Made by a program: the position numbers and the translations under genes
Part shown: piece after piece, positions 1 through 32,000 of the stretch
How positions within the stretch are numbered: position 1 is the stretch's first letter
Layout of the letters: each line of letters opens with the position of its first letter
The notes under the pieces: model-generated
Told to the model about the DNA's origin: nothing
Databases searched by the model: none
What the model saw: the letters and a program-made list of their open reading frames with translations, nothing else
Origin: Candidatus Saccharimonadota bacterium
GTDB taxonomy: Bacteria > Patescibacteriota > Gracilibacteria > BD1-5 > UBA2023
Direction: 5' to 3'
DNA length: 32,000 nucleotides
NCBI GenBank assembly: GCA_963706795.1
Contig: OY970170.1
Span: forward strand, 90,001 to 122,000

Positions 1-770
<770 letters not shown>

Positions 771-872
771 TCCTACTCATTATTCCCACCAGCATCCAAA
801 CGGTCTCCGGATCGTTTGGGCACACGGGAACCGAAGTCCAGCACTTCCCTTCCAATCCATAATTCTCCCAAT

Positions 873-3800
873 ATGTTTCCAGACAAGAATTTAGAAAATT
901 TCCTCAACGATAAAATCACCGACTACTCTCAGATCGGTAAGCATGCTGGAAAGCGTGATATCACTGCAGGAAAAACCCTCGATAATCTCGCGGGTATCTC
1001 GATCGGACTCGCTTCAAAAGAAGAAGTTCGCGGACTTTCGTACGGAGAAGTTCTCATCTCTGAAACGATCAACTACCGAACACAGCGCCCAGAGCGCGGA
1101 GGTCTCTTCTGTGAGCAGATCTTCGGACCACGCAAAAACTACGAATGTGCGTGTGGAAAATACAAACGAATCCGCTACAAGGGTGTAGTTTGTGAGCGTT
1201 GTGGTGTAGAAGTTACGACTGCTCAGGTACGCCGTCAGCGAACTGGACACATCGAACTCGCCGCTCCAGTTGTACATATTTGGTACCTTAAGTCAGTTCC
1301 TTCTCGTATTGGTCTCCTCCTCGATATTTCTATCAAGAAGCTCGAACAGGTTATCTACTTCGCTTCGTACATCATTACTGAAGTCTACGAAGACAAGCAA
1401 GAATCAGCAGTTGCTGATCTCGAAAATGCCTACAAGACATCAAAGATTGATCTCCAAAAGCGCGTTCAGAAGGATCTTGCTGAAGCAAATATCCAGGTAG
1501 AAGAAAAGAAACTCTCAAAGAAATCATACTCTGAGCTCGAAGCTGCGCTTACGCACCAGATCGACAATCTCGATGAGGAATACGCTCACATGAAGGAACT
1601 CCTCAAGAGTCTCAAGGTTTCAACTGTTATCGGAGAACTCGACTACCGAATCATGTACGACAAATTCCCTCATGTATTTAAGGGAGGAACGGGTGCAGAA
1701 CATATCAAGACTCTCCTTGAGCGTATTGATATACGTGCATTTATTGCCGAACACCAGACTGAGCTCAAGACTGCTCCAAAGTCTAAGCAAAAGAAGATTC
1801 TCCAAAAGCTCAAGCTCGCGTCGAGTCTCTTTAAGTCAAATCAGCGTCCAGAACATTTTGTTCTTGAAGCGATTCAGATCCTTCCACCGGATCTTCGCCC
1901 GATGATTCAGCTCGATGGAGGACGTTTTGCGTCATCTGACCTCAACGATCTCTACCGACGTGTTATCAACCGAAACAACCGTCTCCGCAAGCTTATGGAG
2001 CTCGGAGCTCCTGAGGTTATCCTCAAGAACGAAAAGCGAATGCTCCAAGAAGCAGTCGACATGCTCATCAACGGTGATGTTCGTTCAAACCGACCAGGTT
2101 ATACAACTGCTACAAAGAAAAAGCTCAAGTCACTCGCTGATATCCTCAAGGGTAAGCAGGGACGTTTCCGTCAGAATCTCCTCGGAAAACGTGTCGACTA
2201 CTCAGGACGTTCGGTTATCGTCGTAGGTCCAAGCCTCAAGATGAACGAATGTGGACTTCCAAAGAGTATGGCCCTCGTTCTCTTCCGACCGTTCGTTATC
2301 GGACGCATGATTGAGAAAGAAATCGCCTACAATGTGAAGCACGCTGAAAAGATCATCGAAGATAAGGGAAAAGAAGTATGGGACGCTCTCGACGAAGTAA
2401 TTGAAGGAAAACACGTTCTCCTCAACCGAGCCCCTACTCTTCATCGTCTCGGTATTCAGGCATTCAAGCCAATTCTTATCGAAGGAAAGGCGATCCAGCT
2501 CCACCCTCTCTGCTGTACTGCGTTTAACGCGGACTTCGACGGAGACCAGATGGCGGTTCACCTCCCACTCACCAACGAAGCTCAAGAAGAAGCAGCGTCA
2601 CTCATGGTGACATCTCGCAACATGCTCAATCCAAGTAGTGGAGAGCCAATCGTTGCACCAGGTCTCGACATGGTTCTCGGTTGCTACTACCTTACAAAGT
2701 CAAACAAGACAGAAGCGATCAACTTTTCATTCTCTGACGGAAACGATGCAGAAAATGCATACGACAATGGAGTTATCAAGCTCCAGACTCCAATTCGTCT
2801 CCGAATGGATGGTGTTATCGTAGAGACAACATACGGGCGATATATCTTCAACCAGATTGTTCCTGCCGAGCTCGGATACGTTAATGAAACCCTCGGAAAG
2901 TCAGCTCTTAAGAAGCTCCTCTCACGATCGTTTGATATCCTCGGTTCTGAGCCAACAGCATTCTTCGCTGACCGCATCAAGAATATTGGTTTCAAGTACG
3001 CAACTCTCTCGGGTCTCTCTATCTCCAAAAATGACATGATCGTCCCTGAAACTCAGGACGAGCACATCAAGAACGGTGAAGAGCGAATCAAGGCAATCCA
3101 AAAGGCATTCTGGAACGGTCTCCTCACAGAGCGCGAGCGCTATGAGCAGTCAGTCAAGGTTTGGTCTCAGGTAAAGAACATCATCGAAAAGGAACTTAAG
3201 CCATACTACGACGACACAAACTCGATCTTTAATATGATCGACTCTGGAGCCCGAGGTAACTGGGGTAACGTCACTCAGCTTTGTGGAATGAAGGGTCTCG
3301 TTGCTTCTCCATCAGGAAAGACGATCGAACTCCCAATCAAGGCCAACTATAAGGCGGGTCTCTCAGTTCTTGAATACTTCATCAATACCCATTCAGGACG
3401 TAAGGGTAAGGCCGATACTGCCCTCAAGACCGCTCAGTCAGGATACCTCACACGTCGTCTCGTTGACGCCGCACAAAATATCCTCATCCGTGAGCACGAT
3501 TGTGGAACAGTTCACTACGAAGAAATCCACCGCGAAACTTCAAAGTCTGTCTTCCGCGAATCAATGGACGACAAGATGTTCGGTAAATTCCTTGCAAAGG
3601 ATGTCGTGATTGGTGGTAAGGTTATCATCGAAAGCGGAACAATTATCGACAAGGATGCACTCAAGATTCTTACTGAAAATGCGGTCGAGAGCGTATGCGT
3701 TCGTTCTATCCTCACTTGTGAGACAGAAGAAGGTGTATGTCAGAAATGTTATGGTCTCGATCTCGGTTCTAACCGCCTCGTTACAGAGGGAACTCCAGTT

Positions 3801-4892
3801 GGTATTATCGCCGCTCAGTCTATCGGAGAACCAGGTACACAGCTCACGATGCGTACATTCCACTCGGGAGGAGTTGTGAAGGAAGGAGGTGACATCACAC
3901 AGGGTCTTACTCGTGTTGAAGAACTCCTCGAAGCACGCAATCCAAAATACGAAGCACTCATCTCAGAAATCGAAGGTGAAATCGCTCAGATCCGATACGA
4001 AGGAAAGAGTCTCTTCATTACGGTTCAGGCAAACAAGATCGAGTCTTACGAGTTCTATCTCGCAGATGAGACATTCAAGCCGACAATAAAGGTTGGTGAA
4101 AAGGTCAACGAAAAGCAGATCATCGCGAAATCAAAGGAAACAAAGGGGAAGGTAGTTACTACGCACGACGGTATCGTTGAGCGCATCGACACGAACCTCA
4201 TCATCGTTCGCGATGAGAAGCCACGAACTGTAGAATACATCGTCATGGCCGGTAAGAACCTCCTCGTCAAAGAAGGCGACAAGGTCCGAGTTGGAGACAA
4301 GATCACTGAAGGTCATATCAATATCCAGAACCTCATGGAACTCGCTGATGCGATTACTACTGAGCTCTATATCGTTAATGACATTAAGGAAATCTACTCT
4401 TCTCAGGGTCAGACGGTTAACTCAAAACATATCGAACTTATTGTTCGACAGATGTTCTCAAAGATCAAGATCACCAACGCTGGAGATTCCTCTTTCTTCC
4501 CTGGAGATATCGTTGATATCATCGCATTCAAGAAAGAAAACGAAATCCTCGGACGTGAAGGAAAGCGCGAAGCCATCGGTACTCGCCTCCTCCTCGGTCT
4601 CACAAAGATCTCTCTCTTCACAGAGTCTTGGCTCTCTGCAGCATCGTTCCAGGAAACAGTCCGTGTCCTCGTTGATGCCTCTACTGCCAAAAAGATCGAC
4701 AAGCTCGATGGTCTCAAAGAAAACGTTATCATCGGACGCCTCATTCCAACGCTCAAATACTTCGAAAACAACCGCGATGTCGGTGAGTACTTCGGATCTG
4801 ACGATCCAGAGCTCGAGTTCGAATCACCATTCTCAAAGATGGCCCGACGAGAACAACTTCTCGAAGAATACGAACAGTCAATGAACGTCTAA
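873..4892 (+). CDS. rpoC: DNA-directed RNA polymerase beta' subunit (1339 aa)
   Basis: Single long ORF with a zinc-binding CACGKYKRIRYKGVVCERCGVEV segment and the catalytic NADFDGDQMAVHLP motif. It lies directly downstream of rpoB. I chose ATG 873 over the TTG at 816 used by the ORF track. TAA stop at 4890-4892. No in-frame TGA in 1339 codons. Confidence 0.95.
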   Translation: MFPDKNLENFLNDKITDYSQIGKHAGKRDITAGKTLDNLAGISIGLASKEEVRGLSYGEVLISETINYRTQRPERGGLFCEQIFGPRKNYECACGKYKRIRYKGVVCERCGVEVTTAQVRRQRTGHIELAAPVVHIWYLKSVPSRIGLLLDISIKKLEQVIYFASYIITEVYEDKQESAVADLENAYKTSKIDLQKRVQKDLAEANIQVEEKKLSKKSYSELEAALTHQIDNLDEEYAHMKELLKSLKVSTVIGELDYRIMYDKFPHVFKGGTGAEHIKTLLERIDIRAFIAEHQTELKTAPKSKQKKILQKLKLASSLFKSNQRPEHFVLEAIQILPPDLRPMIQLDGGRFASSDLNDLYRRVINRNNRLRKLMELGAPEVILKNEKRMLQEAVDMLINGDVRSNRPGYTTATKKKLKSLADILKGKQGRFRQNLLGKRVDYSGRSVIVVGPSLKMNECGLPKSMALVLFRPFVIGRMIEKEIAYNVKHAEKIIEDKGKEVWDALDEVIEGKHVLLNRAPTLHRLGIQAFKPILIEGKAIQLHPLCCTAFNADFDGDQMAVHLPLTNEAQEEAASLMVTSRNMLNPSSGEPIVAPGLDMVLGCYYLTKSNKTEAINFSFSDGNDAENAYDNGVIKLQTPIRLRMDGVIVETTYGRYIFNQIVPAELGYVNETLGKSALKKLLSRSFDILGSEPTAFFADRIKNIGFKYATLSGLSISKNDMIVPETQDEHIKNGEERIKAIQKAFWNGLLTERERYEQSVKVWSQVKNIIEKELKPYYDDTNSIFNMIDSGARGNWGNVTQLCGMKGLVASPSGKTIELPIKANYKAGLSVLEYFINTHSGRKGKADTALKTAQSGYLTRRLVDAAQNILIREHDCGTVHYEEIHRETSKSVFRESMDDKMFGKFLAKDVVIGGKVIIESGTIIDKDALKILTENAVESVCVRSILTCETEEGVCQKCYGLDLGSNRLVTEGTPVGIIAAQSIGEPGTQLTMRTFHSGGVVKEGGDITQGLTRVEELLEARNPKYEALISEIEGEIAQIRYEGKSLFITVQANKIESYEFYLADETFKPTIKVGEKVNEKQIIAKSKETKGKVVTTHDGIVERIDTNLIIVRDEKPRTVEYIVMAGKNLLVKEGDKVRVGDKITEGHINIQNLMELADAITTELYIVNDIKEIYSSQGQTVNSKHIELIVRQMFSKIKITNAGDSSFFPGDIVDIIAFKKENEILGREGKREAIGTRLLLGLTKISLFTESWLSAASFQETVRVLVDASTAKKIDKLDGLKENVIIGRLIPTLKYFENNRDVGEYFGSDDPELEFESPFSKMARREQLLEEYEQSMNV

Positions 4893-4895
4893 TAA

Positions 4896-4935
4896 AAATC
4901 CCTCCAAAGCTCGCAAGAGTGAAGGAGGGTTTTTA
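4896..4935 (+). terminator. Rho-independent terminator after rpoC
   Basis: CCCTCC (4900-4905) pairs with GGAGGG (4924-4929), with an inner CTC/GAG pairing. A T-run follows at 4930-4934 and an A-run precedes. Confidence 0.8.
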
Positions 4936-4952
4936 TTATTCTATAGCCATAA

Positions 4953-4980
4953 TTGACATTCTTATATCTGTCAATATGCT
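4953..4980 (+). promoter_or_regulatory. Candidate sigma70-type promoter (TTGACA-N16-TATGCT)
   Basis: Perfect -35 TTGACA at 4953-4958, a 16-nt spacer, then TATGCT at 4975-4980. The ATG at 4989 is only 8 nt downstream, which would imply a leaderless or near-leaderless mRNA. Confidence 0.3.
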
Positions 4981-4988
4981 CCATTTTA

Positions 4989-6293
4989 ATGAATATAGAG
5001 CACTCTAATTATCATTCTAAGAATCTTGTCTGAGCGGGTATCTCGGACTTTTTTCCTGATGATCAGGGGCATCTTTTTTCTCACGAAGAACAATCTCAAG
5101 TGCTTGAGTCTTCCCTTGCTCAAAATGGTATTTTTTGTATACAACTTCCCAAATGAGTCCTTGCAAGCGAGATGCCCGAACTCTTGCATACGCAGCTCGA
5201 CCAGGCCTATGAACTGGACAGGATTCGTCTCGAAAATCACAGAATAGCGAACGGACTTATTGAGCCCGTTCGTGATCCAATCGATCCGCGCTGAAAGTAC
5301 CATCCAGAAGAAAAACGCTTCTGCAATAATGGATGGATGGCTCCGGATGGCACCATTCATCTCTGTCACTGGCATGATCCAGGACATGATCCATACGCGC
5401 CCTATTTTCTCCTTGATACTATCAAAATGCGAAGTCTCGGATTTTCTGTAGGCGAAGCAAGACGCGTTGCTGAAAACCATTCGCTCAGTGCACAAGGATG
5501 GATCAAGCTCCATCGTGAAATATTTCAGATCACCAGCTGGACTCCAGAGCAACAAGCAATGATAAAACTCTGGACAGAAATCATGCCCGACACACAAACT
5601 CGTGACCTTTGATTTATAGATCGTGGCGAGAAAGCTAAAAAGCTTGATCTCGAGAAAACTCGTACACAAATTTTAGGCGCGATTGAGTTCAGGCAAGAAA
5701 TTGATTCACTTGGGACCACGCCTCTCTTTTTTTCGAGAAATTCATCTTCACGAGATATTGAGCGAATCATTACTCAGCGCTTTGGAAAGATCAACGCTCA
5801 GATATTTATTGATCGTCTTATAGATAGCTCTGTAGCGCAGCGTGCCATGGTCGCAATCTCTCCACAGTGAGATATGTTTTGTTTTGTGCCAAGACTCAGT
5901 CCGCGTGGTATGGAGCGATATGATGACGCGTATGATCCGTATTACTTTGACATAGGATATATGAATTCCCTCAATTGGGATGATGACTATATTGAGCACA
6001 CTGACGGCTTCTATCCATATTTTCAAAAACGAGGATATCTTGTGTTTGGTCTTGCACGGTTCAAAACGCATCTCGATGTTGCCACCGAAAAAGTTACTAA
6101 ATGGAGAGAGCAAAAACTTGCACAGAAGGACGATAGTGATAATGAAATCTCTATTCCGGAAACTATCATTACCGAATCCCAACTCACCGCCATGAAGCGA
6201 TGGAATGAATTTTTTGATCCGCTCACCGCAAAAGCAAAAAAGGCCTACGATGCAGAAAATCTCGCAGATGATAACTCTGATATTCCATTCTAA
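4989..6293 (+). CDS. Hypothetical protein (434 aa), continuous only if TGA=Gly
   Basis: The plus frame is open from ATG 4989 to TAA 6291-6293, with in-frame TGA at 5031, 5154, 5292, 5610 and 5868. It joins track ORFs 5337..5612 and 5874..6293. The amino-acid composition is balanced, and a strong terminator follows at 6301-6332. The overlapping minus-strand ORFs look like antisense shadows. No family recognised. Confidence 0.6.
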
Positions 6294-6300
6294 AGCCAAA

Positions 6301-6332
6301 ATAAAGCCTCCCGAATTGGGAGGCTTTATTTT
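6301..6332. terminator. Bidirectional terminator hairpin shared by convergent genes
   Basis: AAAGCCTCCC (6303-6312) pairs with GGGAGGCTTT (6318-6327), giving a 10-bp stem with loop GAATT. T-rich tracts flank it on both strands. It sits 8 nt after the plus-gene stop and 1 nt after the minus-gene stop. Confidence 0.85.
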
Positions 6333-6333
6333 G

Positions 6334-7215
6334 CTAAGAGAATATCCACGGAGCAATCGTATTAAGGATAAATCCTACCAAAAAGAGAAGCACCAGCCCC
6401 ATGATGAGCTTACTAATGCGCCCCTTTGCCTTAGTGCGAGATCCTTCGTCATCGGCACTGAGTGACCACTGGATTCCAGAGAGTACAATCATAAGTACTC
6501 AGAGAAGTGCTGTAATAAATGTCGCGTACTTGATGAGTCCACCAAGGAAGCCTTGTACTGTGGCAAATCCGCCCTGCACTGTACATTGATATTTTGCCTT
6601 TTCGACACCTCAAGTCGCAATCTGTACACAGTTTGCTCCAGGGATATTTTCGGTGGTTGTAATTTTAAGTGCTCACTTCTTTGATGAAGATGAACTCGGT
6701 GCAGTACTATCCGTTGATGAAGTCGCGGCATCTGATGGGGTAACCGGCGCCCCTGCCGCATCGAGCGTCACAGGCTGACCATCTCAACCAGAGACTGTCA
6801 CGGAACCATCAGGATTTACTTTTACATTTGATTGCCCGCCATCTCCAACATGTGCAATTTCGTAGGCTTCGACCGCCTTTTGTTGTTCGGGCGTCATAAC
6901 CTTGCTACTTGGAGTAGCTGTGGTGTTCACATCCTTCGCTCCAGTTGACGGAGTTCCGTCAGCATTTTTATAGAGACCTGAATTATTTTGTGCTTCTTTT
7001 ACAGACTTTCCTTTGTCATCATTCGCACTCGAACTCGCTGGAAGTCCACTCTGACCGGCTGGCGGATCCGTATAGGTAATATTTCATTTCGCATCTTTTG
7101 TACCAATACTCGTTCCATCGCCACCGTAGATAATTTCATCAGCAAAAATTGGATGAATTCCCTGCAAGAGACCGAGTATTACAACCAAAAGGCCCGTCGT
7201 GAATATTTTTTTCAT
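6334..7215 (-). CDS. Secreted protein (293 aa) with a C-terminal VirB2/TrbC-like ('T4SS pilin'-type) two-helix hairpin
   Basis: Signal peptide MKKIFTTGLLVVILGLLQGIHPIFA, then an S/T/G/P/D-rich region of about 190 aa. A Cys pair (NCVQ...YQCT) precedes the hairpin TM-GIQWSLSADDEGSRTKAKGRISKLIMGLVLLFLVGFIL-TM. In-frame TGA codons occupy 7084-7086, 6784-6786, 6673-6675, 6610-6612 and 6499-6501. TAG stop at 6334-6336. Confidence 0.75.
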
Positions 7216-7219
7216 AATC

Positions 7220-8137
7220 TTAGAGTTTGAAATCAGCGAGATCCTTGAGGAAAGTATAGCTCGCAAGAAGAATAATCACCGCAATAAAGGTATTAATCAC
7301 AATGGATTTTCCCTTCTTGGCACGCTCCTCGTCACCGGCAGAGCTGATATAGTACCAAGCACCGAGTGTGAGGAAGAAGATCGCAGTGGGTCCTGCAAAA
7401 AAGAGAGCGAGATTAGCAAGCGATGCAAACATCGACTGGCCACTTGGGATATTACCCGAGTAGGCAACCGACACCCATGCCTGGATAACACCGAGGAATA
7501 TGAGTGCTAAAAATCCATAGAGCGCCTGGTTTTTGGCAGTCTTTCGAGCTTCGTCATTGCCGCCAGAAACGATGAGTTTAAAGCCGGCGAGCGCAAAGAA
7601 AAATATCGCAAATCCGATGATACCAATACGGATGAAGGCAATAACTCCATTCTCGATGGTTGAATTCCAGACATCAAAATTTACAAAAATATTCGTTCCG
7701 CCCTTTTGCGAAGAGACAAAGTCGCTATTCGTGGGGGTTCAGGTGATGTCCTTCCCGCCTCATTCCCTGCCTGCTGTAAAGACGTTATAGAGCTGACCAG
7801 GAATATTGACGAACAAAAATGCGATTACCGCGTAGACGAGTTGGCTTTTTTGTTTGGAGAGTTCGCCTTCATCGCCGTATGCGATCACCATCATAATACC
7901 GGCATAGACGATAAAAATGACTGCGAGACCATTGACGATGACCTTGGCGGTTGAGAGGATATTACGGCCGGCATTGCCGACTTTTTCGACGGTGGATTCA
8001 CCCGCGAGTGGCCCCATAGAAGTCGTCGAGAGCTCCCCTGCCCCTGGAATAACATCAACCCCCGCATTCACCGAAAAGGTTGCGAGGGTAAGAATTCCGA
8101 GGATGAGTGTGAGTGTTGCTTTTTTGAATATGGACAT
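7220..8137 (-). CDS. Signal-peptide protein (305 aa) made of three tandem VirB2/TrbC-like TM hairpins (six TM segments)
   Basis: It joins track ORFs 7760..8188 and 7220..7474 through TGA codons at 7760-7762 and 7739-7741. Signal peptide MSIFKKATLTLILGILTLATFSVNA. There are three repeats of TM, an acidic loop ending in K, then TM: ..AYGDEGELSKQKSQLVYAV.., ..VSGGNDEARKTAKNQALYGF.. and ..SSAGDEERAKKGKSIVINTF... ATG 8137 lies 1 nt after the pilT stop. Confidence 0.75.
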
Positions 8138-8138
8138 G

Positions 8139-9203
8139 TTATTCATCATTCGTGAAGTAGCCGATGTAGTCTTCTTGTTTGACGACACCGCCCGCTGCCA
8201 GCTTGTCAGCCGATGCGCGCATGGAGATCATACCTTCTTGGCTTCCAAGTTCAATATTATTATTGATTTGGATGAGGTCTCCGGATTTTATGAGGTTTTT
8301 GATCGCTGGTGTAATGAACATAAGCTCATGAATACCAACACGACCGTGCCCCTCCGCACGAGGAATCAGACGCTGCGAAAGCACTCCAAGAAGCGAATCC
8401 GCCAAACGCACCCGAACCTGCACCTGAATATCAGGCGGGAAAAACTGGATCAAACGATTAATTGTCTGCACCGAACCCGAGGTATGAAGCGTTGAAAATA
8501 CCAGATGACCCGTTTCTGCGAGATTCATTGCGGCTTCGACCGTCTCTTTGTCTCGCATTTCACCGACCATAACGATGTCAGGATCTTCACGCATCGCAGC
8601 TCGGATGGCTGATACAAACGAATCCGTATCGCGCCCAACTTCTCTCTGTGAAAATATTGATATTTTGTCTGTAAAAATGAATTCTATCGGATCTTCGATC
8701 GTAACGATATGCTCTCTACGGCTCTCATTAATACGATCAATAATCGATACCATCGTCGTCGACTTACCCGAACCTGTCGGCCCCGTGATGAGGAAAAGCC
8801 CCTGCTTTGCAGCCAAAATCTTGTTTACGCCCTGGGGCAAACCAAGGTCCTCCATCTTTTTAGCTTCGCGTTCAATACGACGAAGAACAAATCCTACCTT
8901 CCCGAGTTTAAAAAATCCATTTACACGAAAAGGCGTTCCATCGCGCGATACATAGGCGAAGTCGACATCGTGCTTTGCATAAAATGCAGTTTGATTGTCC
9001 TTGTCACCCTTAAAAAGCTCAAGTGCGAGAGCATCGGCAATTTCAGGCGTGATCTTGCCAGCTTCCTGCAGCTTTGCGAGCTCGCCGTGGACACGAAACG
9101 CGATAAATTCTCCCTCGGCAATATGGATATCCGATGCGGTGATCTTGATGGCATATGCGAGAATCCCCTCGAGGGAGAAACCTTGGTTTGTGTTTTCGGA
9201 CAT
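8139..9203 (-). CDS. pilT: PilT-like type IV pilus retraction ATPase (354 aa)
   Basis: Walker A GPTGSGKSTT, Asp box IVTIEDPIEF, Walker B DPDIVMVGEMRD, His box TGHLVFSTLHT, and a PilT-type AIKNLIKSGD motif. The length is typical of PilT rather than PilB. No in-frame TGA. Confidence 0.88.
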   Translation of the reverse strand: MSENTNQGFSLEGILAYAIKITASDIHIAEGEFIAFRVHGELAKLQEAGKITPEIADALALELFKGDKDNQTAFYAKHDVDFAYVSRDGTPFRVNGFFKLGKVGFVLRRIEREAKKMEDLGLPQGVNKILAAKQGLFLITGPTGSGKSTTMVSIIDRINESRREHIVTIEDPIEFIFTDKISIFSQREVGRDTDSFVSAIRAAMREDPDIVMVGEMRDKETVEAAMNLAETGHLVFSTLHTSGSVQTINRLIQFFPPDIQVQVRVRLADSLLGVLSQRLIPRAEGHGRVGIHELMFITPAIKNLIKSGDLIQINNNIELGSQEGMISMRASADKLAAGGVVKQEDYIGYFTNDE

Positions 9204-9206
9204 AAA

Positions 9207-9857
9207 TTATGCAGGAATTTCTTTAGTAAGCATGGCGATAACTTTTTGCGCGCGTTTGCTATCTGCTTCGATTTTCTGAGTCTCTTCTTCTTTAGCCTTA
9301 GCTTCTGCAAGGATACGCTCGCTTTGTGCAATAAGATCAGCTTTCTCATCGAGAAGTGCCTTAATCTTTGCTTCGTCTCGTTTTACATTTTCCTGGATCT
9401 TGGCAATCGTTGCAGTAATTGTACTATCGAGATCCATCGTATCTGAAACTTCAGCAAGATCGAATGCTTCCGTTGCTTTTGGCTCGACAACTGCAGCGAA
9501 TTCTTCTCTCGTTGCGTTTACGGTTTCGATTACTGGAAGTGATTCGATCGTATCAATAACTGATTCAGGAGCTTCGGATACTGGATCAAAAAAGAGATCG
9601 GTTGCTTCGGAAGCGGCTGAAACTGTATCAGTTGAAGCAATAACTGGCTCATCAAAAGTAACAACATCAGCTGTAGTTTCTTCGTCTGCAAAGGCAGAAA
9701 TATGAGGAGCTTCGGTAGCAGGCTCGTCATTTAAGATCAAAAAGTCAGAAGTCGCAAGAGAAGTATCCGACTCAGGAGCTTCAGTAGTTACGGGAGTTGC
9801 CACAGCAGTCGCTGTTTTTGAAGAAGACGAATCGTCAGCAAAATTAAAGAAATCCAT
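9207..9857 (-). CDS. Acidic low-complexity protein with a C-terminal coiled coil (216 aa)
   Basis: ATG-to-TAA ORF whose stop lies 3 nt before the pilT ATG. The N-terminal two-thirds are rich in D/E/T/A/S. The C-terminus (IAKIQENVKRDEAKIKALLDEKADLIAQSERILAEAKAKEEETQKIEADSKRAQ) has heptad-like character. No family recognised. Confidence 0.65.
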   Translation of the reverse strand: MDFFNFADDSSSSKTATAVATPVTTEAPESDTSLATSDFLILNDEPATEAPHISAFADEETTADVVTFDEPVIASTDTVSAASEATDLFFDPVSEAPESVIDTIESLPVIETVNATREEFAAVVEPKATEAFDLAEVSDTMDLDSTITATIAKIQENVKRDEAKIKALLDEKADLIAQSERILAEAKAKEEETQKIEADSKRAQKVIAMLTKEIPA

Positions 9858-9906
9858 AGAGAGACATTAATAAATACTTCAAAAGGCTACCACAACGTTG
9901 AAGCAT

Positions 9907-9934
9907 TTGCAAAAAACGCGGAGAGTTCTATAAT
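9907..9934 (+). promoter_or_regulatory. Candidate promoter for ybaB (TTGCAA-N16-TATAAT)
   Basis: TTGCAA at 9907-9912, a 16-nt spacer, and a perfect TATAAT at 9929-9934, 24 nt upstream of ATG 9959. It lies in the divergent intergenic region. Confidence 0.45.
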
Positions 9935-9958
9935 CACCCCGTTTTTTTCACTACCAAT

Positions 9959-10258
9959 ATGGATTACTCAAAAGCCAAAGATTTGCTCAAGCTCCAGCAA
10001 GAAGCACAAAAAATTCAGAACGAACTCAGCAATATCCACATCGAAGCCGAAGTCGACGGTGTAGTTATCACGGTTGACGGCCAGATGAAGATCATCGGTG
10101 TCACCATCGAAGACGAATCCATCCTCAAAGACAAAACCCGCCTCGAAAAATCCACAATGGAAGCGATCAACAAGGGTATCAAAAAATCCCAAGAAATCGC
10201 CGCAGAAAAAATGAAATCCGTTATGGGAAGTATGGGATTGAATTTACCTGGGATGTAG
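9959..10258 (+). CDS. ybaB: YbaB/EbfC-family nucleoid-associated protein (99 aa)
   Basis: Size and layout are typical of the family: N-terminal helix LLKLQQEAQKIQNEL, then EVDGVVITVDGQMKIIGVTIEDESI, then a C-terminal helix and a GLNLPGM tail. Confidence 0.8.
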   Translation: MDYSKAKDLLKLQQEAQKIQNELSNIHIEAEVDGVVITVDGQMKIIGVTIEDESILKDKTRLEKSTMEAINKGIKKSQEIAAEKMKSVMGSMGLNLPGM

Positions 10259-10277
10259 GCATCCAAAGAAGATTAAA

Positions 10278-10316
10278 AAACCCTCCGGAGCTCGTCAGAG
10301 CGAAGGAGGGTTTTTT
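10278..10316 (+). terminator. Rho-independent terminator after ybaB
   Basis: CCCTCC (10281-10286) pairs with GGAGGG (10305-10310), with inner GCTC/GAGC pairing and a T6 run at 10311-10316. It is nearly the same sequence module as the rpoC terminator. Confidence 0.8.
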
Positions 10317-10453
10317 ATATGTTTCAGATTTTAAAAACATCTTTTGCAGCTCAAATTTCAATTAAGAAAGATTTTTAAAAAATCACAAAAATAATTAAGA
10401 AATAATTAATAATCGTAATGTATACTTTGCGAGTTTTATAAACTCATCCACTC

Positions 10454-11152
10454 ATGCAGAAAATACCATTGGCATTTATTACAGTGCTTTGTCTCCTTGG
10501 ACTCACCTCATGCAACAACATTTTTAAGAATCAGACAGATAGCTGACCAGACGAAAAAGCAACAGCTATCAAAGCACTCTCGACCGAATATATAAAAAAT
10601 GTGCAGCCCGTAGACTTCTCGCTCACATATACAGGTTTTATCCTCGAACCATTTACCCAAAGCAGTACACTGACGCTCTCAGGCTGAACGATCTACAACA
10701 AAGACAAATCACAAAGCGGCATGCTCACGCAGGAAGTCTGAGCTAATCTCTATAAAAAATGATCGAACTGGTACTACGATCGATCGAATATACTCCGAAG
10801 TCCCACCGGTGATAGACAAGATCTCACCCCAGAAAAAACAGAATCCATCAAACTCAATTTTGTTCCCTGATTCACAAAAATGCGTCTCCTCTGAAAAGAC
10901 TACGCATTCAACGAAGCAAATCTCACTAAGAATGGCCAGATATTCGACCTTACAATTTCACTTAATAAATGAGAAGCTACCGTCATTCAGTTAGAAAACT
11001 CCAAAGAAAAAGCAAACCGACAAGCCCTCTTTGATGAATACGACAAAAGGGTTGCCGCCATCAAATCCAAGTACATGTCCGACCCCTACACGATGAATTC
11101 CCTCATCGACGAGCTCAACAAGGCCTACCAACTCGACGCAACAAAATTCTAA
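10454..11152 (+). CDS. Putative lipoprotein (232 aa), continuous only if TGA=Gly
   Basis: MQKIPLAFITVLCLLGLTSC is a signal peptide with a lipobox-like Cys. The frame is open to TAA 11150-11152, with 7 in-frame TGA (10544, 10685, 10739, 10760, 10868, 10892, 10970). Under the standard code no ORF of 60 aa or more appears in this frame, so the whole gene is fragmented and missed. Confidence 0.65.
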
Positions 11153-11169
11153 ATATTCATTCTTCTCAT

Positions 11170-12300
11170 ATGAAAAAATTTCTTCTCTTTGTCGGATTTA
11201 TTCTCTCGGTATCAATCGCTCATACCTCGTTCGCAGCATCGAGTATGTTGGATTATACGTATATTGATTGTCATGCAGGAAATGACACAACTGCTGAACC
11301 ATTCAATAGTACAAAGCCTTATAACACCCTTTATGCAGGCATATACTCTAGCATCAATTATATCAACGGTTTTTGGAATATTCCTGCTCAGGCACAAAAC
11401 GTACTTGGAAAGAGATTCGTTATTAAAGTAAAGGCTGGATGCGTATTTGATGGACTGAGTCAAAATGGGTACATACCCCTTTACTTCAATGGGAATGTCT
11501 ACAAAAATGATCTACTCATAACATCATCTGATGAAAATAAAACATTTGGTGTTCAATCAATCTACCTCTATGACGGCGGGTACACAACAAGTGGCTTGGT
11601 GTTTAAAAATGTAGATTTTATGGCTTCGTTAAATAATAGTTCATATATCTATCTAAATAATTCACAATGAAGCACCATACAGAATAGTATCATTCGCTGT
11701 AAGACGTTCGCTTGTATAAATAATTCAGGCTCTAGTAACTCAAATATTATTGTAGATAATTCAATCATTAAAATCACCTCAACAAATACTGCTTGAGACA
11801 CTATTTTCCATGTGCCATGAATTATTCGAAATTCTAAAATTGAATACACAGTTGCCAATGGAGCAACAAGCCGTCTAGTATTTGGATGAATCACAAGTAA
11901 AGTACAACTTATGCTTTGAAACATTATTGATGCCTGAAATCAAGAAGTAGCGATAAGTTGACCAGATGCAATAACAAACAAATTTACGAATATCAAAAAA
12001 CTCAGTCCAGGTCCAATTTTTGCAAATAATACAGTCCAAAATACACAGCCGATTACTGTATCAAACTGACAATATACAATAAACAATGTATTTACGGGCG
12101 GATACACAGACTCCTACGATCCATCAAATCTACGTAGAAATTTTAGTTCAGCTCAGACTACAGGTGGCGTAGGTTGGCTCTATCAGAAAGCTCTTGGAAC
12201 GATGCTGGAGTCCAATTTTACTGACCGATCACTCTACCAGCAATACACAGGAAATACTATGGGTGACACAAGTTCGCCAATTTATCTCATGTTCCGATAA
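11170..12300 (+). CDS. Secreted Asn/Ser/Thr-rich protein (376 aa), possibly a parallel beta-helix
   Basis: Signal peptide MKKFLLFVGFILSVSIAHTSFA. Track ORF 11170..11670 extends through 8 in-frame TGA (11668, 11794, 11818, 11887, 11917, 11935, 11959, 12067) to TAA 12298-12300. Recurrent turns such as IQNSIIRC, VDNSIIKI and IRNSKIEY suggest beta-helix coils. That fold assignment is inference only. Confidence 0.7.
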
Positions 12301-12341
12301 ATCTAGAAAGTGTAAGAATTTTATAAACTTCACCTTTCTCT

Positions 12342-15300
12342 ATGTTTTCGCTCAAGAGGAATATTTCATGGATTACAATCGGCACGGTATTGTCGCTGGT
12401 CATCAGTTTCAATGTATTTGCCGTAGACTACGCAAATACAATCGGAATATATGGGACTTGATTCAACAATACACTGGATGCTGATGCCAATCTTATTTCG
12501 TCCGATTATTTCACGGGATATGTCGGGGATTACTGAACCAAGTACACTCCTCCACTATTCAATCCAGAGGAATCAAATCTCGTGATGAGTAATTTTACTG
12601 GGGTAATATGAGACTACGGAAGCAAATTTTTGCTTACAGAAGCATCTGGAAGCCTACTAAGCATAAACGATTTCAAGGGAACAATTGGTGACTATGGTTC
12701 AAAATTTGATCTCAATCTTCCAACAGGCCCACTACTCAGTTTCAATCAGTTCACTGGTAGTATCTGAGACTATGGTACTCAGTTTAGTAATACCCTCGAT
12801 CCATCAGTAAATTTATTACCTAAGGCAAAATTTACTGGTTATATTGGTGCGTATCAGGACGCCCCTCGCCTTTCGCAGTTCACCTCAGGTCGCGTAGACA
12901 AGCTGGATTTTCAGCTTGCAGCCGCTTCATCCGATCCCGAAAGCACAAAATGAATCCGCACACCAAATATTCATGCGGCAAAAAAACAAATAACAGAAGC
13001 GAGAAATGAGGTTGATCCCGTAGAGCTCTCCACAGGAGAATTCGTCTACGATAATACCCTCATGCAGTTCCCAAGCACGGGACTTGGGTACAATTTCAGT
13101 ATCAAATACCGCTCGCAGGTATCGTTCACTGGATCACTGGGTTATAATTGGACACACACATATGACAGAAAACTCTATCAGAACGCTGATGCCTCGGTAA
13201 CTTACCAAGATGGCGATGGAGCAATGCATACTTTCAAACCTTCGAGTGATGGATACGAATACCTCACTGGGTACGAAGCAAATCTCTCAAAGACTTCGTC
13301 TGGAGGATATTTGATCACATTCAAGAACGGAAACACAGAAACCTTCAACGATCAAGGTCTTACAACTCAGAGTGCAGATGCGAACGGGAATACTCTCACG
13401 TATTCGTACAACACACTCGGACAACTCACACTCGTACAAGATCGTTTCGGACGCACTGCGACATACGAATATACCGCTGCAGGATATATCTCTCGGGTAA
13501 CTGACAATACTGGAAGATCCGTGATACTTGCTTACTACGACGGAACAACCGCGGATGGATACGACGGAGATCTCAAGTCCATCATCTTGCATAATTCTGA
13601 AACGAGTGAGAAGACGATCGGATTCACGTATTTCAAATCCTCAGATCCAAGCCTTGCACACAACCTCATCTCACTCATCGATTCGAAGGGGCAAATCTAC
13701 GTCACAAATACATACGATACCAACGACCGCGTCCTCTCACAACACTACGGAGACGGGACTGGAAGCTTCGAATACACACTCGCAGATATCCATGCCGACG
13801 ATACACCAGCAAGCATCGGAAGCGGTGCAGTGATCGGGCAATATATCGTGAAAAACCATGCCACTGACAAGGAAGGAAATATCACTGAGTACACATACAA
13901 CCGCCTCGGTAATGTCATCAAGAAGGAAGTATTCGCAAAAGATGGTACAAGTAGCAATATCACCCGCTACACCTACGACACCGTTTGACGCATCACTGCC
14001 GAGATTTTCCCACGTGGGAATGGAACGGCATGGGGATACAACACTGCAGGTAAGAAAATCGAAGCACGACAGAAATCAGATATTTCAGCACCAAACAATG
14101 ACTCGCAGGATATCATCACACGATATTCTTACGATGCTACGACGAACAAACTGCTTACCACTACCCTTCCAGACGGCAGTGTCATCACAAATACATACGA
14201 CTCACGAGGCAATCTCACACGAGTCACTCAGGGCGGCGTAGTTCTCGCTCTTGGAGGATCGATGAACACGATCGCACAGGCATTTGTATACTCAGACCGC
14301 GGAGAAATACTCTCGACACAGGACGCAGAGGGGAACTTCACACAGTTTGCGTATTCGGGTGCAAACGTGATCCAAAAAACAACTGGATCATGAGCGAGTA
14401 CCATCACAGAATCATATTCCTATGATACTCACGGGAATCGCACCAGTCTCAAAGATGGTGAAAATAATACTACTGCCTACGAATACGATCCATTCGATCG
14501 TCTCATCTCAACTACCAGTCCAAAGTGAGTTCGTACCGAATACGGCTACGATGCGAACAACAACCGCCTCTTTGAGCGAGTACTCATGGGTACTGGTAAA
14601 ATTACCCAGACTCAATACACCTATGATATCCTCGATCAGGTCATCACAAAAACATCCGACATCGACACAACTCACACGCTCGCCGAGCGCACCACCTACA
14701 CGAAGAACGGAAAACCAAAAACCCTCACGATCGAAGGAGGTCCAACTAAGACATTTGTATATTCTCCAGATGAGAAAATCATCTCCGAGACCCTGAGTGC
14801 ATCTGGGATGACTTCAGCGGTCACGACCTACGAATACGATGCAAACAGCAATCCGATCAAGATCACTGATCCGCTCGGACGTATTACACGATCAGAATAC
14901 GATGGATTCGATCATCTGATCAAGACTATTTCACCAAGTGGAGTGAATACACTCTATAGCTATGACGTGCTTTGAAATCTCTCAAAAACTGAGACCCTCT
15001 CCCCTACTGGAGTTCGTCTGAGCCTGAGTGAAACCGTGACAAATTCTCTGAAGAAACCACTTGCGCAAACCCTCTACCAACTCGACATTCAAGGGAATGT
15101 TATCGCCTGAGCTGCGCACCGTACTCAGAAGTTCGCCTACAACAAAAACTCAGCCGTCATCCTCGAGACCAATCCACTTGGGGGAGTTACCAGCTCACAG
15201 TACAATTCACTCGGACAGCTCACGAGCAAAGTCGACCCCACGAATACCACGACCACCTATGCCTACAATCCTCGCGGTCTTGTCGCTCAGGAAACTACGA

Positions 15301-18122
15301 GTCTTTCTGGTGTAACACAGACTCGCACCACCTATGGATACGATCTCGACGGTCGCATGATCCAGTCGACTCGCTACGATGATCAAACTCCCGTCACAAC
15401 GCAGGTGACCTACGATGCGCTTGGTAATCCCCTCTCCCAGACCGACCCAGCAGGCAATATCACAACCCGCACTTTTGACCTGCGTGGTAAACTCCTCTCT
15501 GAGTCACAGAGTCTCTCAGGTGCACTCGTAACTACCAGCTACGAATACGATATCCTCGGCAACAAAACCAAGCTCATCGATCCAAAGTGAAATGCCACCA
15601 TCTACACCTACGACGGATTCGGTCGCAAAACTCAGGACACGCTTCCTGATGGATCGAAGACGTATTTCACCTACGATCTAGCGAACCAGCTCACCCAAAA
15701 GATCGACCCTAATGGTTCGGTATTTCATCAGACCTTTGACCTCGAAGGCCGCCTCACCGAGCGCACGATCGAGCGTGCCGCAGGTGTTGCAGGTGTAAAT
15801 AGTGAAACCTTCACCTACGACGCCCTGGGACGACTCACGAACACGAGCGACAACCTCGGTCACACCGTCGCACTCAAATATGATTCCCTCGGCAACAAAC
15901 TCGAGGAACTCAGCAACGGTCGCACGATCACGAACACATATAATCCTGCAGGAAATGCCCTCACGATAGGACTTCCTTCTGGCAAAAATATTACTCAGAC
16001 TTTTGACAATATCGGTCGTCTCACACATGTCGCAACGAATACTGGAGCGATTATCGACTACCAGTTTTCGGGAAATACGCTCACGAATACTCTCTACGGT
16101 AATGGAGTTACCCAATCACGCACCTACGATGGACTCATGCGTCTGGGGTCACTCAATGCAACCGCTTCATGAGCCACGAATATCAACCGCATCTACACCT
16201 ACGATAGCCTCGACAATATCCTCACTGATAGCCAAAGTACACACACCTACGATGCACTTTCTCGCCTCACGAGTTCGACTTCGAGTGTCCTTCCTATGGC
16301 CACTTCGAGCTTCAACTACGATATATCAGGCAATCGTACTACGCAACAAGCAACCAATGCACCACAGACGCTCTACGAGACTAATACACTCGATCAATAT
16401 ACTACCCTCTCAGGTACGAATACCGGCGTACTTCGTTATGATCTCAATGGAAATCTCCTAGAAAATACTCGATTTGTCTTCGTATATGATGCTCACAATC
16501 GACTGGTTTCGGTGAGCGAAAAGGTGGTAGATATCGTACCTCCTGCGACTGGAAGTGGCTCGACGGGAACTGGTTCTACTGGAAGCGGAGAAACCAGCAC
16601 GGGTTCTACGAATTCGGGAACTACAAACGAAACAGGAACTGGAACATGATCAACTGGAAGTGGATCGACTGGATCGGGAGAAATCCTTCCAGAGACGGGA
16701 ACTGGAAGTGAGAGTGGGACAGGTTCACAGAATTCTTCAGGAAGTACGTCATCAGGTATGACTTCAACGGGCGGGACACAGACAGGAAGCACCGAAACAG
16801 GATCGACTTCAACAGGTTCAACAGAAAGTGGTAGCACTTCCCTACCTGAGACGAATACAGGCGGGACTTCTACTGGTGAAACTGGAACAGGAAGTGGTAA
16901 TCTCACAGGCTCAGGCGTATCTGTCATTCCTGAGGTAGTGACAATCGGTTCAATCGAAGAAACGGGGACTGGAACGAATACTGGAAGTGGATACGCACTC
17001 CGACTGGTCGCCACATATAGTTATGACACTCTTGGTCGAAGACTCAGTAAGGATGTTGGACCAAAGCATGTAGAATATGCATATTCAGGAGAACAGCTCA
17101 TGTTTGAACGTGTGAGTGAGAATGGAGTGAGTGTAGATGCTGAATATGTATACGGTATCGGAGGAATGGACGATGTAATAGCTTCTGTGTCTTCTTCTGG
17201 AGATGTGAGGTATTTCTTACATGATCATCTGGGATCGACGGTTGGAGTGATGGATGGAAGTGGAGGGATGATTCAGGAGTATGCGTATGGAGTATTTGGG
17301 GATGTGCATGTGAAGAGTGGAAGTGGAGGGTTTGTGAGTGGTAGTTCGCTTATTACTTCGAGACTATTCACTGGAAGAGAATATGATGCGGAGACTGGAT
17401 TGTATTATTACAGAGCAAGAACGTATGATGCTGCTTTGGGTAGATTCTTGCAGAGAGATCCGATTGGGACGGATGATCAGGTGAATATGTATACGTATGT
17501 GAGGAATAATCCAATGAAGTGGGTTGATCCGAGTGGGATGAGTACAAAAGAGTTTATTGCAAAACACGATGCAACATCACTTTTGGAAAAATATATGAAT
17601 GATGCGCGAGACGAACTTAGTTTCGGATGAGTATTTCCAAAATGGGGGTACTCACAAATCGATTATGGCGTATGATCATTTTCAGCAAAAAAATGGAACA
17701 TAAAATATAACGTAGATTTCCAGACTCTTGCATTTGATCCTTCGAATAACAATCAATCTTGTGCGACCTATGGAAATAATTGAGCATGATGATGCAAAGT
17801 ATACATTGAGTGAGAATCTGTCGAACTCTCAGAATTATGAAATTTTCTAATTTGATATAATTGAGTTTACGCAGGTTATACCCTAAACGATCCTGATAAC
17901 GTTGCAGATATTTATAAATCGGGGATGTTTGTAGAATACAATTTAACAAATGAAAAATGAACAGATAGAACAAGGGAAGCTGCACTAAACGATGAGCTAC
18001 AGGATCGCAAATGGTATGATATTGGCTACAAAAAATGAGCCAGGGAAATGACTGCAAAATGGGGATTTCAGAGAGATCAAATATCACTCAAAGAGGCTAT
18101 TATTTATTGAAACACCCGCTAA
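12342..18122 (+). CDS. Rhs/YD-repeat polymorphic toxin with an N-terminal Sec signal peptide (1926 aa)
   Basis: A single frame (codon starts divisible by 3) is open from ATG 12342 to TAA 18120-18122 when 25 in-frame TGA are read as Gly. Signal peptide MFSLKRNISWITIGTVLSLVISFNVFA. There are dozens of YD repeats (YxYDxxG[RN]L). The Rhs core end reads RFLQRDPIGTDDQVNMYTYVRNNPMKWVDPSGM and is followed by a 193-codon C-terminal tip (CT1, 17541-18119). Confidence 0.9.
12432..12890 (+). repeat. Six tandem repeats of about 26 aa, F-[TK]-G-x-[IV]-G-D-Y-G-[ST]-[KQ]-F, in the Rhs N-terminal region
   Basis: The units are TIGIYGTGF, FTGYVGDYGTKY, FTGVIGDYGSKF, FKGTIGDYGSKF, FTGSIGDYGTQF and FTGYIGAYQD. 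Equivalent Gly positions are encoded by GGN in some units and TGA in others (12459, 12534, 12609, 12765). Confidence 0.8.
16545..16992 (+). repeat. Gly/Ser/Thr-rich low-complexity insert (about 150 aa) inside the Rhs repeat region
   Basis: Degenerate short tandem DNA repeats (actggaagtgg/tcgac-type) encode TGSGSTGTGSTGSGETSTGSTNSG...GTSTGETGTGSGNLTGSG. They lie between YDAHNRLVSVSEK and ATYSYDTLGRRLSK. The minus-strand P/V-rich ORF 16493..17014 is its antisense shadow. Confidence 0.85.
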
Positions 18123-18123
18123 T

Positions 18124-18399
18124 ATGAAACAATCATTAAAGAAAATCAGAATAGCAATAATCTATTTGCTTGTAGTATTGCCGTTTCCATTTATTTATTA
18201 TGAATTGGGAATTTTCTTATTTACATTTAGTTATCAACATATCTTCATTTGTTCAACTCCAATGGGATATTGTGGCGAAGAAGAAATTAAGAGTCTGTTA
18301 TTTTCAATAGTCACAGCTACAATATTTATCTCAGTAATATATTACTTGGTATTTCGCATACTAAAGTGATACATCGATAGCAAATCAAAAGACATATAG
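18124..18399 (+). CDS. Small membrane protein (91 aa); candidate immunity protein for CT1
   Basis: The ATG lies 1 nt after the Rhs TAA (cgcTAAtATG). Hydrophobic segments IAIIYLLVVLPFPFIYYELGIFLFTF and LLFSIVTATIFISVIYYLVF. It reads through TGA 18367 to TAG 18397-18399. Confidence 0.6.
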
Positions 18400-18419
18400 G
18401 TATATATTGGACAAAGATT

Positions 18420-18890
18420 ATGCAAAAAATTACATTCCTTCTGTTTAGCACTCTTTTAGCACTAGTACTTATTAAGTTTACTTTTAGTTTATTCAAGGAA
18501 AGCCCTGTTAACCTTGCCATAACAACAAATAATACTGATGCTCAGACTTTAGAAGGTTTTCTTGCAGAGCTCAAAGCCTCTGGACTTATTTGTGAGGATA
18601 GCGGACAAGTAACTTTTTATATCTTGGATAATACTAAGTCTAAGGTAGTAGGTAAGGCGACCTGAGATACAGAATCAAAGATCATAGGAATGTGCAAGAA
18701 ATATTGAATTGCCGAAATATGGAAACAGAATGATTATATACTCTTCTCAATGCTTGGTCCTATTAGATGACATGGATTTCTACGTTACTATTCCGATAGG
18801 ATTCCAAAAGATATACAAGACAAAGGAGTAGACGGCGAGCTCAAAGCAGTAAATTCGAATTGGATACTTGTTACACCAACTCCAAATTAA
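18420..18890 (+). CDS. Signal-anchored or secreted protein (156 aa), second gene of the CT1 cassette
   Basis: Begins MQKITFLLFSTLLALVLIKFTFSLF. Track ORF 18420..18665 extends through TGA 18663, 18705 and 18768 to TAA 18888-18890. No family recognised. Confidence 0.55.
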
Positions 18891-19918
18891 GACAGGCGCT
18901 CAGCAAAAAAACTGAGGATGAAGTAAATACAACTACTGAGTATGTATACGGTATCGGAGGAATGGATGATGTAGTAGCTTCTGTGTCTTCTTCGGGAGAT
19001 GTGAGGTATTTCTTACATGATCATCTGGGATCGACGGTAGGAGTGATGGATGAGAGTGGAGAGATGATTCAGGAGTATTCGTATGGAGTATTTGGGGATG
19101 TGCATGTGAAGAGTGGAAGTGGAGGGTTTGTGAGTGGTAGTTCGCTTATTACTTCGAGACTATTCACTGGAAGAGAATATGATGCGGAGACTGGATTGTA
19201 TTATTACAGAGCAAGAACGTATGATGCTGCTTTGGGTAGATTCTTGCAGAGAGATCCGATTGGGACGGATGATCAGGTGAATATGTATACGTATGTGAGG
19301 AATAATCCAATGAAGTGGGTTGATCCGAGTGGGATGAGTACAAAAGAGTTTATTGCAAAACACGATGCAACATCACTTTTGGAAAAATATATGAATGATG
19401 CGCGAGACGAACTTAGTTTCGGATGAGTATTTCCAAAATGGGGGTACTCACAAATCGATTATGGCGTATGATCATTTTCAGCAAAAAAATGGAACATAAA
19501 ATATAACGTAGATTTCCAGACTCTTGCATTTGATCCTTCGAATAACAATCAATCTTGTGCGACCTATGGAAATAATTGAGCATGATGATGCAAAGTATAC
19601 ATTGAGTGAGAATCTGTCGAACTCTCAGAATTATGAAATTTTCTAATTTGATATAATTGAGTTTACGCAGGTTATACCCTAAACGATCCTGATAACGTTG
19701 CAGATATTTATAAATCGGGGATGTTTGTAGAATACAATTTAACAAATGAAAAATGAACAGATAGAACAAGGGAAGCTGCACTAAACGATGAGCTACAGGA
19801 TCGCAAATGGTATGATATTGGCTACAAAAAATGAGCCAGGGAAATGACTGCAAAATGGGGATTTCAGAGAGATCAAATATCACTCAAAGAGGCTATTATT
19901 TATTGAAACACCCGCTAA
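18860..19918 (+). CDS. Orphan Rhs fragment 1: last ~130 aa of the Rhs core plus a toxin tip identical to CT1. No ATG start; probably silent
   Basis: Homology to the main gene begins at EYVYGIGGMDD (18940). The fragment contains the DPIG...DPSGM core end and then the same tip as 17541-18122. The frame is open only from 18800, the first ATG is internal, and TTG 18860 is the only possible start. TAA stop at 19916-19918. Confidence 0.6.
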
Positions 19919-19919
19919 T

Positions 19920-20195
19920 ATGAAACAATCATTAAAGAAAATCAGAATAGCAATAATCTATTTGCTTGTAGTATTGCCGTTTCCATTTATTTATTATGAA
20001 TTGGGAATTTTCTTATTTACATTTAGTTATCAACATATCTTCATTTGTTCAACTCCAATGGGATATTGTGGCGAAGAAGAAATTAAGAGTCTGTTATTTT
20101 CAATAGTCACAGCTACAATATTTATCTCAGTAATATATTACTTGGTATTTCGCATACTAAAGTGATACATCGATAGCAAATCAAAAGACATATAG
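19920..20195 (+). CDS. Duplicate copy of the 91-aa membrane protein (candidate CT1 immunity)
   Basis: Translation is identical to 18124..18399 at offset +1796. Confidence 0.6.
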
Positions 20196-20215
20196 GTATA
20201 TATTGGACAAAGATT

Positions 20216-20686
20216 ATGCAAAAAATTACATTCCTTCTGTTTAGCACTCTTTTAGCACTAGTACTTATTAAGTTTACTTTTAGTTTATTCAAGGAAAGCC
20301 CTGTTAACCTTGCCATAACAACAAATAATACTGATGCTCAGACTTTAGAAGGTTTTCTTGCAGAGCTCAAAGCCTCTGGACTTATTTGTGAGGATAGCGG
20401 ACAAGTAACTTTTTATATCTTGGATAATACTAAGTCTAAGGTAGTAGGTAAGGCGACCTGAGATACAGAATCAAAGATCATAGGAATGTGCAAGAAATAT
20501 TGAATTGCCGAAATATGGAAACAGAATGATTATATACTCTTCTCAATGCTTGGTCCTATTAGATGACATGGATTTCTACGTTACTATTCCGATAGGATTC
20601 CAAAAGATATACAAGACAAAGGAGTAGACGGCGAGCTCAAAGCAGTAAATTCGAATTGGATACTTGTTACACCAACTCCAAATTAA
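20216..20686 (+). CDS. Duplicate copy of the 156-aa signal-anchored protein
   Basis: Translation is identical to 18420..18890 at offset +1796. Confidence 0.55.
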
Positions 20687-21699
20687 GACAGGCGCTCAGC
20701 AAAAAAACTGAGGATGAAGTAAATACAACTACTGAGTATGTATACGGTATCGGAGGAATGGATGATGTAGTAGCTTCTGTGTCTTCTTCGGGAGATGTGA
20801 GGTATTTCTTACATGATCATCTGGGATCGACGGTAGGAGTGATGGATGAGAGTGGAGAGATGATTCAGGAGTATTCGTATGGAGTATTTGGGGATGTGCA
20901 TGTGAAGAGTGGAAGTGGAGGGTTTGCGAGTGGTAGTTCGCTTATTACTTCGAGACTATTCACTGGAAGAGAATATGATGCGGAGACTGGATTGTATTAT
21001 TACAGAGCAAGAACGTATGATGCTGCTTTGGGTAGATTCTTGCAGAGAGATCCGATTGGGACGGATGATCAGGTGAATATGTATACGTATGTGAGGAATA
21101 ATCCGATGAAGTGGGTTGATCCGAGTGGGATGAAAGGGAAACCAGCTACGCCTGAAAGGAAGTATGATGTAACTGAGATGGTGTTGTTTATATACGATTT
21201 ATCCCTAGAGAATACCGATTGATTTAATTTTTTTGTATTTAAGGAAGGTACAAAAAATGGCTGAGCTTTTGACATCAAAAGAAACTCATATATAGCTACT
21301 ATGGCAGCAAAGAATAATGGTATTGTTTACTTCGATTGACAAGCAGTTGAGCCTTCTAATTTAGGAAATTTGTTAGCAGGATTAAATATGAAGAACAGTT
21401 ATTTACCATCTTCATTGGTACGTAATAAGTTTATGGAAGTCGAGATAGACAATGCAACTAACGAGTGATACTGAAAATACGCGGAAGAAATTGCTAAATA
21501 TGATGAGCATAGTGATGAGGTTTGGTACGATGCATGAGAAAATATTTACAACACTTACACCAATGCGAGTACCAGGCAAGAAAAAATAGACACTATTCGA
21601 AATGCAATAACAAATACAACTCCAGAATACAAGAGGCGCTCAAACGAAGAGGGAGTAAAAAGAAAGTATTACAAAGATTTAATCAATAACCAAAACTAG
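20656..21699 (+). CDS. Orphan Rhs fragment 2: Rhs core end plus a divergent toxin tip CT2 (188 codons)
   Basis: The core piece is the same as in orphan 1 up to VDPSGM, then new sequence: KGKPATPERKYDVTEM... It continues through TGA 21220, 21262, 21337, 21466, 21472 and 21535 to TAG 21697-21699. CT2 shares motifs with CT1 (VYFDGQAVEPSNLGNLLAGLN vs VYIEGESVELSELGNFLIGYN; WYDAG vs WYDIG). Confidence 0.65.
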
Positions 21700-21702
21700 C
21701 AT

Positions 21703-21933
21703 ATGAAATTACTACGATCTTTTAGCACTGTAAGCATCTTTATTGTTGCGTATCTAATCACTTACAAAATCTCCTATCTTGCCATTCATAAATATATATT
21801 TCCATTCAGGTATGCTGATGATTTAGATTCAGTAGTACACAGTAGCCTACTTGCATTTTTTATATCAATTTTATCTGGATTTTTTCTAGCCTATCTTGTG
21901 TATAGAAAACTTACGCATCAAAATCGAATCTAA
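21703..21933 (+). CDS. Small two-TM membrane protein (76 aa); candidate immunity for CT2
   Basis: The ATG lies 3 nt after the CT2 TAG. Hydrophobic segments VSIFIVAYLITYKISYLAI and LLAFFISILSGFFLAYLVY. TAA stop. Confidence 0.6.
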   Translation: MKLLRSFSTVSIFIVAYLITYKISYLAIHKYIFPFRYADDLDSVVHSSLLAFFISILSGFFLAYLVYRKLTHQNRI

Positions 21934-22326
21934 GGGGATGTGTATATGAAGAGTGGAGGTGGGGGGTTGTAAGCAATGGAGTCAGCCTCATTCATTTGAA
22001 GAATAGTCTGTCAAAGTGAAACATTTTCTGTGGATAGTATTTATGATGGCGGACTAGAGATTGAGAAAGTTGGTTATGCAAAATACAATCCAACGTTATC
22101 GAGAGATCAAATAGAGCAACGAGCGCTGGCAGATGAGTTACCAGATCGTGCTTGGTACGATGTCTGATACATGTATGCCACAGGACAAAAAGAAGGTACT
22201 ATCAGTTTATCAATGTCTAATGCAATGAAAGTAGGAAATAAAACTAGTAAAGATCAATTAACAAGAGTAAATCAACTAATAGATCAAGCATGCTGATCAA
22301 ATCAGCAATGTCGTCTATCTCATTAA
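21934..22326 (+). pseudogene. Degraded orphan 3: a ~34-nt stub of the Rhs core (GDVYMKSGGGG) followed by the C-terminal part of a third toxin tip (CT3)
   Basis: ggggatgtgtatatgaagagtggaggtgg resembles the core sequence ggggatgtgcatgtgaagagtggaagtgg (GDVHVKSGSGG). There is an in-frame TAA at 21970. The downstream frame encodes ...RDQIEQRALADELPDRAWYDV[TGA]YMYATGQ..., homologous to the CT1 tail REAALNDELQDRKWYDIGYKKG. TAA stop at 22324-22326. Confidence 0.6.
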
Positions 22327-22336
22327 TTTAAATTAT

Positions 22337-22645
22337 ATGCGTAAATTTATTTCTATCTTTGCGAAGTTCTGCCTGTTCCTAATTATTCTTTTTGAAGCTG
22401 GAGGATTTGTGTTTCGTACTCATGAATACATTGCAACTAAAATACTAATGTTATATCAGCCTGATACATTGTATTATGGCCATGGATTTGAAATTGGCAT
22501 TGTATCAGGCCTACTCCTCTGAATCCTCTGAGTTTACTGATTCACAAAAATAGATAAGAAACTAACGGATCGATACTGATTACTTCCTGATGTATTAATT
22601 ATTGCAGTTACCTTTGCGTACATTTGAATGAGGATTTGGCTATAG
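22337..22645 (+). CDS. Small three-TM membrane protein (102 aa); candidate immunity for CT3
   Basis: Track ORF 22337..22522 extends through TGA 22520, 22529, 22538, 22577 and 22625 to TAG 22643-22645. Hydrophobic segments FAKFCLFLIILFEAGGFVF, IGIVSGLLLGILGVYGF and LLPDVLIIAVTFAYIGM. Confidence 0.55.
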
Positions 22646-22693
22646 CAATAAATTTAGAATAAAAGGATTGGGGCAATCGAGAGTATGAGTCAC

Positions 22694-22736
22694 TAAAAAA
22701 AATCCCCGCAACTCTCACGAGTTGCGGGGATTTTTT
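22694..22736. terminator. Bidirectional terminator between the Rhs locus and the convergent peptidase operon
   Basis: Perfect 12-bp stem: TCCCCGCAACTC (22703-22714) pairs with GAGTTGCGGGGA (22719-22730), loop TCAC. Flanked by A8 on one side and T6 on the other. Confidence 0.9.
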
Positions 22737-22741
22737 CCTCC

Positions 22742-23968
22742 TTATCCATTCATCGCCCGATAAATCAAACTCGCAACCTCACCTCTTGTGAGTGGTGCAT
22801 TAGGGTTGAAACTTGCACCGGACTCCAATGCATCATTGTCATTCGCCCAAACTATGTGCGGGAAGAACCAGTCGGTTGTCTTTACGTCGGGGAATGGTGA
22901 AGTTGCTGGCGTGCCAGGTTGTACACCAAGAAGTCCGAGGACAATTTTAAGACCTTCTACGCGAGTCACTGGAGCATTAGGTCGGAATGTACCATCTGGG
23001 TAGCCACCGACCGTTCCAAGGGCATGGGCGGTGTTTACGTATGACAAAAATGCATTGCCGACAGGTACGTCCGAAAAGTATGTGGTCGTGTCGTTTGTGA
23101 GGGATTTCTTAGAGGCATTAAATGCCATCTTGAGGATCTCTCCCCTGCTTACATTCGCATTTGGGAAAAATCGACCATTCTGGCCTGATGCGATACCATG
23201 ACTCTTGATAAAAGCCACTGCCGGAGCATAGAGATAGCTCGGTGATACATCACTAAAAAGTACATCATCATCGCCAGAAGTCACTGGAGTGGTAATCGTG
23301 ACCGTACTTGCTACTTCAACGGTTGGCTTCGGTGGAGTGACTACTGGAGTCGCGATGGGCGTGACAACTGGAGTGGGAACAGAAGGAGTCGGCGATCCGC
23401 CAACACGATCCAAAAATACGAGTGGATTCACTGTATAACGCACGCCGTTCTCGATACCAAGACCGCGATTTACTGCTTCCATAAAGCCGAGTCCGAGGGT
23501 TTGTGCATCCTTAAAACTAAATGGCCAATACGGATGAAACGGCGCATCCGCAACATCGATCTGAAAATGCAGATGTTCACCAGTCGACTGACCAGTATTG
23601 CCGGTTTTACCGATGATATCGCCTTCTTTGACTGTTTGCCCTTTGGTTACAGAGAGCTCTGAAAGATGAAGATAATTTGAGTAATACGTCGCTTTTTTGC
23701 CAGTTGCGGGATCGAGGACATTGTCGTGTTGGATCACTACAAAATTCCCATCTGCGGCATTCGTTCCTGCGGCAAATATTGTGCCATTAAGTACTGCATG
23801 GATCGGATCATTCGGAGACATTGGTACGATATCGACACCAGGATGGCTTCCAGAATTTTCGTCGTAGTCGCCTGAGACGTAATTGCCGAGATAGACCGTT
23901 GTGTAGGTCATAAAGAGTGTCGCGAGCTTCGTTGGATCGTAGGGTTTTGGTGTTCGGATTGGGTACAT
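22742..23968 (-). CDS. M23 family metallopeptidase with three C-terminal SLH domains (408 aa)
   Basis: M23 motifs HPGVDI and GEHLHFQI, then a P/T/V linker, then three S-layer-homology-like repeats (FSDVSPSY...FFPNANVSRGE; FSDVPVGN...GTFRPNAPVTRVE; FPDVKTTDW...FNPNAPLTRGE). No in-frame TGA. No recognisable signal peptide at the N-terminus, and a TAA lies 9 codons upstream of the ATG. Confidence 0.85.
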   Translation of the reverse strand: MYPIRTPKPYDPTKLATLFMTYTTVYLGNYVSGDYDENSGSHPGVDIVPMSPNDPIHAVLNGTIFAAGTNAADGNFVVIQHDNVLDPATGKKATYYSNYLHLSELSVTKGQTVKEGDIIGKTGNTGQSTGEHLHFQIDVADAPFHPYWPFSFKDAQTLGLGFMEAVNRGLGIENGVRYTVNPLVFLDRVGGSPTPSVPTPVVTPIATPVVTPPKPTVEVASTVTITTPVTSGDDDVLFSDVSPSYLYAPAVAFIKSHGIASGQNGRFFPNANVSRGEILKMAFNASKKSLTNDTTTYFSDVPVGNAFLSYVNTAHALGTVGGYPDGTFRPNAPVTRVEGLKIVLGLLGVQPGTPATSPFPDVKTTDWFFPHIVWANDNDALESGASFNPNAPLTRGEVASLIYRAMNG

Positions 23969-24010
23969 AGCAAGAAAATTATCACAGCAATATTAGTCTA
24001 TAATGCACAC

Positions 24011-24844
24011 TTATCGAATCGATTTCATCGGAACATTTGCAAATCCGGTCTGATCTTGGATTTCTTCTGCCGAAGGATTTTTTTCGGAAGCACTCGCAGA
24101 CTCGATAATCGGAGTATCGATGACCGGAGGGGCTACCTGAGTGGACGTGGTAGTCGGAGTTTGTACATCAGTCCTGAGAGTAATGCGATCCATAGTCGCT
24201 GTCGTTTGCACACGATTTTTGAGATCTTCTTTTTGCTCTGGAAGCGTTGCCGAAAATATCTTGTCTGCGAGCCGATCAAGCCATGCAATAAATTTGTGGC
24301 TCGAAAATCCCGCTAAAAATGTAAATACGGCGTACATATAGATACTCTGGATGCTGATATCACTCCCAACAGCAGAAGCTCACTGGAGGACACCAAGACC
24401 GCTTCTCGCGATAAAAAATGCGATGATTCCGAGTACACTCGAGAGTACTGGCTGGATAAAGAACCAATAGACCCAAGTATGATTAAATCGCCCAACATAG
24501 ACTTCAACCGGCACAAGACGTTGGAATTCGGTATTTGAGATATGCCCTTGTACATAATCACCGTAAGCGACCGTGTAGATATTTGCGTATTTTACACTCT
24601 GATAGAAATCCTTAATCATAAATGACACGCCGCCCAAAATAGCCACCGAAAGCATCAGACAAATCACCTTCACTTCGCGCACTACGCTCTCAGGGAGCGT
24701 ATTTGTGCCAGTCAGTGAGAAGAAACGATTGATATCAAAGGCTACGGAATAGATCGCAACGCGGTATGCAATATACAGGAGCAATCCAATCCACAGGATG
24801 ATGACGAGCTTCGCGATGGTATTTTTTAGTTCGAAACGGTTCAT
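24011..24844 (-). CDS. Four-TM membrane protein with a Thr/Pro-rich C-terminal tail (about 277 aa)
   Basis: It joins track ORFs 24380..24859 and 24011..24337 (same frame) through the TGA codon at 24380-24382. ATG 24844 (MNRFELKNTIAKLVIILWIG...) is preferred over TTG 24859. TAA stop at 24011-24013. Confidence 0.65.
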
Positions 24845-26916
24845 GTGGCTGTGGTTCAAAGAATAGAGCCTTCTGGCGTATCTTCCGTGATTTCTGATGG
24901 ATTGATGCGAAATTTATAGTCATCTTCTACAAATCTTCCCTTGAGTGCCGAGAGACAGCGTACCATATTTTCGTGCCAATTTTTAGGACTCGAAGCATAG
25001 ATCGGCTTGTCCTTGTTGCCCCATCGTGAGAGATCACTGAGGTTTTGGTATTTACCGAGGAATTTATTATCGAGTGTCTTCCCCATCCAGTAGATACCAT
25101 CTCGTGGTGAGATAAAGGCAGAAGTATCGCCCGAGTCAGTATTGCCGATATTACCAATATTGTACTGTGTTTTGAGGCTGCGGCCAAGACCAGTTTCAGC
25201 AAGTCCGATACACATGAGGAAACTTGGATCGATCTTCGCCTCGACCGCTTCTTCGGTCCACACATCCCAACTCTGAAAATCAGAGGAAGCATAGGTCTTG
25301 AGGAGATATTTTTGACGATCGATTTCAGTATCACCAACGATAGAGAACGTATTGTATTTGTCTGTATTGGCCATGTATCCGTAGCGGAGCTTGAGGTCTT
25401 CGACAAATTTATATTTGTACTTAGTAGCGAGCGACTCAAATCGGAGCTTTGTTAGGTCGAGGAGACGGAGTGGATCGATAGACTCGCGATTTTTATGAAC
25501 TTCAAAATGTACATGAGCTCCACTCGTCATGACTCCCGCACCCTTCGTTCCTGGTGCCCCACCGGACTTTGCAAATACCTGACCCTTATCAATAAAGTCG
25601 AATTTCTTGGCTGTGATTTCGCTGACATGTCCATAGACCGTTACATAGCCATTGGCATGCTTGAGTGCAACATAACCATACCCCTTGAGCGTTGGCTCAT
25701 TGATGTAATAGACATATCCTGGAGCTGGCGCAACAATGTCGGTCGATTGATCAGCTGGAATATCAATCGCTTCATGTTCTGACCCGACAGATGCGTAGTA
25801 GTCAGCATCATGGAAATATGCAGAAACATATTTTGGCGCAACGGGCCATTCAAATGGATTGGCGACTGTATCATCAAATCCATGATCTCTGAGATTTTTT
25901 TCTGCGTCATAGTATGACTTGAGGTCAGCACACTGAATATTCTTTTTGTCTACGATCACGCCTCCATCAGTACTAAGTTTACAGTGGTGTCGATCAGCTA
26001 CTTCGCGGAATGCTCCATCATAAGCGCTGATTGCCGCTGTTAAGCGATCCTCGACTTTTTCTTCTTGGGCTTGATGCTCGGAGATATATTCATTAAATAC
26101 AGATTCTTGCCCCTGAGTGAGTTCGAGAAGCTGGAGTTTGTAGCCCTTTTGTTCATCGAGTTCGACTCGCTTGGTCTCGAGGTCCTTTTTAAGAAGAATA
26201 ATCTTGTTTTTTTCTTCTTTGAGCTCAGCAGTTCGGACATAGTAGTCCTTTACGAGCGAACGACGTTCTTCGATGAAATTCTGTCCCGTGATCTCGAGGA
26301 CGGACTTAAAATGGATATCTGAGAGAATATCCGAGAGATTTCCATCTGAGAGCACGAGCGTACGGATGACATCGACCTTGTCCTCACCGTCATAGACCAT
26401 ATCCCCCTTGGAATAAATATATGAGAGATATCCAAGAATTGCCTCTTTATTTGAATCGATTTTTTCTTGAAGGACAGCAATATTGCGGATCGTATCAGCG
26501 ATATTTTTGTTTTTATCTCGGATCATTTCTTCGGTATCAGCAACTTTTTGCTCGTTTGCGGCGATATCCGTATCGAGCTCTGCAAGCATGCTAGTGAGCG
26601 TAAACTTACGAGTCGTTACGGCGAGTTTTTGTTCTTTGAGCGAGTCCTTCGCATCAGCAATTCGCTGCTTCATCTGCTCGAGAACGCGGATTTGAGATTC
26701 GCTGTCAAAGATTCCGTATTCTTCTTGTGCGGTAAATGGCGCATTTTCAAAGAGGATTTCTTTTTCGCTGTCCTTAAAATTATCAAGGATCTGAGCAGTC
26801 TTTGATTTTTTGATCCCAACGAAGCTGTTGGGATCTTCTCCTGCAAAAACCTGATATCAGATAGTGCTAAAGAGCGTAGTGAGCGTTATCGCAATGGCGA
26901 GTGTTCGACGGAACAT
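24826..26916 (-). CDS. Secreted coiled-coil M23 peptidase with an extra C-terminal lysozyme/glucosaminidase-like region (about 696 aa)
   Basis: Track ORF 24856..26673 extends upstream through the TGA codon at 26857-26859 to ATG 26916, giving signal peptide MFRRTLAIAITLTTLFSTIGYQVFA. In-frame ATGs at 26943 and 26973 are alternative starts. It extends downstream through the TGA codons at 24856-24858 and 24841-24843 to TAA 24826-24828. There is a long coiled coil, M23 motifs HEAIDI and GAHVHFEV, and a C-terminal IGLAETGLGRSLKTQYNIGNIGN region. Confidence 0.8.
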
Positions 26917-26978
26917 GTGGATTGGTTTTGTTTGTGTATTCATGGCTTTAGCAATACTAGCACAGTATCCCATGGAGT

Positions 26979-27007
26979 TCAAAAAAACTCCTTGACGGAG
27001 AGGAGTT
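26979..27007 (-). terminator. Terminator-like hairpin on the minus strand, just upstream of the peptidase gene
   Basis: The minus strand reads AACTCCT-ctccgtca-AGGAGTT followed by T7. The plus-strand arms are 26986-26992 and 27001-27007. A second copy of GGAGTT at 26974-26979 could form an alternative pairing with 26986-26991. Confidence 0.55.
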
Positions 27008-27009
27008 CT

Positions 27010-27439
27010 GTGTTGTTGTGACTATAATTGCCTGCCTCAGTGGTTACTGAGTTTTACCTCCTCCCAACTCCACATACTCATCCGTATTTTTTTCGTTTGC
27101 TGTGGAACTCGCAAGCCTCTCGTGATGGAGATCGCCCTAAGTCCTGTTTTGTGAATTAACTGACTTTAGAGCCTTTGCTCGCACAGTCCTCGCGGCACTG
27201 CAAGAAATCGGATGATATGGGAGTGGGAGTGTGAATGAAAGAAGTTTCAGTTATTCAAAACTCTCTAATCTTCCATCGCAGCGCGGCCGTGATCGATCCG
27301 ATTTCTTTTTGTGCAGTGAGGCACCTAGACAACGAGGAAGGTTTTATTAATCAAATCTCTACCCTTGTCGAACAAACAAAAAGAAACGGACGATCGCGTG
27401 ACAGCGAGAAGCAATAAGATTCAGGAACAGCAAGTTCCC
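27010..27439. other. Unassigned structured noncoding region of about 430 bp (candidate ncRNA or leader; strand unresolved)
   Basis: No convincing ORF under either code. A 20-bp interrupted long-range helix pairs 27061-27083 (ctcccaactccacatactcatcc) with 27210-27229 (ggatgatatgggagtgggag). A local hairpin lies at 27036-27051. A perfect TATAAT sits on the plus strand at 27023-27028, and a minus-strand terminator lies at 26979-27007. Confidence 0.3.
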
Positions 27440-28072
27440 CTAAGCCCTATCCCTCACATACACAAACAACTTCCTCTCCTGACCCGCAAGATTATAGACA
27501 TGTGTTCGCTCCAATTTGAGATGCAATTTACGGAGTGCTGACTCACCATCAGCAAGCTCTTCGTCACTCGGAGATTTGTAGAGCACTAAGGCGCCTTTTT
27601 CTTTGAGAAATGGCTCTGCCCATGTGAGAATAGATGGCAAATATGCTGTCGCACGAGAGACGACAAAATCAAAATTCTTGCGGTATCCATTGCCTTTTGC
27701 GAGCTCTTCGGCACGTCCGTGCACCGCACGGACGCCAGTAAGTCCAAGATCCACAATAAACGACTCACATGCTTTTATCTTTTTGCCAACCGAGTCCAAA
27801 AGCGTGACATCCAAATCAGGCACCAAAATCTTGAGCGGAATCCCAGGAAATCCACCACCCGTACCAATATCGAGAACCTTCCCGCGAAGTTTTTCAAACC
27901 TGAGAAGCATTACAGAGTCTACAAAGTGTTTCTCAATGACTCACTCAGCATCACGGATCGCTGAGAGATTCGTATGTGCGTTATATGTCAAAAATGAGGC
28001 GAGCAGCTTCTCAAAAAGCGCCGTCTCAAGATCGCTTAAGGCAATGTTTTCTTTTTCGAATTGGGATTTCAT
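27440..28072 (-). CDS. rsmG: 16S rRNA (guanine527-N7)-methyltransferase RsmG/GidB (210 aa)
   Basis: Track ORF 27440..27910 extends upstream through one TGA to ATG 28072 (MKSQFEKENIALSDLETALFEKLLASFLTYNAHTNLSAIRDAE[TGA]VIEKHFVDSV...). SAM-binding motif VLDIGTGGGFPGIPLKI. The ATG overlaps the nfeD stop as TAATG. Confidence 0.85.
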
Positions 28073-28500
28073 TACAGGAGCGTTACTTTCACCATGCCAT
28101 GATTCTGGGCTTCGAGGATGACTTTTTTGCCAGTGGCAAAATCCTGTGTAATGCAGTTGGTTTCAACAAGATAGTCTACGCCATCAACCACGATTTTAAA
28201 CTCACTTCCTACGGATTTGAGCACAAAAGTTTCTCCAATTGAGCGATCGAGGCCGATCTTAAGCGACTCAGAATCCCGAGACGCAAACCATTTTGGAAAA
28301 AAATATGAGAATATTCCACTCGCCACCACCAAGATAATTGCCTGAGCAATGCTCACATTCGCCTCGCCAGTAAAATACACATATGCCGCAAGGATAAATC
28401 CTGCAAGACTGATCGAGAGACCATAGAGCGTGGCAGTGAACATTTCAATCATGAGGAAAAATACCCCAACCGAGAGCCAAAAAATAAGTATATCGTGCAT
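28072..28500 (-). CDS. NfeD-family membrane protein (142 aa)
   Basis: Three N-terminal TM segments plus a C-terminal soluble beta-rich domain (GETFVLKSVGSEFKIVVDGVDYLVE...). It lies immediately downstream of an SPFH/stomatin gene, the classic NfeD pairing. Confidence 0.75.
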   Translation of the reverse strand: MHDILIFWLSVGVFFLMIEMFTATLYGLSISLAGFILAAYVYFTGEANVSIAQAIILVVASGIFSYFFPKWFASRDSESLKIGLDRSIGETFVLKSVGSEFKIVVDGVDYLVETNCITQDFATGKKVILEAQNHGMVKVTLL

Positions 28501-28527
28501 AGTAGATTGAAGCTAAAATTAGTGTAA

Positions 28528-29400
28528 CTACTTCATTCCAAAGGCCTTCCCAATACTTGAAAGGATATCACCGTCGATGACATATTTAGTATTGCCACCT
28601 GAGAGACTATTTTGGATTACTCTGAGCTGTTCTTTAGTCACAGCTGCCCCCTTAAAAAATTGTTCGGCAGCGACAGATTCGAGCTCGAGTGCCTTTGCCT
28701 GGGCTTGGGCTACAACGACTTTTGCCTGAGCCTCACCCTCGGCGCGGAGGATTTGAGACTGACGCTCTCCTTCTGATTGGAGAATCTTTGATTGTTTGTC
28801 TCCCTCAGATTTGGTAATGAGCGCCTGGCGATATCCTTCGGCTTCGAGGATTTGAGCTCGTTTTTCACGCTCAGCCTTCATCTGCTTGCTCATCGAATCC
28901 TGGATATCATGAGGCGGATCGAGACGCTTGATTTCGACGCGCATAACTTTCACACCCCATTTGGCAGTTTCGCGATCGAGCGACTCAAGAAGCTTGCCGT
29001 TTATAGCATCACGATTTGAGAGTGTCTCGTCGAGACTCATCGTACCAAGCACCGAACGAAGATTAGTCTGAGCAAGGTTTACCACTGCAACGAAGACATT
29101 GGCGATTTCGTACTGAGCACGAACTGGATCCACGATCTGGATATAGATAATCCCATCAACCGCTACACCGACATTATCTCGAGTAATAATCTGCTGTTCT
29201 GGAACCAAAACAACCTGTTCACGGATTTCGATCTTGCGGAGAGTTTGGACACCTGGGATCAAAAAACAAATTCCTGGCTCTACTCGGCTCGTAAATTTAC
29301 CAAGCGTTTCTACGAGTCCAGCTTCTCCCTGGTTGACCTTGCGGACAAAAAGTGGGATCACAATAGCCAACAACACTAACAGTCAAATGAGGATATCCAT
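28528..29400 (-). CDS. SPFH/Band-7 (stomatin/prohibitin-like) protein (290 aa)
   Basis: PHB-domain sequence (IITRDNVGVAVDGIIYIQIVDPVRAQYEI...RSVLGTMSLDETLSNRDAIN...WGVKVMRVEIKRLDPP), then a coiled E/A/Q-rich region. The start moves to ATG 29400 (MDILI[TGA]LLVLLAIVIPLF...), which restores the N-terminal TM anchor. Confidence 0.85.
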
Positions 29401-29559
29401 AGAATTTGAGGTTAAAATAATCCCGTCCATTCTAGAATCTCTGTCCAAAAAATCAAATAACGATCAATATTCCGTAGCACCACAGAGAGAGATTTTTAGC
29501 AATTTATGGGTATATGATGTACAATCAACAAAAGAAGATTCTCGGATAAAACAGCCCCC

Positions 29560-30000
29560 ATGCCAAAAAAAGTCATAGATCCTCACAAAAAGGAGGTCCT
29601 CAAAGAGAGCTTTGTCGAAAAAGAACTCCTCAATGCCTCGCTCGTACAGCGTGAGCTTATGACCACTATCGATGTGCTCAACGAAAACCTCAAGATACTC
29701 AATAGCACTCTGGTGCTCATCCGCGAACACGAATTTGTGGAATTCCACAAATCCAAGTGGAAGATATTCGCCTATCAAATCCTCCTCGGAATGCTCTTTG
29801 CAATCGGAACCGTCTTTGGTCTCATCGCGCTCTCCTGGGCGAGTTATACAGTCTTTAAAGACTCAGCAATACTCCGAGACATTGTCTCAAGCCAACTCAA
29901 AATGCGAAGCTTTGATCTCACAGATATTAAAGAAAAGGCTGTGCGTGATGCAAACGGACAAAAGACAACTACAGGAACAGTGAATAACGGATCAAAATAA
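29560..30000 (+). CDS. Hypothetical membrane protein (146 aa)
   Basis: ATG-to-TAA ORF with a helical N-terminal half and a TM segment IFAYQILLGMLFAIGTVFGLIALSWASY. A terminator follows directly. Confidence 0.6.
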   Translation: MPKKVIDPHKKEVLKESFVEKELLNASLVQRELMTTIDVLNENLKILNSTLVLIREHEFVEFHKSKWKIFAYQILLGMLFAIGTVFGLIALSWASYTVFKDSAILRDIVSSQLKMRSFDLTDIKEKAVRDANGQKTTTGTVNNGSK

Positions 30001-30033
30001 AAAAATAGAGCGATAATTCGCTCTATTTTTTGT
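30001..30033. terminator. Bidirectional terminator hairpin
   Basis: ATAGAGCG (30005-30012) pairs with CGCTCTAT (30019-30026), loop ATAATT. Flanked by A5 upstream and a T-run downstream. The TAG stop of the convergent GNAT gene (30023-30025) lies inside the 3' arm. Confidence 0.8.
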
Positions 30034-30601
30034 CGTTCTGTATTACTGGTACCTGGAATGTAATATCCATTTCATCCACTCATCACCATGGGCGTATTTC
30101 TCGGGTGATTTCAACTCCACCAAAACTCTCGGCGAGTGCACGACTTCAGATATTTTTTTCGAGACATCGGTGCATCACACTCTGATACTGTGGATAGGTC
30201 TCGTGCATCCATTTGAGGATCGCAGCATATGCCTCAGATCCATATCCCCTACCCTGAAACTCAGGCGCGAGCCAGAGCCCAATCTCCGGTCCATCGGTAT
30301 CATGAAAATGAAGCCCAATCGTCCCAAGAAACTCGTTAACCGAAGTAGTATAAATAAATCGACTCAGTGCCTTCTTGTAGAATTCTTTTTGGATTTGCCC
30401 TTCTAAGAAGATTTTCTCGGCCTGAATATCTGCTGGAATGTTATAATTTACAAATCGATCAACATTCGCCCTCACAAATTTACCGTACACCTCAGCAACA
30501 TTCTCCGTATGAAACGGCACCAAACGAAGACGCTCAGTCGTGATAATTGTCTTCCAGGTGGTATCTGGATGAAATGTAATGTGAGGCGGAATATTACGCA
30601 T
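30023..30601 (-). CDS. GNAT-family N-acetyltransferase, RimJ/RimL-like (192 aa)
   Basis: ERLRLVPF...LGTIGLHFHDTDGPEIGLWLAPEFQGRGYGSEAYAAILKW is a typical GNAT core. Track ORF 30146..30601 extends through the TGA codons at 30146-30148, 30083-30085 and 30080-30082 to TAG 30023-30025. This restores the expected C-terminal ..EKNI[G]SRALAESFGGVE.. segment. Confidence 0.8.
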
Positions 30602-32000
30602 CCTTTACAACGATAGAGAATAATTTATTTGGTACAAAAATCTCTCGCACAATTACTTTTCCTTCCGTCCATTTTTTGATTTCTTCGCTTGAGTATGCAG
30701 TTGCTGCGACTTCTTCTTGGGCAACGCCATTGAGGAATTCAAAGGTCGCACGGAGTTTACCATTGACCTGGATGGCGATGGTTACGTCATCATCGATAAG
30801 CATAAATTCGTCGTATTCTGGCCACGGTGCGTGCTGGATAGATTCGCTTGAGCTATGACCGATCACATGCCAGAGTTCTTCGGCAATGTGTGGAGCAAAT
30901 GGATGGAGGAGCTTGAGATAGGATTCTTGCCACTCAGTTCGGAATTCTAGATCAGTCGGCACTCCTTCATTCATGAGGATATTGAGCGCTGTGATCGCGG
31001 TATTAAACTTAAAAGCTGGGATATCTTCTCCGACTTTTTTGATGGTTTTGTTGAGGAGCTTCATCGCCTTCATATCATCTGCGGCAGCCTTTGGAGACTC
31101 AGTAAATGAAGCATAAATTCGCTCAAGAAGTCGTTCTGCACCGGCAATTGCGTCGATATTCCAAGGCGATGGATCACGAAAATCTGAGAGTGAGAGCATA
31201 AAGATACGGAATGTATCCGTTCCATATTTTTCGACATCGCGATCTGGATTGACGACATTTCCTTTGGATTTGGACATCTTGTTCCCGTCTGGCCCGAGGA
31301 TGAGACCTGGCGAGAGGAGTTTCGCAAATGGCTCTTCGTTTGGAACCATTCAGATATCAAAAAGAACTTTATGCCAAAATCGTGCATAGAGGAGATGGAG
31401 AACCGCGTGCTCCGCCCCACCAACATACTGATCAACCGATCCCCAGTATTCGGCAACTTCTTTACCGACGAGAGCTTCGGTATTTTTTGGATCCATGAAG
31501 CGGAGATAGTACCAGCATGATCCGCCCCACTGTGGCATCGTGTTCGTCTCACGTTTTCCGGCAAGATTGGATGCAACTTGTACCTGCACGAACGAGTCTA
31601 CGGTCGCAAGTGGCGAGTTTCCATCCCCTGCTGGTTCGTAGCGCTCTACCGCTGGAAGCTCGAGCGGGAGTTTGTAGTCACAGATGATCTTGGTATAGAG
31701 TCCGTCGTGGATTTTGGAGAATTCCTTACCATCAATCATGAGATAATCACCATCATCACGTCCATCAACACTCGCGCCAGCAAGACCTACAGCAAAGTTC
31801 GGAAGTCCTGCCACATCCTTTGGATCAAGATGAATAAGCGGAATTGGCTCACCCCAGTAACGCTGACGAGAGAATAGCCAGTCGCGGAGTTTGTAATTCA
31901 CTTTTTTCTTTCCGAATCCTTCTTGTTCGGCTTTTTCAGTCATTTTGAGACGAGCATCAGCACACGTGAATAGATTAAATTCTCCAGAATTTATCAAAGC
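30594..32000 (-). CDS. leuS: Leucyl-tRNA synthetase, C-terminal ~468 aa (5' end outside the window)
   Basis: Track ORFs 31350..31997 and 30594..31349 share a frame and are joined by one TGA (31350-31352) within ...VLHLLYARFWHKVLFDI[TGA]MVPNEEPFAKLL..., followed by the class I KMSKS motif (GNKMSKSKGN). The frame is open to the window edge. TAA stop at 30594-30596. Confidence 0.92.

Follow-up and report, generated by a model that had tools for sequence, protein, structure and literature searches.

What does a pilT gene do in one operon with type IV secretion system (T4SS)-type pilins? Four minus-strand genes at positions 6334-9857 of the window (the whole 32,000-nt stretch of DNA analysed) encode an acidic coiled-coil protein (g1), a PilT-like ATPase and two VirB2-like hairpin proteins (g3 and g4). 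The pairing of pilT and T4SS-type pilins in one operon is conserved and so far undescribed. The code-25 bacteria that carry it are tiny parasites, and the pairing could bear on the way they make contact with their hosts. VirB2-like pilin arrays in Patescibacteria were already known (PMC12102498), and arrays of PF18895 proteins close to T4SS ATPases belong to the known features of Patescibacteria, being essential in Southlakia (PMC12102498, PMC12857230). The Patescibacterial T4SS is essential in the sole species tested and its role was described as completely unknown (PMC11665869); whether Saccharibacterial pilin arrays polymerise into pili is also unknown (PMC12857230). The word PilT is absent from these three papers (PMC12102498, PMC12857230, PMC11665869), and the one paper found to mention Patescibacteria, pilT and VirB2 together discusses the two genes separately.

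Gene organization and genetic code

The four-gene reading requires genetic code 25 (TGA = Gly); translation with table 11 fragments g3 and g4. There are two in-frame TGA codons in g3, both in variable linker, and five in g4, and both ORFs are intact under code 25. The TGA at aa 239 of g4 falls on a Gly position that is invariant among the c-family orthologues aligned. The ORF coordinates under code 25 (Table 1) match exactly the intergenic gaps of 3, 1 and 4 nt given for g1/PilT/g3/g4 in the initial annotation. PilT is predicted to be co-transcribed with g3 and g4 in one operon and it is probably translationally coupled to them.

Table 1. Predicted features of the pilT operon and its flanks (positions in the window)
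Feature	Position	Strand	Evidence
Bidirectional intrinsic-terminator-like hairpin	6295-6335	.	Folding energy; separates the operon from the convergent gene 4953-6293(+)
g4 ('c'), secreted or anchored single-hairpin protein, 293 aa	6334-7215	-	PF18895, identity to 'c' genes
g4 VirB2-like hairpin	6337-6570	-	
g4 variable region, 160 aa	~6661-7140	-	
g4 signal peptide	~7141-7215	-	
g3 ('b'), triple VirB2-like hairpin membrane protein, 305 aa	7220-8137	-	PF18895, b/a trees
g3 tandem hairpins	~7793-7993, 7472-7678, 7238-7453	-	
PilT-subfamily hexameric secretion ATPase, 354 aa	8139-9203	-	TIGR01420, PF00437, PDB phmmer ranking
AIRNLIRE-like PilT-type motif AIKNLIKS	8283-8306	-	PilT motif
His box TGHLVFSTLHT	8481-8513	-	PilT motif
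Asp box/Walker B REDPDIVMVGEMRD	8550-8591	-	PilT motif
Walker A GPTGSGKST	8757-8783	-	PilT motif
g1, acidic coiled-coil protein, 216 aa	9207-9857	-	ORF
Upstream intergenic region, 101 nt, and divergent ybaB/ebfC-like gene (9959-10258, +)	9858-10258	.	
Promoter-like site	9906-9934	+	

A shared terminator had been proposed at 6301-6332. A strong hairpin with a stem of about 18 bp is indeed found at this end of the operon (-26.4 kcal/mol, z = -6.84; 0 of 200 shuffled sequences fold equally well). It was not called by a consensus terminator scanner, probably because A-U pairs use up part of the T tail. At the other end, the Pfam family YbaB_DNA_bd matches a gene (L081) identical to the divergent ORF, and a 99-aa opposite-strand ORF lies upstream of g1-PilT in several loci with the PilT-b-c order (Type P), with a Pfam YbaB match in L084/L085 and L094. 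The ybaB gene is a conserved neighbor and marks the upstream operon boundary. The promoter-like site on the plus strand would drive ybaB; the promoter scan gave no consensus match that could serve the g1-PilT-g3-g4 operon.

The block had been described as lacking pilB, pilC, pilM-O and prepilin genes, and no T4P assembly gene was detected in the 32-kb window: pilB, pilC and prepilin were not found there (a second T2SSE ATPase and the prepilin motif were both searched), nor were T4P Pfam families on the scanned flanking ORFs. The block is not part of a larger pil operon, as it is bounded by the terminator and convergent gene on one side and by the divergent ybaB on the other. No VirB3, VirB4, VirB6 or VirB8 gene was found near the PilT-g3-g4 locus. 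In the window the pilins have no T4SS ATPase (VirB4 or T4CP) beside them; their b and c orthologues in the Type V loci described below do.

The ATPase is a PilT-subfamily protein

Judged by its sequence, the ATPase is a canonical PilT-subfamily member and is predicted to be catalytically intact. It belongs to TIGR01420 (386.7 bits, cut-off 319.1) and matches PF00437. A phmmer search of PDB ranked PilT structures (283 bits) above PilU (212), DotB (144), PilB/GspE (~118) and VirB11 (35), and among the placements to be distinguished (PilT, PilB, VirB11 and GspE) both the HMM scores and the PDB ranking select PilT. The GspE and PilB models scored far under their cut-offs. Membership in the DotB, TraJ or VirB11 families was ruled out, all equivalog cut-offs being missed by far (DotB, 157.7 bits with cut-off 463.3; TraJ, 151.2 with 368.3; VirB11, 53.6 with 250). 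The four PilT motifs are listed in Table 1; the AIRNLIRE motif discriminates PilT from PilU. In many bacteria pilT is kept apart from pilB, and linkage to T4P assembly genes is not strictly defining.

The hairpin proteins and g1

PF18895 (T4SS_pilin) matches three stretches of g3 (56.0 bits, cut-off 26.6) and one C-terminal stretch of g4 (34.9 bits). Traits of PF18895 proteins that are found here are a signal peptide and, after it, a hydrophobic hairpin whose two helices are joined by a short, charged loop. In g3 the signal peptide is followed by three tandem hairpins, each with a G-D/N-E-E...K-K-x-K loop, and the AF2 model of P0001 (64% identical to g3) has the signal-peptide helix and three hairpins (pLDDT 76). 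There are 139 g3 homologs, none informatively named and mostly unnamed or 'hypothetical'; the full-length ones are nearly all about 300 aa. From its N-terminus onward, g4 consists of the signal peptide, a variable region rich in S/G/A/T/D, a conserved two-Cys module (ENIPGANC...YQCTV), the VirB2-like hairpin and an APWIFS end. Since g4 orthologues are 130-200 aa long, the long low-complexity insert of g4 is specific to its own lineage. The variable N-terminal extension should face outward. A Foldseek search of PDB was uninformative, NF045849 scored below threshold on the hairpin proteins (34.6 and 15.5 bits, cut-off 40), and PF04956 (TrbC) gave 24.9 bits on paralogue 'a' (cut-off 27.9). In g3 three pilin hairpins are predicted to be covalently joined in one chain, and g4 is predicted to have a single one; both would be Sec-exported PF18895 membrane proteins.

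The N-terminus of the g1 protein (22% D+E) reads MDFFN, where the family consensus is MGFFD. The protein also contains the short motifs FLILND and FF-D/E-P, its central part is disordered, and some 70 aa at its C-terminus form a coiled coil. Neither a signal peptide nor a TM segment was found in it, and it had no match in Pfam or NCBIfam. A single relative was found among 1.84 billion representative proteins; in an alignment of 16 syntenic g1 homologs the N-terminal motif and the coiled coil are conserved. The g1 protein is fast-evolving. A g1-like gene lies upstream of PilT in L001-L014, L018, L019, L084 and L094, and in L093 and L095, where PilT is missing, it lies upstream of the triple pilin.

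Conservation of the PilT-pilin block

The block is kept in at least 18 species-level relatives, and the chance adjacency considered in the initial annotation was not borne out. The code-25 clade consists of Gracilibacteria/BD1-5 and Absconditabacteria/SR1. Of the 27 code-25 PilT loci, 24 have a same-strand PF18895-like ORF no more than 3 kb downstream, versus 1 of the 42 code-11 loci (Fisher p = 3e-14, for loci that are phylogenetically non-independent and mostly from one clade). The gene directly upstream of pilT is pilB in about 20 of the 42 other loci and in none of the code-25 loci. Within ~8 kb of PilT, none of the 33 code-25 loci has pilB, pilC, pilM or a second T2SSE ATPase, and prepilin-like genes are near PilT in only two of the 33 (L016 and L084). 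The description of this PilT as 'lone' holds for the locus, where no T4P partner is present; it does not necessarily hold genome-wide. Code-25 lineages encode T4P machinery with dispersed pil genes and two pilT copies (PMC6851277, PMC11393006, PMC8080830), and published BD1-5/Gracilibacteria genomes have two pilT genes, with pilB, pilC and pilD located elsewhere (PMC6851277, PMC11393006).

The adjacency may simply be a relic of common descent that a reduced genome has kept, without functional meaning and with PilT and the hairpin proteins engaged in unrelated processes. The non-independence of the counts would suit such hitch-hiking, as would the loss of the linkage in at least two lineages with no obvious consequence; the PilT-pilin link is not obligatory. 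Several observations speak against it. The ybaB-g1-PilT-b-c core is retained while the flanks beyond it vary between loci, and the intergenic gaps are 1-12 nt in several loci. The genes stay together at PilT identities of 46-81% and in rearranged forms (a STAS-PilT fusion, a coiled-coil gene inserted in SR1, and pilins inverted in L023/L032). The pairing also recurs separately in a code-11 CPR locus (L034) with a PilT outside the code-25 clade. Hitch-hiking is considered highly improbable.

A second cluster containing orthologous pilins

A second conserved cluster in Gracilibacteria contains genes for a T4CP-like ATPase and triple-pilin a, b and c. This T4CP-a-b-c (Type V) context was found in L082, L083, L086-L092 and about 29 metagenome loci. 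g3 is 43-47% identical to the cluster's 'b' genes versus 21-25% to its 'a' genes, and g4 is 40-41% identical to its 'c' genes. Trees, built by neighbor-joining only, separate b from a with bootstrap values of 94% for the Vb clade and 98% for P+V+G. On this basis g3 and g4 are assigned as orthologues of b and c. The Type P context was also reached from the pilin side (L084/L085 and L094).

The PDTW01 assembly, the only genome in which both loci were sampled, carries g1-PilT without pilins (L018) and a T4CP-a-b-c cluster (L089). Together with the b/c orthology, this indicates that g3 and g4 most likely belong to a Patescibacterial T4SS-like apparatus and not to a type IV pilus. The surface filament or secretion module that had been proposed is real and compact as a block, but it is most likely not a wholly unknown filament. 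Clusters with T4CP-a only (L120, L121, L124 and L125) are expected if b-c is encoded elsewhere. By parsimony, PilT-b-c looks like the ancestral gene order, and T4CP-a-b-c and g1-b look like later rearrangements.

The same loci bear on the idea of an autonomous minimal machine, in which PilT would make up a self-contained surface-filament device together with the triple-hairpin protein, acting as a PilC-like platform, and with the single-hairpin protein, acting as a filament or adhesin subunit. This would be the initially proposed uncharacterised filament in its strong form. In its favor are the compactness of the four genes, the terminator of their own, the long variable extension of g4 and the finding of no other machinery genes within 32 kb. 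However, orthologous b-c genes are found inside T4CP-a-b-c clusters in many genomes, PDTW01 keeps PilT away from b-c, L093 and L095 hold b without PilT and without c, and there is no PilB-like assembly ATPase. We know of no PilT-only system. Such a device is very unlikely.

Possible roles of PilT

Our preferred reading, which is held tentatively and given slightly less than an even chance, is that PilT is a T4P retraction motor co-expressed with T4SS-type membrane components. PilT would retract type IV pili, with pilB, pilC, pilD and many prepilins scattered elsewhere in the genome, and the operon would serve to express retraction jointly with these membrane components. The cell would then be drawn to its host while the contact/transfer apparatus is being installed, and g1 would be a PilT regulator or adaptor.

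A direct coupling is possible, though somewhat doubtful. In this case the PilT paralogue would power the T4SS-like, VirB2-type apparatus as its hexameric motor in the cytoplasm, a functional analog of VirB11/DotB. The hairpin pilins would be extracted from the membrane or re-inserted so that a short VirB2-like filament extends and retracts, or a channel would be gated. g1 or, in some lineages, the fused STAS domain would act as adaptor or regulator, and the six-TM triple-hairpin protein as a membrane platform, possibly a VirB6 substitute in Gracilibacteria, where VirB6 is not detectable (PMC12102498). The PilT-pilin adjacency is tight and deep, in several rearranged forms and with the separate recurrence in L034; its persistence through divergence and rearrangement exceeds what simple co-regulation would strictly need and is in keeping with a direct functional link. 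The b-c genes alternate between the PilT and T4CP contexts, tying both ATPases to the same pilins, and g1 is found beside PilT without pilins (L018 and L019) and beside b without PilT (L093 and L095). The two pilT copies per genome may leave room for one specialised paralogue. Conjugative pili require VirB4 and VirB11, Gram-positive T4SSs universally lack VirB11, and among monoderms VirB2-like pilins are found in Patescibacteria only (PMC12857230).

On the other side, every sequence test points to an ordinary PilT and not to a DotB- or VirB11-like protein. A large Type V lineage has moved the pilins to the T4CP cluster without a visible change in PilT-g1. The g1-b and g1-PilT pairs could be breakpoints in one ancestral operon and not independent associations, and PilT acting on VirB2-type pilins is without a known example. 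The fully specified version, in which one of the two PilT paralogues of Gracilibacteria and Absconditabacteria was recruited as a VirB11/DotB-type motor with the triple-hairpin proteins as a VirB6-like platform, the single-hairpin protein exposed and g1/STAS as adaptor, is rather unlikely; if true, it would give monoderms their first VirB2-type filament capable of retraction or ATP gating.

The locus is best described as a conserved, putative host-contact operon of code-25 Patescibacteria. Under the retraction-motor reading that we prefer, it would mean a hard-wired coupling of pilus retraction to the installation of a contact apparatus; alternatively, PilT is a candidate, across a class-level clade, for the VirB11 motor that is missing from monoderm T4SSs and that Gram-negative systems require for pilus building (PMC12857230). 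The fused triple-hairpin families a and b, the T4CP-a-b-c cluster and the g1 family are newly defined here. They were not brought out by published surveys, which anchor on virB4. The cultivated Absconditabacteria (Vampirococcus and Absconditicoccus) are candidate test organisms.

Comparison with known systems

The closest counterparts of g3 and g4 are the Patescibacterial VirB2-like arrays of Southlakia epibionticum ML1 and Nanosynbacter TM7x (Quinonero-Coronel et al. 2025, PMC12102498; reviewed in PMC12857230). Both belong to PF18895, with scores over the gathering threshold, and both have a Sec signal peptide with a helical hairpin and several divergent tandem copies; in sister lineages a T4SS coupling-protein-like ATPase directly precedes the g3/g4 orthologues. 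The arrays consist of separate genes, whereas families a and b have three hairpins in one chain of ~300 aa. Unlike in Southlakia and Nanosynbacter, the pilins here are behind PilT and not behind VirB4 or T4CP. The Mycoplasma ICE pilin-like protein (Mbov_0395 family, NF045849) is a two-helix, monoderm, MPF-FATA-related protein that matches each hairpin weakly. In Mycoplasma each such protein is one hairpin carried by a mobile element, while the hairpins here are chromosomal, fused and lineage-conserved.

The ATPase itself best matches T4aP PilT (Aquifex aeolicus 2EWV, P. aeruginosa 3JVV and Geobacter 6OJX), with which it shares the Walker A/B, Asp and His boxes, the AIKNLIKS motif and a typical length. 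It differs in its neighbors, which are acidic coiled-coil and T4SS-type hairpin proteins in place of pilB/pilC/pilM/prepilin genes, and in the N-terminal STAS domain of some code-25 orthologues.

The locus had been said to cross the usual T4P/T4SS boundary. A true PilT is indeed paired with PF18895 proteins, but the boundary is less sharp than implied: in DotB, a PilT-like ATPase already serves a T4SS (PMC12857230). DotB (Dot/Icm T4BSS) and TraJ (IncI plasmids) resemble the present case as PilT-superfamily hexameric ATPases encoded with T4SS components. The host here is a monoderm, VirB4/DotO is not adjacent and the ATPase is non-orthologous. DotB and TraJ are functional counterparts of VirB11, and a hypothetical equivalent role for this PilT would fill the VirB11 gap of monoderms.

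Operon structure and genetic code

Under the standard bacterial code (code 11), the operon region yields ORFs of 216 and 354 aa along with a series of fragments. With table 25 (TGA = Gly), two further intact genes, g3 and g4, are found in the same orientation as g1 and PilT, and the intergenic gaps of 3, 1 and 4 nt reported in the initial annotation were reproduced from the code-25 ORF coordinates (Table). The use of code 25 has independent support; other long window genes, such as that of the 1926-aa RHS protein, are open only under this code. Read-through of TGA as an artefactual source of g3 and g4 was rejected on the strength of ~139 full-length homologues, of the TGA at aa 239 of g4, a Gly position invariant among the c-family orthologues listed, and of PilT orthologues of related loci that contain as many as 29 in-frame TGA codons. 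The terminator proposed after the four genes was recovered by folding as a strong stem, which terminates the convergent gene as well, although a consensus terminator scan made no call there. The product of the convergent gene matched no Pfam family at E <= 0.01.

Features of the operon, the window and related loci (Lnnn, relatives' loci from homology scans)
Feature	Locus and position	Strand	Size	Remarks
g1	window 9207-9857	minus	216 aa	in-frame TGA: 0
PilT	window 8139-9203	minus	354 aa	in-frame TGA: 0
g3	window 7220-8137	minus	305 aa	in-frame TGA: 2
g4	window 6334-7215	minus	293 aa	in-frame TGA: 5; N to C: signal peptide, 160-aa S/G/A/T/D-rich region, conserved two-Cys module, hairpin, APWIFS tail
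Terminator-like hairpin	window ~6295-6335		stem ~18 bp	directly 3' of g4; -26.4 kcal/mol, z = -6.8 (folding)
ybaB-like gene	window, upstream of g1			divergent; 101-nt spacer
Convergent gene	window 4953-6293	plus	446 aa (434 aa from first ATG)	product rich in His/Asp/Trp
RHS stretch	window 12342-21700	plus	1926 aa (RHS/YD-repeat protein)	Gly/Ser/Thr-rich insert; tip region from ~17117
Peptidase_M23 proteins	window 22742-23968, 24826-26982	minus		two large proteins
Type P	L001-L014, L084, L094, window			ybaB(-), g1, PilT, triple pilin, single pilin
STAS type	L015-17, L022			Type P order, STAS domain fused to PilT instead of g1
STAS-PilT genes	L015 7557-9071, L016 3984-5495, L017 2847-4364, L022 7533-9044		503-505 aa
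SR1-like				PilT, conserved 136-aa coiled-coil protein, c-like pilin, small pilin
SR1 coiled-coil protein	e.g. L029 9304-9714		134-136 aa
Inverted pilins	L023, L032			pilins upstream of PilT
PilT with pilin array	L034 604-3997			PilT then, 2 nt past its stop, 5 consecutive PF18895-like genes
Type V			ATPase 930-985 aa, a 315-340 aa, b 300 aa, c 130-155 aa	aspS(-), ATPase, triple pilin a, b, single pilin c, mutL(-)
Type V ATPase	e.g. L088 6221-9022			DUF8128 N-terminal region, VirD4/TraG-like core
Third arrangement	L093 7306-8918, L095 7277-10443			g1-like gene then (or overlapping) b, 137-aa TM protein, VWA protein
Near-identical metagenome loci	L127-L146, e.g. L127 647-6624			~1485-aa protein, 174-aa single-hairpin protein, 316-aa protein
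Prepilin-like genes	L084 5078-6895 (same gene: L085 3004-4821); L016 7930-8299		605 aa; 123 aa	GFTLVEL motif

Two other groups of window genes were noted. The C-terminal tip region of the RHS protein begins three tandem cassettes with 1796-nt spacing and a 300-nt core of 94-100% identity. In each of the two downstream cassettes, an orphan RHS C-terminal tip of ~350 aa is accompanied by a secreted protein of 156 aa without a family, and the cassettes are likely a toxin/immunity array. GC content falls to 0.34-0.39 across this stretch and the GC skew is flipped. Of the Peptidase_M23 proteins, one has three SLH domains; in the other, a long coiled coil accompanies a weak glucosaminidase domain. 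Both could plausibly serve a predatory or epibiotic cell as enzymes that attack the host wall.

Identity of PilT, g1 and the hairpin proteins

PilT scores above the cut-off of the curated PilT/PilU model (386.7 against 319.1 bits) and far below those of the GspE, PilB, DotB, TraJ and VirB11 models. Against solved structures it ranks PilT (283 bits) > PilU (212) > DotB (144) > PilB/GspE (~118) > VirB11 (35). All catalytic boxes are intact and the AIRNLIRE-type motif reads AIKNLIKS. These scores put the ATPase, for which the initial annotation suggested a placement against PilB, VirB11 and GspE, in the PilT subfamily. The absence of T4P partner genes, noted there for the operon, holds for the whole 32-kb window, in which no second T2SSE ATPase, prepilin motif or T4P family was found. 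L053, considered as a second PilT paralogue of code-25 genomes, was rejected, its source organism using code 11 at 59% GC.

The T4P genes of code-25 lineages lie dispersed, pilB, pilC and pilT being present in two copies each (PMC11393006, PMC6851277, PMC8080830). The leading reading, held tentatively, is that PilT is a T4P retraction motor and that the operon co-expresses retraction with a contact apparatus. PilT would then have the role that its sequence indicates and retract T4P made by the scattered genes, and the operon would serve the joint expression of the two activities. A self-contained filament machine built from PilT and the two hairpin proteins is considered unlikely, below both this reading and a direct action of PilT on a T4SS-like machine.

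g3 (the triple-hairpin protein, "b") contains three PF18895 (T4SS_pilin) stretches (56 bits, cut-off 26.6) and g4 ("c") a single C-terminal one (34.9 bits), in agreement with the triple-hairpin and pilin-like secreted proteins of the initial annotation. The AlphaFold2 model (pLDDT 76) of P0001, a homologue 64% identical to g3, has a helix for the signal peptide and three long helical hairpins, whose mutual packing is uncertain (pTM 0.48). A Foldseek search of this model against the PDB gave nothing at E <= 0.001, only helical noise (14-3-3 and CopM), and is uninformative for or against VirB2 likeness. There are 139 g3 homologues, almost every full-length one ~300 aa long; none has an informative name and the majority are unnamed or "hypothetical".

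g1 has no Pfam or NCBIfam family, and a single relative was found in a library of 1.84 billion representative proteins. Its syntenic homologues have in common MGFFD at the N-terminus, the short motifs FLIIDD and FF(S/D)EP, an acidic residue content of ~20% and a coiled coil at the C-terminus.

Conservation of the PilT-pilin operon

A PilT scan with one genome per GTDB species gave 80 loci, 47 from code-11 organisms and 33 from code-25 organisms (Gracilibacteria, "Peribacteria"-labelled MAGs and SR1/Absconditabacteria). Downstream of PilT, a hairpin ORF on the same strand is present within 3 kb in 24 of the 27 code-25 loci with enough sequence and in 1 of 42 code-11 loci, as found with a home-made profile from g3 and g4 iterated on the 80 loci, which is possibly less sensitive outside the clade (p = 3e-14, relatedness of loci uncorrected). 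A 560-600-aa PilB-like ATPase is encoded immediately 5' of pilT in ~20 code-11 loci, including Saccharibacteria, Paceibacteria and Woesebacteria, and in none of the code-25 loci. The flanks outside the ybaB-g1-PilT-b-c core vary from locus to locus. The four-gene block is therefore kept in relatives, and the chance adjacency that the initial annotation named as refuting its reading is not supported. Hitch-hiking, in which the PilT-pilin adjacency has no meaning, is unlikely and is ranked last among the readings.

Variants of the operon were found (Table). The N-terminal domain of STAS-PilT (PF01740, 23.6 bits, cut-off 22.6) takes the place of the separate g1 gene in one sublineage, and the fusion suggests that the motor activity is under regulation. 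A well-conserved coiled-coil protein is found between PilT and the pilins in the SR1/Absconditabacteria loci L021, L023, L024, L026, L028-L033 and L070, with the motif EKQSWFNLLPMMN..EQI.KL..IL..EK.KL.EIE.KYE; it has no Pfam family, and homology to g1 was rejected (hhalign probability 4%). L034, a CPR contig that bears the Gracilibacteria label, uses code 11, and its PilT falls outside the code-25 clade; it seems to be a separate case of PilT-pilin coupling. The class III prepilin-like genes near the PilT operon in two relatives probably represent no enrichment, since many prepilin genes are reported per genome.

A second setting of the pilin pair

A second setting of the b and c genes, Type V, is as conserved as the first, with ~29 further examples from metagenomes. 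End to end, g3 and b are 43-47% identical, against only 21-25% for g3 and a; between g4 and c the identity is 40-41%. With its DUF8128, T4SS-DNA_transf, TrwB_AAD_bind and TraG-D_C domains, the Type V ATPase is a coupling-protein-like T4SS ATPase (T4CP). It shows 68-81% identity among at least 120 homologues listed, the adjoining pilins only ~40%. A 750-aa T4CP-like protein near L084 was rejected as its counterpart; this is a separate, widely conserved paralogue (1739 matches, Absconditabacteria among them). The third arrangement has neither PilT nor c at the locus. In L127-L146 the 316-aa protein has two PF18895-like stretches, and the locus looks like another fused-pilin architecture from a different organism.

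In neighbour-joining trees (bootstrap for a 30-sequence subset only), a is the outgroup of every b-type protein. One clade (94%) holds the b genes of Type V; with those of Type P and a small third clade, that of the third arrangement, it makes up a 98% group, and STAS-type b genes branch outside this group. The PilT tree is congruent, with the order SR1-like, STAS-type, L018 + L019, Type P. We infer that b and c are single-copy orthologues and that PilT-b-c is the ancestral order of the clade. In one large lineage b-c appears to have been relocated behind T4CP-a, and in another PilT appears to have been lost from the locus. Same-genome support for the split arrangement comes from one assembly, PDTW01, which has both g1-PilT without pilins (L018) and a Type V locus (L089). 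As the a/b duplication is older than the splits, genomes like that of the window should retain a T4CP-a pair elsewhere. Cross-matched homologue lists for a PilT-b-c genome that also carries the 930-985-aa ATPase gave Type V only. Clusters with T4CP-a only are present in metagenomes (L120, L121, L124, L125), none linked to a Type P genome.

Discussion

The hairpin proteins are most likely components of a Patescibacterial T4SS-like apparatus, given PF18895, the coupling-protein-like ATPase neighbour in sister lineages and the known arrays of the same family, which adjoin virB4 and which Southlakia cannot do without (PMC12102498, PMC12857230). A reasonable possibility, ranked second to the T4P motor, is that this PilT paralogue acts directly on this machine, like DotB/VirB11 in Gram-negative systems. 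Three points favour it: the PilT-pilin linkage is deep and resilient, it recurs separately in L034, and the b-c pair alternates between PilT and the T4CP-like ATPase. VirB6 is undetectable in Gracilibacteria (PMC12102498), and the six-TM triple-hairpin proteins have a size suited to replacing it. However, the PilT sequence is canonical throughout, a large lineage could dissolve the linkage, and the g1-PilT and g1-b arrangements may be mere breakpoints of one ancestral operon; all three points count in favour of the retraction motor.

Searchable literature contained no report of the g1 family, of a PilT/T4SS-pilin operon conserved in the code-25 clade, of families a and b as triple-hairpin fusions, or of T4CP-a-b-c described as a cluster. 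In a BD1-5 MAG, the surroundings of the dispersed pil genes were described as conserved yet "hypothetical" (PMC11393006). Patescibacteria PF18895 pilin arrays, PilT, and a PilT-like ATPase in T4SSs (DotB) are already known. Among monoderms, VirB2-like pilins are found in Patescibacteria only (PMC12857230). Direct action of PilT on the T4SS-like machine, if true, would be notable, since conjugative pili need VirB4 and VirB11 for building, yet VirB11 is universally absent from Gram-positive T4SSs (PMC12857230).

What the first reader, a model, noticed from the sequence alone, without database searches (positions are those of the whole stretch)
7220..8137. Single polypeptide made of three tandem VirB2/TrbC-like pilin hairpins
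After recoding two TGA, the gene downstream of pilT encodes a signal peptide followed by three consecutive units of TM helix, short acidic loop ending in K-x-x-K, then TM helix (..YGDEGELSKQKS.., ..SGGNDEARKTAKN.., ..SAGDEERAKKGKS..). Each unit resembles the C-terminal hairpin of the small 'T4SS pilin'-type proteins that are abundant in CPR genomes and of VirB2/TrbC. Those are normally single-hairpin subunits that polymerise. A covalently triplicated version is something I have not seen described. It could be a pre-assembled filament or pore segment, or a polyprotein processed into monomers.
Basis: partly seen in the sequence, partly recalled or inferred. Interest (0 to 1): 0.7.

Follow-up and report, generated by a model that had tools for sequence, protein, structure and literature searches.

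The report
Three pilin hairpins fused in one protein
A Gracilibacteria gene encodes one membrane protein made of three fused copies of the small hairpin unit that normally builds secretion-system pili; the design is conserved across the lineage and I found no paper describing it, so it may show how these tiny parasitic bacteria build their cell-surface conduit.

Summary
On the minus strand, 8137..7220 is one 305-codon gene once its two in-frame TGA codons are read as glycine (code 25). It encodes a signal peptide followed by three homologous two-helix hairpins. Together they score 56 bits against Pfam T4SS_pilin (PF18895).

- TGA = Gly is shown directly. Of 271 TGA-containing alignment columns with a majority residue, 224 are Gly and none is Trp.
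- Eight orthologues have no TGA at all.
- The protein is not a one-off. At least 149 species genomes, all Gracilibacteria, Peribacteria or unclassified Patescibacteria, encode an orthologue.
- Helix and loop lengths are invariant across 83 orthologues.
- A single-hairpin pilin gene follows it in 67 of 84 loci.
- Upstream lies either pilT (27 loci, including this window) or a VirD4-like coupling ATPase plus a second three-hairpin paralogue (29 loci).
- Other Patescibacteria carry fusions of 2 to 11 hairpins.

No paper I could find describes fused VirB2-like pilins. The likeliest role is an unprocessed, pilin-derived six-helix membrane component of the patescibacterial type IV secretion or pilus apparatus, either a platform or a covalent three-protomer building block. 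The link to VirB2/TrbC proper is weak, and function is inferred. I rate it a new variant of a known kind, interest about 0.6.

The parts
7220..8137 (-). HP3 gene: 305 codons under code 25. Signal peptide followed by three T4SS_pilin-type hairpins in one polypeptide.
   Evidence: Translation; PF18895 at 56 bits in three stretches; 139 homologues of about 300 aa; colinear alignment.
8066..8137 (-). Predicted Sec-type signal peptide (aa 1-24, MSIFKKATLTLILGILTLATFSVNA|G).
   Evidence: N-terminal hydrophobic peak. Its length of 21-27 aa is conserved in 83 orthologues. No prepilin-peptidase motif is seen. The cleavage site is inferred, not computed.
7775..7960 (-). Hairpin 1 (aa ~60-121): helix, loop YGDEGELSKQK, helix, ending in the near-invariant N-I-P-G motif.
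   Evidence: PF18895 at 30.7 bits alone and TrbC at 13.4 bits. Invariant and near-invariant columns N111 and P113.
7736..7762 (-). The two in-frame TGA codons (7762-7760 and 7738-7736), read as Gly, inside variable linker 1.
   Evidence: TGA = Gly statistics; linker 1 is 22-42 aa long across the family.
7457..7651 (-). Hairpin 2 (aa ~163-227): helix, loop SGGNDEARKTAKN, helix.
   Evidence: PF18895 at 24.6 bits alone; hhalign against unit 1 gives E 1e-13.
7235..7423 (-). Hairpin 3 (aa ~239-301): helix, loop SAGDEERAKKGKS, helix. This is the most conserved part of the protein.
   Evidence: PF18895 at 26.1 bits alone; mean majority-residue frequency 0.74-0.79 against 0.52-0.62 for hairpins 1 and 2.
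6334..7215 (-). HP1 partner gene (293 aa, 5 TGA): signal peptide, Ser/Thr-rich extension, IPG..C...C module, and one C-terminal T4SS_pilin hairpin ending APWIFS. Its start is 4 nt after the HP3 stop.
   Evidence: PF18895 at 34.9 bits; an orthologue lies downstream of HP3 in 67 of 84 loci.
8139..9203 (-). PilT-family hexameric ATPase gene. Its stop is 1 nt before the HP3 start.
   Evidence: TIGR01420 at 386.7 bits, above the 319.1 cut-off; pilT lies upstream of HP3 in 27 of 84 loci.
9207..9857 (-). First gene of the apparent operon: an acidic, low-complexity protein with a C-terminal coiled-coil-like region and no family match.
   Evidence: No Pfam hit. Homologues lie upstream of pilT, or directly upstream of HP3 (L006, L060), in related loci.
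9959..10258 (+). Divergently transcribed ybaB/ebfC, a conserved neighbour of the pilT-type arrangement.
   Evidence: PF02575 at 56.5 bits; present in most pilT-type loci and near the 7-hairpin gene of a Peregrinibacteria contig.

Best explanation
The gene encodes one unprocessed polypeptide, translated with UGA as Gly. After Sec-dependent insertion and signal-peptide removal, it sits in the cytoplasmic membrane as six helices, that is three VirB2-like hairpins. The N-terminus, the C-terminus and both linkers face outward. The three short zwitterionic G-D/E-E...K..K loops face the cytoplasm. It is a fixed core part of the Gracilibacteria version of the patescibacterial type IV secretion or pilus apparatus. 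I propose that it acts as a pilin-derived membrane platform or pore segment: three pilin protomers already joined side by side. On this platform the co-encoded single-hairpin pilin (HP1, which carries the variable exposed domain) assembles. A hexameric secretion ATPase docks against its conserved cytoplasmic loops; that ATPase is PilT-type in this genome and VirD4-like in other lineages. In this reading it fills the role of the polytopic VirB6/PrgH-type component, which has not been detected in Gracilibacteria. Shown: one ORF, three homologous hairpins, family-wide conservation, the gene partners. Inferred: topology, lack of processing, the platform role, ATPase docking.
For: Single ORF and code 25. 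Three homologous PF18895 hairpins. Ancient and fixed architecture: at least 149 species genomes encode it. Helix and loop lengths are invariant in 83 orthologues, and only the two outward linkers vary (22-42 and 11-15 aa). Aligned against window hairpin 1, hairpin 1 of other genomes is mostly ~35-65% identical, whereas hairpins 2 and 3 are ~16-30% identical. A paralogue (HP3-A) is colinear over all three hairpins, so the triplication predates that duplication. These features fit non-equivalent positions in a defined complex better than interchangeable filament subunits. In the AlphaFold2 model of the closest full-length homologue (64% identical), there are six long helices in three hairpins and linker 1 is disordered (pLDDT 78). 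In the window protein's own sequence, K+R residues are several-fold denser in the loops than in the linkers, which is consistent with loops facing in. Partners: HP1 lies downstream in 67 of 84 loci. Upstream is pilT in 27 loci, or HP3-A in 29 loci (26 of them with a VirD4/TraD/TrwB-like ATPase that has N-terminal membrane helices). Intergenic gaps in the window are 3, 1 and 4 nt. Literature: VirB2-like pilins are a recognised, essential part of the patescibacterial T4SS (PMC10633639, PMC12857230). VirB6 homologues are reported as absent in Gracilibacteria (PMC12102498).
Against: There is no experimental or structural evidence for any step beyond the sequence. The reported absence of VirB6 may simply reflect sequence divergence. 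The protein has no detectable similarity to VirB6/TrbL (no Pfam hit; no PDB hit). Fusions with variable copy number (2-11, some with near-identical repeats) in other Patescibacteria suggest open-ended side-by-side polymerisation rather than a closed channel of fixed composition. Seventeen of 84 loci have no ATPase gene adjacent, so PilT adjacency may be only lineage-specific synteny. I could not establish whether this genome also has the VirD4-like ATPase and HP3-A elsewhere (one search was inconclusive). The AlphaFold inter-hairpin packing is only moderately confident (pTM 0.53), and I could not inspect the coordinates.
Confidence: 0.42

Rival explanations
1. Covalent-trimer pilus subunit. 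HP3 is itself extracted from the membrane and polymerises, alone or with HP3-A and HP1, into an extracellular VirB2-type helical tube. Every third subunit contact is replaced by a peptide linker on the outer surface.
For: Homology is to pilins. All termini and linkers are predicted on the outward-facing side, where VirB2/TraA termini lie in solved pili (my own knowledge of the F- and T-pilus structures). Concatemers of 2-11 hairpins exist. One sits inside a tandem array of six single-hairpin pilin genes (L088). This argues that fused and free hairpins co-assemble in an open-ended lattice. A review raises the possibility that the patescibacterial T4SS elaborates pili (PMC12857230).
Against: The three hairpins are strongly diverged from each other, but each is conserved in its own position. 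The number is fixed at three with no indels in helices or loops. Six helices would have to be extracted at once. HP1, not HP3, carries the variable exposed domain expected of a surface filament. No patescibacterial T4SS pilus has been reported as observed in the papers read here.
Confidence: 0.28
2. Polyprotein. The precursor is cleaved in both linkers, for example by signal peptidase acting after helices 2 and 4, which have signal-peptide-like orientation. This would release three different single-hairpin pilins in exact 1:1:1 ratio.
For: Helices 2 and 4 run inside-to-outside like signal peptides. Fixed stoichiometry of three non-equivalent pilins would be useful. Canonical VirB2/TrbC pilins are proteolytically matured (my own knowledge).
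Against: I saw no conserved small-x-small cleavage motif after helix 2 (conserved N-I-P-G) or after helix 4 (W..(V/I)A(Y/F).G, where the -3 position is often K, Q, N or R) in the alignment. Linker 2 is only 11-15 aa. In the same genomes the single-hairpin pilin HP1 is encoded as a separate gene with its own signal peptide, so fusion is not needed to make monomers.
Confidence: 0.08
3. Not part of a secretion or pilus machine. HP3 would be a six-helix membrane protein of another function (small transporter, membrane organiser, holin-like protein). Its match to PF18895 would reflect only a generic hydrophobic hairpin with a charged turn, and the neighbouring ATPases would be coincidental.
For: Fold and PDB searches give nothing specific. 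Hairpin models match any helical hairpin. Weak spurious hits to MatE, Oxidored_q3 and Mntp appear in some members. Seventeen loci have no adjacent ATPase.
Against: The match includes a specific loop motif shared by all three units and by PF18895. Eight of 88 members also hit TrbC, down to E 5.8e-6. Related lineages repeatedly link multi-hairpin genes with VirD4-like ATPases (26 Gracilibacteria-type loci; one Peregrinibacteria contig) and with single-hairpin pilins (HP1 in 67 of 84 loci; an Andersenbacteria pilin array).
Confidence: 0.12
4. Two or three separate genes or a pseudogene, because UGA terminates here.
For: Under table 11 the frame is broken at 7760-7762 and 7736-7738.
Against: TGA = Gly statistics over 532 sites; eight TGA-free orthologues; no start codon for hairpin 2 under code 11; window-wide, a 1,926-codon Rhs gene carries 25 in-frame TGA.
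Confidence: 0.01

Closest known systems
VirB2-like pilin arrays of the patescibacterial T4SS (Southlakia epibionticum ML1; Quinonero-Coronel et al. 2025, PMC12102498; Wang et al. 2023, PMC10633639)
   Same: Same Pfam family (PF18895). Same hairpin with a Sec signal peptide. Several divergent hairpins are used together. In related lineages they are associated with T4SS-type ATPases. Phylum-wide abundance: 40,983 cluster representatives at E<=1e-3.
   Different: There the hairpins are separate genes (arrays of 2-11), each with its own signal peptide. Here three are fused in one chain with a single signal peptide, in fixed number and order, and they are far more conserved than array members (reported mean 25% identity). 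In this window the neighbour is pilT, not virB4.
Canonical conjugative pilins VirB2/TrbC/TraA (Pfam PF04956 and relatives)
   Same: Two hydrophobic helices joined by a short charged loop. Both ends are on the outer side of the membrane. The protein is Sec-inserted before assembly.
   Different: Sequence similarity is marginal: 13.4 bits for the window, below the 27.9 cut-off. Canonical pilins are single hairpins of about 70-120 aa that polymerise with phospholipid. I know of no fused multi-hairpin form. There is no outer-membrane complex in these monoderm-like cells.
VirB6/TrbL/PrgH polytopic T4SS membrane subunits
   Same: A polytopic (at least 5 helices) cytoplasmic-membrane protein encoded next to T4SS ATPase and pilin genes. 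VirB6 is reported missing in Gracilibacteria, which leaves the role open.
   Different: No detectable sequence relationship. HP3 is built from pilin repeats. Equivalence of role is only an inference.
Archaeal Ced/Ted DNA-import systems (ATPase CedB + polytopic CedA + small hairpin proteins CedA1/CedA2); from my own knowledge, not tested here
   Same: A minimal gene set of one VirB4/VirD4-superfamily ATPase, one polytopic membrane protein and VirB2-like hairpin pilin(s) in a single-membrane cell. This is comparable with the four-gene cluster of VirD4-like ATPase, HP3-A, HP3-B and HP1.
   Different: No sequence match beyond a 17-bit, sub-threshold CedD hit for the ATPase. CedA is not made of pilin repeats.
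Multi-hairpin proteolipid (c/K) subunits of V- and A-type ATPases (analogy only; my own knowledge)
   Same: A two-helix hairpin that normally oligomerises side by side has been duplicated or triplicated, or fused further, into one chain. Copy number varies between lineages.
   Different: An unrelated protein family and machine; closed rotor rings rather than a pilus or secretion channel.

Membership tests
Pfam PF18895 T4SS_pilin | HMM score at or above the gathering cut-off (26.6 bits) | tested here: met
   56 bits for the whole protein in three stretches. Units alone score 30.7, 24.6 and 26.1 bits. 83 of 88 family members match.
Pfam PF18895 T4SS_pilin | Signal peptide followed by helix, short charged loop, helix near the C-terminus | tested here: met
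   Present three times behind one signal peptide. The single-unit AlphaFold model is a helical hairpin with pLDDT 88.
TrbC/VirB2 pilins (PF04956) | HMM score at or above the gathering cut-off (27.9 bits) | tested here: not met
   The window's unit 1 scores 13.4 bits, E 0.095. 8 of 88 relatives reach E<=0.1, best 5.8e-6.
TrbC/VirB2 pilins (PF04956) | Fold matches solved conjugative pilins | tested here: inconclusive
   Foldseek against PDB with the three-hairpin and one-hairpin models returned only generic helical hairpins (14-3-3 and others), with no E<=0.001. Profile searches of PDB sequences found no pilin.
TrbC/VirB2 pilins (PF04956) | Encoded in a T4SS cluster with a VirB4/VirD4-type ATPase | tested here: inconclusive
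   Not in this window, where the neighbour is pilT. Orthologues in 26 loci follow a VirD4/TraD/TrwB-like ATPase.
TrbC/VirB2 pilins (PF04956) | Single-hairpin subunit that polymerises with phospholipid into a pilus | not testable with these tools
   The protein is a three-hairpin chain, which departs from the single-hairpin norm. Polymerisation needs experiment.
VirB6/TrbL/PrgH | Sequence match to a VirB6-type family model | tested here: not met
   No TrbL/VirB6 family among the Pfam hits at E<=10 for the window or E<=0.1 for 88 members. No PDB hit.
Type IV pilins (T4P, class III signal peptide) | Short basic leader ending in Gly, then a hydrophobic helix with Glu at +5, cleaved by prepilin peptidase | tested here: not met
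   The N-terminus MSIFKKATLTLILGILTLATFSVNA|GVDVIPG is a Sec-type signal peptide with no G|FxxxE motif. This was read directly from the sequence.
Genetic code 25 (UGA = Gly; Gracilibacteria/SR1) | In-frame TGA aligns with Gly, not Trp, in homologues | tested here: met
   532 TGA sites. Mean Gly fraction is 0.41 against a background of 0.076; Trp is 0.002. The majority residue is Gly at 224 of 271 sites.
PilT/PilU ATPases (neighbour gene) | TIGR01420 score above cut-off | tested here: met
   386.7 bits against a cut-off of 319.1. VirB11 and DotB models score far below their cut-offs.

The most novel reading that the evidence does not exclude
Fused hairpin chains (3 here, up to 11 elsewhere in Patescibacteria) are extracted from the membrane and woven into an extracellular VirB2-type tube. 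The filament would then be partly stitched together by peptide bonds. That would be a previously unknown assembly principle for conjugative-type pili. It would also give a plausible evolutionary route from pilin hairpins to polytopic T4SS channel proteins, in bacteria that depend on such a conduit to feed on their hosts.
Probability: 0.25. Interest if true: 0.85.

Novelty: new variant of a known kind. Interest (0 to 1): 0.6.

Why it matters
In the one patescibacterium tested (Southlakia epibionticum), the type IV secretion system and its VirB2-like pilin array were essential for growth on the host. How a single-membrane cell would build or use such a pilus is unknown (PMC10633639, PMC12857230). 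Gracilibacteria have been reported to lack a VirB6 component (PMC12102498).

A lineage-wide, rigidly conserved protein made of three fused pilin hairpins is a concrete candidate for the missing membrane core, or for a new kind of pilus building block. It is always paired with a single-hairpin pilin and often sits next to a VirD4-like or PilT ATPase. Fused hairpins fix neighbour relationships and stoichiometry. That makes them convenient handles for structure prediction, cross-linking and cryo-EM of an apparatus that has so far resisted study.

The result also flags an annotation problem. These genes are split or truncated whenever code 25 genomes are called with code 11.

Tried and rejected
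I modelled the closest full-length homologue P0001 instead (64% identical).
2. Foldseek against PDB gave only generic helical matches, for both the three-hairpin model and the one-hairpin model. The fold test for VirB2 is therefore inconclusive.
3. Profile searches of PDB sequences found nothing real, either with the hairpin profile (best hit a designed coiled coil) or with the full-length profile (no hits).
4. tRNA and Rfam scans of the window found nothing, so no tRNA-Gly(UCA) was available as code evidence.
5. I first labelled the ~940-aa ATPase of related loci 'VirB4-like'. NCBIfam, PDB and Pfam instead point to VirD4/TraD/TrwB coupling proteins, and I corrected the label.
6. The 750-aa ATPase hit 6 kb downstream in L057 lacks the N-terminal membrane domain. 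I did not count it as part of the system.
7. I searched the HP3-A paralogue family for locus tags from pilT-type genomes, to see whether those genomes also carry the VirD4-like cluster. None appeared among the named hits, but most hits are unnamed, so this is inconclusive.
8. The promoter and terminator scan of 6100-10100 gave no convincing operon boundaries on the minus strand.
9. I rejected the idea that long multi-hairpin proteins are read-through artefacts of tandem pilin genes. Their internal units lack signal peptides. The Andersenbacteria and Peregrinibacteria examples translate intact under code 11.
Full report
**What is there**

The feature lies on the minus strand. An ATG at 8137 opens a frame that runs to TAA at 7222-7220. 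The frame is interrupted only by TGA at 7762-7760 and 7738-7736. Read with TGA as a sense codon, it gives 305 residues in this order:
- an N-terminal hydrophobic signal-like segment ending VNA|G;
- a ~35-residue outward segment;
- three units of long helix, 11-13-residue charged loop, long helix.

A ~40-residue linker separates units 1 and 2, and an 11-residue linker separates units 2 and 3.

**Is it one gene?**

Yes. The window as a whole is only coherent if TGA is sense. For example, a 1,926-codon Rhs-repeat gene carries 25 in-frame TGA.

I collected 83 orthologues of this gene from the window and public genomes and aligned them, masking TGA.
- 532 TGA codons fall in well-populated columns.
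- Those columns are on average 41% Gly (background 7.6%) and 0.2% Trp.
- Where a column has a majority residue, it is Gly in 224 of 271 cases and never Trp. That is code 25, not code 4.
- Eight orthologues have no TGA at all. In the complete genome CP060226.1 the three hairpins are TGA-free. The three-hairpin chain is therefore an uninterrupted ORF under any code.
- Under code 11, hairpin 2 of the window would have no start codon, yet it is conserved as protein.

**Are the units pilin-like and related to each other?**

The recoded protein matches Pfam T4SS_pilin (PF18895) at 56 bits (cut-off 26.6) in three stretches. Scanned separately, the units score 30.7, 24.6 and 26.1 bits. NCBIfam gives a sub-threshold hit to the Mycoplasma ICE 'pilin-like conjugal transfer protein' (34.6 bits against a cut-off of 40).

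Profile-profile comparison of the three units, each built from 26 orthologues, gives probabilities of 98%, 97.5% and 93% (E 1e-13 to 4e-7), with the loops in register.

The link to TrbC/VirB2 itself is weak. The window's unit 1 scores 13.4 bits, and 8 of 88 relatives reach E<=0.1 (best 5.8e-6). Structure-based and PDB sequence searches were uninformative. So this is safely a PF18895 protein. It is 'VirB2-like' mainly by that family's standing and by gene context.

**How widespread is it?**

- A protein search returned 139 homologues. Nearly all are ~300 aa, and nearly all are named 'hypothetical' or not named at all; one carries only the domain-derived label 'Type IV secretion system pilin'.
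- A scan of one genome per species found relatives in 149 genomes. The 80 I retrieved are all Gracilibacteria, 'Peribacteria' or unclassified Patescibacteria.
- The architecture is rigid. In 83 orthologues every helix and loop has invariant length. Only the signal peptide, the N-terminal segment and the two linkers vary (linker 1: 22-42 aa; linker 2: 11-15 aa).
- Hairpin 3 is the most conserved part.
- Aligned against window hairpin 1, hairpin 1 of other genomes is mostly ~35-65% identical, whereas hairpins 2 and 3 are ~16-30% identical.
- A paralogous ~310-330-aa family (HP3-A; 141 homologues) also has three PF18895 stretches. It aligns colinearly across all three hairpins. The triplication therefore predates that gene duplication.

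**Neighbourhood**

In the window the genes are packed with gaps of 3, 1 and 4 nt. The order is an acidic coiled-coil protein (9857-9207), pilT (9203-8139; TIGR01420 at 386.7 bits), HP3, and then a 293-aa protein (7215-6334). The C-terminus of that last protein is a single PF18895 hairpin (34.9 bits). ybaB lies divergently upstream.

Across 84 non-redundant loci:
- the single-hairpin partner (HP1) follows HP3 in 67. It carries a conserved IPG..C...C module, a hairpin and an APW(I/V)Y end, behind an N-terminal region of very variable length;
- pilT precedes HP3 in 27;
- HP3-A precedes it in 29, and in 26 of these a ~940-aa ATPase lies further upstream;
- 17 have neither.

That ATPase has N-terminal membrane helices. 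It matches DUF87, TrwB_AAD_bind and TraG-D_C in Pfam, TraD and VirD4-like models in NCBIfam, and TrwB in the PDB. It is a VirD4-type coupling-protein relative rather than a clear VirB4.

The invariant core is therefore the pair HP3 + HP1. The neighbouring ATPase differs by lineage.

**Beyond three hairpins**

A full scan of 1.84 billion cluster representatives with a one-hairpin profile found 40,983 proteins at E<=1e-3. Among the best 150, about 100 have three matched stretches, 41 have four or more (up to 11 in 1,147 aa), and 9 have two.

These are not read-through artefacts. Internal units lack signal peptides. Two examples translate intact under the standard code. A 6-hairpin Andersenbacteria protein sits in the middle of six single-hairpin pilin genes. 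A 7-hairpin Peregrinibacteria protein lies 3.7 kb from ybaB and a DUF8128/VirD4-type ATPase. Fusing hairpins into one chain is thus a recurrent theme in Patescibacteria.

**Literature**

PF18895 appears in only two of the papers I could search. One does not concern pilin architecture. The other is the survey by Quinonero-Coronel et al. (PMC12102498). It reports VirB2-like pilins near virB4 in 1,135 assemblies and arrays of 2-11 separate pilin genes. It states that VirB6 homologues are absent in Gracilibacteria. It mentions no fused pilins.

Wang et al. 2023 (PMC10633639) and a 2025 review (PMC12857230) describe the essential pilin array of a Saccharibacterium. They speculate about a pilus on a single-membrane cell. 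I found no description of multi-hairpin pilins. I could not consult InterPro domain-architecture tables, where such architectures may be listed without comment.

**How it most likely works**

*Shown:*
- one chain;
- three diverged but homologous hairpins;
- rigid geometry;
- obligatory pairing with HP1;
- frequent pairing with a hexameric secretion ATPase.

*Inferred from sequence:*
- Sec insertion, with the N-terminus, C-terminus and linkers outside;
- the three K/R-rich loops inside. In the window sequence the loops are several-fold denser in K+R than the linkers.

*Proposal.* HP3 is an unprocessed, pilin-derived six-helix membrane component. It is in effect three pilin protomers pre-joined side by side. 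It forms the membrane-embedded base or pore segment of the Gracilibacteria T4SS/pilus apparatus. HP1 assembles on it, and the ATPase docks against its conserved loops. It would thereby cover the role of the undetected VirB6. My confidence is about 0.4.

*Main rival (about 0.3).* HP3 is itself a polymerising subunit of an extracellular tube. The variable-number concatemers elsewhere favour this reading. The fixed, position-specific divergence here argues against it.

*Other rivals.* A processed polyprotein is unlikely, because no conserved cleavage motif is visible and linker 2 is short. A function unrelated to secretion is possible but fits the recurrent gene partners poorly. The 'UGA stops here' reading is refuted.

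**Verdict**

It is not a singular oddity of this window. It is a conserved component of this lineage for which I found no published description, and the local example of a broader hairpin-fusion phenomenon. I class it as a new variant of a known kind (patescibacterial VirB2-like pilins), with interest about 0.6.

Noticed in passing
window 6334-7215 (-): The single-hairpin partner HP1 is 293 aa here, whereas most orthologues are ~130-210 aa. The extra length is a Ser/Thr/Ala/Pro-rich, possibly glycosylated or extended stalk inserted between the signal peptide and the conserved IPG..C...C module. The gene carries 5 TGA. Both HP3 and HP1 have an 'IPG' motif near the start of the mature protein.
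   Followed up: partly
window 9207-9857 (-); L003 7859-8635; L006 7306-7992: An acidic low-complexity protein with a Lys/Glu-rich coiled-coil-like C-terminus and no family match is conserved at the head of the pilT-HP3 operon. In L006 and L060 it sits directly upstream of HP3 with no pilT between them.
   Followed up: partly
window 12342-21699 (+): A 1,926-aa Rhs-repeat protein (RHS_repeat 256 bits, DUF6531) has a C-terminal toxin-like tail. It is followed by two further 1,796-nt cassettes, each with a 156-aa putative immunity gene and an orphan Rhs C-terminal fragment. A 300-nt segment recurs three times at 94-100% identity (17117, 18913, 20709).
   Followed up: partly
window 22745-23992 (-) and 24826-26973 (-): Two Peptidase_M23 cell-wall hydrolases. 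One has three S-layer-homology domains. The other has a long coiled-coil N-terminus and a weak glucosaminidase-like C-terminus.
   Followed up: partly
window 873-4892 (+) and 8139-9203 (-) versus the rest: rpoC (1,339 codons) and pilT (354 codons) contain no TGA, while surface or accessory genes carry up to ~1-4% TGA codons. TGA-Gly seems to be avoided in conserved core genes.
   Followed up: no
L001/L032 (CP060226.1, 'Candidatus Peribacteria' complete genome): The deposited gene calls are fragmented: AspRS split 197+267 aa, MutL 195+269 aa, ComEC in three pieces, and the VirD4-like ATPase in about six pieces. The syntenic genes of L004 and L005 are intact. The signal peptide of its HP3 contains TGA. 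The genome evidently uses TGA as sense but was called with code 11.
   Followed up: partly
L088 10001-11584 (Andersenbacteria PEZP01000030.1); L087 10001-11926 (Peregrinibacteria-like contig); proteins P0121, P0193, P0216: Fused chains of 6, 7, 8, 9 and 11 T4SS_pilin hairpins exist in other Patescibacteria that use the standard code. Some have near-identical repeats. P0193 and P0216 carry a conserved Cys before each hairpin.
   Followed up: partly
L006 9382-10389; L068 11904-12920; L065 11711-12703: In loci where neither pilT nor the VirD4-like ATPase is adjacent, a membrane-anchored ~335-aa gene lies about 0.5-1 kb downstream of the HP3 gene. In L006 it matches VWA; the L068 and L065 genes share its N-terminal sequence and were not scanned.
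   Followed up: no
window 4989-6293 (+) and 10969-12300 (+): Two sizeable code-25 ORFs have no family match. One is a 434-aa protein after rpoC. The other is a ~380-aa secreted Asn/Ser/Thr-rich protein with 10 TGA.
   Followed up: no

Follow-up and report, generated by a model that had tools for sequence, protein, structure and literature searches.

Within the window analysed here, that is, the entire 32,000-nucleotide (32-kb) stretch of Candidatus Saccharimonadota DNA (GCA_963706795.1 OY970170.1:90001-122000), a single recoded rhs gene is followed by an array of orphan toxin tips and candidate immunity genes extending over 17125-22645 (Table 1). The original prediction, which placed one recoded Rhs/YD toxin gene at 12342-18122, was right about the toxin but missed the downstream array.

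Table 1. Features of the rhs locus; positions are counted from the first letter of the window.
Feature	Position	Strand	Size or residues	Evidence and remarks
Full-length rhs gene	12342..18122	+	5781 nt	1926 sense codons + TAA stop; 25 TGA read as Gly
Predicted Sec signal peptide	12342..12422	+	aa 1-27	K5/R6 n-region, hydrophobic core, VFA/VD cleavage motif
N-terminal module	12423..13013	+	aa 28-224	six ~27-aa repeats + linker
DUF6531 plug/entry domain	13014..13235	+	aa 225-298	PF20148, E=2.2e-14; starts PVELSTGEF
YD/RHS-repeat shell	13236..17285	+	aa 299-1648	profile HMMs, structure-homolog alignment
T/G/S-rich low-complexity insert in shell	16530..16928	+	aa ~1397-1529 (~133 aa)	
Rhs-associated core (aspartyl-autoprotease) domain	17286..17540	+	aa 1649-1733	TIGR03696, E=1.1e-26
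Tip A	17541..18122	+	193 aa	GC 35%; motifs NIK / GNFLIG / DELQD
Two tandem repeat units	17125-18920 and 18921-20716	+	1796 bp each	100% identical from 17284 onward
Candidate immunity protein A1	18124..18399	+	91 aa	2 TM
Second small ORF of cassette A	18420..18890	+	156 aa	N-terminal signal/anchor + soluble domain
Orphan cassette 1	18936..19918	+		core end (~135 aa) + tip A; recombinant
Duplicate copies of both small cassette-A ORFs	19920..20686 (19920-20195, 20216-20686)	+		
Orphan cassette 2	20732..21699	+		core end + tip B
Tip B	21133-21699	+		motifs DIK / GNLLAG / DEHSD; in orphan cassette 2
Candidate immunity protein B	21703..21933	+	76 aa	2 TM
Truncated third tip	21976..22326	+	116 aa	C-terminal part of related tip; no core; DELPD...WYDVGY
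Candidate immunity protein C	22337..22645	+	102 aa	3 TM

Translation with TGA as glycine, as the original prediction proposed, yields a single open reading frame of 1926 codons without frameshifts, in which TGA occurs 25 times and TAA or TAG not once internally, and all five of the ORF pieces from which the gene had been assembled (13062..13988, 14586..14975, 15357..15590, 16296..16649 and 16758..17630) lie in frame with position 12342. The five other frames of 12342..18122 contain 30-58 TAA and TAG codons each, and 2000 composition-preserving shuffles gave a mean of 73 and a minimum of 48. The standard code (table 11) splits the gene into 26 pieces, somewhat fewer than the ~30 announced, and in public collections these are deposited as individual proteins, as would suit a decayed pseudogene of a standard-code organism in which the TGAs are real stops. 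Such decay is effectively refuted by the complete lack of TAA and TAG in this frame alone, by the intact frame, and by the placement of the TGAs on conserved glycines; moreover, in-frame TGA is likewise found in the LeuRS, RsmG, M23, GNAT and pilin-like genes, while TAA or TAG, and never TGA, terminates 23 of 23 genes examined in the window.

As to the amino acid, the TGAs of the rhs gene (i) coincide with the glycine positions of the YDxxG and DPxG motifs and of the paralogous GDYG repeats, (ii) match GGN-encoded glycines in the GDYG repeats, in the DPIG of the core and in orthologous tips, and (iii) are exchanged with GGN between orthologous tips, both glycines of GNxxxG included; in tip A, 12 of 20 glycines are written as TGA. 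Since TGA occupies conserved glycines and the examined genes all end in TAA or TAG, the reading of TGA as glycine (code 25) in the source bacterium is well supported by these comparisons. The Logan gene caller assumes tryptophan instead (code 4), so that the public translations P0001 and P0002 carry Trp at the TGA positions; given the alignment of TGA with GGN in GDYG, YDxxG/DPxG, DPIG and GNxxxG, and the use of TGG as tryptophan's own codon, that assignment is hardly credible. The recoded sequence recurs in an independent Logan assembly (ERR12037365), where residues 1-1629 are identical, all 13 shell TGAs included. No tRNA gene was found within the 32-kb window. Code 25 is known from Gracilibacteria and Absconditabacteria, and from the genetic code only we infer a CPR-type placement of the source organism.

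The protein begins with MFSLKRN, a 19-residue hydrophobic stretch (residues 8-26) and the motif VFA/VD (cleavage between A and V), that is, with the basic n-region and hydrophobic core of a predicted Sec signal peptide; sequence features and hydropathy, judged by eye, here agree with what had been proposed. The xFA ending at the cleavage site is also present in two other secreted proteins of the window. The repeat module that follows, likewise anticipated, consists of six repeats with the consensus FTGxIGDYG(S/T)KF...LLS and a mean pairwise identity of 40%. Residues 28-224 gave no Pfam or NCBIfam match, recognised wall-binding domains (CWB2, LysM) being absent, and the six-repeat module had zero matches in 5.8e9 protein clusters.

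Profile HMMs confirm, on the recoded protein sequence, its Rhs/YD identity: RHS_repeat (PF05593) matches with E=6.3e-78 in 13 stretches, in keeping with the long YD shell of the original prediction, and YD_repeat (TIGR01643) with E=3.3e-69, alongside the match of the core to TIGR03696. The nearest solved structures are Rhs cocoons, namely 7q97 (E=6e-49), 8h8a, 8qja and Tse15. The predicted Rhs entry segment is represented by DUF6531, the beginning of which resembles PINLNTGNF, the start of the N-terminal autocleavage product of Streptococcus suis WapA (PMC12704120). The T/G/S-rich insert of the shell is missing from the solved Rhs structures, and the region between the aligned blocks comprises 352 residues here versus 210 in 7q97. 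The core end contains the expected DPIG and DPSGM, with a spacing of 19 rather than 18 residues (DPIG-x19-DPSGM), and its last ten residues, PMKWVDPSGM (aa 1724-1733), fit the PxxxxDPxG[LM] in which Rhs cores end (PMC4436062). Beyond DPSGM, 193 residues remain for the toxin tip, which had been predicted correctly.

At the core-to-tip boundary the GC content falls from 45-54% to 28-40%. Tip A, tip B and the third-tip fragment are homologous (E=5e-7 and 1e-8), and further tip homologues were found only in another TGA-recoded metagenomic organism, which carries a similar cassette array (JGI contig L004). Their closest resemblance is to Ntox44, an all-alpha toxin domain of polymorphic toxins that is fused to RHS repeats in Sec/T2SS-exported proteins. 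The Ntox44 HMM scores tip A at 15.0 bits (E=0.032), below its gathering threshold of 24, with the weak match spanning profile positions 22-100 of 104, and it gives no match for tip B, the JGI homologue or the family consensus. However, the ordered motifs DxK, GNxxxG and DxxxD described for Ntox44 (PF15607; Zhang et al. 2012, PMC3482391) are complete in tip B and in the JGI homologue (L003; DIK/GNMLAG/DENSD), and tip A retains GNxxxG and DxxxD with a degenerate first motif (NIK, thus NxK). We propose that the tips constitute a small, divergent, Ntox44-like family. An AlphaFold2 model of the tip, computed from the Trp-mistranslated sequence, reached a pLDDT of 31 and is unusable for the fold.

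The three core ends of the locus are near-identical until DPSGM, with copy 1 differing at 16 positions in 17129-17283, and the break between conserved and variable sequence falls exactly past this motif, where three distinct sequences lie downstream. Tip A follows in the main gene and in orphan 1, and tip B in orphan 2. Orphan 1 is a mosaic, being orphan-2-like to the left of the 17283-equivalent and main-gene-like from the 17335-equivalent onward, which confines the crossover to an interval of 51 bp. This three-way mosaic shows, at the level of sequence comparison, that the orphan cassettes recombine with the main gene via their common core-end sequence. An assembly loop artefact, with a true locus of main gene, cassette A and orphan 2 only, could also generate the tandem duplication: over 1.6 kb the units do not differ at a single position, the common core-end stretch could make an assembler run the cycle twice, and the short-read Logan contigs, in which the copy number stays unresolved, end at exactly these shared 31-mers. 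We consider it unlikely, as assemblers usually collapse rather than expand repeats, the source assembly is a single 1.27-Mb contig, and the mosaic (copy 2 equal to copy 3 on the left and to copy 1 on the right) is that of one unequal crossover.

Each tip in the window is followed by a small ORF with 2-3 TM segments, and small ORFs with 2-3 TM segments likewise follow the tips in JGI contig L004. These small proteins exhibit negligible mutual sequence similarity (E~0.07) and belong to no common sequence family; their designation as immunity proteins therefore rests on position and architecture, which make them likely immunity factors. Because each tip copy precedes such a protein, the toxin would most likely act at the cytoplasmic membrane or envelope, or nearby, a site that we assign with low confidence. 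According to PMC12165300, which refers to Zhang et al. 2012, Ntox44 carries the annotation of a predicted RNase; such an enzyme would act in the cytoplasm, so that an RNase tip would fit poorly with membrane-embedded candidate immunity proteins. The pairing itself also differs from Ntox44, for which no immunity family is listed.

The array at 17125-22645 is the strongest evidence for a polymorphic toxin over a surface scaffold. One could envisage a non-toxic scaffold or adhesin resembling teneurins or the giant surface proteins of Vampirococcus, to which the downstream repeats would be incidental, considering that giant surface proteins for host attachment have been reported in code-25 epibionts (PMC8080830) and that the tip contains no recognised toxin domain above threshold. 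This is very improbable in view of (i) the intact core autoprotease motif, (ii) polymorphic tips exchanged exactly at DPSGM, (iii) orphan cassettes with paired small ORFs and (iv) the recurrence of this tip family, again beside a TM protein, in a second organism; autoprotease motif, swapped tips and paired orphan cassettes are hallmarks of polymorphic toxins (PMC4436062). Hence, the locus very probably represents an intact, functional-looking polymorphic Rhs toxin system of a TGA=Gly bacterium.

In such a toxin, the 1926-residue precursor would be exported by Sec, as its predicted signal peptide suggests, and the six-repeat module, by analogy with the wall-binding N-termini of WapA, might retain it at the cell surface. 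By homology to the solved cocoons, the YD shell would enclose the C-terminal tip, and self-cleavage may occur at PVELSTGE on the N-terminal side and after DPSGM on the C-terminal side, where the motifs are present. Upon cell contact, the ~190-residue tip would be freed into the neighbouring cell, and the orphan cassettes could provide a store of alternative tips for the main gene. Competition among related surface-attached cells appears to be the most likely role. A toxin directed at a host or prey cell, in predation or parasitism, is rather unlikely but merits consideration: for Vampirococcus lugosii, which also uses code 25, an epibiotic predatory lifestyle has been described (PMC8080830), and a Sec-exported toxin held at the surface would constantly touch the host. 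Competition among relatives accounts better for the linked immunity-like genes and orphan arrays, which are typical of conflict among relatives (PMC3482391, PMC4436062), and tip homologues were found only in another TGA-recoded organism.

The weapon is of a familiar type. With the T6SS-independent WapA proteins of Bacillus subtilis and S. suis (WapA-CT1) it shares, at the N-terminus, a Sec signal peptide (here a predicted one) and a region for retention at the surface (here a putative one), followed by DUF6531 with P-[VI]-x-L-x-T-G-x-F, the YD shell and the autoprotease core; in both, the tip is polymorphic, an immunity gene (here a candidate) lies downstream, and orphan cassettes are present (PMC12704120, PMC4436062). 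The likeness to WapA drawn in the original prediction thus holds for the Sec signal, the N-terminal surface module, the DUF6531-Rhs arrangement and the tip, but it does not extend to a known wall-binding domain: the module consists of six homologue-less repeats and not of LysM or CWB2. Furthermore, the srtB and secF-like partners of S. suis WapA were not found upstream of rhs, the protein has 1926 residues and one Rhs domain (versus >3000 and two in S. suis), the tip is no known tRNase, and the gene uses genetic code 25.

The T6SS Rhs effectors (RhsA of Pseudomonas protegens, 7q97; RhsP, 8h8a; Salmonella bongori Rhs, 8qja; Tse15; Tse5) provide the best shell and core matches, with E down to 6e-49, and share the logic of plug, cocoon and aspartyl protease as well as orphan tips. 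In contrast, the present protein has a Sec signal and an extra ~133-residue T/G/S-rich shell insert, and no PAAR, prePAAR, VgrG or Eag context: PAAR and prePAAR were not found at its N-terminus, and Pfam scans of the sizeable neighbours in the 32-kb window detected no PAAR, VgrG, T6SS or T7SS components, as the original prediction had stated for all but the last. With the rhs loci of Salmonella and Escherichia coli, in which main and orphan core ends recombine and thereby rearrange the tips (Koskiniemi et al. 2014, as covered in PMC4436062), the locus shares homologous recombination at the core end, evident in orphan 1 with its 51-bp crossover window; here, however, the product is a tandem duplication and not a deletion swapping the expressed tip.

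In the tip/immunity cassettes, 46-60% of the glycines are written as TGA, so that the cassettes would be readable by, and exchangeable among, TGA=Gly bacteria only. It is thus tempting to speculate, quite tentatively, on a cassette gene pool locked to one genetic code, a novel envelope-acting toxin family neutralised by 2-TM hairpin proteins, and delivery by a homologue-less surface module from an ultra-small epibiont. If true, polymorphic-toxin warfare of reduced-genome, host-attached bacteria would constitute a distinct arena, mostly invisible to standard annotation, which breaks a recoded rhs toxin into fragments. Upstream, the gene is neighboured by a lipoprotein and a secreted protein without a family match, and an adjacent gene encodes an SLH-domain peptidase, which suggests an envelope of the S-layer type.

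Read with TGA as glycine (code 25), the main rhs gene is intact: translation fuses the pieces that the original prediction had proposed to join, including all five ORF segments named there, into a single frame of 1926 codons, although the standard code splits it into 26 fragments and not the roughly 30 that had been stated. A decayed pseudogene, the alternative reading, is rejected on the distribution of stop codons, since this one frame contains no internal TAA or TAG while 30-58 occur in each of the five remaining frames across this stretch, and composition-preserving shuffles of the stretch (n=2000) yield 73 on average and 48 at minimum. TGA, by contrast, occurs in frame near its random rate (25 vs ~30), which argues that it is a sense codon in a gene that has not decayed. 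The independent Logan assembly of run ERR12037365 is identical over residues 1-1629, including all 13 TGAs of the shell.

The assignment of TGA to glycine is that known as code 25 from Gracilibacteria/BD1-5 and Absconditabacteria/SR1 (PMC8080830). On the code alone, the organism probably falls within this group. None of the 23 genes delineated in the window uses TGA as its stop; every one closes with TAA or TAG. In the rhs gene, (i) three TGAs fall on glycines of a GDYG motif that recurs internally and has GGN at these sites in its paralogous copies, and (ii) four occupy the glycine of the repeat motifs YDxxG or (D)PxG. In a homologous locus from JGI metagenomes, TGA encodes the glycine of the DPIG core motif, and TGA and GGN replace each other at conserved columns between its tip and tip B of the present array, including both glycines of GNxxxG. 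Tryptophan, the other possible meaning of TGA, is rejected on these conserved glycine positions and on its having a codon of its own, TGG, in the window genes. The single TGA of the LeuRS gene aligns to Gly in Neisseria LeuRS and to Lys in Mycoplasma LeuRS, and thus lends weak support to glycine; scans of the window for tRNAs and Rfam families returned nothing. TGA accounts for none of the glycine codons in rpoB, rpoC, the PilT-like ATPase, one M23 peptidase (M23a) and SPFH (GC 47-48%), for 3-21% in the other core genes that contain it, and for 24-60% in low-GC accessory genes (GC 28-42%). The codon table of the window genes shows TGA usage rising as GC falls. TGA is the most AT-rich glycine codon, and AT pressure may therefore drive its use.

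The recoded protein possesses the set of Rhs domains together with the two cleavage motifs. When the Pfam and TIGRFAM profiles proposed as a check were run on it, all matched: RHS_repeat (E=6.3e-78, 13 stretches) and the NCBIfam model YD_repeat_2x (E=3.3e-69) bear out the YD-repeat shell, and the Rhs-associated core domain TIGR03696 lies at aa 1649-1733. The predicted Rhs entry segment corresponds to DUF6531 (Pfam; aa 225-298), whose start, PVELSTGEF, matches PINLNTGNF, the experimentally sequenced N-terminal cleavage product of Streptococcus suis WapA (PMC12704120). At the core terminus the anticipated DPIG and DPSGM pair is present with a spacing of x19 instead of x18, and PMKWVDPSGM fits the Rhs core demarcation motif PxxxxDPxGL (PMC4436062). 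Among solved structures it comes nearest to the Rhs cocoons of T6SS effectors (RhsA, 7q97, E=6e-49; RhsP, 8h8a; S. bongori Rhs; Tse15; Tse5), followed by teneurin-like proteins and TcB-TcC, and a scan of GTDB representatives retrieved only a 27%-identical Rhs from Thermoanaerobaculia. The shell is interrupted by a T/G/S-rich low-complexity insert that has no counterpart in RhsA or other solved Rhs structures and whose DNA contains only weak 15-nt tandem repeats; it may constitute a surface loop, a spacer or a glycosylation region.

Judged from sequence features, the N-terminus looks like a Sec-type signal peptide, as predicted (MFSLKRN, a 19-residue hydrophobic core and VFA|VD), and the same leader ending recurs in two further secreted proteins of the window. 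The N-terminal repeat module likewise exists: residues 28-224 form six ~27-aa repeats (consensus FTGxIGDYG(S/T)KF...LLS; mean pairwise identity 40%) that match nothing in Pfam or NCBIfam and lack a homolog in a collection of 5.8 billion protein clusters. The proposed likeness to WapA holds by function, that is, for a Sec-dependent Rhs polymorphic toxin, but not for the recognised wall-binding domain or the srtB/secF-like helpers, both of which are absent here. A reading as T6SS cargo is rejected: in agreement with the original prediction, the window encodes no T6SS, PAAR or VgrG component, and it has no T7SS component either. It does encode an M23 peptidase fused to three SLH domains, which suggests an envelope of the S-layer or secondary-cell-wall-polymer type. 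The precursor is probably exported by Sec, and the novel repeat module would keep the Rhs protein at the surface; the protein is predicted to fold as a cocoon and to cleave itself at both ends, and delivery would require cell contact. A consensus scan for promoters and terminators was uninformative, promoter-like sites being fewer than in shuffled controls.

A C-terminal tip, predicted to be the toxin, had been recognised, and the downstream array of orphan tips and small TM ORFs had been overlooked. The array is built on a 1796-bp direct repeat that starts within the core-end coding region of the main gene. The tips are polymorphic and break at DPSGM: variable tip A follows this motif in the main gene, and tip B replaces it in orphan 2. 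Orphan 1 is a recombinant. In a three-way comparison, copies 2 and 3 agree left of 17283 and both differ from copy 1, all three are identical over 17284-17334, and from 17335 onward copies 1 and 2 agree and both differ from copy 3. Such a clean mosaic identifies orphan 1 as having arisen by a single unequal crossover that joined the core ends of the main gene and of orphan 2; in enterobacteria, Rhs tips are rearranged by recombination of this kind (PMC4436062). The shell has a GC of 45-54%, which gives way to 28-40% over 17500-22700. Such a break at the core/tip boundary is classic for Rhs. Short-read Logan contigs stop where the shared 31-mers start, one of them at ~17228; a 1542-nt tip-A contig fits 17483-19024, so that an orphan-type core end is present in an independent assembly; the copy number of the duplication is provisional. 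A small TM ORF accompanies each tip.

Features of the rhs locus and its surroundings (motifs of the tips in the order DxK, GNxxxG, DxxxD)
Feature	Position	Strand	Remarks
ORF downstream of rpoC	4989-6293	+	434 aa; 5 in-frame TGA; no Pfam match
Two membrane proteins with T4SS_pilin (PF18895)	6334-9203	-	E=1.6e-8, 4.6e-15; beside PilT-like T2SSE ATPase (E=1.8e-49)
Acidic T/A/E/D-rich protein	9207-9857	-	216 aa; coiled-coil-like C-terminus; zero Gly codons (GGN or TGA); no family match
Lipoprotein	10454-11152	+	LTSC lipobox; low-GC, TGA-rich; no family match
Signal-peptide protein	11170-12300	+	376 aa; directly upstream of rhs; low-GC, TGA-rich; no family match
Main rhs gene	12342-18122	+	5781 nt; 1926 sense codons + TAA
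T/G/S-rich insert	16530-16928	+	~133 aa (aa ~1397-1529)
Repeat copy 1	17125-18920		main core end, tip A, 91-aa 2-TM ORF, 156-aa signal-anchored ORF
Tip A	17541-18122		193 aa; NIK, GNFLIG, DELQD
Repeat copy 2	18921-20716		from position 17284 on, 100% identity with copy 1
Orphan 1	18936-19918		repeats tip A
Repeat copy 3, partial	20717 to ~21137		diverges directly after DPSGM codons into tip B
Tip B (orphan 2)	21133-21699		188 aa; DIK, GNLLAG, DEHSD
Small ORF 3' of tip B	21703-21933		76 aa, 2 TM
Third tip, next in order	21976-22326		116 aa, without core; first two motifs absent (truncated), DELPD
Small ORF 3' of third tip	22337-22645		102 aa, 3 TM
M23-SLH peptidase	22742-23968	-	
JGI homolog of tip B			DIK, GNMLAG, DENSD

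Homology links the three tips over the C-terminal half of each (E=5e-7 and 1e-8). Tip A resembles the toxin domain Ntox44, described by Zhang et al. as all-alpha, with motifs DxK, GNxxxG and DxxxD and frequent fusion to RHS repeats (PMC3482391); its score over profile positions 22-100 of 104 is 15 bits (E=0.032), below the Pfam cut-off of 24, and Pfam scans gave no Ntox44 match for tip B, the JGI homolog or the family consensus. We hence term the family Ntox44-like and not a member of Ntox44. An AlphaFold2 model of the tip, computed on public versions with Trp at the Gly positions, was unusable (pLDDT 31). Among 5.8e9 protein clusters tip A found only itself, and a profile of the three tips added one JGI homolog and one self-fragment; a PDB profile search with the family returned noise only and tblastn against plasmids nothing meaningful, so that these collections hold no tip relatives beyond one lineage. 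Two JGI metagenome contigs of another TGA-recoded organism (3300027800 and Ga0209373_10016090; GC 24-30%, TGA-rich) encode the tip-B homolog (55-60% identical) behind an Rhs core end and followed by an 83-aa 2-TM ORF. On the latter contig (1-4652), three Rhs C-terminal cassettes follow one another, each with a tip of its own; two of the three tips have a small hydrophobic ORF behind them and the third runs off the contig end, which indicates that such orphan arrays recur in TGA-recoded bacteria. The small TM proteins are putative immunity factors and, because they are membrane proteins, the toxin might, with low confidence, act near the membrane or envelope; this, however, clashes with the RNase prediction for Ntox44 (PMC12165300).

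The Rhs toxin type as such is already known; what is novel, and represents new sequence families, is the N-terminal module and the pair of tip and TM ORF, both of which, once recoded, are directly testable by experiment. A Rhs/YD toxin is mentioned for one Saccharibacteria genome (PMC6031116), and our literature search found no report of one for code-25 lineages. The locus is a concrete example of annotation loss, hidden from family-based surveys: in public collections the rhs gene exists solely in standard-code fragments (P0003, P0005, P0008) or in a Trp mistranslation (P0001), and the Logan and JGI calls place Trp at every TGA of the locus (P0001, P0002). Hence, surveys of polymorphic toxins will systematically miss TGA-recoded lineages. 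That a ~1.27-Mb genome spends ~10 kb on a contact-type toxin and spare warheads argues for competition with relatives, or for attack on their hosts, in such reduced bacteria, which presumably live attached to cells. The lipoprotein and the 376-aa protein may share an accessory island (~10300-22700) with the toxin locus.

Follow-up and report, generated by a model that had tools for sequence, protein, structure and literature searches.

The Rhs locus analyzed here carries a perfect tandem duplication of 1796 bp whose join is a hybrid of two Rhs cores. It is probably best explained as a polymorphic-toxin locus of a Gracilibacteria genome (with TGA read as glycine) in which one recent, homology-mediated unequal exchange took place between the core end of the main rhs gene and a core fragment carried by an orphan downstream of it. 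Chance cannot account for a perfect repeat as long as 1.8 kb. The features of the locus are collected in Table 1; the window, as used below, is the whole 32,000-nt stretch of DNA that was analyzed.

Table 1. Features of the rhs locus, in window coordinates
Feature	Position	Strand	Basis or remark
Main rhs gene	12342..18122	+	1926 codons with TGA = Gly
Copy A, last 402 bp of main Rhs core, ends ...NNPMKWVDPSGM	17140..17541	+	Repeat finder; TIGR03696 end at DPSGM
Duplication unit 1, 1796 bp	17284..19079	+	Core 3' part, CT1, 1a, 1b, orphan-type core 5' part
CT1, variable C-terminal domain of main gene, 193 aa, candidate toxin	17541..18122	+	GC 0.35; 12 TGA codons
Immunity candidate 1a, 91 aa	18124..18399	+	ATG one base past rhs stop codon
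Immunity or accessory candidate 1b, 156 aa	18420..18890	+	N-terminal signal or anchor
Copy B, hybrid core fragment of orphan 1	18936..19337	+	Informative sites
Duplication unit 2, 1796 bp	19080..20875	+	1796/1796 identical to unit 1, 0 mismatches
Exchange window, 51 bp common to A (17284-17334), B and C (20876-20926)	19080..19130	+	Informative sites
CT1', silent CT1 duplicate on orphan 1	19337..19918	+	Without in-frame ATG ahead of core; without export signal
Duplicate of immunity candidate 1a	19920..20195	+	ORF reading
Duplicate of candidate 1b	20216..20686	+	ORF reading
Copy C, core fragment of orphan 2, putative ancestral orphan	20732..21133	+	Repeat finder; informative sites; TIGR03696
CT2, putative toxin domain on orphan 2	21133..21699	+	Same family as CT1, about 30% identity (alignments)
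Immunity candidate 2, 76 aa, two hydrophobic helices	21703..21933	+	ORF reading; hydrophobicity
Decayed third orphan	21934..22326	+	Core remnant, in-frame stop, then CT3
Immunity candidate 3, 102-aa membrane protein	22337..22645	+	ORF reading; hydrophobicity

A hybrid core between two identical units

A repeat finder located three copies of the 3' end of the Rhs core, at spacings of exactly 1796 and 1796 bp. Over the 402 bp of core homology, copies A and C share 391 bases, A and B 393, and B and C 400; the main core end and the orphan 2 core fragment are direct repeats, 97.3% identical, that would lie 1.8 kb apart in the ancestral order. Copy B is orphan-type, like C, in its 5' 144 bp and main-type, like A, in its 3' part. 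Nine informative sites at which B matches C and differs from A (17144, 17171, 17178, 17198, 17243, 17257, 17258, 17266, and 17283) are followed by two at which B matches A and differs from C, namely, 17335 (equivalent to 19131/20927) and 17513 (equivalent to 19309/21105). B also resembles C in the unique sequence that flanks the core upstream. There is one switch only, and it falls within 51 bp over which the three copies do not differ. The 53-mers that cover this exchange window run G...T in the A type and T...C in the C type, and the hybrid of copy B reads TCGTATGGAGTATTTGGGGATGTGCATGTGAAGAGTGGAAGTGGAGGGTTTGT.

Beyond the core, from 17542/19338/21134 on, A and B continue together through CT1 and both downstream genes, while C diverges into CT2. 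Unbroken identity at an offset of 1796 extends from 17284 to 19130 (1847 bp by base-by-base comparison). An earlier, sequence-only reading of this DNA had described nine sites of the first kind within about 140 bp, the next two at 19131 and 19309, an exchange point between 19080 and 19130, and A/B identity of about 1.65 kb from 17284 that included CT1 and both downstream genes; all of these held when compared base by base.

When one unit is removed in silico, a main-CT1-immunity cassette followed by an orphan-CT2-immunity cassette is restored, and the resulting orphan is identical to the present copy C. Because removal of one unit leaves so clean a main/orphan locus and because there is a single switch point, one recent exchange is the most parsimonious account; the lack of any difference between the two units argues that the event was very recent.

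Main gene, toxin cassettes, and host code

The rhs label given to this gene in the earlier reading is well founded. The main ORF is unbroken only with TGA as a sense codon, and its product comprises, from N to C terminus, a hydrophobic signal-like segment, IGDYG repeats, a DUF6531 plug, a YD-repeat shell, an Rhs-associated core, and CT1. Pfam detects the YD repeats in 12 stretches (PF05593 RHS_repeat, E = 2.2e-79) and the N-terminal plug at residues 225 to 298 (PF20148 DUF6531, 1.9e-14). The core matches TIGR03696 over profile positions 1 to 76 of 76 (1.3e-25 in the main gene and 4.2e-26 in the orphan), and in the main gene and orphans alike the match stops exactly at ...PMKWVDPSGM. Copies A and B part from C one base past the Met codon of this PxxxxDPxG[LM] boundary motif.

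The N-terminal hydrophobic segment (residues 8 to 31) is compatible with a Sec signal, and no PAAR or VgrG domain was found by Pfam within the Rhs protein. A signal-like N terminus with no PAAR/VgrG association, a YD-repeat shell, a variable C-terminal domain, and a small downstream gene (immunity there, a candidate here) are also features of Sec-dependent YD-repeat toxins in monoderm bacteria, namely, WapA of Bacillus subtilis and Streptococcus suis (PMC12704120), and a BD1-5 homologue (P0056) carries the database name "Wall associated protein." Unlike WapA, the present protein has IGDYG repeats at its N terminus; WapA-type wall-binding domains were not detected in it.

CT1, CT2, and CT3 are related but divergent sequences of a single family; their GC content is 0.34 to 0.37 versus 0.47 for the core, and small membrane ORFs lie downstream of each. 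Profile searches matched neither these domains nor the downstream ORFs to any family, and the toxin and immunity roles are putative. CT1 has no Pfam match at 0.01, and only 16 relatives were found among 1.84 billion representatives. Assignment of CT1 to Ntox44 (PF15607) was rejected at 15.0 bits (E = 0.032), under the Pfam gathering threshold of 24 bits. The homologue P0009, at 20.7 bits (E = 5.5e-4), and P0002, at 13.1 bits with W read as G, also match below this threshold, and all three matches fall on the same part of the profile. This signal may be a lead toward distant relatedness, short of membership. Candidate 1a has two hydrophobic regions, at residues 5 to 35 and 54 to 81 (three overlapping windows), and its position suggests that it may be an immunity protein; neither it nor 1b matched a family in profile searches. 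The other small downstream ORFs may likewise confer immunity.

Downstream of the main gene, orphan 2 (20732-21699 with 21703-21933) and orphan 3 (21934-22326 with 22337-22645) form an orphan array. Orphan 3 retains a core remnant of 35 nt (21934-21968), 89% identical to 17298-17332, ahead of the C-terminal half of a third putative toxin (CT3, 21976-22326) of the CT1/CT2 family. The orphans lack a signal sequence, and their first ATG in frame falls within the core homology. This layout resembles the C-terminal displacement model (Jackson et al. 2009, PMC2935791; Poole et al. 2011, PMC3150448) in its GC-richer core and AT-rich variable tips and in the truncated tips that, each with its own downstream genes, stand in tandem behind an intact gene (402 bp of core in orphan 2 and 35 bp in orphan 3). 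In displacement arrays, new tips push old ones downstream, whereas orphan 1 appears to have been newly copied, within the locus, from the present tip.

The host is supported as a recoded member of the Gracilibacteria that reads TGA as glycine (genetic code 25), in agreement with the earlier "code-25 CPR genome" label. TGA stands at conserved glycines in YDTVgR, YDVLgN, DPKgN, SPKgV, and three IGDYG repeats, among them glycines of the YDxxG and DPxG motifs, and in orthologues from L003 and L004 it aligns with Gly and never with Trp, although these counts are small. The best named RpoC matches (77 to 61% identity) are all from "Candidatus Gracilibacteria bacterium" or "uncultured bacterium (gcode 4)," and the closest match, at 96% identity, is labeled "Patescibacteria group bacterium." No tRNA genes were found within the window. 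The cassettes are AT-rich, and TGA encodes 33 to 60% of their glycines versus 0 to 7% in host genes.

Origin of the duplication and its alternatives

The proposed history would begin with the order main-CT1-imm1, orphan-CT2-imm2, and decayed orphan 3. The main core end and the orphan 2 core fragment would have mispaired between sister chromosomes, with strand exchange inside the 51-bp identical stretch. One product would be the 1796-bp tandem duplication joined by a hybrid core, orphan-type 5' and main-type 3', which is the sequence seen; the reciprocal product, which has not been seen, would have the main gene fused to CT2 and the CT1 immunity candidates lost. In a related rhs gene from another metagenome (L007), the core end is the best-conserved stretch, which makes it a natural recombination substrate. 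As to mechanism, we lean toward a RecA-type crossover, although replication slippage or template switching (RecA-independent slipped misalignment) would give the same product, alike in sequence; no recA gene lies within the window. Of the single recent unequal crossover proposed in the sequence-only reading, the single exchange thus stands as the most parsimonious event, while the crossover itself is indistinguishable from slippage and a loop in the assembly gives the same hybrid. The reading was also right that the exchange copied the CT1/immunity cassette, in that CT1 and its two downstream genes, of presumed immunity function, are all duplicated.

Such a loop is the alternative that survives best, and we consider it unlikely. 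The organism would hold only the main-CT1-immunity and orphan-CT2-immunity cassettes, the assembler would have walked twice through the loop from the core through CT1 and its immunity genes to the orphan core 5' part, and hybrid B would exist in no molecule. Double traversal predicts exactly what is seen, namely, two byte-identical units and a hybrid whose switch falls in the longest run of sequence that A, B, and C have in common. The source sequence is deposited at NCBI and ENA as one contig of 1,267,896 bp, in which the three copies are separate proteins, and no independent assembly settles the copy number. In the independent Logan k=31 contigs of run ERR12037365, one contig (L002: A 3' part, CT1, 1a, 1b, orphan 5' part) matches both units at 100% identity, and another (L001: C 3' part, CT2, immunity candidate 2, and beyond) is 100% identical to the window. 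The unitigs break at variant sites, which points to a tangled graph there: L002 ends at 19024, and L001 starts at 21075, 30 nt ahead of the C-specific site 21105. Contigs built at k=31 are unable to span the 51-bp shared window and thus fit one unit as well as two; they confirm the sequences and leave copy number unaddressed.

Against a loop, the shared window is only 51 bp, so that any k-mer or read of at least 53 nt tells the hybrid path apart from those of A and C, and common assemblers (with a final k of 55 to 141, or with long reads) would therefore need real hybrid reads to make the join. Assemblers also tend to collapse perfect repeats, not to expand them, and a single 1.27-Mb contig for a CPR genome of about 1.3 Mb usually reflects a long-read or curated assembly, whose reads would span the 3.6-kb array. 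We infer that the duplication is present in cells, beyond the assembly. The searches turned up neither the ancestral nor the reciprocal arrangement in any other genome or sample.

If the duplication is real, its persistence calls for comment. Tandem duplications are unstable, and in Salmonella they are lost at up to 10% per generation (PMC3967940), so one fixed in a consensus genome needs recency, selection, or luck. It is very improbable, in our estimate, that we see a selected amplification, one state of an array of 1, 2, 3, or more units kept for immunity dosage or rearrangement potential. The presence of an unstable duplication in the consensus hints at selection, complete immunity candidates lie inside the duplicated segment, and the Salmonella model invokes duplication of the locus to keep immunity (PMC3967940). 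Yet no deletion among A, B, and C would give a main-CT2 gene plus a retained CT1 immunity set: an A-by-C deletion loses both units, and A-by-B and B-by-C deletions restore the ancestor. With no useful deletion available, the duplication does not serve a Salmonella-type purpose. An older duplication of any mechanism, homogenized by gene conversion so that hybrid B would consist of conversion tracts and not the original join, is similarly improbable: the gradient between A and C (9 differences over the initial 140 bp, against 2 over the 260 bp that follow) and the longer array history implied by the decayed third orphan speak for it, but conversion must erase all differences over 1796 bp, spare the flanking A/C ones, and stop exactly at the unit boundaries, where a single event with no later mutation fits the same data.

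Relation to known rhs rearrangements

A single recent exchange between main and orphan cores invites comparison with two experimental systems. In Salmonella Typhimurium LT2 (Koskiniemi et al. 2014, PMC3967940), main and orphan genes recombine over 522 bp at 95% identity to give a chimera of main 5' part and orphan CT, by which a silent toxin is expressed and exported. The substrates are the same here, a main 3' core and a downstream orphan core (402 bp at 97.3%), and duplication of rhs DNA forms part of the pathway proposed there. The outcome differs: the present hybrid is of the reciprocal class, orphan 5' and main 3', with nothing new expressed and no competitive phenotype implied. The sequence-only reading had taken the Salmonella orphan-recombination mechanism to be operating here, which is not supported beyond the shared substrate. 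Toxin activation of the Salmonella type was rejected, as the main gene still ends in CT1; judged from the arrangement, the locus appears to have undergone no toxin switch and to have gained only an additional, silent CT1 and an additional set of immunity candidates.

The closer precedent is the recA-dependent unequal crossing-over of rhsA with rhsB in Escherichia coli, which gives tandem duplications and gave the Rhs elements their name (PMC2935791). As recounted in PMC2935791, Lin, Capage & Hill (1984) recovered a large, recA-dependent duplication of the glyS region of E. coli K-12 under selection. In the hot spots described there, as here, direct repeats of Rhs core mispair, the intervening DNA is duplicated in tandem, and the join is a hybrid Rhs sequence. 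The repeats of that account are whole rhsA and rhsB elements, far apart, and the duplication is large, whereas in the present locus a main core end and an orphan fragment, repeats of 402 bp separated by 1.8 kb, yield a duplication of 1796 bp.

The event is ordinary rhs "rearrangement hot spot" behavior in an unusual lineage. Its consequences would be a second CT1 copy that is promoterless and signal-less, two downstream genes at doubled dose, and three direct repeats able to revert or delete the duplication. We regard as quite doubtful the more far-reaching proposal that the cassettes circulate only among TGA-recoded bacteria and that the duplication is a snapshot of a toxin array that, in a natural population of Gracilibacteria, is actively rearranging and variable in copy number. 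Since TGA supplies a third to over half of the cassette glycines, a standard-code cell could not express the cassettes. Were the proposal true, this would be the first case in which Rhs cassette shuffling could be tracked in a recoded episymbiont or predator that is uncultivated, and the genetic code itself would be a barrier confining the toxin pool.

A hybrid middle copy and its join point

The end of the main rhs core (copy A) recurs in the cores of orphan 1 (copy B) and orphan 2 (copy C): a repeat finder placed a segment of ~300 nt at 17117, 18913, and 20709, spaced by exactly 1796 + 1796 nt. When the window was compared base by base with itself at an offset of 1796, similarity was weak up to ~17139, nine isolated mismatches fell in 17144-17283, and identity then ran without a break for 1847 bp, from 17284 to 19130. 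Mismatches followed at 19131 and 19309, and past 19337 similarity was gone. A three-way table groups B with C against A at 17144, 17171, 17178, 17198, 17243, 17257, 17258, 17266, and 17283 and groups B with A against C at 17335 and 17513 (19131 and 19309 in B). Beyond 17542, 19338, and 21134, A and B run on together into the toxin tip CT1, and C departs into a second tip, CT2. Identities over the core homology are 391/402 for A/C, 393 for A/B, and 400 for B/C.

This self-alignment, proposed in an earlier sequence-only reading, confirmed what that reading had observed in every detail: the nine sites shared by B and C, the two shared by B and A, and the identity of A and B from 17284 through CT1 and both downstream genes. 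The units 17284-19079 and 19080-20875 are identical at 1796/1796 positions, and if one is removed in silico, the remaining orphan is exactly the present copy C. Such a repeat pattern cannot be a chance product. C-type sequence gives way to A-type after 19079 and before 19131, within 51 bp (19080-19130) common to all three copies, and the alignment thus supports the mapping of a single exchange to that stretch, as the same reading had suggested. Flanking the duplication unit, we found no inverted repeats or signatures of site-specific recombination.

Features of the rhs island and of two terminator-like hairpins (window positions)
Feature	Position	Strand	Remarks
Hairpin, 47 nt	4893-4939		after rpoC
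Hairpin, 47 nt	10274-10320		after small gene 9959-10258, left edge of the island
Lipoprotein-like ORF	~10457-11152		in island, upstream of rhs
Secreted-protein ORF, ~380 aa	~11170-12300		in island, upstream of rhs
Main rhs ORF	12342-18122	+	one ORF with TGA read through
IGDYG-type repeats	~12429-12852		Rhs residues ~35-175
Gly/Ser/Thr-rich insert	~16527-17007		Rhs residues ~1400-1560
Core copy A	17140-17541		main rhs core end
1a, 91 aa	18124-18399	+	two hydrophobic regions; starts one base past rhs stop codon
1b, 156 aa	18420-18890	+	N-terminal anchor; next ORF after 1a
Core copy B	18936-19337		orphan 1
Core copy C	20732-21133		orphan 2
Decayed third orphan cassette	21934-22645	+	core remnant, CT3 half, membrane ORF

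Origin of the duplication and its precedents

The array can be derived from an ancestral order A-X-C-Y, in which X would be CT1 with its two downstream genes and Y would begin with CT2. There, A and C would have been direct 402-bp repeats with a spacing of 1796 bp and 97.3% identity. Pairing of copy C on one chromosome with copy A on the sister, followed by an exchange, would give A-X-[C5'/A3']-X-C-Y as one product, which matches the window exactly, and [A5'/C3']-Y, a main-CT2 fusion without X, as the reciprocal product. Because every base is explained without further mutation, the event is recent. RecA-independent slipped misalignment of the A and C repeats during replication would yield the identical product, and the sequence fits both routes equally; we nonetheless regard RecA-type exchange as the probable one, the homology being long (402 bp) and embedded.

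It is improbable that the second unit arose in assembly, by an assembler walking the A-X-C loop twice. A double walk would give exactly the observed sequence, perfect unit identity included, but assemblers usually collapse perfect repeats rather than expand them, and since a k-mer or read of at least 53 nt tells the junction apart, the hybrid join would have to rest on real supporting reads. Moreover, the source sequence, one contig of 1,267,896 bp in NCBI/ENA, carries all three copies; for a genome of such size, a lone contig suggests a long-read or curated assembly. Two independent Logan contigs of run ERR12037365, L001 (21075-27302) and L002 (17483-19024, also 19279-20820), match the window at 100% identity and bear out the paths from an A/B-type core end to CT1, from X to the 5' part of an orphan-type core, and from a C-type core end to CT2. 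They were built with k=31, shorter than the 53 nt required to span the hybrid; the distance from their ends to variant sites is exactly 30 nt, the value that k=31 dictates for unitigs, and they fit any copy number. No depth is given in their FASTA headers.

Among GTDB species-representative and JGI metagenome contigs, we found neither a second assembly of the rhs locus nor a match to an exact 50-mer of the exchange window. For the table-11 products (407 aa from 22742-23965, and truncated 1a and 1b), there was no encoding contig on record; the M23/SLH ORF corresponding to the 407-aa query is listed at 408 aa. A literature search for the run accession ERR12037365 or the MAG names found nothing. 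The possible paths can be told apart by 53-mers for A (GCGTATGGAGTATTTGGGGATGTGCATGTGAAGAGTGGAAGTGGAGGGTTTGT), hybrid B (TCGTATGGAGTATTTGGGGATGTGCATGTGAAGAGTGGAAGTGGAGGGTTTGT), C (TCGTATGGAGTATTTGGGGATGTGCATGTGAAGAGTGGAAGTGGAGGGTTTGC), and the reciprocal deletion, i.e., the main-CT2 toxin switch (GCGTATGGAGTATTTGGGGATGTGCATGTGAAGAGTGGAAGTGGAGGGTTTGC).

The sequence-only reading equated the event with the orphan mechanism of Salmonella (PMC3967940). The substrates are indeed the same, a main core end and an orphan core fragment, but the analogy was overstated with regard to the product, since the hybrid here is orphan-5'/main-3', the opposite class. Unlike in the Salmonella switch, CT1 remains the tip of the main gene, and no new product would be expressed. 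In Salmonella, locus duplication has been proposed to come first, so that the main immunity stays (PMC3967940). A role for the present duplication as preparation for such a switch with immunity kept is ruled out by the deletion outcomes, as deletion between A and C loses both X units, and with them both candidate CT1 immunity sets, and deletion between A and B or between B and C leads back to the ancestor.

The closest precedent is instead the recA-dependent unequal crossover between rhsA and rhsB of E. coli K-12, which produces tandem duplications and gave Rhs its name (Lin, Capage & Hill 1984, described in PMC2935791), and because of this likeness, the duplication would represent ordinary Rhs behavior in a new host lineage. 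The mechanism is not new, and its product belongs to the unselected-looking duplication class, with no toxin switch.

The recoded rhs island and its toxin family

Under translation table 11, the large plus-strand gene is split into contiguous in-frame pieces that become one ORF when TGA is read through, and the window is sensible only with TGA as a sense codon. In-frame TGA falls on conserved glycines of the YD repeats (YDTVgR, YDVLgN), of DPKgN and SPKgV, and of three N-terminal IGDYG repeats; at the few orthologous positions available, it stands opposite Gly and never Trp. RpoC is 96% identical to a protein of a "Patescibacteria group" MAG, and its remaining named relatives are all Candidatus Gracilibacteria or old "uncultured bacterium (gcode 4)" BD1-5 bins. 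The label of a code-25 CPR genome given on first reading is therefore supported. We found no tRNA genes or Rfam families within the window, and promoter and terminator scans gave no informative excess over shuffled expectation.

By its domain matches, the ORF appears to encode a genuine Rhs toxin, with RHS_repeat (2.2e-79, 12 stretches), the DUF6531 plug, and a full-length TIGR03696 Rhs-associated core domain ending at ...NNPMKWVDPSGM. Its N-terminus is hydrophobic and signal-like, with no PAAR, which makes the layout WapA-like; the tip after DPSGM is CT1 (193 aa). Past the signal-like segment, about six repeats of the form F(T/K)G.IGDYG(S/T)(K/Q)F had no family match and may be a surface-attachment or receptor-binding module. 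Directly before the C-terminal core lies a Gly/Ser/Thr-rich low-complexity insert of ~160 residues (TGSGSTG...), unusual for an Rhs shell and kept in a related rhs gene from another metagenome (L007, SRR33902047). That relative also carries a 36-nt in-frame insertion (its positions 690-725, against window 17318/17319) that repeats a GGAAxTGGAGGGTTT motif within the counterpart of the exchange window, which suggests that this short G-rich segment is itself slippage-prone.

The locus has the arrangement classically seen for rhs, in which orphan tips, more and more truncated, trail behind a main gene (PMC2935791, PMC3150448). CT2 is ~30% identical to CT1, with the common motifs NNG..VY..G..VE.S.LGN.L.G.N, E.E, and DE..DR.WYD.G, and is followed by a 76-aa two-helix protein. 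The third orphan is decayed: all that is left of its core is 35 nt (21934-21968), 89% identical to 17298-17332, a segment that falls within the 51-bp exchange stretch. After this remnant come an in-frame stop and the C-terminal half of CT3, a further toxin in the family of CT1 and CT2, and the cassette closes with a membrane ORF of 102 aa. CT1 has one near-identical database entry, a Logan translation from the same sample, and a search of 1.84 billion representative proteins yielded just 16 relatives. In several of these an Rhs core end stands ahead of the tip, and most have a surplus of Trp and a shortage of Gly, being code-25 genes translated with code 4. The family is very rare and nearly restricted to recoded lineages. 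CT1 matched no Pfam or NCBIfam family at threshold; three family members consistently hit the same part of Ntox44 (Pfam), all below threshold. A PDB sequence profile search gave nothing below E=0.1, and Foldseek against PDB found no match with an AlphaFold2 model of medium confidence (pLDDT 71) built from an alignment mistranslated W-for-G. The small membrane proteins that follow each cassette hint weakly that the toxins act on the envelope or a membrane and are not cytoplasmic nucleases.

We compared the cassettes (17541-22645) with 873-4889, 12342-17540, 22742-26973, and 30594-31943. In the toxin tips, 33-60% of glycines are encoded by TGA (TGA/(TGA+GGN): CT1 0.60, CT2 0.46, CT3 fragment 0.33; among the immunity candidates, imm3 0.45 and 1a/1b 0.25) versus 0-7% in rpoC, leuS, the M23 genes, and the Rhs core (rpoC 0.00, core 0.07, other host genes 0-0.07), and GC is 0.28-0.37 in cassettes versus 0.44-0.48 in host genes. 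On this basis, tips and candidate immunity genes seem to have come from a recoded donor of lower GC that is rich in TGA, and the modules presumably could not be expressed in a standard-code cell. GC skew rises from ~-0.2 (15-16 kb) to +0.3 (17-22 kb), flipping at ~17000 where the cassettes start; it tracks the imported AT-rich, G-over-C DNA and is not to be taken for a replication origin or terminus.

The island spans ~10.3 to 22.7 kb; besides rhs and the cassettes, it holds a gene for a lipoprotein-like product and one for a secreted protein. The closest relative found (contig L003, MAG Deming_bin.574, source of the 96% identical RpoC) is syntenic on either side but has none of the island from the counterpart of 10257 to that of 22935 (L003 17504-22330 compared), and therefore gives no ancestral state of the array; where the island would be, L003 encodes a TPR protein and, on the minus strand, a protein of 1054 aa. 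The two terminator-like hairpins (AAAAACCCTCC...GGAGGGTTTTT) are mutually 83% identical.

Probable Rhs recombination in a recoded CPR genome

To our knowledge, the interbacterial toxin biology of CPR bacteria is almost undescribed. The likeliest specialist interest lies in the cassette-specific TGA usage and in a toxin family near-restricted to recoded lineages. With the four 53-mers, reads of the source population can be tested for variants in copy number or with a switched toxin. Provided that the duplication is real, the event has been caught so early that 51 bp bracket its join point and no mutation has followed, and the recombination that defines Rhs, in which the conserved end of the core exchanges with orphan fragments, would also be at work in a recoded CPR genome of ~1.3 Mb.

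Follow-up and report, generated by a model that had tools for sequence, protein, structure and literature searches.

Classical rhs loci, as in E. coli, Salmonella and Dickeya, consist of a main gene followed by orphan toxin/immunity cassettes. Their core ends with DPxG[LM], sequences diverge sharply exactly there, orphans retain a core stretch for recombination and a dedicated small immunity gene comes after each tip. Colicin M–Cmi and TelC–TipC comprise hydrophilic enzymes that attack lipid II outside the cytoplasmic membrane, together with membrane-anchored, outward-facing immunity proteins with folded external domains. A further example of protection from within the membrane is Tse5 (RhsP1) of P. 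aeruginosa, a Rhs-delivered toxin neutralized by the small integral-membrane protein Tsi5 (PMC9637101, PMC10684867). Ntox44 (PF15607) is a tip domain located at the C-terminus of polymorphic toxins, Rhs proteins among them, with TseR of Y. pseudotuberculosis and WP_013404495 from P. damselae pPHDD1 as representatives. Its published motifs are DxK, GNxxxG and DxxxD (Zhang et al. 2012, PMC3482391), a mostly alpha-helical fold is predicted for it, and Pfam and the literature label it a predicted RNase. TseR, a PAAR-Ntox44 protein, is described in one review (PMC13577199) as a divalent-cation-dependent RNase that cleaves single-stranded RNA. No immunity family has been defined for Ntox44.

The 32,000-nt stretch of DNA analyzed here (the window) contains a locus of the classical layout, with an orphan toxin/immunity array behind the main Rhs gene (Table 1). 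The window is coherent only with TGA as a sense codon; reading it as such extended the longest open reading frame (ORF) in the window from 1373 to 1931 codons, with 25 in-frame TGA codons in the Rhs ORF and 12 in its tip, CT1. In columns of CT2-type homologues where one member has TGA, GGN-encoded glycine was the commonest residue in the others (10/26) and tryptophan did not occur (0). The host bacterium uses TGA for glycine (code 25). The main protein comprises an N-terminal signal-peptide-like segment, DUF6531 (54 bits in Pfam), RHS repeats (261 bits in nine stretches), a Gly/Ser/Thr-rich insert, the Rhs core end and CT1. Present at the locus are the YD/RHS repeats, the core end before a variable tip and a gene directly 3' of each tip, for which a protective function is predicted, along with orphan cassettes. 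NPMKWVDPSGM precedes the tip at all three junctions, and the identity of core-end copies 2 and 3 ends at the first base past DPSGM. Differences from classical rhs loci are the small-genome TGA=Gly host, a Rhs protein with a Sec-type signal but without PAAR/VgrG context and an orphan that perfectly duplicates the main tip module. Positions 17284-19099 and 19080-20895 are 100% identical, with a tandem period of 1796 nt, and the CT1+imm1+orfX module is present in two copies.

Table 1. Features of the Rhs locus in the window and membrane-protein ORFs beside related tips on other contigs (L001–L006).
Feature	Position	Strand	Description	Remarks
Main Rhs/YD-repeat toxin gene	12342..18122	+	1926 aa	Code 25 translation
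DPSGM	17526..17540	+	Rhs core end (DPxG[LM] self-cleavage motif) and toxin-swap junction	Repeats at 19322-19336 and 21118-21132
CT1	17541..18119	+	193 aa, hydrophilic; CT1-like subfamily	Stop 18120-18122
imm1	18124..18399	+	91 aa, 2 TM segments (possibly 3), Cys-x8-Cys loop	1 nt past CT1; candidate CT1 immunity
orfX	18420..18890	+	156 aa, one N-terminal hydrophobic segment	Accessory gene in duplicated unit
Orphan 1	18913..19918	+	Rhs core-end fragment and CT1b (identical CT1 copy, 19337-19915)	First in-frame ATG 18962
imm1b	19920..20195	+	Identical to imm1	
orfX, second copy	20216..20686	+	Identical to orfX	
Orphan 2	20709..21699	+	Rhs core-end fragment and CT2	
CT2	21133-21696	+	188 aa; CT2-like subfamily	Stop 21697-21699
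imm2	21703..21933	+	76-aa 2-TM hairpin, conserved loop YIFPFR[YF].DD[LG].S	3 nt past CT2; candidate CT2 immunity
CT3 remnant	21973..22326 including stop (CT3 21973-22323)	+	5'-truncated CT1-like tip	ATG 21976
imm3	22337..22645	+	102 aa, 3 TM-like segments	10 nt past CT3; candidate orphan immunity
2-TM ORF	L001 688-939			
2-TM ORF	L002 3588-3854			
2-TM ORF	L003 579-797			
2-TM ORF	L005 1779-2000			An imm1-like ORF also follows the CT1-like tip of L005
2-TM ORFs	L006 177-437 and 1263-1484			

The initial annotation of this DNA had proposed three related tips forming one polymorphic family, with shared motifs and small membrane proteins 1-10 nt downstream. The relationship held and the quoted motifs are present, while the count rises to four because the CT1 module occurs twice. 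CT1 contains N-I-K, LGNFLIGYNG and DELQDRKWYDIG, and CT2 contains FDIKRN, VEPSNLGNLLAGLN and DEHSDEVWYDAG. CT3 retains only the C-terminal DELPDRAWYDVG half; because the N-terminal half of the domain is missing, it lacks the DxK and GN motifs and is left with DELPD alone. BLASTP aligned CT1 with CT2 at E=5e-7 (38% over 79 aa) and with CT3 at E=9e-9 (42% over 50 aa), so that, judged by their sequences, the three are related beyond chance. Twelve relatives were found among 1.84 billion representatives and further ones by additional search, giving at least 14 elsewhere. These 12 are TGA-recoded, since all are W-rich, and in the exhaustive search tip relatives were confined to other TGA-recoded lineages. 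The tips form one polymorphic family, as proposed, with two subfamilies: CT1-like tips have a conserved Cys pair within a 12-16-residue insertion, and CT2-like tips have an additional C-terminal helical tail. All tips are hydrophilic (GRAVY -0.5 to -0.8; maximum 17-aa Kyte-Doolittle window 0.61-0.68), and the positions that do not vary carry charged or polar side chains (D, K, E, DExxD). A confident AF2 model of one CT2-like member comprised seven helices and one beta hairpin (pLDDT 87, pTM 0.82); a model of CT1 was of low confidence (pLDDT 63).

The same annotation had called the tips unassigned while noting a loose resemblance to polymorphic toxin type 44. The first statement was too strong and the second a real lead, as the tips are probably remote homologues of Ntox44 by profile and motif comparison. 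No tip-family member reached the Pfam Ntox44 gathering threshold of 24 bits, with scores of 12-15 bits and the best from CT1 (15.0) and the relative P0016c (15.1). Sub-threshold matches came from both subfamilies, namely CT1 (0.032), P0016c (0.03), P0011c (0.13) and P0014c (0.28); that of P0016c spans profile positions 7-103 of 104. CT2 and CT3 had no Pfam Ntox44 match, and the P. damselae positive control scored 70 bits. The published motifs occur in order in CT2 (FDIK, GNLLAG, DEHSD) and in CT1 (NIK, with Asn for Asp, then GNFLIG and DELQD). Aligned to seven canonical sequences with hhalign, the tips scored 19.7 (E=0.047) across 166 columns, and the three motifs all fell in register; column shuffles averaged 11.6 (sd 2.4) and 11/792 reached 19.7, a permutation P of only about 0.014. 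Default hhalign was weak, aligning the C-terminal motif alone (E=0.018). An HMM of the canonical sequences ranked real tips 1, 2, 3, 5 and 9 among 4816 entries (16 real and 4800 shuffled decoys), and the reverse HMM search was weak. Tips and Ntox44 share size and motif order, with DxK, a [GS]NxxxG[YF]xG helix and D[DE]xxD followed seven residues on by Gly. The tips differ in lacking the histidines (WDHK, SNIHYG) that are conserved across the seven canonical sequences collected, in the Asn that replaces the first Asp in CT1-like members, in the Cys-pair insertion and helical tail of the two subfamilies and in their restriction to TGA-recoded lineages.

The small proteins downstream of the tips lie where the initial annotation had placed them, with gaps of 1, 3 and 10 nt, and contain two, two and three TM-like segments in imm1, imm2 and imm3, respectively, all such calls here and for homologues being based on hydropathy. 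As also described before, comparison of the three among themselves revealed no significant similarity. In local composition, the chance of an open frame is 0.011 for 76 codons, 0.005 for 91 and 0.002 for 102. Wherever a relative has DNA beyond its 3' end, a small 2-TM ORF either lies 3-30 nt further on or overlaps the end of the tip. These ORFs are kept beside homologous tips in five other contigs; the absence of such conservation, initially named as contrary evidence, was not observed. Their loops are associated with tip type to differing degrees. FPFR-loop hairpins, the imm2 homologues, follow CT2-like tips in L003, L005 and L006 and are 41-58% identical across loci (BLASTP E=6e-19 with composition adjustment), an imm2-family pairing with tip subtype. 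Imm1-like hairpins with a Cys-pair loop follow all three CT1-like tips seen (window, L005 and L006), and this loop type also occurs after two CT2-like tips (L001 and L002). Homology of imm1 to other hairpins was not significant after composition correction, and a search for imm3 relatives found none. Immunity candidates here span 72-102 aa.

With moderate confidence, we interpret this as a Rhs polymorphic-toxin locus of a TGA=Gly host in which tips act at the outward face of the membrane and are countered by cognate membrane-hairpin immunity. One full-length Sec-signal-bearing Rhs protein precedes promoter-less orphan cassettes of core end and tip, which are arranged in tandem, and every cassette retains its own putative immunity gene. 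The Rhs cage would be exported and self-cleave after DPSG-M, and the cleaved tip would be delivered into a neighboring cell to act at, or cross, the outer face of the cytoplasmic membrane. For the hairpins, as the putative cognate immunity proteins, the predicted topology places both termini in the cytoplasm and exposes a short loop, either acidic or Cys-stapled, on the outside; the tip would be intercepted at that surface of the membrane, not in the cytosol. In the same interpretation, the tips form a clade restricted to TGA-recoded lineages, and their domains are hydrophilic, mostly alpha-helical and enzyme-like, with a conserved Asp/Asn-x-Lys, a GNxLxGxN helix and DExxD......G. Colicin M–Cmi and TelC–TipC resemble this proposal in combining hydrophilic enzymatic toxins with outward-facing membrane immunity, but their immunity proteins are not bare hairpins, and the tips have no sequence, motif or fold similarity to Colicin M or TelC.

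The tip would either be such an enzyme, working at the external membrane surface or having to pass through it, or act in the cytosol as an RNase. In the latter case, which we regard as rather unlikely, the tips would be true Ntox44-type RNases and the hairpins membrane-tethered immunity proteins that use their basic cytosolic tails or TM helices to bind the tip on the inner side, or prevent it from being imported. The sub-threshold Ntox44 matches with their in-register motifs, the predicted RNase label of the family, the RNase activity attributed to TseR in that review (PMC13577199) and conserved acidic residues that would suit metal-dependent phosphodiester hydrolysis all point this way. However, the hairpins expose little to the cytosol beyond short basic tails, and the Cys pairs in imm1-type loops and CT1-like tips suggest an oxidizing, extracytoplasmic setting. 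Furthermore, the putative immunity protein of canonical Gram-negative Ntox44 loci has one hydrophobic segment at its N-terminus and about 130 residues after it, the usual periplasm-facing design. Counted against the outward-face interpretation were the TseR report, as given in that review (PMC13577199), which implies a cytosolic target, the Asn that CT1-like tips have in place of the DxK Asp, the missing canonical histidines, the sub-threshold Pfam scores and modest profile statistics of the Ntox44 link, the lack of significant homologues for imm1 and of any relatives for imm3, the hydropathy basis of the TM calls and the low confidence of the CT1 model.

We consider it improbable that the tips are membrane-depolarizing or pore-forming toxins, like Tse5-CT, EsxX or pore-forming colicins, with the hairpins as classical membrane immunity. 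As a rule, this class is countered by small polytopic membrane immunity proteins (Tse5–Tsi5, PMC9637101; EsxX, PMC12744356), the two to three hydrophobic segments of imm1-imm3 and their homologues conform to it and the AF2 model contains long helices. Yet, unlike the hydrophobic Tse5-CT with its glycine zipper, the tips lack hydrophobic or glycine-zipper helices, as reflected in the hydropathy values above, and their relatives are without a TM-like segment. The charged or polar invariant residues are enzyme-like, and Foldseek searches of the PDB and BFVD matched nothing, including pore-forming domains. Tse5–Tsi5 resembles the present locus in a Rhs tip combined with a small integral-membrane immunity protein, here a candidate.

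Least probable of all, the TM ORFs could assist in release, lysis or export, or could be ORFs without function favored by AT-rich DNA, with orfX or a gene elsewhere as the real immunity determinant: hydrophobic ORFs arise readily in T-rich DNA, imm1 and imm3 lack statistically supported homologues and orfX, which has a 155-aa analogue in L002 and gave no match in family searches, shares its N-terminally anchored design with the gene after canonical Gram-negative Ntox44 toxins. Against this reading, no orfX-like gene occurs in the CT2 and CT3 modules or in L003, L005 and L006, whereas the hairpin ORF is always present, such ORFs have the low chance probabilities given above, imm2 homologues maintain their identity as toxins diverge, L002 has an additional orphan hairpin paralogue and hairpins persist even beside tips that are orphaned or truncated, a behavior expected of immunity genes.

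Membrane-embedded immunity had initially been judged unusual for a cytosolic nuclease-type tip and a known soluble immunity protein named as contrary evidence. Such immunity is well known for membrane-acting toxins of the Tse5–Tsi5 type (PMC9637101), and Ntox44, the nearest known family, is without known soluble immunity. Among the canonical Ntox44 loci fetched, a membrane-anchored protein was encoded next in 7/9 intact cases, with examples from P. damselae, T. succinifaciens, E. asburiae, K. pneumoniae and three Streptomyces/Kitasatospora plasmids. The Gram-negative loci encode single-anchor proteins of roughly 150 aa, unlike the shorter hairpins found here. Because of these downstream genes, membrane immunity looks typical of the canonical family, which is hard to reconcile with its label as a cytoplasmic RNase.

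The region carries a gene for an Rhs cage with exchangeable tips. Across the window, TGA stands for glycine, not tryptophan, because in alignments of CT2-type homologues of known DNA, the sequences opposite a TGA held GGN-encoded Gly (10/26) and never Trp (0/26); the Trp of the WYD motif was TGG in every case. Table 11 left the frames of the region broken up, and counting TGA as a sense codon extended the longest open reading frame (ORF) of the window from 1373 to 1931 codons. In-frame TGA occurred 25 times in the Rhs ORF and at 12 of the 193 codons of CT1. This TGA-Gly usage was strongly skewed to the low-GC toxin/immunity array, with none in the 1339 codons of rpoC. Along the array (~17000-22700), GC dropped from ~0.48 to 0.34-0.39 and a negative GC skew became strongly positive, a pattern that fits imported or rapidly evolving cassettes.

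The initial annotation had placed three related toxin tips (CT1, CT2 and the CT3 remnant) here, followed after 1, 3 and 10 nt by small membrane proteins of 91, 76 and 102 aa (imm1, imm2 and imm3), respectively. Its coordinates, motifs, gaps and protein sizes were all right under code 25, and the tips are indeed related (CT1 versus CT2, E = 5e-7; CT1 versus CT3, E = 9e-9). The 2-3 transmembrane (TM) segments that it proposed were recovered as two in imm1, two in imm2 and three TM-like segments in imm3, all TM calls being from hydropathy alone (Kyte-Doolittle windows).

Textbook rhs loci consist of a main rhs gene and then orphan tip/immunity cassettes, and the present layout is of this type. 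The module of CT1, imm1 and the downstream ORF orfX is present twice, since 17284-19099 recurs at 19080-20895 with 100% identity and a tandem period of 1796 nt. Such a perfect 1.8-kb duplication reflects either a very recent event or assembly collapse/expansion; the repeat opens with ~170 nt (17117-17283) that contain 18 mismatches. Core-end copies 2 and 3 are the same save two mismatches up to 19337/21133 and diverge at 19338/21134, into CT2, with the DPSGM motif ending at 19336/21132. Just before the core end, Rhs residues ~1395-1560 (16500-17000) form a long Gly/Ser/Thr/Glu-rich low-complexity insert (TGSGSTGTGS...), which is unusual in Rhs shells. The array neighbors housekeeping rpoB/rpoC, LeuRS and two M23-type peptidases. 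As judged from translations read by eye, one of these peptidase-like proteins, both directly downstream of the array, has SLH-like C-terminal repeats and the other a long coiled coil. A tRNA and Rfam scan of the window, which lies on a 1.27-Mb NCBI/ENA contig, returned zero matches, and an exact 50-mer search of GTDB representatives was likewise negative.

Features of the window and of contig loci with related tips (L001-L006), with the two tip subfamilies.
Feature	Location	Position or members	Characteristics
rpoC	window	873-4889	
Main Rhs gene	window	12342-18122	1926 aa; N-terminal signal-like segment, DUF6531, RHS repeats (261 bits); core end NPMKWVDPSGM, then CT1; imm1 and orfX follow the gene
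CT1	window	17541-18119	tip
imm1	window	from 18124	
orfX	window	18420-18887; copy 20216-20683	156 aa, single N-terminal hydrophobic segment
CT2	window	21133-21696	tip
imm2	window	from 21703	
CT3	window	21973-22323	tip after imm2; 5'-truncated, C-terminal domain half only; imm3 next
imm3	window	from 22337	
M23-type peptidase-like proteins	window	22745-23992 (-); 24829-27021 (-)	
Hairpin ORF	L001	688-939	
Hairpin ORF	L002	3588-3854	
Orphan hairpin paralogue	L002	4752-5021	
Multi-TM protein	L002	5034-5417	127 aa, 4-5 TM segments
Hairpin ORF	L003	579-797	
Hairpin ORF	L005	1779-2000	plus imm1-like hairpin between CT1-like tip and next orphan
Hairpin ORFs	L006	1263-1484; 177-437	second behind CT1-like end
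CT1-like subfamily		CT1, CT3, P0011, P0013, P0014; also L005:3-623, L006:3-155	N-x-[KR]-Y
CT2-like subfamily		CT2, P0002, P0004-P0010, P0012; also P0015, P0016	[FY]D[IL]KRN, charged helical tail

An exhaustive search of 1.84 billion representatives retrieved 12 related proteins with a tip profile that, being built from TGA=Trp database versions and TGA-free fragments, is biased to recoded relatives and may hide matches to canonical 'polymorphic toxin type 44' (Ntox44; PF15607). All 12 are Trp-rich where the window has TGA or Gly and, therefore, come from TGA-recoded organisms. After W-to-G correction, the tip alignment comprised two subfamilies, CT1-like and CT2-like, with F.G..VEpS.LGN.L.G.N, an invariant Glu and A..DE..D..WYD.G common to both and a Cys-x9-10-Cys insertion in most CT1-like members. 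The tips are hydrophilic and the family is enzyme-like. Word-indexed searches returned only the same genes or their relatives in code-4 (TGA=Trp) translation and, with CT1, only its own sequence. Searching genome and metagenome contigs with the tip alignment gave no confirmed relative, the sole pattern being a DExxD..WYD block, with tblastn disrupted by TGA codons; CT1 tblastn against plasmids yielded chance matches alone. NCBIfam had nothing relevant for any tip or small protein, and the tip profile retrieved no PDB sequence at E<0.1. Residues 72-102 of the CT1-like consensus, spanning the beta-hairpin and GN-helix region, aligned with DUF7713 (PF24828) at 21.3 bits (cut-off 24.1, E = 2e-4), a domain for which no literature was found. 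The AF2 model of the CT2-like protein P0016 (TGA=Trp version, 15-row alignment; pLDDT 87, pTM 0.82) contained seven helices and one beta hairpin immediately before the GN helix, and the same order of elements appeared in a CT1 model with a pLDDT of just 63. Foldseek found no match to the P0016 model in PDB and BFVD at E<0.6.

Ntox44 was described as an all-alpha domain with DxK, GNxxxG and DxxxD motifs and no listed immunity family (Zhang et al., PMC3482391). Tips of both subfamilies gave sub-threshold matches to the Pfam Ntox44 profile (CT1, E = 0.032; P0011c, 0.13; P0014c, 0.28; P0016c, 0.03, the last spanning profile positions 7-103 of 104), and none reached its cut-off of 24 bits. For comparison, canonical members were taken from plasmids, starting with the pPHDD1 gene (named in PMC6312309); as a positive control, the P. 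damselae protein scored 70 bits. Common to seven canonical sequences were WDHK, D[VI]WSN[IV]HYG[YF]VG and a DDxxD with Gly seven residues on, a spacing also present in the window's tips (DELQDRKWYDIG). With default settings, hhalign aligned the last motif alone between tips and canonical members (E = 0.018); at a lower MAC threshold, the alignment extended over 166 columns and placed all three motifs in register (score 19.7, E = 0.047), compared to 11.6 +/- 2.4 for column-shuffled controls, which reached the real score in 11 of 792 cases. When 4816 sequences (16 real, 4800 decoys) were scored with an HMM built from five canonical members, real tips took ranks 1, 2, 3, 5 and 9; the reverse search was without significance. 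Modest as these statistics are, they make the tips probable remote homologues of Ntox44, outside the family proper.

At the local composition, the chance of open frames as long as those behind the tips is 0.011 (76 aa), 0.005 (91 aa) and 0.002 (102 aa). In every relative with downstream DNA, a small hairpin ORF lay 3-30 nt past, or overlapped, the tip stop. Hairpin positions in L005 and L006 indicate that the window's order is kept: CT1-like tip, hairpin, orphan CT2-like tip, hairpin. imm2 was 58% identical over 50 aa to the L006 hairpin at 1263 (E = 6e-19, composition-adjusted) and 41% identical to each of the L003 and L005 hairpins, with Y.[FY]K[IF]S...I[HL].YIFPFR[FY].DD[LG].S common to all four; the L001 and L002 hairpins join this family via the orphan paralogue of L002 as intermediate. 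Hairpin partners are conserved, and the imm2 family tracks the tip subtype. Between imm1 and the hairpins behind other CT1-like tips, architecture alone is common (two TM segments and a Cys-x7-12-Cys loop), their collinear alignments being non-significant after composition correction; imm3 had zero relatives in these searches. The hairpins bear basic residues at both ends, and their loops are acidic or Cys-paired. From the basic ends and the positive-inside rule, we infer a topology with cytoplasmic termini and an external loop. Cys pairs are conserved in most CT1-like tips (SCATYGNNGAGGC; CT1 residues 74-86, ~17760-17800) and in imm1-type loops (C-x7-12-C; imm1 loop, ~18250-18275), a hint that disulfides form and that tip and hairpin meet outside the cytoplasm.

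orfX-like genes were inconstant partners of tips among the loci compared. orfX itself gave no family match; a 155-aa analogue occupies the same position in L002, a related metagenomic Rhs locus, and orfX had zero sequence similarity to the N-anchored proteins of L002 and canonical loci. The multi-TM protein after the orphan hairpin paralogue in L002 may be another immunity type.

We also inspected the neighbors of canonical Ntox44 genes. In P. damselae, T. succinifaciens, E. asburiae and K. pneumoniae, the next gene encodes 150-157 aa with one N-terminal hydrophobic segment, Ntox44 itself lying behind VgrG in T. succinifaciens and in PAAR fusions within T6SS clusters in E. asburiae and K. pneumoniae. 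On three Streptomyces/Kitasatospora plasmids, a conserved 2-3-TM protein (67-103 aa as annotated) follows; the S. meliloti and Kitasatospora NBC_00039 loci had no obvious partner gene. In total, a membrane-anchored product adjoined Ntox44 at seven of nine intact loci in this small, entirely plasmid-borne sample, two further, degenerate loci being outside the count. A membrane anchor on the putative immunity protein, thus, looks like a trait of the Ntox44 family. Partners from different lineages had no sequence similarity, which would explain the absence of a defined Ntox44 immunity family. We did not find the pattern of membrane-anchored partners stated in the searchable literature, a scope outside which lies the primary paper on the Ntox44 effector TseR; searches for TsiR gave unrelated papers alone.

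Rhs proteins are generally exported, cleave themselves and deliver an encapsulated tip. Extrapolating from this established biology and the Tse5 structure (PMC10684867), the cage would be exported and cleaved between DPSG and M, and its encapsulated tip delivered. As the best reading overall, held with moderate confidence, the tip would then act at, or cross, the outer face of the cytoplasmic membrane, where the hairpin would neutralize it. The main rival, a genuine cytosolic metal-dependent RNase countered by membrane-tethered or import-blocking immunity, draws on TseR, reported to be such an RNase (as cited in the review PMC13577199), and seems to us rather unlikely. Pore-forming tips are unlikely because the tips lack hydrophobic helices and their invariant residues are charged, as are non-immunity roles for the hairpins, since these are conserved and persist beside orphan and truncated tips.

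The type of system is already known. New are a lineage-restricted, sub-threshold Ntox44-like clade, two sets of candidate immunity proteins (a well-supported imm2 hairpin family and a recurring Cys-loop imm1 type) and the wider pattern of membrane-anchored Ntox44 partners. TGA=Gly bacteria are, to our knowledge, uncultured or barely cultured, with largely unknown means of attack against hosts or rivals, and they gain here a defined candidate toxin-immunity pair; the lineage in question is probably of the Gracilibacteria/Absconditabacteria type. Ntox44 occurs widely among T6SS, T7SS and Rhs toxins, and we know of no immunity family recognized for it since 2012; that the gene after the tip nearly always encodes a membrane-anchored product in the sampled loci bears on Ntox44 at large. 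Extending the favored outer-face reading to all Ntox44-type tips is tentative: possibly, none is neutralized in the cytosol, with either an outer-face substrate (the 'RNase' label then being wrong or incomplete) or immunity that blocks membrane passage. If true, passage-blocking immunity would be a mode undescribed for nuclease-type polymorphic toxins, and the bare 72-102-aa hairpins of TGA-recoded bacteria would represent this kind of immunity protein at its most minimal.
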